DNA from: Candidatus Bathyarchaeia archaeon
Lineage (GTDB): Archaea; Thermoproteota; Bathyarchaeia; Bathyarchaeales; Bathycorpusculaceae
Length of the DNA stretch: 16,293 nt
Assembly: GCA_037481775.1 (NCBI GenBank)
Contig: JBBFKZ010000027.1
Coordinates: forward strand, 1 to 16,293
Reading direction: 5' to 3'
Translations under genes and position numbers: made by a program
Shown: positions 1 to 16,293 of the stretch, piece by piece
How the letters are laid out: every line of letters begins with the position of its first letter
Position numbering within the stretch: position 1 is the first letter of the stretch
The notes under the pieces: model-generated
What the model was told of the DNA's origin: nothing
What the model saw: the letters and a program-made list of their open reading frames with translations, nothing else
Databases searched by the model: none

Positions 1-524
1 CCGCGGAGGTTCAGTGCAGGACCGGGCTGGGCACTGTTGGCCCGCTGATGCTCGGCGGATGCATACTCACGGTTGAGCCTGGCGCGCCCGGGATCAGCGT
101 CATTGACCGCATTCCCTTAAGCGATGATTACGTCGTTGTTGCAGGTGTTTTCGGCGGCATCTCCACAAGGCAAGTGTTGGCGTCGGAGGAGAAGCGGCGT
201 GAAGTTAATCGCTGGGGCAGAAAGACGCTGGAGGCGATTTTAGATGAGCCTTCTGTTGAGAATTTTCTGGCGTGCTGCCTGCGCTTCGCAGAGAACGCTG
301 GCTTCATGACGCCGCGTGTTAGGCAACTGGTGAAGTTGGCAGAGAAGGCTGGCGCCGTCGGAGTGGCGCAGAACATGGTTGGCGAGGCGGTTCACGCTCT
401 TGCGTTTGAGGAAAATGCGGCGGAAATAGCGGAAGCTTTTAAGCAGGTTCTGCCCATCGAGAACATACTTGTAGCCAAGATTGATTTCCAAGGTGCTAGG
501 CTGGTAGGGCATGAAAAGGTTTAG
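1..524 (+). CDS. pok: Pantoate kinase (GHMP family), 5'-truncated by the window edge
   Basis: The frame is open from base 3: AEVQCRTGLGTVGPLMLGG...PGAPG...AQNMVGEAVHA. AEVxxxTGLGTV, PGAPG and QNMxGE are archaeal pantoate kinase motifs. It overlaps coaD. Confidence 0.85.
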   Translation, partial: AEVQCRTGLGTVGPLMLGGCILTVEPGAPGISVIDRIPLSDDYVVVAGVFGGISTRQVLASEEKRREVNRWGRKTLEAILDEPSVENFLACCLRFAENAGFMTPRVRQLVKLAEKAGAVGVAQNMVGEAVHALAFEENAAEIAEAFKQVLPIENILVAKIDFQGARLVGHEKV

Positions 525-990
525 GAAAGTAGCGGTCGGCGGAACCTTTGACGAGTTACATAAGGGTCACAAAACTCTACTCCTGAAAGCCTTCGAAATT
601 GGTAACCGTGTATTAATCGGCTTATGCACAGACGAGTTTGTGAAGCGAATGGGTAAACCTCATGTAACCGCTTCTTATGGGGAACGCCTAAGTGAGCTTG
701 AAGCATTCTTAAAAGAGCATGGGCTACTTGACAGGGCGGAGATTATTCCGCTGAACGACCCTTACGGAAACACGTTAACAGACAAGTGCATAGAAGCGCT
801 GGTTGTAAGCGAGGAAACTGAACGAACCGCCATCAAAATTAACCAGAAAAGAAACGAAGTGGGTCTACCGCCGCTTGAGATAGTCACGATAAGCATGGTG
901 CCCGCGGAAAATGCCAAGCCAATCTCAACCACAAGAATCCGCCAGGGCGAAATTGACCGGGAAGGGCGCTTGCTAAAGCGAACTGCATAA
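511..990 (+). CDS. coaD: Archaeal phosphopantetheine adenylyltransferase
   Basis: VAVGGTFDELHKGH (HxGH), DPYG, ALVVSEET and ISTTRIR motifs; coupled to pantoate kinase. Confidence 0.93.
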   Translation: MKRFRKVAVGGTFDELHKGHKTLLLKAFEIGNRVLIGLCTDEFVKRMGKPHVTASYGERLSELEAFLKEHGLLDRAEIIPLNDPYGNTLTDKCIEALVVSEETERTAIKINQKRNEVGLPPLEIVTISMVPAENAKPISTTRIRQGEIDREGRLLKRTA

Positions 991-1015
991 GCTACGCCTC
1001 GGTGGAAAACATGTC

Positions 1016-1951
1016 TCACAGGATTTCGCCTATTATTGTGGTTGGTTTGCGTATAACTGCTGTTAACTCGTCAACTTTTTCGCTGTTCAACGTAACAAGC
1101 ACCACTGTGGCGGGGCCTGCGGACTTGTTCAAGTCGATGTCGCCTGATTCCACAATTTTTAGTTGCCGCCCAACGCTGTGGGCCAGCATTCTTGCTGCGT
1201 AGCCGATGCCATAAGTGCCTACGGGAATAATATCGTGGACAAAGCTTTTCTGTGAAAGTTGAATTACACTCTTGAGATCGGCGATTTCGCCTTTAACTTC
1301 CGCTGGAATAACCTCCGCACCAATCCGTGGCTTGCCAACAGCGACTATCACATCGCCTGGATGCGTCTTCCCAAGCCTTAGTTCTTCATCGTTTGCAAAG
1401 CCAATTACTGTTATCCCTGCACCTGTCTGCGCGGTTTCAAAGTTGTCCTCAGTGTTCTCGAGCAAAACCTGATTTGGATCAAGCCCGAGAACTCTTGATT
1501 CGCTTCTTACGCCCTCTATAATTTCGTGGCCTGTAGGCTCCCTTTCCACGCTAAGCGTGGCTGATATGAGTAACGGATATGCGCCTGTAGCCGCAACATC
1601 CATCAAGGCAACTCTTGCGAGAAACTTGCCTAGGACGTACCCTTTAACCTTCACGTGATCCATCGGCTTCGGGCCGACGCTGCCGGAGGATGTGGAGCCT
1701 GCTACTATAGCGTGGCCTGTGGGCACTTTCAAAATTGCCACATCGCCTCTTCGCATGTAGTCAATCTGCGCGGGTTTGACTTGGAATACCAAGGGCCTCA
1801 GCATGGCTCCGATGTTTTCTACAAGATGCAGATACACCGTAAGTGCTTGCCGGATTACTTCCGATCTGCTGATGCCGTGCTTTTTGGCTAGCGCATCTAT
1901 GTTTGATGTTAGCTTATCCGATAAACGCACATTTATGATTTCCATGCTCAA
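1016..1951 (-). CDS. Ribbon-helix-helix (CopG/NikR-type) domain fused to a CblS/AIR-synthase-related (alpha-ribazole kinase-like) domain; putative regulator
   Basis: The N-terminus IINVRLSDKLTSNIDALAKKHGISRSEVIRQALTVYL is a classic RHH. The rest aligns with 2533..3297 (GPKPMD, LGKFLARVALM, KSAGPATVVL). Start is TTG 1951 or ATG 1945. Confidence 0.8.
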   Translation of the reverse strand: MSMEIINVRLSDKLTSNIDALAKKHGISRSEVIRQALTVYLHLVENIGAMLRPLVFQVKPAQIDYMRRGDVAILKVPTGHAIVAGSTSSGSVGPKPMDHVKVKGYVLGKFLARVALMDVAATGAYPLLISATLSVEREPTGHEIIEGVRSESRVLGLDPNQVLLENTEDNFETAQTGAGITVIGFANDEELRLGKTHPGDVIVAVGKPRIGAEVIPAEVKGEIADLKSVIQLSQKSFVHDIIPVGTYGIGYAARMLAHSVGRQLKIVESGDIDLNKSAGPATVVLVTLNSEKVDELTAVIRKPTTIIGEIL

Positions 1952-1956
1952 CCCTT

Positions 1957-1974
1957 GTATTACAATTGTAATAC
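1957..1974. promoter_or_regulatory. Perfect 18-bp palindrome GTATTACAATTGTAATAC, candidate RHH operator in a divergent promoter
   Basis: Self-complementary over 18 bp; lies 5 bp upstream of the RHH-fusion TTG start and just upstream of a TATA-like TTTTATG at ~1987. Confidence 0.75.
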
Positions 1975-2029
1975 GAATGGAAATGCTTTTATGATTTTCC
2001 TTTTTGCCCTTTAGAAAAAAGAGAGGAGA

Positions 2030-2536
2030 ATGATGAGCGAAAAAACAAGCGAAGCAGCAAAAGCCTCTGCAAGCTGGGTCATTGCTCGCATAGCCATTTT
2101 CTCCGCGCTAACAGTCATTGGTTCATTCATAAAGACCCCCAGCCCAATCCCCTCCGTTGCCTTCGACTCAAGCCCAGGATTCTTTGCAGCCTTATACTTT
2201 GGCGTGTTCGACGGCGCCTTAGTCTGCGGCATAGGTCACATCGCTACCTCAGTCATCAGCGGTTTCCCCTTAGGCGCTCTACATCTTCCCATTGCGCTGG
2301 GCATGGCGCTTTCAGGCGCAGCCATAGGCTTCGTAAACAAGCTAAACAAGAAATGGGGCTTCATCCCCGGTCTCATAGTTGGAGTAGCCATAAACACTGC
2401 TCTAGTGGTTTTAGCAGTGCCCGTCATAACGTGGGCTGGAGCAATCGCGTTCGCGCCTCTGCTGCTTTTAGGCGCATCCCTAAACGCCATCGTCGCTGCT
2501 ATCGTGTACGTGGCTTTGCGAGGTAAACTCCGTTGA
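2030..2536 (+). CDS. cblT: ECF transporter S component, CblT-like (alpha-ribazole uptake)
   Basis: Hydrophobic 168-aa multi-TM protein with IAIFSALTVIGSFIK..SVAFDSSPGFFAALYFG and GH..TS..SGFPL motifs; GAGGAG SD; coupled to a CblS-like gene. Confidence 0.7.
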   Translation: MMSEKTSEAAKASASWVIARIAIFSALTVIGSFIKTPSPIPSVAFDSSPGFFAALYFGVFDGALVCGIGHIATSVISGFPLGALHLPIALGMALSGAAIGFVNKLNKKWGFIPGLIVGVAINTALVVLAVPVITWAGAIAFAPLLLLGASLNAIVAAIVYVALRGKLR

Positions 2537-3297
2537 TTGGTTCCCCTGTTTTTACCTCCACAAACAGGGACCTCCTCATTTTTCAACTCGCCAACGGCGA
2601 CGCTCTAGTTGTTGGCTGCGACTCCTCAGGAGGCGTAGGCCCCAAACCTCTTGACAAAATCAAAGTAGACGGATACACTCTTGGAAAATTCATAGCCCGA
2701 GTAGCATTAATGGAAGTTCTCTCGGTTTCAGCAGCCCCTTTGTGCATAATTAATACGCTTAGTGTAGCGCCTGAACCGCTTGGCGCTGAAATTTTAAGGG
2801 GCGTACGTGCTGAGGCGAAAAGGGCAGGGTTGGATCCGCAGCTTGCAGTAACTGGTAGCACCGAGAAAAACTTCCAGGTTGAGCAGACAGGTATGGGTGT
2901 AACCGTGATAGGGCTAAGCCGAAAGGGCTTCTTGAAAATCGGCGCATCCCAGCCGGGGGACATAGTGGCTGCTGTAGGCGTTCCCTGCGTGGGAAACGAG
3001 GTTATCCCAGCGGAAAATATGCATATGATTGCTGATATAGAGGATCTTTTGAAGCTTCAGGCGCTGACATTTGTCCATGAGGTAATTCCTGTTGGGTCAA
3101 AGGGCATAGTGCATGAAATTAACGTTTTAGCTAAAGATTCAAAACTAACTGCCACGTTGGCAAACGAGGCAGCGGTTGATTTGAAGAAATCTGCGGGTCC
3201 CGCCACCGTTATTCTTGCCAGCCTTCCTATGTCTAAACTTGAAGAGCTTAAGGCCGCCGTTACCAAGCCTGTCAACGTTGTTGGCCAATTATTCTAA
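2533..3297 (+). CDS. cblS: CblS-like alpha-ribazole kinase (AIR synthase/PurM-related ATP-binding fold)
   Basis: VVGCDSSGGVGPKPLD, ARVALMEV, TGSTEKNF..QTGMGVTVIG, EVIPVGSKGI and DLKKSAGPAT motifs; 4-bp overlap with the S component. Confidence 0.7.
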   Translation: MIGSPVFTSTNRDLLIFQLANGDALVVGCDSSGGVGPKPLDKIKVDGYTLGKFIARVALMEVLSVSAAPLCIINTLSVAPEPLGAEILRGVRAEAKRAGLDPQLAVTGSTEKNFQVEQTGMGVTVIGLSRKGFLKIGASQPGDIVAAVGVPCVGNEVIPAENMHMIADIEDLLKLQALTFVHEVIPVGSKGIVHEINVLAKDSKLTATLANEAAVDLKKSAGPATVILASLPMSKLEELKAAVTKPVNVVGQLF

Positions 3298-3346
3298 AGC
3301 AGACTTGCCCTGCACTCTGCGCTTAAGCGCCTAACGCTTGTGTATG

Positions 3347-3904
3347 CTAGATTAGTAAGTGCTCTAATAGTATTTTGACGCCGATCGCTATTAGAACGAT
3401 GCCGCCTACAATGTGTATTTTGCTTTCAAAAGCATTTCCAAGTTTGCTGCCGAAACAAAAACCTCCTATGGATAAGAGGAAAGTAACTACGCCAATTGTA
3501 ATCACCGGAACCGCTATGGCTACTCGCAGCAAAGAAAAACTTAACCCAACCGCTAACGCGTCAATGCTTGTTGCAACTGAAAGCATCAATAGGGTAGCCG
3601 CCGTTAAAGGGCTTTCTTTCTTCTTCTCCTGGTCAGCTTTTGCAGAACGAATCATTTTCCCGCCGACAAATGCTAAAAGCCCAAACGCTAGCCAATGATC
3701 AAAGTTGCTGATTAATTCTATTAGGCTTAAGCCGGCCAGCCAGCCCAGTACCGGCATGAAAGTTTGGAATGCGCCAAAAGCGCTTGCCATAGCTAATCCA
3801 GTGATGGTCCTGCGATTTCGGGTTACCATGCCACGCGCAATTGACACTGCGAACGCGTCAGTTGCAAGGCCAAGCGCAATCAGGAGAATAGTTGCCGCGT
3901 CCAC
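3347..3904 (-). CDS. mntP: Manganese efflux pump MntP family
   Basis: LGLATDAFAVS, FGAFQTFMP, DHWLAFGLL and ATSIDALAVG motifs. Confidence 0.92.
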   Translation of the reverse strand: MDAATILLIALGLATDAFAVSIARGMVTRNRRTITGLAMASAFGAFQTFMPVLGWLAGLSLIELISNFDHWLAFGLLAFVGGKMIRSAKADQEKKKESPLTAATLLMLSVATSIDALAVGLSFSLLRVAIAVPVITIGVVTFLLSIGGFCFGSKLGNAFESKIHIVGGIVLIAIGVKILLEHLLI

Positions 3905-4041
3905 TGTGCATCTGTCCTGTTTCCGTGGCTTATAGGCAATAAGCCCTTACATCTTAAAGGCTTCGGTTTCCTTCCGCAAGTTTCTTCAAAAAGGTAAATA
4001 TCTCGAAAAGGGCAATGGACATTTCACTGGAGAAATCCTGT

Positions 4042-4797
4042 TTGAAGCTGAGCCTATCTAACGGCATTTTTGCGCATCTACCCTTAGCCGAGAACATCGC
4101 CGCTGTCCGAAGACTTGGTTTCGAAAACTTGGAATTTAACATGAAAAGCGTGGAGAAAGAAGACGATGACTCCGTTTACGTTGCGAAAAAACTTATCGAA
4201 GCGCATGGGCTGAAGTGTTTAACTGTTCATGCGGCATGCCTACACGTTAAAGAGCAAAATGAAATACCTACGGCCGTTTACTATGGAAAAGTTTCAGCCG
4301 ATTTTGCGCATCAGCTCTCAGCGCCCGTGCTTGTCATACACTCAAACATCAACAGGCGATTGCCTGCAGACCTGCGGCAAAAGTTTTTGGCAGAAATCTT
4401 CAGCGAGCTGAGGCCTTACGCAGAGAAGCTGCGTCTTAAGCTGGCGTTGGAGAACCTTTCATACGCGTCAACAGGCTTCGGCAAGAACATTGATGAACTA
4501 GACGAAATTATCAGCGCAATAGGTGGCGACGCGTTAGGTGTAACCTTGGATTTTTGTCATGCCGAGGCTACAGGGCAGACAACGCGTCTGCTCAACAAAT
4601 ATCATGAACGCCTCTGCAACATTCACATTAGTAACCGCGCGCACACACCCTTCAAAGAAGAAACGCAGAACTTGAGAGCCTTTCTCAGCAAACTCAAAGA
4701 TTACGGCTATGACGGACCGCTAACCATAGAGTTAAACAGGAAATGCACAATTGAAGAAATTCAGAAAACAAAGGAAATAATTCAAAAGCTAATTTAA
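4042..4797 (+). CDS. Sugar phosphate isomerase/epimerase (xylose isomerase-like TIM barrel, AP endonuclease 2 family)
   Basis: LGFENLEF, LALENL, VTLDFCH, NIHISN and GYDGPLTIE metal-ligand pattern. Likely start TTG 4042 after GGAGA; the ORF is open from 4015. Confidence 0.82.
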   Translation: MKLSLSNGIFAHLPLAENIAAVRRLGFENLEFNMKSVEKEDDDSVYVAKKLIEAHGLKCLTVHAACLHVKEQNEIPTAVYYGKVSADFAHQLSAPVLVIHSNINRRLPADLRQKFLAEIFSELRPYAEKLRLKLALENLSYASTGFGKNIDELDEIISAIGGDALGVTLDFCHAEATGQTTRLLNKYHERLCNIHISNRAHTPFKEETQNLRAFLSKLKDYGYDGPLTIELNRKCTIEEIQKTKEIIQKLI

Positions 4798-4824
4798 TAA
4801 ACGCGCAGCTACTACTGTTATGGC

Positions 4825-5031
4825 ATGCGGCTTGCAACAATAGTCGTAGGCGAAATCATTCTGCTCGTAGCATCAGTGCTCGTTTTCCGAAGTCTTTGGA
4901 CACTGCTTGACCAGTACTTTGGGCAAACAAATCTTTGGCCAATGCTAATAATAGGACTGATTTTAACCGTCGTGGCGCTGATAATCGTGAATTACGAAGT
5001 CAAATGCGAACTAAACCAGAAGAAAAATTAA
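4825..5031 (+). CDS. Small two-TM membrane protein, hypothetical
   Basis: 68 aa, ATG start, two hydrophobic segments around FRSLWTLLDQY. Confidence 0.65.
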   Translation: MRLATIVVGEIILLVASVLVFRSLWTLLDQYFGQTNLWPMLIIGLILTVVALIIVNYEVKCELNQKKN

Positions 5032-5160
5032 CGTTCCACAGCAATAGCCTATAAAGCGGCCCAAACAAACACGATCAGAAAGAATACTCTTGTAACTTAC
5101 TGTACGCTTATTACAGCGACCTACTTTAAGCCAATTATTCCGACTGAAAAAGGATCAAAG

Positions 5161-5245
5161 CGCGGGGTGTGGGATTTGAACCCACGCGGCCTTTTGGGCC
5201 ACAGACTTAGCAGGCCTGCCCCCTACCAGGCTAGGGCAACCCCGC
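5161..5245 (-). tRNA. tRNA-Ser (GCT)
   Basis: Minus strand has a GCGGGGT/ACCCCGC acceptor, G discriminator, anticodon arm CAGGC-CTGCTAA-GTCTG, long variable arm GGCC-CAAAA-GGCC and T-arm GTGGGTTCAAATCCCAC. No intron and no encoded CCA. Confidence 0.95.
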
Positions 5246-5513
5246 CATGTTTTTCTCTAACGCTTTGCCATGTCCTTTTAGTTTTGCACATTTTTATTTA
5301 TTGCCTTTCTATTTACGTTTTCCAAGGCATAACTTGGTAAGTATGCCGCACATAGGCCGACTTTAAAGTGCCCTTCATATTTGGCTGCTATTAGCGATTC
5401 ATTGCAGAAACCTATAGAGGGGCTATCAGCGGCAACAGCAACCAGCACTGAAAGCAGTATACAACAACTAGAAGGTGGTTCTTTAACGAAAGCAGCGCGC
5501 AGTTTTCAAGTAA

Positions 5514-6542
5514 TTAATCTCTATTTGGCTCGATGATTATCTTCAAAGATTCTCCTGCTTCAGCCATCAGCCGGAAGCCTTCAGCCGCTTGCTTAATGTC
5601 GAGCCTATGTGTTATCATCTCCTTGATATTCAGCCTTTTCTGAGATAGAACTGACAAAGCCTCTTCGAGATCCCGCGGTGCAGCGCCGTAACTGGTTTTC
5701 AATGTAACCTCGTTTCGCCAAAACGCAGTTATGGGCACAGGAAGCATTACCGTTGGATCAGGCACCGCAAAGAACAGGATTGTTCCCCCTTTGTCTACGC
5801 ACTCTAAAGCCGTCAAAGCCGCCTGCGCTGCGCCTGTGCACACTATCACTTGATCGGCTAGTCGCCCGTCATTCAGTTCCTTCAGCTGCTGCGGCACATT
5901 GTCCCGTGCATTTATTGTGTGATGTGCACCGAATTTTGCTGAAAGTCTCAAACGATTCGGATTTATGTCCGTTGCAACTATCCTGTGAACGCCGGCAAGT
6001 TTCGCCAGCTGCACATGCAGCAACCCTGCAACCCCGCTGCCCACAATTAGCAACGTATCGTCTTTTTGAATTGCTGCAAGCCTTTGCCCTCGAATCGTGC
6101 ATGCCACTGGTTCAATGAAGGTTCCCTCTTCATAGGTCATATCCGCTGGAAGCCTGTAAACACCATGTTCAACGTTTATCCATGGAACACGAATGTACTG
6201 CGCAAAGCCGCCTGGAAAATAATTTGTTGTATGTAAAGTCTCGCAAGCCGTATGATGCCCCTTCATGCAGTAACGACACTGGCCGCAGGGCACGTGATGA
6301 GATACAAAAACGCGTTCGCCAACATGATACCTTGTTACCTTGGCGCCTACTTTTGCAATTACGCCTGTTGCTTCGTGACCTAAAACTCTCGGCGCCTTTG
6401 GGACTCTATACCACTCTGTTACATCGCTTCCGCATATGCCGCAAGCCATTACCTTAATGAGCATTTCATTCTCTGAGATTTCGGGAATAGGCATCTCCTG
6501 GATTCTTACATCTCTATTGTTGTAGTAAACAGCGGCAAGCAT
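5514..6542 (-). CDS. Zinc-dependent medium-chain dehydrogenase (sorbitol/threonine dehydrogenase-like)
   Basis: CGICGSD, LGHE, structural Zn site CGQCRYC...C, and Rossmann motif GSGVAG. Confidence 0.92.
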   Translation of the reverse strand: MLAAVYYNNRDVRIQEMPIPEISENEMLIKVMACGICGSDVTEWYRVPKAPRVLGHEATGVIAKVGAKVTRYHVGERVFVSHHVPCGQCRYCMKGHHTACETLHTTNYFPGGFAQYIRVPWINVEHGVYRLPADMTYEEGTFIEPVACTIRGQRLAAIQKDDTLLIVGSGVAGLLHVQLAKLAGVHRIVATDINPNRLRLSAKFGAHHTINARDNVPQQLKELNDGRLADQVIVCTGAAQAALTALECVDKGGTILFFAVPDPTVMLPVPITAFWRNEVTLKTSYGAAPRDLEEALSVLSQKRLNIKEMITHRLDIKQAAEGFRLMAEAGESLKIIIEPNRD

Positions 6543-6564
6543 GAGTTCACCAAAAAGGAAGCGG

Positions 6565-7359
6565 CTATTTGCCCGCTTTCACTTGCTCATATAAGTCGTT
6601 GGCTTCGCTGGCCGTGTAATTCTCATGAATTATCGCGCGAATGGCCCGAATTGCCGCTACAGGATGCTCTGACTGCCAAATATTTCGTCCAAGATTAACG
6701 CCTATGGCGCCTTTCTGCATGCCATCATAGACAAAGTCGAAAACTTCCCGTTGAGTTTCGGTTTTCGGTCCACCTGCTATTACCACAGGAACAGGACAGC
6801 CGTCAACAACCTTGTCAAAGCCCTCTTCGCAGTAGTACGTTTTCACCACTCTGGCGCCTAGCTCCGCTGCTATACGGCAGCATAATGCCAAATAACGTGC
6901 GGTACGCTTCTCAAGCTCCCTGCCCACGGCGGTAACAGCCATAACGGGTATGCCATAATTCTCGCATACATCCACGAGCTTTGCCAAGTTCGTCAAAGTC
7001 TGATGCTCATACTTGCTGCCTACAAAGATTGACATGGAAACGGCGCTTGCGTTTAAACGTATAATTTCCTCTATCGAAGTCGTTATACCCTCATTTGCCA
7101 AATCTTCGCCAACCATGCTGGTTCCGCCTGAAACCCGCAGTATAATGGGCTTATTAATCGCTGGATCCACGCAGTTTCTAAGCACGCCCCGCGTCAGCAT
7201 CACTGCATCTGCATAAGGTAGTAGCGGCTTTATGGTTTCACCTGGCTTCTCCAGCTTGCTCGTAGGTCCCTGGAAATATCCATGGTCTATTGGCAGAAAG
7301 AGTGCCTTGCCATCTGGTTGGATTAGGCGTGAAAGCCTATTTTTCATTCCCCAATCCAT
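6565..7359 (-). CDS. lsrF: LsrF-like class I aldolase/thiolase (DhnA/FbaB family)
   Basis: MDWGMKNRLSR N-terminus, DHGYFQGPT, AAELGARVVKTYY (Schiff-base Lys), PVVIAGGPK and GRNIWQ. Confidence 0.85.
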   Translation of the reverse strand: MDWGMKNRLSRLIQPDGKALFLPIDHGYFQGPTSKLEKPGETIKPLLPYADAVMLTRGVLRNCVDPAINKPIILRVSGGTSMVGEDLANEGITTSIEEIIRLNASAVSMSIFVGSKYEHQTLTNLAKLVDVCENYGIPVMAVTAVGRELEKRTARYLALCCRIAAELGARVVKTYYCEEGFDKVVDGCPVPVVIAGGPKTETQREVFDFVYDGMQKGAIGVNLGRNIWQSEHPVAAIRAIRAIIHENYTASEANDLYEQVKAGK

Positions 7360-7362
7360 AGC

Positions 7363-7596
7363 CTATTTCTCCTCTGGATTCTTGGGTTTAAGAATTAAAT
7401 AACCTTTCTCTATAAGCCAATGGTGAAACTGCCAAGTTGTGTATCTGCATGCGGTGCTGCAGGTCTTCCTAACGCGTTCGTATTCTTCTGGTTTGTCTGC
7501 CAAGCGGTTTAACTCCATCTGCACAGGACATTTCACGTCGTTGCAGAATTCTCTGCGCTTGTACTCTATGAAGCCTTCAAGAGACATAGCCATCAA
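7363..7596 (-). CDS. Small Cys/His-containing protein (possible metal binder), first gene of the lsrF operon
   Basis: C-x4-C, C-x3-C and FHHW pattern; ends 3 bp before the lsrF start. Confidence 0.65.
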   Translation of the reverse strand: MMAMSLEGFIEYKRREFCNDVKCPVQMELNRLADKPEEYERVRKTCSTACRYTTWQFHHWLIEKGYLILKPKNPEEK

Positions 7597-7770
7597 CAGC
7601 TAATCCTCACGCAGCGCTAAATAAATATTAAGTGCTTTCAAGGCGCAGGCATCTTTAGCGTTTGCACAAGCCTTTACCGCAGAGCGATTTACACTAATGG
7701 CTGCTTGAAGGACCCTCTAACACTGCTGATTAAAGCCGTTTCTTGGAAGCATAAAATGGCGCTGTTTATT

Positions 7771-7782
7771 TGGTAGCCCGGG
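7771..7782 (-). other. Putative att site: tRNA 3'-end fragment CCCGGGCTACCA (tRNA-Gln-like)
   Basis: Minus strand reads CCCGGGCTACCA, matching the ...GGGCT-A-CCA end of archaeal tRNA-Gln; 33 bp beyond the integrase stop. Confidence 0.55.
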
Positions 7783-7815
7783 AGACCCCACCTTCTAGGG
7801 TTACATTTATACTTT

Positions 7816-9171
7816 TTATTGTTTTGTTGCTGCATGTGTTTCTCCTCGGATTTCTTTTAGTAGCTCTTGTTTTAGGGCTATGCTGAGCTGGTGTAGTTGG
7901 CGTTCTTCTAGTTGTTCGCGGCTGATAACAGTTGCGTTCGGGCGAGCTAAGGCTTCTTTGGTTAAGATTTCTTCGGGGTTTAATCCCCAGGCGCGGATGA
8001 TTTCTTTGAGCGCGGCGATTTTGCTGACCCGCGTCTTTGGTCTGATGCTTAGGGCTGCTGCCGAGTAAATGCCTCTGAGGTATTCTATGCCTTTCATCTG
8101 GATGTCATGGTAGGTGCTTATGGTGTGACCCATCATGTATTCAATGTAGTCTGTAGGCATGCCGAGCGCGGCGAGTTGGGTTCGGAAGAATTTGCGTATG
8201 CTGTGGACGCGGAGGTCGTAGAGTCTGCCTAGGGATTTTTGTGGGATTAAGCCTGCTTTTTGGTAGAGCTCGTGGACTAGGCTGTGTACGGCTTGGGTTG
8301 TTAGGGGCACTGGCCTGCGTAGTTGCATGTTTCTTAGGAGTGGGGTTTCGTCATGGATGTTTTCTGGTGGGATTTTGTCGGTGCCTTGGCGTCTGGCTTG
8401 CAGATACAGCCTAAGGTAATCAGCTGCTTCTTGACCGATGAAAGTGTCGTAGTCGTGGTATTTGCCTTTGGTGATTTCTGCTTCAACGTGGACGTGGATG
8501 GGCACTATGCCTTTCTCGAGGTCGCGTTTGACATGGCGGTATCGGAGCTTTACAAGCGTGCCTGTGCGGAAACCGCCTAAGGCGAGCATGCTAATTATGG
8601 TTTTGGTGCGTATGTCTGCCATGTCGATTATGGTTGCGAGTTCTTCAGGTGTGGGTGCGCGGTCTTTGTAGACGCTACGTTTAGGCAGGCTGTAGGCGAG
8701 TTCGAGTTTTAAGCCGTTGCATCTGAAGAGCGCTTTGACGCCTTTTATGTGGTTGCTGACGGTGCCTGGCGCTAGATCTTCGGCTTGGAGTTCGCCTACG
8801 AAGTCGTCAAGTAGTCGGTTGTATTTGGCTATGGCTTTGGGGTTGGCGTCTCCGTCTATGTCGGTGCAGTTTCTGATGAGTTGGTCGGGTTGGGTGTTGA
8901 GCCATTTGCAGAAGCGGTAAACACCGTAGAGGTATTGATAGAGAGTTCCTGAGCTTGCGGTTCTATGTCGCAGGAGGTGTTTGGCGAGTTGTAGGGTTGA
9001 CTCGTTGCTGAAGGCGAAGGGTACTAGTGCGGGCATTTTCCAGCTTAGGCTGTTGATTATGTATTGTTGGAGTTTTTCTTCGGCTGCTGATTGCGGTTCT
9101 GGAAGCTGGAGTGCTATTGGGATTTTGAGTTTTCGTCCGAGGGGGCTGTGGGTTATGGTCACTGCCTGCAA
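7816..9171 (-). CDS. Tyrosine recombinase / integrase, intact
   Basis: Catalytic set GFRTG (R), ITKGK (K), HSIR (HxxR), YMMGH (H), STYH (Y); N-terminal SAM-like core-binding region. Confidence 0.93.
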   Translation of the reverse strand: MQAVTITHSPLGRKLKIPIALQLPEPQSAAEEKLQQYIINSLSWKMPALVPFAFSNESTLQLAKHLLRHRTASSGTLYQYLYGVYRFCKWLNTQPDQLIRNCTDIDGDANPKAIAKYNRLLDDFVGELQAEDLAPGTVSNHIKGVKALFRCNGLKLELAYSLPKRSVYKDRAPTPEELATIIDMADIRTKTIISMLALGGFRTGTLVKLRYRHVKRDLEKGIVPIHVHVEAEITKGKYHDYDTFIGQEAADYLRLYLQARRQGTDKIPPENIHDETPLLRNMQLRRPVPLTTQAVHSLVHELYQKAGLIPQKSLGRLYDLRVHSIRKFFRTQLAALGMPTDYIEYMMGHTISTYHDIQMKGIEYLRGIYSAAALSIRPKTRVSKIAALKEIIRAWGLNPEEILTKEALARPNATVISREQLEERQLHQLSIALKQELLKEIRGETHAATKQ

Positions 9172-9539
9172 TGCGTTTGCTCCTGGCTGGTGTTTGGTTG
9201 AGTTTTTCGCTTCTTTGGCTGAAGCGCATACTCGCCTCTAACTATGGTGTCTGGGAAATTTAAATGCCCGTTTGAAGTTTTTTGTAATGGTAGCTCATGG
9301 AGTTCGAGGATGCAGCTTTTGAGGATGATTAAGCCGCTGCCTGAGCCGCTGGGGATTTGAGCGTCAGGGATTGTCCTGTCGTGTTCGATGAGCATTATTT
9401 CGTCGGTTTGTTTGGTAAGCCAGCCTATTGTCTCGCGTTCTACGGCTTCCTCTATGGGCTGCTGGATGTTCTTGTAGAGAACGTGATCCTTGTAGCGCAC
9501 GTAAACGGCAGAACCCAAAGAAAAAGCAGGAGAGGACAT
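9159..9539 (-). CDS. Hypothetical protein (small beta-rich domain), coupled to the integrase
   Basis: VYVRYKDHVLY..ERETIGWL..MLIEHD..GLIILKSCILE; overlaps the integrase start by 13 bp. Confidence 0.65.
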   Translation of the reverse strand: MSSPAFSLGSAVYVRYKDHVLYKNIQQPIEEAVERETIGWLTKQTDEIMLIEHDRTIPDAQIPSGSGSGLIILKSCILELHELPLQKTSNGHLNFPDTIVRGEYALQPKKRKTQPNTSQEQTHCRQ

Positions 9540-9552
9540 TGGGCTTCACGCT

Positions 9553-9795
9553 TTATTTGAAGAAGGCTTCGTCTCGTATGTTTTCGCTGACGCGGATGAA
9601 TCTGCGTTTTTTACAGAAAGACAGTATGCGGGTTAGTTCTGGGTCGTCTGCGCGTTCAAACTCTCTCCTGAAGCCCAACTTGCCCGTGGAGACGCGGACT
9701 TCAATTTTTCCGTCGCAGTCCAGAATCTGGTAGAAGCCCAATTTCTCCCCAGCATACTCTTCCAAGACTTCCCATTCTTCGACGAGATTAACCAA
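9553..9795 (-). CDS. Hypothetical protein of the element
   Basis: Likely TTG start at 9795 after an AGGTGA SD (ORF open from 9861); co-oriented and tightly packed with downstream genes. Confidence 0.6.
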   Translation of the reverse strand: MVNLVEEWEVLEEYAGEKLGFYQILDCDGKIEVRVSTGKLGFRREFERADDPELTRILSFCKKRRFIRVSENIRDEAFFK

Positions 9796-9907
9796 TTTGT
9801 TTTCACCTTGAAGGTCTTGCAGGCTGAGAATAAAAACTATCCATCGTCGCAAAGACATCATGTCTTTCAGGGTACCCGCAAAGACACGTATCTAAATTAG
9901 AGCTATT

Positions 9908-10285
9908 TTATGACAGCGCAGCAATGAGCAAGTATAGTTGCTCGTCTTTGGCTGTTTCAAGGAAGGCGTCCATGTTTTTCTCGTCGAGTTTGAGCGCTGC
10001 TTTTCCCCTAGGCGTCAACGCATACAGTTCAGAGTCCCAACCTGGTTGCGTAGGTCTAGTTCCTTTTTGATTTATCCAACGTTGCCGTTCGAGTGTTTGC
10101 ATGCGCCTGTAGACGGTTTTGCGCTCAGTGTGCCTAAAACCCTTGATTGTTCTAACCAAAAGCCACACGTCATAAGAGATCAATGCGCCTTTTTGATCGA
10201 GGATTTTGAGTATGACGCGGTTTAGGCGGGCTTCTCTGCCACTGAACACCTTAAGCCTCGTGCCCTTGCCTTTGTTCCGCGTCAA
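9908..10285 (-). CDS. Winged helix-turn-helix DNA-binding protein (PadR/MarR-like)
   Basis: VILKILD..ISYDVW..KTVYRRMQTLERQRWI..LYALTPRG pattern; GGAGG SD before the TTG start. Confidence 0.75.
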   Translation of the reverse strand: MTRNKGKGTRLKVFSGREARLNRVILKILDQKGALISYDVWLLVRTIKGFRHTERKTVYRRMQTLERQRWINQKGTRPTQPGWDSELYALTPRGKAALKLDEKNMDAFLETAKDEQLYLLIAALS

Positions 10286-10617
10286 AGTTCGCTTCCTCCA
10301 ACGCTGAAAGCAAAAACTAGGGATTTTTGGAACCGCCTTATCACATTAATGCCGCTGTTTTCTGGTGTTTTGTCTGCGGCAAAAAGTTTCTACAGGAGAA
10401 AAAATCACGGGAAAATTTTTCTGGAGACCCTTATGTTTACAAAATTGACACGTTTATGTAAAAAAGAGCAGGTGATTTGCAGTTTCTTGGCGTGTTTTGA
10501 CGGGGTGATTTCTTCGGGTAGAAACATTTTTCCCATAGGCATTTCTACGGGCGAAAACCTAAGGGCGCAAGTTTTGCGGGGGCGTTTTTTCTCAAAAGAT
10601 TAGATTCAGATGGTCAA

Positions 10618-10854
10618 TTATTCGATATGTTTGTTTCTTATGAGGGTTATGTTTATGATTTCTTGCTCTGGTGTTTCTCTGGCTGCGAAGTCTATGCTAA
10701 AATTCTTGTGCATGTGCGGTTCGATTTTTTCGTTAAGCCTCGTTGGGAAGTCTATGGAATAACGTTTGTAACGGTACTCCTGAGTTCTCTTGTAACGCTT
10801 CTTCATCCAACGGACTTGAAACTTAACCAACTCTACTAATCTCCAAAGTAGCAT
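10618..10854 (-). CDS. Small basic protein, possibly AbrB/SpoVT-like DNA-binding
   Basis: Lys/Arg-rich; the YKRYSIDFPTRLNEKI beta-turn-helix pattern resembles AbrB-type folds. Start uncertain. Confidence 0.5.
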   Translation of the reverse strand: MLLWRLVELVKFQVRWMKKRYKRTQEYRYKRYSIDFPTRLNEKIEPHMHKNFSIDFAARETPEQEIINITLIRNKHIE

Positions 10855-10968
10855 TTTCGAGGAGGTGGTTCTTTCCCAAGCCTGAGTTCAATGTTCTTAT
10901 TCTTGGACTTTGAGTAGGAGTTGAACCAGTGTTAAAGGTCAAGGTGTTGGCTGTGAATTGCCATTTTC

Positions 10969-11253
10969 TCATGTAACGTGCTTAGGTGTTTTCTTGCTTC
11001 TTATTCGATTTATGAGGCGCAATGCTCCAACAGCAGCAATAGCTATGAAAGCAGCTAATCCTATCCATTGAATTGCCCAAAGTATTTGATCTAACAAAGG
11101 TTCTGGTTTAGGGATTGGCATGGGGGTTGGTTCTTGCGATGTTTGTTCAGGGAAGAGAATGTAACTCATTCCTACAAGCAGAAAAGCTAGCGCTACAGCA
11201 AGGACTGCCGCTGCCACCATTGTCATTTTTTGTCCAATCAAGGTTTCACGCAC
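10969..11253 (-). CDS. Small two-TM membrane protein with a Pro-rich loop
   Basis: Two hydrophobic helices flanking PTPMPIPKPEP and a basic C-tail; preceded by an operator copy and TTAAATA. Start uncertain. Confidence 0.6.
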   Translation of the reverse strand: MRETLIGQKMTMVAAAVLAVALAFLLVGMSYILFPEQTSQEPTPMPIPKPEPLLDQILWAIQWIGLAAFIAIAAVGALRLINRIRSKKTPKHVT

Positions 11254-11287
11254 TATCCGCTATTCTTACGTTCGAGGTCTGTTATTT

Positions 11288-11328
11288 AATACTATATTTC
11301 TGTACAGGGTGTACTAAATATTTGTACA
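11288..11328 (-). promoter_or_regulatory. Tandem operator, divergent copy facing 10969..11253
   Basis: Minus strand: TGTACAA-ATATT-TAGTACA-ccc-TGTACAG-AAATA-TAGTATT running into a TTAAATA box. Confidence 0.6.
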
Positions 11329-11404
11329 TCTTCTTTGAAGTACCTTTGAATAGAATAAGTTTTAATTGACGCCCCCCCCCATTTAATTAGATTAGGCGCT
11401 GGAT

Positions 11405-11827
11405 TTGAGTGACAGAGAATCCAAGGACATCCTTAAGGGAACAACGCTTGAAATCTACCGTTTATTATTAAAAACCAATAAACCGCTAGGAATTAGAGAG
11501 ATCCAAAGAGCCTTGAACTTGAGCAGCCCATCCCAAGCTCAATATCATCTTAATAAACTTGAGGAAGCTGGTCTGCTAAAAAGGGAAATGGGCAATTACG
11601 TAATAAACAAGGTTCTCTTGGAAAACTGCGTAAGAATCAGCCGATTCCTCATTCCAAGATACCTCTTTTACTCCATATTCGCCATCGCAATCTTACTAAT
11701 TGAGCTTATCCTTCTCAGACCAGCAGTTCTCACCCGCGAATATTTCTTCTTCACGGCTGCAACGTTAATATTTGTTTTAATCTTCTGCTATGAAACTGCA
11801 AAGGTTTGGCTTAAAGGGAGCCTATAG
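11405..11827 (+). CDS. Membrane-anchored winged-helix transcription regulator (N-terminal wHTH + two C-terminal TM helices)
   Basis: LEIYRLLL..PLGIREIQRALNLSSPSQAQYHLNKLEEAGLL (ArsR/LexA-like wHTH), then YLFYSIFAIAILLIELILL and YFFFTAATLIFVLIFCY. Confidence 0.82.
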   Translation: MSDRESKDILKGTTLEIYRLLLKTNKPLGIREIQRALNLSSPSQAQYHLNKLEEAGLLKREMGNYVINKVLLENCVRISRFLIPRYLFYSIFAIAILLIELILLRPAVLTREYFFFTAATLIFVLIFCYETAKVWLKGSL

Positions 11828-11875
11828 CAAACCACTTTTTCAGCAAAACTGTAAATTTCAAGCCAGCCAGTAATC

Positions 11876-11915
11876 TGTCCTAAACATTAGTACAGGTGTC
11901 CTAAAGTGTAGAGCT
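11876..11915 (+). promoter_or_regulatory. Tandem operator copy
   Basis: TGTCCTA-AACAT-TAGTACA-gg-TGTCCTA-AAGTG-TAGAGCT running into a TAAATA box. Confidence 0.75.
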
Positions 11916-11981
11916 AAATATTCGTATCTATTAAGATAGAGACGCAAGACAAATAGTCTTGACGGAGACGAGAAGCATGAA
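11876..11981 (+). repeat. Duplicated promoter/leader block, copy 1 (copy 2 at 15219..15324)
   Basis: 11917..11981 is identical to 15260..15324 (65 bp, offset 3343); the upstream operator part is near-identical. Confidence 0.92.
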
Positions 11982-12828
11982 GCTTAAAGCCACGGCAATT
12001 GGTGCTCTCTTGCTTCTTAGCTTACTTGTTATCTCAACAGTGCAATCTATTGGGGTAGGTACTGTTAGCGCATACCATGGCGCTGGGATCTTCTGCCCAA
12101 ACAACTATATACCAGATCAATGGCCTTGGGACACTCCAGATGAGGTATCATTTTCGACTACATGCTGCTGGTACATTTATGCTTACCTCTTTTACCATTA
12201 CTACCCAGGACCAGTCGGTTATGCGTACGGTGATCCTTTTGACAACGATCCCATTGTCACGCCCAATACATACATGGACTATCTTGATTATTTGGAAGAC
12301 AATTCCGACGCGGTAACGGTTTTTTCAAAAGGGCATTGTACTCCTTGGGGGTATGGCTACCTATACCGCCGCCTACTTTGCACCATTGATGGCACGTACG
12401 CTCGAGATTCTATAGAGATTTATCCGCATACTGATCAGTTTAAATGCCGTTTTAATTTTATTTGGCATTGTGGTACCACCAATAGTTATCCTTATTGGCC
12501 GCCTTTCCCACCTGATGGACCCCCCTCGATGCCATTGGCATTTACCCACAATTTGGGTATGACTGAATATGGCTATAGCGGTTCGTGCGTCTTTGCCGGA
12601 TGGGACTATGCCTCGCCTCAGTTCTTTAATGTCATTCCAGATCACTATCCTTGGCAATGGGGACAATTAGCAGTCGGAGTCTTCTATTATATGCACTACA
12701 ATTACTGGAGTCTTGGCTATACTCTCAATTATCTATCAAACTTGATTTACGGTGTCAACTTTAACCAAAGCCCACTTTATAACGATTTGATGGTTTTGGG
12801 CAACATGGGTATGACTTTGAATTACTAA
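11977..12828 (+). CDS. Secreted Tyr/Trp-rich protein, putative His-Cys (clan CD, caspase/gingipain-like) peptidase; paralog 1
   Basis: Signal peptide MKLKATAIGALLLLSLL; motifs VTVFSKGH, FNFIWHCGT, FAGWDYASPQF and VLGN. ATG 11977 follows GGAG; alternative TTG at 11959. Confidence 0.6.
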   Translation: MKLKATAIGALLLLSLLVISTVQSIGVGTVSAYHGAGIFCPNNYIPDQWPWDTPDEVSFSTTCCWYIYAYLFYHYYPGPVGYAYGDPFDNDPIVTPNTYMDYLDYLEDNSDAVTVFSKGHCTPWGYGYLYRRLLCTIDGTYARDSIEIYPHTDQFKCRFNFIWHCGTTNSYPYWPPFPPDGPPSMPLAFTHNLGMTEYGYSGSCVFAGWDYASPQFFNVIPDHYPWQWGQLAVGVFYYMHYNYWSLGYTLNYLSNLIYGVNFNQSPLYNDLMVLGNMGMTLNY

Positions 12829-12848
12829 AAAGGAGTGAATAACAAGAA

Positions 12849-14012
12849 ATGAAGCAGGTAGAAAAATTGGTTTGCGCGGTCTTTCTTATTGCAATCTTCA
12901 CACAGCTTGGAATCATTTCTACTGTGCAGTCAGCTTTTACGGAATCTGAGGAAAAAGCAGTAGCCTTCATAGAAAATGTGCTGCCAATCGACAGCTCACA
13001 ATATAATATTACACTTAGAAATTACGGTGTGCCAGAACTGCCAGACATAGGTTACTACAAGCAAAGTAATGTCAAACAAGAGATTCTGACATATTCATTG
13101 GTGTCAAAAAACAGCACACTCGATGTGATTTGCACCATCAGCAATAATGTTTTGACCATCTGCAATATGTATGCCGTAAAGGGATCGGTTATTAGCGATC
13201 GGCAATACAGTAATCTATTGGATGCCGTTAAAGGTTTTCTTGAGAAATACCAAGCCTACTCTAAAATGGATTCAACAGAAATGATAAATATGCTATCAAC
13301 TGTTGATCCTACTAAAAACGCAACTATAACATCAGGCACCCTCAAGCTTACTGTAACCCACCAAGACTTATCTGGCACATGGTTTGGTGACACTGTTGAC
13401 TTTCGTTGGGTGCAAACTTTCAACGGCTGTGACTACCTGGCAGTAGATCTTGTCTTTCGCGACGGTGTCTTCTCAAACCTTATCGACCACCGTCAGCTGT
13501 ATTCAATAGGCAACACCGCGGTGAACATTTCTAAAGAGCAAGCCGTGAAAATCGCGATGGAATACATAAAGAACTACTCATACAAAATAGCAGAGGATGT
13601 TTGGATAAGCGATTTTAACGTCACTGAGGATCGAACGGTTGCAAACTTGGTTCCAACTGTAAGAGAGTCCAATGTTTTATATCCCTACTGGAGCGTTACA
13701 CTCTACCTTAACCAGACGTACCCTGGCAGCGTCACCTCCCTTCTGCTAGGAATCTGGGCTGACTCAGGAGAAGTATTCTTCTGCCACTATCAAGCATATG
13801 GCGGTAGTGACTTAATATCAGACAGAAATTCAGGCTACATAGCATCAGACGGCAACTCAGGCTCCGAACCACCCACAACATCACCCTCGCCGTCATCCCA
13901 AGAGACCAATGGGACATCGATAGACCTCAGCATGGTAGCCATAATAGCGGTTGCAACAATAGCAATTGCAGTAACAACAGTCACATTGATAGTCAAAAAA
14001 AGAAGCAAGTAG
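12849..14012 (+). CDS. Cell-surface protein: signal peptide, PepSY-like domain, S/T/P linker, C-terminal TM anchor
   Basis: ISKEQAVKIAMEYIK...YPYWSVTL...GIWADSGEV resembles PepSY; PPTTSPSPSS linker, TM helix, KKRSK tail; AGGAG SD. Confidence 0.7.
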   Translation: MKQVEKLVCAVFLIAIFTQLGIISTVQSAFTESEEKAVAFIENVLPIDSSQYNITLRNYGVPELPDIGYYKQSNVKQEILTYSLVSKNSTLDVICTISNNVLTICNMYAVKGSVISDRQYSNLLDAVKGFLEKYQAYSKMDSTEMINMLSTVDPTKNATITSGTLKLTVTHQDLSGTWFGDTVDFRWVQTFNGCDYLAVDLVFRDGVFSNLIDHRQLYSIGNTAVNISKEQAVKIAMEYIKNYSYKIAEDVWISDFNVTEDRTVANLVPTVRESNVLYPYWSVTLYLNQTYPGSVTSLLLGIWADSGEVFFCHYQAYGGSDLISDRNSGYIASDGNSGSEPPTTSPSPSSQETNGTSIDLSMVAIIAVATIAIAVTTVTLIVKKRSK

Positions 14013-14027
14013 ACCAATCACTTCCAT

Positions 14028-14040
14028 CCTTTTTTATTTT
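14028..14040 (+). terminator. Oligo-T archaeal terminator-like tract
   Basis: CTTTTTTTATTTT 15 bp after the stop of 12849..14012. Confidence 0.45.
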
Positions 14041-14114
14041 ACAGGTTCTATTCAAAGTAGAAATCGAATTTTGCACTGCATACCTTGTAAACACCAAAGC
14101 GATTGAAAGGGAAG

Positions 14115-14154
14115 TGTCCTAGTGTTTAGTACAGGTGTCCTAAAGTGTAGAAAT
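14115..14154 (+). promoter_or_regulatory. Tandem operator copy
   Basis: TGTCCTA-GTGTT-TAGTACA-gg-TGTCCTA-AAGTG-TAGAAAT upstream of a non-paralogous gene. Confidence 0.75.
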
Positions 14155-14185
14155 AAGTAATTCTTGTTTGGTAAGATTAGTAGAA

Positions 14186-15148
14186 ATGGGAGGTGAAATA
14201 ACGGTTAGTGGGAAAAGTGCTTACTGCTTGGCTTCTGTACTCCTTAGCTTAACGATGCTTTGCTCAATGATGCTTACGGTAGCAGCCCAGACGAATAACC
14301 AGATGTCTGCTATTGGATCATGGCGGCCTCCAAAGAATTTTGTTGATCCGGTTACCTTGAAAATTCAAGAATTCAGATCGCAAGGGTTAAATGATGAAGA
14401 AATAACGGCAAAGCTTGCGGAGCTAGGGATGGGCTGGTACCCGGAGACTGGTGCAACGTGGATGGGAAGAGTGTTGACTCCTGAAGAACTTGCTGAGATG
14501 CCAATTAGAGCGCCAGTTAAAGCTCCCTTAGACGAAAATGCAGTTCTATCGACCGGCAGAGCCTCGTGTATGCGGACTAATTATGCTTCCTGGACTGGTG
14601 TTGCCTCCGAAGTAGTCTCTGGTTCTATGAGTGTCAGTTCAGGACAAACACGGTACCACTATTTGTGCGTGCAGTTGGGAAACTTGGATAGCGGAACGAA
14701 CTGGGTAGAAACAGTGCTCACGCACAATTACGGTGAAACCTACAAGTGGTATACTTACGACTCGGATGAGGGTGGTGGTATGGTATATTACATGGATAAA
14801 AACACGCCGATAACAGTAGCTGATACTTACGTTATTATGTTGGATGGCACGCAAGACGGTGGTGGTTGGCATTATGATGTTTGGATAAACTATCAATGGG
14901 TCAGGCGTGGACACTTGTCAAATCTTTGGGTTCAAGCAGGTTTCCAGAAAGAAGTTTATAGTGACAGCGGACAATTCACGAATGATGCTTCGCATGCGGT
15001 ATTCTACCGAAACTGGTTGCACAATGATCAAGGATGGCCTTACTGGACAAGTGCTGTGAGTACGTGGTGGTACACAACTGCGCCAGTGCGGGAAACTCAC
15101 TCAACGGGTGCTGTTAGCTACCGCTGGGAGACATGGGTGCAGAACTAG
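14186..15148 (+). CDS. Secreted beta-rich protein, possible neprosin/glutamic-peptidase-like with N-terminal pro-region
   Basis: Signal-like N-terminus, ~90-aa pro-like region, then an aromatic beta-rich domain with TNWVETVL and AGFQKEVY. Start uncertain (TTG 14168 or ATG 14186). Confidence 0.5.
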   Translation: MGGEITVSGKSAYCLASVLLSLTMLCSMMLTVAAQTNNQMSAIGSWRPPKNFVDPVTLKIQEFRSQGLNDEEITAKLAELGMGWYPETGATWMGRVLTPEELAEMPIRAPVKAPLDENAVLSTGRASCMRTNYASWTGVASEVVSGSMSVSSGQTRYHYLCVQLGNLDSGTNWVETVLTHNYGETYKWYTYDSDEGGGMVYYMDKNTPITVADTYVIMLDGTQDGGGWHYDVWINYQWVRRGHLSNLWVQAGFQKEVYSDSGQFTNDASHAVFYRNWLHNDQGWPYWTSAVSTWWYTTAPVRETHSTGAVSYRWETWVQN

Positions 15149-15218
15149 CAACGCGAAAGTTGCTTATCTTCATTCCAGACGGCCTCTTGGCTTCAAGTGG
15201 CAAATTTAAACGTTCAAC

Positions 15219-15324
15219 TGTCCTAGTGTTTAGTACACTTGTCCTAAAGTGTAGAAATTAATATTCGTATCTATTAAGATAGAGACGCAAGACAAATAGT
15301 CTTGACGGAGACGAGAAGCATGAA
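15219..15324 (+). repeat. Duplicated promoter/leader block, copy 2, including the tandem operator 15219..15258
   Basis: TGTCCTA-GTGTT-TAGTACA-ct-TGTCCTA-AAGTG-TAGAAAT, then 65 bp identical to 11917..11981. Confidence 0.92.
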
Positions 15325-16225
15325 ACCAAAAACCATAACGGTTGGTGCTCTACTGCTTCTAAGCCTACTATTTTTATCGGCGCCACAGCTATTCGGAGTG
15401 AAAATAGCTAAAGCAGCCAATGCTGGCGTCATCTACGGTCCCAACTATCATATAGAATACCTTGATCTTCCCGGGGAAGAACAGCTCACCAGAGATGTCT
15501 GTACGTACATGATGAACATGTTTGTATCTTATGGATACAATTACGGCTGGCTATACAAATGTGTTGACAGTGCGGCAACAAGATCGGCGTACGGTAGTAA
15601 CGCCTACTATGCTGAAACGCACTACAGCGCTGCAACAGTATTCACTAAAGGACACGCCTCAGAGTATAAATGCAATCCGAATGGACCAAAACATCACTAT
15701 TTAATGGACACTAACGGCTTGCACGTGGAAGATGATTATATATGGCCTAACACGCCGTATGGTCGACATCGATTTGTTTGCACATGGCATTGCGGCACAA
15801 CAATGGATTACCCTGGCACAATTTGTCCATACTGCGGTGGTCGGACATCGCTTCCTTACGCTTGGACTCACAGCAACACTATGAACCTCGAAGCCTATAC
15901 ATCATCGACTGGTAATTACGTCTACATAGGACATGAAGGGTACTCGCCACAATTTCTAAATCCAACTGGCTGGGGGAGCTACAATCACGCTCATTACGTC
16001 TACTACCTCTACTTGTACCTTCTACAGTATCATATGAACGTGCGCGACGCTGCGAGCTGGGCAGCATATTACACTTTCGGAAACTATTATTTGCCAGCAA
16101 CCCAGTTGTATACGCTGCATTGGGTTGACCCACCAGACCCACCTCCACCAAACCCGCCATTTCCAGGTTTTTGGAGCAGGATGCACATCTTCGGCAACGG
16201 AAACTTGGGATTACCAGGGTATTAA
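15320..16225 (+). CDS. Secreted Tyr-rich protein, putative His-Cys (clan CD-like) peptidase; paralog 2
   Basis: Signal peptide; ATVFTKGH, FVCTWHCGT, SLPYAWTH, YIGHEGYSPQF and IFGN motifs shared with 11977..12828. Confidence 0.6.
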   Translation: MKPKTITVGALLLLSLLFLSAPQLFGVKIAKAANAGVIYGPNYHIEYLDLPGEEQLTRDVCTYMMNMFVSYGYNYGWLYKCVDSAATRSAYGSNAYYAETHYSAATVFTKGHASEYKCNPNGPKHHYLMDTNGLHVEDDYIWPNTPYGRHRFVCTWHCGTTMDYPGTICPYCGGRTSLPYAWTHSNTMNLEAYTSSTGNYVYIGHEGYSPQFLNPTGWGSYNHAHYVYYLYLYLLQYHMNVRDAASWAAYYTFGNYYLPATQLYTLHWVDPPDPPPPNPPFPGFWSRMHIFGNGNLGLPGY

Positions 16226-16240
16226 AGGAGCGAATAACAA

Positions 16241-16293
16241 ATGAGAAAACTTGTAACAAAAGTTCGCGGGCTTTTGATTCTTGCCGCAATTCT
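16241..16293 (+). CDS. 5' end of a signal-peptide-bearing gene, positional counterpart of 12849..14012
   Basis: AAAGGAGCGAATAACAA-ATG mirrors AAAGGAGTGAATAACAAGAA-ATG; reads MRKLVTKVRGLLILAAI to the window edge. Confidence 0.65.
   Translation, partial: MRKLVTKVRGLLILAAI

Follow-up and report, generated by a model that had tools for sequence, protein, structure and literature searches.

A ribbon-helix-helix protein fused to a CblS-like domain, a candidate regulator of a cblT-cblS operon in Bathyarchaeia

Genes and features of the locus

The window, a 16,293 nt stretch of Candidatus Bathyarchaeia archaeon DNA (contig JBBFKZ010000027.1), carries a gene for a ribbon-helix-helix (RHH) fusion protein divergent from a pair of overlapping genes for a transporter component and a kinase. 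The features are as follows.

1016..1945, minus strand: putative regulator gene, 309 aa (ORF list, Pfam RHH_1 and AIRS matches, 309 aa homologs, AlphaFold2 model)
1817..1945, minus strand: RHH DNA-binding domain, residues 1-43, an N-terminal strand followed by two helices (PF01402)
1019..1768, minus strand: predicted sensor domain, residues 60-309, a CblS paralog of PurM/AIRS fold in which active-site residues are changed (BLASTP, Foldseek, residue tallies)
1957..1974, no strand: predicted operator, a perfect 18 bp palindrome, GTATTACAATTGTAATAC (motif scan, conservation in relatives)
1979..1994, no strand: putative BRE/TATA element for both directions (read from the sequence)
2030..2536, plus strand: cblT-like ECF transporter S-component, 168 aa (PF12822)
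2533..3297, plus strand: cblS-like kinase, 254 aa (PF00586, motif table, cobamide context)

The first-pass annotation had listed the fusion gene as an ORF at 1016-1951 on the minus strand, beginning with a TTG at 1951. The ORF is upheld but its start codon is not: the gene probably begins at the ATG at 1945, because homologs are 309 aa long and begin ME(I/V)INVRL, and the divergent intergenic region therefore spans 1946-2029. On the other side of this region, a GGAG Shine-Dalgarno-like motif (2025-2028) stands ahead of the cblT-like gene, the product of which matches PF12822 with an E value of 4.3e-11. This gene overlaps that of the kinase (PF00586, 29.1 bits) by 4 nt.

The genes at 2030-3297 can be assigned as a cblT-cblS pair from their genomic context. 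The 254 aa kinase has no match in NCBIfam or in a sequence search of the PDB, the database names for its family are 'hypothetical' or 'AIR synthase related', and the annotation defining CblS was not found in 12 of the 14 supplement files of Shelton et al. In 13 of 17 Firmicute loci the gene immediately before that of the kinase homolog encodes an S-component (in two it does not, and two are left unresolved by the gene calls), and the same order is seen in archaeal loci, that in the window included. Ten of the 17 Firmicute kinase loci lie among cob/cbi genes and one more lies behind a cobalamin riboswitch; such a riboswitch is found directly upstream in only one of the 17. Two Bathyarchaeia genomes (G134 and G128) have an operon of CobS, CobY-like::ECF-S and the stand-alone kinase. 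The family is thus associated with cobamide nucleotide-loop and cob genes or a B12 riboswitch, and its presence in archaeal and Firmicute cobamide operons bears out the earlier description of the kinase gene as one of a cobamide-salvage type. The window's genome encodes two copies each of CobS and CbiB, with a weak CobT-like match.

The fusion protein and its kinase-derived domain

The fusion matches RHH_1 (PF01402) at residues 6-41, with an E value of 2.3e-8 and 34.1 bits against a cut-off of 20.5, and AIRS (PF00586) at residues 70-156, with 27.4 bits against a cut-off of 24. BLASTP aligns it to the product of 2533-3297 without gaps, at 47% identity over 242 aa (E 4e-78) and across essentially the whole of the 254 aa paralog, so an RHH domain and a full-length kinase paralog do share one ORF, as had been described. 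The AlphaFold2 model (mean pLDDT 92.3) has helices at residues 10-23 and 27-43, and its Foldseek matches are SelD, PurL, PurM, HypE and ThiL (E 7e-14 to 1e-11, TM 0.5-0.6), which together with the Pfam match points to a two-domain PurM fold. When modelled as a homodimer, the protein has an ipSAE of 0.85 against 0.00 for the best control, a pass that may reflect likeness because solved PurM-family dimers exist; in calibration, 20 of the 30 solved pairs reached the mark applied to such scores, as did 1 of 23 single chains. The homodimer runs have at least 88% of contacts in common, with a partner pLDDT of at least 87. The predicted interface consists of residues 1-10 and 12-42 of both copies and the N-domain sheet, and the RHH part is modelled as a strand-helix-helix fold pairing through its N-terminal strands.

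Such fusions were found to constitute a real, conserved family of 1169 matches. The fused rows form a single clade (SH-like support 97%) beside the archaeal stand-alone kinases, the stand-alone family having 514 representatives, and the clade is spread over several archaeal phyla, with Bathyarchaeia, Asgard, Methanophagales and Methanomethylicota lineages. The divergent arrangement of fusion and cblT-cblS, for which conserved synteny had been proposed, held up in part: it recurs in six genomes (G000, G118, G086, G094, G064 and G448), but a stand-alone CblS paralog was not detected with this query in 11 of the 16 fusion-bearing genomes of the phylum sample. In one family (f1), the fusion gene occupies a constant position beside the genes for pantoate kinase and PPAT, with or without cblTS. 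A functional link to these two genes was considered and rejected, as their orientation is convergent and that side lacks an operator; the conserved f1 synteny is one of neighbourhood only.

The changes in conserved-looking motifs noted at the outset (GCDSSGG to GSTSSGS, TGSTEKN to LENTEDN and PVGSKGI to PVGTYGI) read exactly so in the translations. In kinase numbering, Asp30 is replaced by Thr, Glu61 by Asp, Gly108-Ser109 by Glu-Asn and Ser189 by Thr, while the stand-alone 254 aa kinase retains the family's conserved CDS, ME, GSTEKN and PVGSKG motifs. Asp30 is conserved in 252 of the 258 stand-alone rows, whereas 124 of the 125 fused rows have Thr there; the other replacements are present in 124 (Glu61), 120 and 121 (Gly108 and Ser109) and 117 (Ser189) of the same 125 rows, which are mostly close relatives of at least 71% identity and hence not independent. 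Six representatives of the fusion's 50% clusters have T, T, I, T, T and S in place of the Asp. The motif changes are shared across the clade. Glu111, Asn113, Gly191 and SAGPAT, by contrast with these near-invariant CblS residues, are kept in the fused rows. Judged by its sequence, the fused domain is a descendant of the CblS family and no typical member of it.

One lost Asp and the altered residues around it suggest that catalysis may have been lost. Through a weak profile match (E 0.23), Asp30 corresponds to an Asp that is conserved in thiamine-monophosphate kinase (ThiL) and that we take to be metal-binding. Residual or altered catalysis would be possible, since Glu111, Asn113, Gly191 and SAGPAT persist and the Asp at the position of Glu61 is the residue found in ThiL. 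It is nonetheless unlikely that the fusion is a bifunctional kinase and regulator in the manner of RbkR, in which the fused domain would phosphorylate an imported riboside, DNA binding would respond to both substrate and product, and the protein would serve as sole kinase wherever CblS is absent. The number of genomes without a detected paralog would suit such a protein, as would the strong conservation in the fused clade of both the altered and the retained residues; however, the replacement of Asp30 extends to the CblS-less genomes, and in two of these (G450 and G300) a PfkB-family kinase gene adjoins that of the S-component, which suggests that another enzyme acts as the kinase. A fused domain that binds its ligand as a sensor remains the preferred reading.

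Operator, promoter and target genes

The predicted operator at 1957-1974 has the form GTATTAC-N4-GTAATAC, in which two 7 bp GTAWTAC boxes lie 11 bp apart, centre to centre. No second match was found in the window's genome at up to three mismatches. A weight matrix built only from the relatives' sites scores the palindrome at 27.1 bits, while the genome's next best site reaches 15.1 and the maxima of five shuffles range from 15.8 to 22.5; on these scans it is the sole credible candidate operator in the genome. The site lies 12-16 nt ahead of the fusion's start in the window and in G118, G082, G032, G098, G094, G086, G064, G413, G448, G465 and G419. The intergenic stretch of G437 breaks off within a similar site, which was left out of the count, and a clear operator was not found before the fusion genes of G300 and G450. 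The intergenic region common to the fusion and cblT-cblS, to which regulator binding had originally been ascribed, thus does contain a conserved predicted site.

Four nt from the operator, a putative BRE/TATA element can be read on the plus strand as GGAAATGC TTTTATGA and the other way as GGAAAA TCATAAAA, extending to about 2000, such that 1979-1994 may be a promoter shared by both transcripts. The combination of operator and GRAAA-TTTTAT is also found ahead of the relatives' target genes, and these differ between genomes. It precedes cblT in the window, G118, G086 and G064; genes for an ECF S-component and a PfkB kinase in G450, the fusion of which is only 40% identical; and orthologous genes for a membrane protein of about 200 aa in G032, G419, G437, G413 and G082. 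In G098 a second perfect operator lies before an ADH-like/TrpD pair that has no obvious part in cobamide metabolism. The membrane protein was considered as a diverged CblT and rejected (hhalign probability 6.6%, no Pfam match); it is QueT/ECF-S-like by atlas scores of 0.90-0.93, a lead only. The proposal of a regulator specific to cblT-cblS does not survive these observations: with most of the sampled genomes lacking a detected stand-alone CblS, and the same operator preceding other genes in them, the core role of the fusion is not the control of cblS itself.

This variety of targets, with the QueT-like protein, the PfkB kinase and the ADH-TrpD pair among them, could be taken to mean that the fusion is a genuine regulator of some other pathway, in which S-component, kinase and sensor handle another riboside or vitamin precursor. 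The naming of the kinase family from context, and the scarcity of cobalamin riboswitches directly upstream of its Firmicute members, lean the same way. Such a pathway is nevertheless improbable, given that the kinase is tied in Bathyarchaeia to genes for CobS and a CobY-like protein and, in most of the Firmicute loci, to cob/cbi genes, that in two genomes (G413 and G437) the fusion is divergent from a gene for a B12-binding radical SAM protein, and that cblS-cblT are placed within cbi-cob-hem clusters in the relevant part of PMC5064896. It is very improbable that the RHH protein is solely autoregulatory or antitoxin-like and its adjacency to cblT-cblS an inherited synteny of no regulatory meaning, for although its RHH domain weakly matches VapB and RelB (E 4e-4 to 8e-3, all below the cut-off) and the f1 gene keeps its place irrespective of cblTS, in five genomes unlinked orthologous target genes have the operator upstream of their BRE/TATA, always at the same spacing, in a distant lineage it precedes ECF-S and PfkB genes, and a toxin-like partner gene is absent.

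A candidate regulator of cobamide lower-ligand salvage

On balance, the fusion is probably a CblS-derived one-component regulator that senses a ligand, controls its own gene and governs cobamide lower-ligand salvage. In this model, one duplication and fusion would have turned a CblS kinase into a sensor domain that kept the fold and most of the pocket residues and lost the conserved Asp. Two chains would pair through their RHH domains and the PurM-type sheet, as in the modelled dimer; each RHH dimer would read one 7 bp GTAWTAC box, with two dimers occupying the 18 bp operator. The sensor may bind the substrate or product of the kinase, alpha-ribazole or its phosphate, perhaps with a nucleotide, without turnover. 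Ligand binding would alter DNA occupancy and thereby determine how strongly the genes for lower-ligand uptake and activation are expressed. Negative autoregulation is predicted because the operator sits between the TATA-like element and the regulator's start codon. On the cblT-cblS side, the operator is upstream of the BRE/TATA by 4 nt, and a regulator bound there could either occlude or recruit TFB/TBP.

In the window the fusion is most likely the local switch of the cblT-cblS salvage operon, a position held in bacteria by RNA riboswitches. We know of no B12 riboswitch described in Archaea, and little is known of how these organisms control cobamide uptake and remodelling. A wider proposal is more tentative: that the family is a protein transcription factor for archaeal cobamide lower-ligand homeostasis, possibly the first, which would sense alpha-ribazole or its phosphate through a silenced CblS copy, repress its own promoter and act from a site immediately before the BRE/TATA of uptake modules that can be exchanged for one another (cblTS, an S-component with a PfkB kinase, or a new transporter of about 200 aa), so replacing the B12 riboswitch in Bathyarchaeia, Asgard, Methanophagales and Methanomethylicota. 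If so, the membrane protein family and the PfkB kinase would be uncharacterised salvage parts standing in for cblT and cblS behind this operator.

A published description of this regulator was not found; PMC9976878 mentions AIR synthase, ribbon-helix-helix and regulator in unrelated contexts. The nearest likeness is to RbkR, an archaeal riboflavin kinase and regulator with a regulon of vitamin transporters and its own gene and a role equivalent to that of a riboswitch, which, according to PMC5397151, joins a winged helix-turn-helix to a catalytically active CTP-dependent riboflavin kinase fold. Like RbkR, the fusion would be an archaeal one-component vitamin regulator in which a DNA-binding domain is joined to a domain derived from a kinase of the pathway, but the resemblance is in logic only, as the fusion combines RHH with a predicted PurM/AIRS-fold sensor, has lost the conserved Asp and is probably linked to cobamide lower-ligand salvage. 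Similarly, ThiR, reportedly described by Rodionov et al. in 2017 (J Bacteriol), is said to be an archaeal thiamine regulator with a DNA-binding domain and a ThiN-like sensor minus its catalytic residues, controlling thiamine transporters and biosynthesis genes; its sensor too is enzyme-derived, although both domain folds and the vitamin differ. The fusion would be the third clear archaeal vitamin regulator built from a pathway enzyme, after RbkR and ThiR, with the duplication still visible next door. In NikR and other RHH regulators that carry a C-terminal sensor, as proposed for the fusion, a dimerising N-terminal RHH domain reads short boxes in palindromic operators and a C-terminal ligand-binding domain sets the oligomer. 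NikR, however, senses metal through an ACT-like domain and has half-sites far apart, whereas the fusion has a predicted PurM-fold pseudo-kinase sensor and boxes 11 bp apart.

CblS and CblT carry out alpha-ribazole salvage in Firmicutes according to PMC6461909 and PMC5064896. The pair at 2030-3297 resembles them in having an ECF S-component followed by an AIRS-like kinase of about 250 aa with homologs in cob/cbi clusters, but differs in its archaeal host and in having a putative protein regulator, itself a paralog of the kinase, instead of a riboswitch. This salvage route is said to have been described by Gray and Escalante-Semerena in 2010. A conserved predicted regulator with a defined 18 bp operator offers a testable entry to archaeal cobamide control, and the natural pairing of enzyme and putative pseudo-enzyme, at 47% identity, a model for the change of a kinase pocket into a sensor.

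The fusion gene and its stand-alone paralog

The window belongs to a 1.82 Mb archaeal genome, 96.7% complete, and close homologs are labelled Bathyarchaeia or Bathyarchaeota. The first-pass annotation had proposed that an RHH domain fused to a paralog of the kinase CblS, its catalysis lost, forms an enzyme-derived sensor regulating a cblT-cblS operon. The genes concerned are:

1016..1951 (-), fusion ORF: Pfam RHH_1 at aa 6-41 (E 2.3e-8), AIRS at aa 70-156 (27.4 bits, cut-off 24)
2030-2536 (+), cblT-like ECF S-component: PF12822 (E 4.3e-11), 4-nt overlap with the kinase-like gene
2533-3297 (+), cblS-like kinase gene

The fusion is real: besides matching RHH_1 and AIRS, its product is 47% identical over 242 aa, without gaps, to that of 2533-3297(+) in a pairwise protein alignment (E 4e-78), and the three motif changes quoted by that annotation are exact in the translations. 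As the fusion's homologs have a length of 309 aa and begin ME(I/V)INVRL, the ATG at 1945 is its most likely start, leaving an intergenic region of 1946-2029.

An exhaustive HMMER search found 514 representatives (50% clusters) of the kinase-like family at E <= 0.001, and 410 at <= 1e-10. Names in database sources go no further than 'AIR synthase related', 'selenophosphate synthetase-related' or 'hypothetical', and no NCBIfam model matches the gene, so its identification as CblS rests on genomic context. In 17 Firmicute loci examined, of 80 kept out of 430 confirmed, an ECF S-component lies directly upstream of the kinase homolog in 13, does not do so in two and is unresolved in two owing to crude gene calls. 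Ten of the 17 have a cob/cbi neighbourhood, including CobU, CobS, a CobC-like phosphatase, CbiA/CobQ type proteins, CbiC, CbiD, CbiG, CbiJ, CbiK, CobA, CobT and a PduX-like GHMP kinase; a cobalamin riboswitch is directly upstream at only one (L061, additional to these ten). In two other Bathyarchaeia (G134 and G128), the stand-alone kinase gene comes after genes for CobS and for a fusion of a CobY-like NTP-transferase with an ECF S-component. These contexts agree with descriptions of cblT-cblS as mostly found in Firmicutes within cbi-cob-hem clusters (PMC6461909, PMC5064896). The window's genome contains two copies each of CobS and CbiB and a weak CobT-like match adjoining CobS, indicating that nucleotide-loop assembly is present.

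The CobY-like nucleotidyltransferase (NTP_transf_3) and ECF S-component form one 377-aa protein, between CobS and the cblS homolog, at L029:4803-5936 and L030:5276-6409, loci from two Bathyarchaeia other than the window's; such an enzyme-transporter fusion is unusual. Two genes past cblS in the window, 4015-4797(+) encodes a xylose-isomerase-like TIM-barrel protein (AP_endonuc_2, E 2.5e-29), for which the best NCBIfam match is IolO and that to CbiR, a cobamide-remodelling phosphodiesterase, is weak and sub-threshold (30.9 bits, cut-off 105). This neighbour is shared by G118, a relative's genome, and the gene immediately after the cblS homolog of Natroniella (L079) also encodes AP_endonuc_2, a possible link to cobamide remodelling.

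A putative operator and its targets in relatives

The intergenic region contains a perfect 18-bp palindrome, GTATTACAATTGTAATAC, at 1957-1974, consisting of two GTAWTAC boxes with a 4-nt gap between them. No second copy with three or fewer mismatches was found in the window's genome, and the N4-centred pattern with up to two mismatches has a single other match there, no better than a reversed-pattern control. By a weight matrix built from 18 sites, all from relatives, the window's site scores 27.1 bits; the runner-up in the genome reaches 15.1 and the maxima of five shuffles 15.8-22.5. The element, with GTAGTG as a box variant and a varying central 4 nt, lies 12-16 nt ahead of the fusion start in G118, G082, G032, G098, G094, G086, G064, G413, G448, G465 and G419, and G437 has a similar site cut off at the end of the intergenic stretch; in G148 and G494 a contig end truncates the fusion locus.

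Before every target, the operator is followed after 4-6 nt by GRAAA and a TTTTAT-like element, which are read as a putative BRE and TATA box, and the regulator's own gene has a TATA-like ATAAAA 7-12 nt upstream of the operator. A single AT-rich element of the window, at 1987-1994 with GGAAA next to it on either strand, could be a promoter element for both directions. In archaea, binding downstream of the TATA box usually leads to repression, and a site upstream of the BRE can activate. With the operator downstream of ATAAAA, negative autoregulation of the fusion gene would be the simplest reading; at cblT-cblS, the bound regulator would either occlude the BRE or activate.

Among 401 genomes sampled from the phylum, there are matches in 25, and 16 carry the fusion, 14 at full length and two cut by contig ends. 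Only five of the 16 (G000, the window's own, with G118, G448, G086 and G094) also have the stand-alone paralog, on the opposite strand 0.6-0.7 kb from the fusion; G064, in the class sample, is a sixth such genome. This query found no paralog in the remaining 11 (90-100% complete), which does not prove absence. In G032, G419, G437 and G413 (0-1 mismatch) and G082 (two mismatches), the best additional operator-like site of each genome lies 57-85 nt before a gene of one membrane-protein family of about 195-205 aa. Members of this family share 49-51% identity with the G032 protein, that of G082 being 79% identical to that of G437.

Multi-pass membrane proteins of about 200 aa preceded by this operator, in genomes lacking cblTS
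L135:1235-1852
L137:1575-2159
L138:828-1418
L139:1585-2172
L140:655-1233

This family matches nothing in Pfam, and a search of the window's genome did not find it. Among 61 genera of the archaeal family (one genome each), it was found in just two, g3 (G032) and g6 (G082), where the fusion is present and no stand-alone paralog was seen. Its members are new candidates for the uptake of a cobamide precursor; language-model features give a resemblance to QueT/ECF S-components (0.90-0.93), as a lead only. Kinship with CblT was not detectable (hhalign probability 6.6%).

In G450, whose fusion is 40% identical and from another family, the operator separates the fusion gene from an ECF S-component that is followed by a PfkB-family kinase; G300 has the same neighbours, and neither has a clear operator before its own fusion gene. 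In G413 and G437 a B12-binding radical SAM gene diverges from the fusion gene. A second perfect operator in G098 (L134:5617-7678) precedes an ADH-like gene and TrpD (TIGR01245, 250.9 bits, anthranilate phosphoribosyltransferase), an unexplained target. The one TrpD homolog of the window's genome is just 34% identical and lies on another contig (C25).

The initial proposal was right in outline. It is amended mainly in that the predicted regulator, shared across the family and probably autoregulated through a defined putative operator, would control interchangeable modules for uptake and activation, and so is not dedicated to cblS. The loss of catalysis, the identity of the ligand and the direction of control are all points that we infer. 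ThiR is likewise an archaeal vitamin regulator derived from a pathway enzyme, autoregulated and controlling transporters. The same logic applies to RbkR (PMC5397151); the fusion differs from both in its domains (RHH plus PurM-fold), vitamin and operator. No description of such a regulator was found in a full-text collection with few subscription journals.

Sequence, structure and descent of the fused domain

Residue changes were tabulated from an alignment of 392 sequences (258 stand-alone, 125 fused and nine fragments), the fused rows being mostly close relatives and non-independent.

Residues at changed positions (kinase numbering)
Asp30: stand-alone D 252/258; fused T 124/125, I 1/125
Cys29: stand-alone C 240/258; fused S 118/125
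Glu61: stand-alone E 253/258; fused D 124/125
Gly108: stand-alone G 229/258; fused E 120/125
Ser109: stand-alone S 242/258; fused N 121/125
Ser189: stand-alone S 255/258; fused T 117/125

Glu111, Asn113, Gly191 and the SAGPAT segment are common to both groups, and six divergent fused representatives have T, T, I, T, T and S at the Asp30 position. In a weak profile match (E 0.23) to thiamine-monophosphate kinase ThiL, Asp30 corresponds to the Asp of 'CADT' and Glu61 to that of 'NLSD', both metal-binding residues in ThiL. The changed residues are themselves conserved, suggesting a pocket turned to a new use and not one in decay; the changes argue for altered function and do not prove loss of catalysis.

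An AlphaFold2 model of the fusion (61-row alignment, mean pLDDT 92.3) has helices spanning 10-23 and 27-43, a linker of lower confidence at aa 41-60 (pLDDT 65-70) and a two-domain body, assigned to the PurM superfamily by Foldseek through SelD, PurL, PurM, HypE and ThiL (E 7e-14 to 1e-11), with no CblS structure among the matches. The two-copy model has an ipSAE of 0.85 against 0.00 for the best control, with at least 88% of contacts common to runs and partner pLDDT of at least 87; in the calibration, the pass mark is reached by 20 of 30 solved pairs and one of 23 single chains. The modelled homodimer interface comprises RHH residues 1-10 and 12-42 and the N-domain sheet; likeness to solved PurM-family dimers may be a source of this score.

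The fusion has 1169 matches at E <= 0.001, and the 120 listed range from 304 to 344 aa, each with an identity to it of 71% or more. The 50%-cluster representatives include six fused clusters, the window's plus P0248, P0249, P0257, P0265 and P0286, with members labelled Asgard/Wukongarchaeota, Methylarchaceae, Methanophagales and Methanomethylicota. In a midpoint-rooted FastTree phylogeny of 172 rows, comprising representatives of at least 225 aa plus sequences from the window, from archaea and from Firmicutes (15), a branch with 97% SH-like support sets the 13 fused rows apart. Next to these is a clade, itself well supported, that holds 21 stand-alone kinases of archaea, including the window's own, with join support of only 72%. 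The tree fits a single duplication and fusion in an archaeal lineage, a direction that midpoint rooting does not prove.

Other features of the contig

Convergent to the regulator gene, 3-990(+) encodes pantoate kinase and PPAT (archaeal CoA synthesis), an arrangement kept across family f1. In relatives (L021, L023, L024, L027, L142, L145 and L146) this pair is preceded by a further ECF S-component of about 250 aa, a candidate pantoate or pantothenate transporter. From a tyrosine integrase (7816-9171; PF00589, phrog_1) to the contig end, the region 7816-16293 contains small regulators (PadR-like, HTH_20) and ORFs without Pfam or PHROG match, has a lower G+C (0.40-0.46) and probably represents a provirus or another integrated mobile element. 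The window also has a tRNA-Ser(GCT) gene, at 5160-5245.

Follow-up and report, generated by a model that had tools for sequence, protein, structure and literature searches.

A predicted secreted caspase-fold protein and its PepSY-like, membrane-anchored partner form a conserved gene pair in Bathyarchaeia

In Bacillus, the secreted cortex-lytic enzyme SleB, a lytic transglycosylase, is encoded in a two-gene operon in which the enzyme gene comes first and is followed by that of YpeB, a membrane-anchored partner with an N-terminal TM helix and three extracytoplasmic PepSY-type modules. A statement in PMC13556211 proposes YpeB as a chaperone-inhibitor 'akin to pro-domains in protease zymogens'. 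In the M4 (thermolysin/vibriolysin) and M36 (fungalysin) metallopeptidases a propeptide of FTP plus PepSY lies N-terminal to the peptidase domain. The peptidases of clan CD (caspases C14, legumain C13, gingipain C25, clostripain C11, CHAT) are built on an alpha/beta/alpha sandwich with a His after one strand and a Cys after the next; their usual local motifs are H-G and A-C, and PorU, GPI8 and the legumain ligases are clan CD transamidases with this fold. Bathyarchaeia are among the most abundant sediment archaea. A passage of PMC6752024 discusses them as degraders of detrital protein by means of cysteine peptidases that act outside the cell, gingipain and clostripain among them.

The locus described here lies in a 16,293-nt stretch of DNA from a Candidatus Bathyarchaeia archaeon (the window, i.e. 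the whole stretch analysed) and contains the pair A1-B1, a second A gene (A2) with the beginning of a following gene, and a further gene, C (Table 1). We read the two-gene operon as an extracytoplasmic protease system in which B serves as the detached pro-domain of a caspase-fold peptidase, A, and assign this reading a probability of roughly 0.55. Neither the A nor the B family has been described previously.

Table 1. Coordinates of the genes and regulatory elements at the A-B locus, as positions in the window
Feature	Position	Strand	Details
Candidate wHTH regulator	11405..11827	+	Small, predicted membrane-embedded; N-terminal wHTH then two hydrophobic segments, as read from the sequence
Operator copy 1	11876..11921	+	TGTCCTA-N5-TAGTACA-N2-TGTCCTAAAG-N2-TAGAGC, then TATA-like TAAATAT
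Leader hairpin/inverted repeat	11945..11961	+	CAAGAC-AAATA-GTCTTG, then GGAG (11964-11967)
A1	11977..12828	+	From ATG 11977 (mechanical ORF opens at TTG 11959); 283 aa; putative cysteine peptidase, predicted to be secreted (signal peptide ~ residues 1-32) and to have a caspase (clan CD-like) fold
Intercistronic spacer with SD-like GGAG	12829..12848	+	Between A1 and B1; repeat family D3
B1	12849..14012	+	387 aa; predicted surface protein of three PepSY-like helix-plus-sheet modules
Operator copy 2 and TATA-like box	14115..14160	+	Ahead of gene C
Gene C	14186..15148	+	Predicted secreted protein, same putative regulon
Operator copy 3 and TATA-like box	15219..15264	+	Ahead of A2
A2	15320..16225	+	From ATG 15320 (mechanical ORF opens at TTG 15302); 301 aa
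Second SD spacer, then the 5' end of a signal-peptide gene (17 codons, from 16241)	16226..16293	+	Cut by the window end

The earlier note had held that the two A paralogs share only short motifs, but BLASTP aligns A1 and A2 at 35% identity across 239 aa (E = 5e-18), so that their similarity goes beyond such motifs. Its placement of the motifs themselves was accurate: codon arithmetic puts the His codons at 12334 (H120 of A1) and 15653 (H112 of A2) and the Cys codons at 12469 (C165) and 15791 (C158), with His-to-Cys spacings of 45 aa in A1 and 46 aa in A2, and the SPQF (213-216) and GN (275-276) motifs were also recovered. A2, which was aligned with a close relative (P0040, 301 aa), has the same G-H and W-H-C motifs as A1 and a proline-rich insertion at its C-terminal end. 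A1 is rich in Cys. At the DNA level, a direct repeat of 161 nt with 84% identity (11875-12035 and 15218-15378) spans promoter, leader and signal-peptide codons. The sequence of the leader hairpin is kept in 7 aligned leaders, with compensatory change in only 2 of 9 pairs. As had been noted, a near-identical spacer/SD followed by a signal-peptide gene lies 3' of both A1 and A2, the spacers AAAGGAGTGAATAACAAGAAATG and AAAGGAGCGAATAACAAATG being placed directly after the respective stop codons, and the SD-like spacer between A1 and B1 implies that these two genes are co-transcribed.

The AF2 model of A1 (pLDDT 89.7, pTM 0.84) has a caspase-hemoglobinase alpha/beta/alpha fold, with the DSSP order b1-a1-b2-a2-b3-[GH]-a3-b4-[HC]-b5-a-a-b6. 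A Foldseek search of the PDB returned 28 matches at E<=1e-3; among the matches listed, 32 of 33 were caspases (caspase-9), MALT1, metacaspase-9 or legumain, the remaining one being the anti-sigma factor DdvA. Likewise, 7 of the 8 BFVD matches at E<=1e-3 were named caspase, C14 or metacaspase. The best matches from the two databases have E-values down to 1.5e-05 with modest TMq values of 0.45-0.54. These predicted-structure comparisons agree with the clan CD-like fold suggested for A beforehand, as does the order of the candidate dyad: in the A1 model G119-H120 follows the strand at 112-118 and H164-C165 the strand at 157-163, so that His and then Cys are each predicted to stand at the C-terminal end of a hydrophobic beta-strand.

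Conservation was counted over 219 A-family domains, with denominators that vary by column. The Cys equivalent to C165 of A1 was present in 199/199 domains and is the sole invariant Cys of the family, positioned exactly after strand b4. The His equivalent to H120, after strand b3, was found in 185/202 (92%); in 8 of the 17 exceptions a His stands 1-2 residues upstream (FDHG, FHVGD), and about 7 of the 202 domains lack a His in the vicinity of the H120 site. E56 (187/193) and D144 (193/202) are also conserved. Across the family the two motifs read K-G-H and W-(H/T/A/S)-C by consensus, with FDHG in a minority, and depart from the clan CD His-Gly and Ala-Cys motifs: Gly follows the His in 58/202 domains and Ala precedes the Cys in 27/199.

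Searches of A1 and A2 against Pfam and NCBIfam produced nothing relevant, including no match to C11, C13, C14, C25 or CHAT; no peptidase family was matched by any of the 30 long relatives scanned (E<=0.001) or of the 75 short ones (E<=0.01), and profile searches of the PDB with A gave no significant sequence match. A word-based search found 43 A1-type matches, and an exhaustive search yielded 509 A representatives at 50% clustering. The long relatives carry PKD, PEGA, Flg_new_2, CARDB and dockerin domains, companions that suggest an extracellular context for A. A language-model look-alike cluster, 85% of whose members carry the uncharacterised Pfam domain DUF6345, scores 0.94 against A1. DUF6345 matched neither A1 and A2 (E<=1) nor any of the long (30, E<=0.001) or short (75, E<=0.01) relatives, and the likeness is a lead only; a paper on extracellular-vesicle proteomics mentions the domain.

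B1 begins with a hydrophobic leader and is predicted (AF2, pLDDT 81.1) to form three modules at approximately 31-111, 123-212 and 229-316, followed by a disordered Ser/Thr/Pro-rich linker (319-359) and then, at the C-terminus, a membrane helix (360-385) with the tail KKRSK. In the model, a helix packs on an antiparallel sheet in a manner similar to solved PepSY/FTP modules. The top Foldseek match in the PDB is the YpeB C-terminal domain (5boi, E 2.1e-06), with vibriolysin MCP-02 (3nqy_A/3nqz_A), 5coz, and then 4k90_B and YpmB (2gu3) among the other top matches; over the whole chain the TMq is only 0.25. The earlier description of B is upheld, as PepSY-like at the level of predicted fold and as membrane-anchored. 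The Pfam PepSY (PF03413) and FTP models matched none of 38 B-family members, nor B1 by itself, at E<=1. The B family numbers 309 members at E<=1e-3.

Cassettes were counted in related genomes, as the earlier note had suggested, giving 10 A-B pairs across 8 Bathyarchaeia loci. All 10 A-type genes are followed by a B-type gene: A directly precedes B, at a short gap, in each of the 8 loci, and the count includes two further A-like/B-like pairs, in L001 and L002. The gene starting at 16241 is presumed to be B2 because of this synteny. Both domains also occur in one polypeptide in at least 45 proteins (40 with a narrow profile and 5 more with a broad one), among them 30 of 37 relatives of the fused protein P0243. 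The order is B then A in 44 of these fusions, the exception being an anomalous 300-aa protein. At 14 of 15 fusion junctions inspected, a linker, a hydrophobic segment, a basic cluster and a second hydrophobic segment with a small-x-small site at its end precede A; the other, P0262, is a direct B-A fusion. PEF-CTERM-like tails are found in B-fused relatives. This synteny in 8/8 loci together with the natural fusions marks A and B as a conserved functional pair, and B is, like PepSY-type proteins, genetically associated with a predicted secreted hydrolase.

Each operator consists of two tandem palindromes 21 nt apart, and the 31-nt pattern is matched 3 times in the window, where 0.00 matches would be expected by chance. 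A genes in L001, L003/L005, L004, L007 and L008 have this architecture on their 5' side as well. As this conserved double palindrome stands ahead of both pairs and of gene C, a small regulon is indicated. The wHTH protein is probably its regulator, a role suggested by its sequence and position: it matches Pfam HTH_20 (4e-08) and also LexA_DNA_bind, HTH_24 and HTH_5, shows ArsR/Lrs14-like similarity under the NCBIfam cut-offs, and has a homolog (59-68% identity) adjoining the A-B pair in 5/8 loci. Gene C probably starts at ATG 14186, since TTG 14168 is too near the TATA-like box. Its product has no match in Pfam, NCBIfam, PDB, PHROG or PADLOC; homologs with 62% identity occur in L003/L005 with the same operator, and the atlas offers weak leads to YrpD and to Peptidase_A4, the latter on 12% of one cluster.

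Other readings of the pair were weighed against these data. B could be a mere surface scaffold or stalk, a general N-terminal carrier that displays varied enzymes and neither inhibits nor chaperones A. NosD/beta-helix domains are likewise found joined to its module (P0338, P0342) and the anchor is absent from 9/38 aligned B proteins, for which reasons B may be a general carrier module and not a protease-specific inhibitor; a NosD/beta-helix gene adjoins the cassette in L007, B carries a long Ser/Thr/Pro linker with a membrane anchor, and the 309 B-family matches exceed the 43 A1-type matches in the same database. That difference, however, may reflect faster divergence of A and the word-based search, given the 509 representatives found exhaustively, and an anchor-less minority does not fit a stalk. 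Since B finds its best structural matches in YpeB and M4/M36 propeptide entries, modules known to serve as pro-domains or to hold enzymes, and lies N-terminal to A in fusions, as a pro-domain does, the scaffold reading appears unlikely. The same anchor-less forms would suit a sortase-like A, a transpeptidase or processing enzyme of the kind of PorU, GPI8 or the legumain ligases that would cut surface proteins or anchor them anew, B being its substrate or the platform on which it docks. The predicted fold is shared with clan CD transamidases, legumain is among the structural matches, B ends in a tripartite tail of linker, hydrophobic helix and basic cluster, and the PEF-CTERM-like tails point the same way. 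This is nonetheless decidedly unlikely, as the alignment of B has no conserved sorting motif ahead of the anchor, the fused forms place A downstream of the B anchor and not acting on it, and the accompanying dockerin, PKD and CARDB domains are those typically seen in degradative exo-enzymes.

Two further readings are less probable still. A family-wide invariant Cys (199/199) exactly after b4 and a His (92%) after b3 look like a dyad, which makes it very improbable that A is a caspase-fold domain lacking catalytic, or at least peptidase, function, whose Cys serves a disulfide, metal or cofactor in a structural envelope pair, even though peptidase activity of A is a prediction, the motifs depart from the clan CD consensus, a few domains (~7/202) have no nearby His and A1 is Cys-rich. 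The earlier note had proposed a polymorphic secreted effector (A) with a cognate immunity protein or inhibitor (B), diversifying on a mobile island. At least two divergent pairs do stand side by side in the window, L001 and L002; in the window there is an integrase 2.2 kb 5' of the wHTH gene and G+C drops after ~10 kb; and integrase fragments lie beside the cassette in one of the 8 loci (L004), with flanking genes that differ among loci. The two families diverge in parallel, however: across loci the identity to A1 is 45-84% for A, and that to B1 is 47-78% for B, with B not the faster, and the paralog types are old (~30% identity for A and for B alike). Toxin, delivery and defence models gave no matches, and other secreted proteins belong to the same regulon as the pairs. 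The A-B fusions are unlike toxin-immunity logic and the B module also sits on beta-helix domains. This proposal is therefore barely credible. The mobile island is unproven: a search for att-like repeats found none, and the right border of the island lies beyond the window.

In the favoured reading of B as the pro-domain of A, A would be exported via a cleavable signal peptide and act as a putative cysteine peptidase using His120 and Cys165. B would be exported and retained in the membrane through its C-terminal helix, and its three PepSY-like modules would bind A, aid its folding, keep it latent and/or tether it to the surface, on the model of YpeB with SleB and of M4/M36 peptidases with their FTP-PepSY propeptide. 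Among related Bathyarchaeia, a single gene encodes B, a membrane hairpin and A, often followed by PKD, PEGA, Flg_new_2, CARDB or dockerin. Both pairs and the secreted protein C would be transcribed from a common promoter type with the two tandem palindromic operators, probably bound by the adjoining membrane-embedded wHTH protein. The system would likely serve in the breakdown of extracellular protein or the processing of surface proteins. We suggest more tentatively, at somewhat under even odds, that a large family of extracellular cysteine peptidases with the caspase fold, a triple PepSY-like pro-domain and a dedicated membrane-wHTH regulon has gone unrecognised in Bathyarchaeia. The pro-domain would be either a separate membrane-anchored protein or linked to the enzyme via a membrane hairpin with an internal signal-peptidase site. 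Because the A family is invisible to Pfam and NCBIfam yet has 509 representatives and multi-domain exo-proteins, peptidase inventories of sediment archaea may miss it. If the reading is true, PepSY chaperone-inhibitor logic reaches clan CD enzymes and archaea, beyond metallopeptidases and SleB, and a dedicated regulon under a membrane-embedded wHTH sensor is defined. The natural series of split and fused forms offers a clean system for asking whether PepSY modules are general chaperone-inhibitors, and the compact archaeal regulon of operator and membrane wHTH is open to direct testing.

Compared with clan CD enzymes, A has the same predicted sandwich and strand order and likewise places its His after one strand and its Cys after the next, 45-46 residues apart. 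It differs in being secreted and archaeal, in having G-H and (H/T/A/S)-C motifs and no sequence-model match, and in carrying neither an intrinsic pro-domain nor an inter-subunit linker. The M4/M36 propeptides resemble B in fold, vibriolysin MCP-02 chain A and fungalysin chain B being among its top structural matches, and in position, B being N-terminal to the peptidase domain in fused relatives. The catalytic domain here is, in contrast, predicted to be of cysteine type with a caspase fold; B has three modules where the propeptide has FTP plus PepSY, and is either encoded by a separate gene or divided from A by a membrane hairpin. With SleB-YpeB the A-B pair shares the enzyme-first two-gene operon and a membrane-anchored partner with three extracytoplasmic modules, whose best structural match is the YpeB C-terminal domain. 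Here, however, a putative caspase-fold cysteine peptidase takes the place of the lytic transglycosylase, B has a signal peptide and a C-terminal anchoring helix where YpeB has its N-terminal TM helix, B shows no detectable Pfam PepSY signature, the host is archaeal, and the pairing is known from genes and models. SleB-YpeB together with the M4 propeptide is the closest counterpart of A-B, and by analogy B would act as chaperone, inhibitor or anchor in trans.

The two secreted putative cysteine peptidases A1 and A2 were 35% identical over 239 aa (BLASTP, E 5e-18). The earlier note had described paralogs sharing only short motifs; those motifs were indeed there, with SPQF and a terminal GN found in both proteins and the His and Cys codons exactly where they had been placed, 45 aa apart in A1 and 46 aa in A2, but the similarity extends well beyond them. 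A direct repeat of 161 nt (84% identity) covers the promoter, leader and signal-peptide codons of both genes, and the spacer and SD shared downstream were confirmed as AAAGGAG(T/C)GAATAACAA followed by ATG after each of the two stop codons.

Coordinates of features in the window and in related loci carrying A-B pairs
Feature	Locus	Position	Strand	Remarks
Tyrosine recombinase gene	window	7816-9171	-	450 aa; Pfam Phage_integrase 8.5e-12; PHROG integrase
Stretch adjoining recombinase gene	window	9159-10285	-	
Small two-TM protein	window	10969-11253	-	upstream of wHTH gene
wHTH gene	window	11405-11827		N-terminal winged helix, two hydrophobic segments; just upstream of A1
Operator before A1	window	11876-11921		
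Leader inverted repeat and GGAG	window	11945-11967		
A1	window	11977-12828	+	ATG start; 283 aa; His codon 12334, Cys codon 12469
B1	window	12849-14012		complete gene
Operator before gene C	window	14115-14160		
Gene C	window	14186-15148		secreted 320-aa protein; no family match
Operator before A2	window	15219-15264		
Leader inverted repeat and GGAG	window	15288-15310		
A2	window	15320-16225	+	ATG start; 301 aa; His codon 15653, Cys codon 15791
B2 (presumed)	window	from 16241		17 codons inside window, MRKLVTKVRGLLILAAI
Operator	L001	5899-5929		
HerA-like (DUF87) ATPase and 640-aa protein	L001	1833-5610	-	between the two A-B pairs; 640-aa protein without assignment
Second A-like gene	L002	4516-5772	-	insertion after Cys motif
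Operator	L003/L005	~5900-5930		also upstream of gene-C copies
Operator	L004	2394-2424		
Operators	L007	2223-2253 and 5811-5841		
NosD/beta-helix gene	L007	3735-5048	-	adjoins cassette
Operator	L008	5901-5931		

Neither the A family, A1 and A2 included, nor the B family is covered by a Pfam or NCBIfam model. Searches of A, B and gene C against Pfam, NCBIfam, PHROGs, PADLOC and PDB sequences and profiles gave no relevant named family, the weak PDB rows (haemagglutinin, a CHAT helix at E 1.1, prefoldin) being at chance level, and no sequence profile tied the A family to a known peptidase family. A near-length search returned 43 A relatives, among them an A2 ortholog (P0040), named 'hypothetical protein' wherever the source gave a name; an exhaustive profile search returned 509, 254 and 61 A representatives at E<=1e-3, 1e-10 and 1e-30, respectively. 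An atlas hinted at A-family clusters outside Bathyarchaeia, and its lead to DUF6345 for A (score 0.94) was not confirmed by hmmscan.

An AlphaFold2 model of A1 built from 27 sequences (pLDDT 89.7, pTM 0.84) gave 28 Foldseek matches in the PDB at E<=1e-3. Among the PDB rows listed, 32 of 33 were caspases-1/3/7/8/9, CED-3, MALT1, metacaspase-9 or legumain, the other being the anti-sigma factor DdvA. An independent library of viral models agreed, with seven of eight matches at E<=1e-3 being caspase, C14 or metacaspase proteins (TMq up to 0.54 among the rows listed). The caspase-hemoglobinase fold that had been expected for A is thus the fold predicted by the model. Its DSSP order is b1-a1-b2-a2-b3-a3-b4-...-b5-a-a-b6, with b3 (112-118) running directly into G119-H120 and b4 (157-163) directly into H164-C165, and in the model H120 and C165 are placed as the dyad is in this fold.

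Alignment of 219 A-family domains to a broad profile showed that Cys165 is kept in 199 of 199 domains, His120 in 185 of 202, E56 in 187 of 193 and D144 in 193 of 202. Of the 17 domains lacking His120 in register, eight have a His one or two residues upstream (FDHG, FHVGD) and approximately seven have none. His164, immediately before the Cys, is kept in just 95 of 199 domains and on this conservation is clearly not essential. Clan CD peptidases usually carry H-G and A-C motifs, and the local motifs of the A family, G-H and H/T/A/S-C, differ from these. The second A-like gene of L002 carries an insertion of ~150 aa directly after its Cys motif (WSCGTANEDQ...), which looks like a domain within a loop of the caspase fold.

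B1, the membrane-anchored partner encoded after A1, had 309 relatives at E<=1e-3 in a near-length search. Of 38 aligned B proteins, 29 finish with a hydrophobic helix and a basic KKRSK-like tail behind a Ser/Thr/Pro-rich linker, and nine terminate before that linker. The B1 model (pLDDT 81.1) predicts three consecutive modules (~31-111, 123-212 and 229-316), each with one or two helices against an antiparallel sheet, after which residues 319-359 are disordered and a helix (360-385) forms the terminus. Four PDB matches were obtained at E<=1e-3, namely the YpeB C-terminal domain (5boi), vibriolysin MCP-02 chain A (3nqy, 3nqz) and an uncharacterised protein (5coz), followed at probability 0.91-0.98 by a chain of an Aspergillus fungalysin entry (4k90_B) and YpmB (2gu3, 9a5z). 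Whole-chain TM-scores were low (0.25), which is no surprise in a chain of three modules whose mutual angles are free. The description of B as PepSY-like therefore holds for the predicted fold, which matches YpeB, MCP-02 and YpmB, but not as family membership, since none of the 38 B proteins matched the Pfam PepSY or FTP models at E<=1.

Eight related loci were compiled from one-genome-per-species Bathyarchaeia and Thermoproteota MAGs, of which L003 and L005 count as one lineage because their values are identical. In all eight a B gene directly follows the A gene on the same strand (that of L006 being cut by the contig end), and L001 and L002 each carry a second, divergent A-like/B-like pair. 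The count of such cassettes in relatives proposed in the earlier note thus gave a B-type gene downstream of ten of ten A-type genes. Identity to the window across the eight loci was 84, 56, 52, 49, 52, 51, 53 and 45% for A and 78, 47, 55, 54, 55, 64, 57 and 49% for B, and in the extra pairs ~24-32% for A and 28-30% for B; judged by these values, A and B diverge in step.

The strongest evidence for an A-B unit is provided by natural fusions. The B profile matches residues ~10-380 of long proteins in which the A domain occupies ~380-700; both domains were present in 40 stored proteins with a narrow A profile and in five more with the broad profile, always in the order B then A except in the anomalous 300-aa P0218. 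Among 37 relatives of the fused protein P0243, 30 have both domains, one has A only and six have B only, two of the latter with a NosD/beta-helix domain in place of A. The two fused proteins with a named organism come from Bathyarchaeota and Bathyarchaeia. In 14 of 15 inspected fusions the B linker is followed at the junction by two hydrophobic segments with a basic cluster between them, B being joined directly to A in the remaining one (P0262). The two-segment arrangement suggests a membrane hairpin that leaves A and B on the outside. A small-x-small motif (VKA, ANA, AKA or similar) closes the second segment right before A, for example in P0243, P0261 and P0295, suggesting an internal signal-peptidase site, cleavage at which might yield two separate proteins again. 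In long forms A is followed by PKD, PEGA, Flg_new_2, CARDB or dockerin domains, companions typical of extracellular enzymes. A complex prediction for A1 (31-283) and B1 (30-320) on custom alignments (score 0.02, mark 0.32) favors neither binding nor its absence. In P0338 and P0342 a B module is fused to NosD/parallel beta-helix domains, ending in PEFPSW and a hydrophobic and basic tail, which is PEF-CTERM-like.

The earlier note had offered, as one reading, pairs of a polymorphic, diversifying effector and its cognate inhibitor. This effector/immunity reading is not borne out, as A and B diverge in parallel and to an ordinary extent, the split into paralog types is old, models of toxin, delivery and defence proteins gave no match, A and B often form one polypeptide, and B is also joined to a different enzyme class, the beta-helix proteins. 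The mobile island also proposed there is possible. The left part of the window is archaeal housekeeping (including a GHMP-type kinase C-terminus, a cytidylyltransferase-like protein, an ECF S-component, MntP, a DeoC aldolase with a zinc alcohol dehydrogenase, and a tRNA-Ser). The recombinase gene follows, its product having XerA similarity below cut-off. G+C falls from 0.44-0.53 in windows over 1-10000 to 0.40-0.46 over 10001-16000, where the A/B cassettes lie. Integrase fragments adjoin the cassette in L004, a tRNA-Ile lies directly upstream of A in L002 and the flanking genes are unrelated in every locus. The recombinase, the lower G+C and these locus features together argue for a variable region, but no att-type repeats or integrase tRNA target were found within the window, and the right end of the putative island lies beyond it. 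The closest relatives of the cassette proteins are all from Candidatus Bathyarchaeia or Thermoproteota MAGs.

The recombinase gene shows a very strong strand composition bias, its plus-strand GC skew reaching +0.29 and its AT skew falling to -0.36. Two small ORFs without assignment and a PadR-like regulator follow; L001 also has a PadR gene, downstream of its cassette.

The window contains three copies (from 11876, 14115 and 15219) of a 31-nt pattern, TGTCCTA-N5-TAGKACA-N2-YGTCCTAAAG, against 0.00 expected, and the pattern runs on into a second imperfect palindrome, GTCCTA-N5-TAGAGC, abutting a TATA-like TAAATAT. The same architecture, with 0-4 mismatches, precedes A in L001, L004, L007 and L008, shuffled controls giving 0.05 matches per run. 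In L003/L005 two TGTCCTA units lie 21 nt apart upstream of A, and gene C, found there in one to three copies, has the same operator; in L007 the operator also precedes an unannotated 418-aa ORF. This putative operator appears to define a small regulon of secreted proteins kept across diverged Bathyarchaeia. Homologs of the wHTH protein (59-68% identity) adjoin the cassette in five of eight loci, and we infer that this protein would bind the operator. Weak language-model-based leads for gene C, YrpD and Peptidase_A4 (12% of one cluster), were not confirmed. The small two-TM protein, with weak, below cut-off Phage_holin_3_6 similarity, is matched by tblastn at 36-46% identity close to the cassettes of L003/L005 and L007.

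The leader sequence, CAAGAC-AAATA-GTCTTG followed by GGAG, is kept near base for base between the paralogs and across loci with only ~50% protein identity. Only two of nine pairs in its hairpin show a compensatory change, so the inverted repeat may be a DNA site rather than an RNA hairpin; with sequence conserved and covariation almost nil, no RNA element is claimed. A scan for bacterial sigma-70 promoters and terminators, irrelevant to an archaeal host, scored below chance.

A model is proposed in which A would be exported as a putative Cys/His peptidase and B would be exported and stay membrane-bound, its PepSY-like modules binding A as a pro-domain in trans and acting, by analogy, as folding helper, latency factor and/or surface tether. 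Extracellular proteolysis is the most likely physiological role, given the domain companions of A and the discussion of extracellular cysteine peptidases in the literature on Bathyarchaeota. In the open-access literature nothing was found linking Bathyarchaeia with caspase-like proteins or PepSY with caspase in archaea, and papers naming both PepSY domains and cysteine peptidases appear unrelated, judged by title. The closest documented case is SleB-YpeB, in which a secreted hydrolase shares its operon with a membrane protein whose three PepSY domains "embrace" the catalytic domain (PMC13556211). There YpeB is proposed to be a chaperone-inhibitor like protease pro-domains, the parallel drawn being with the FTP-PepSY pro-domains of M4/M36 peptidases (PMC13556211). 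Pairing an enzyme with a PepSY-type pro-domain is a known logic; what is new is the enzyme class, its archaeal host, the dedicated operator and the series of split and fused forms with a membrane hairpin.
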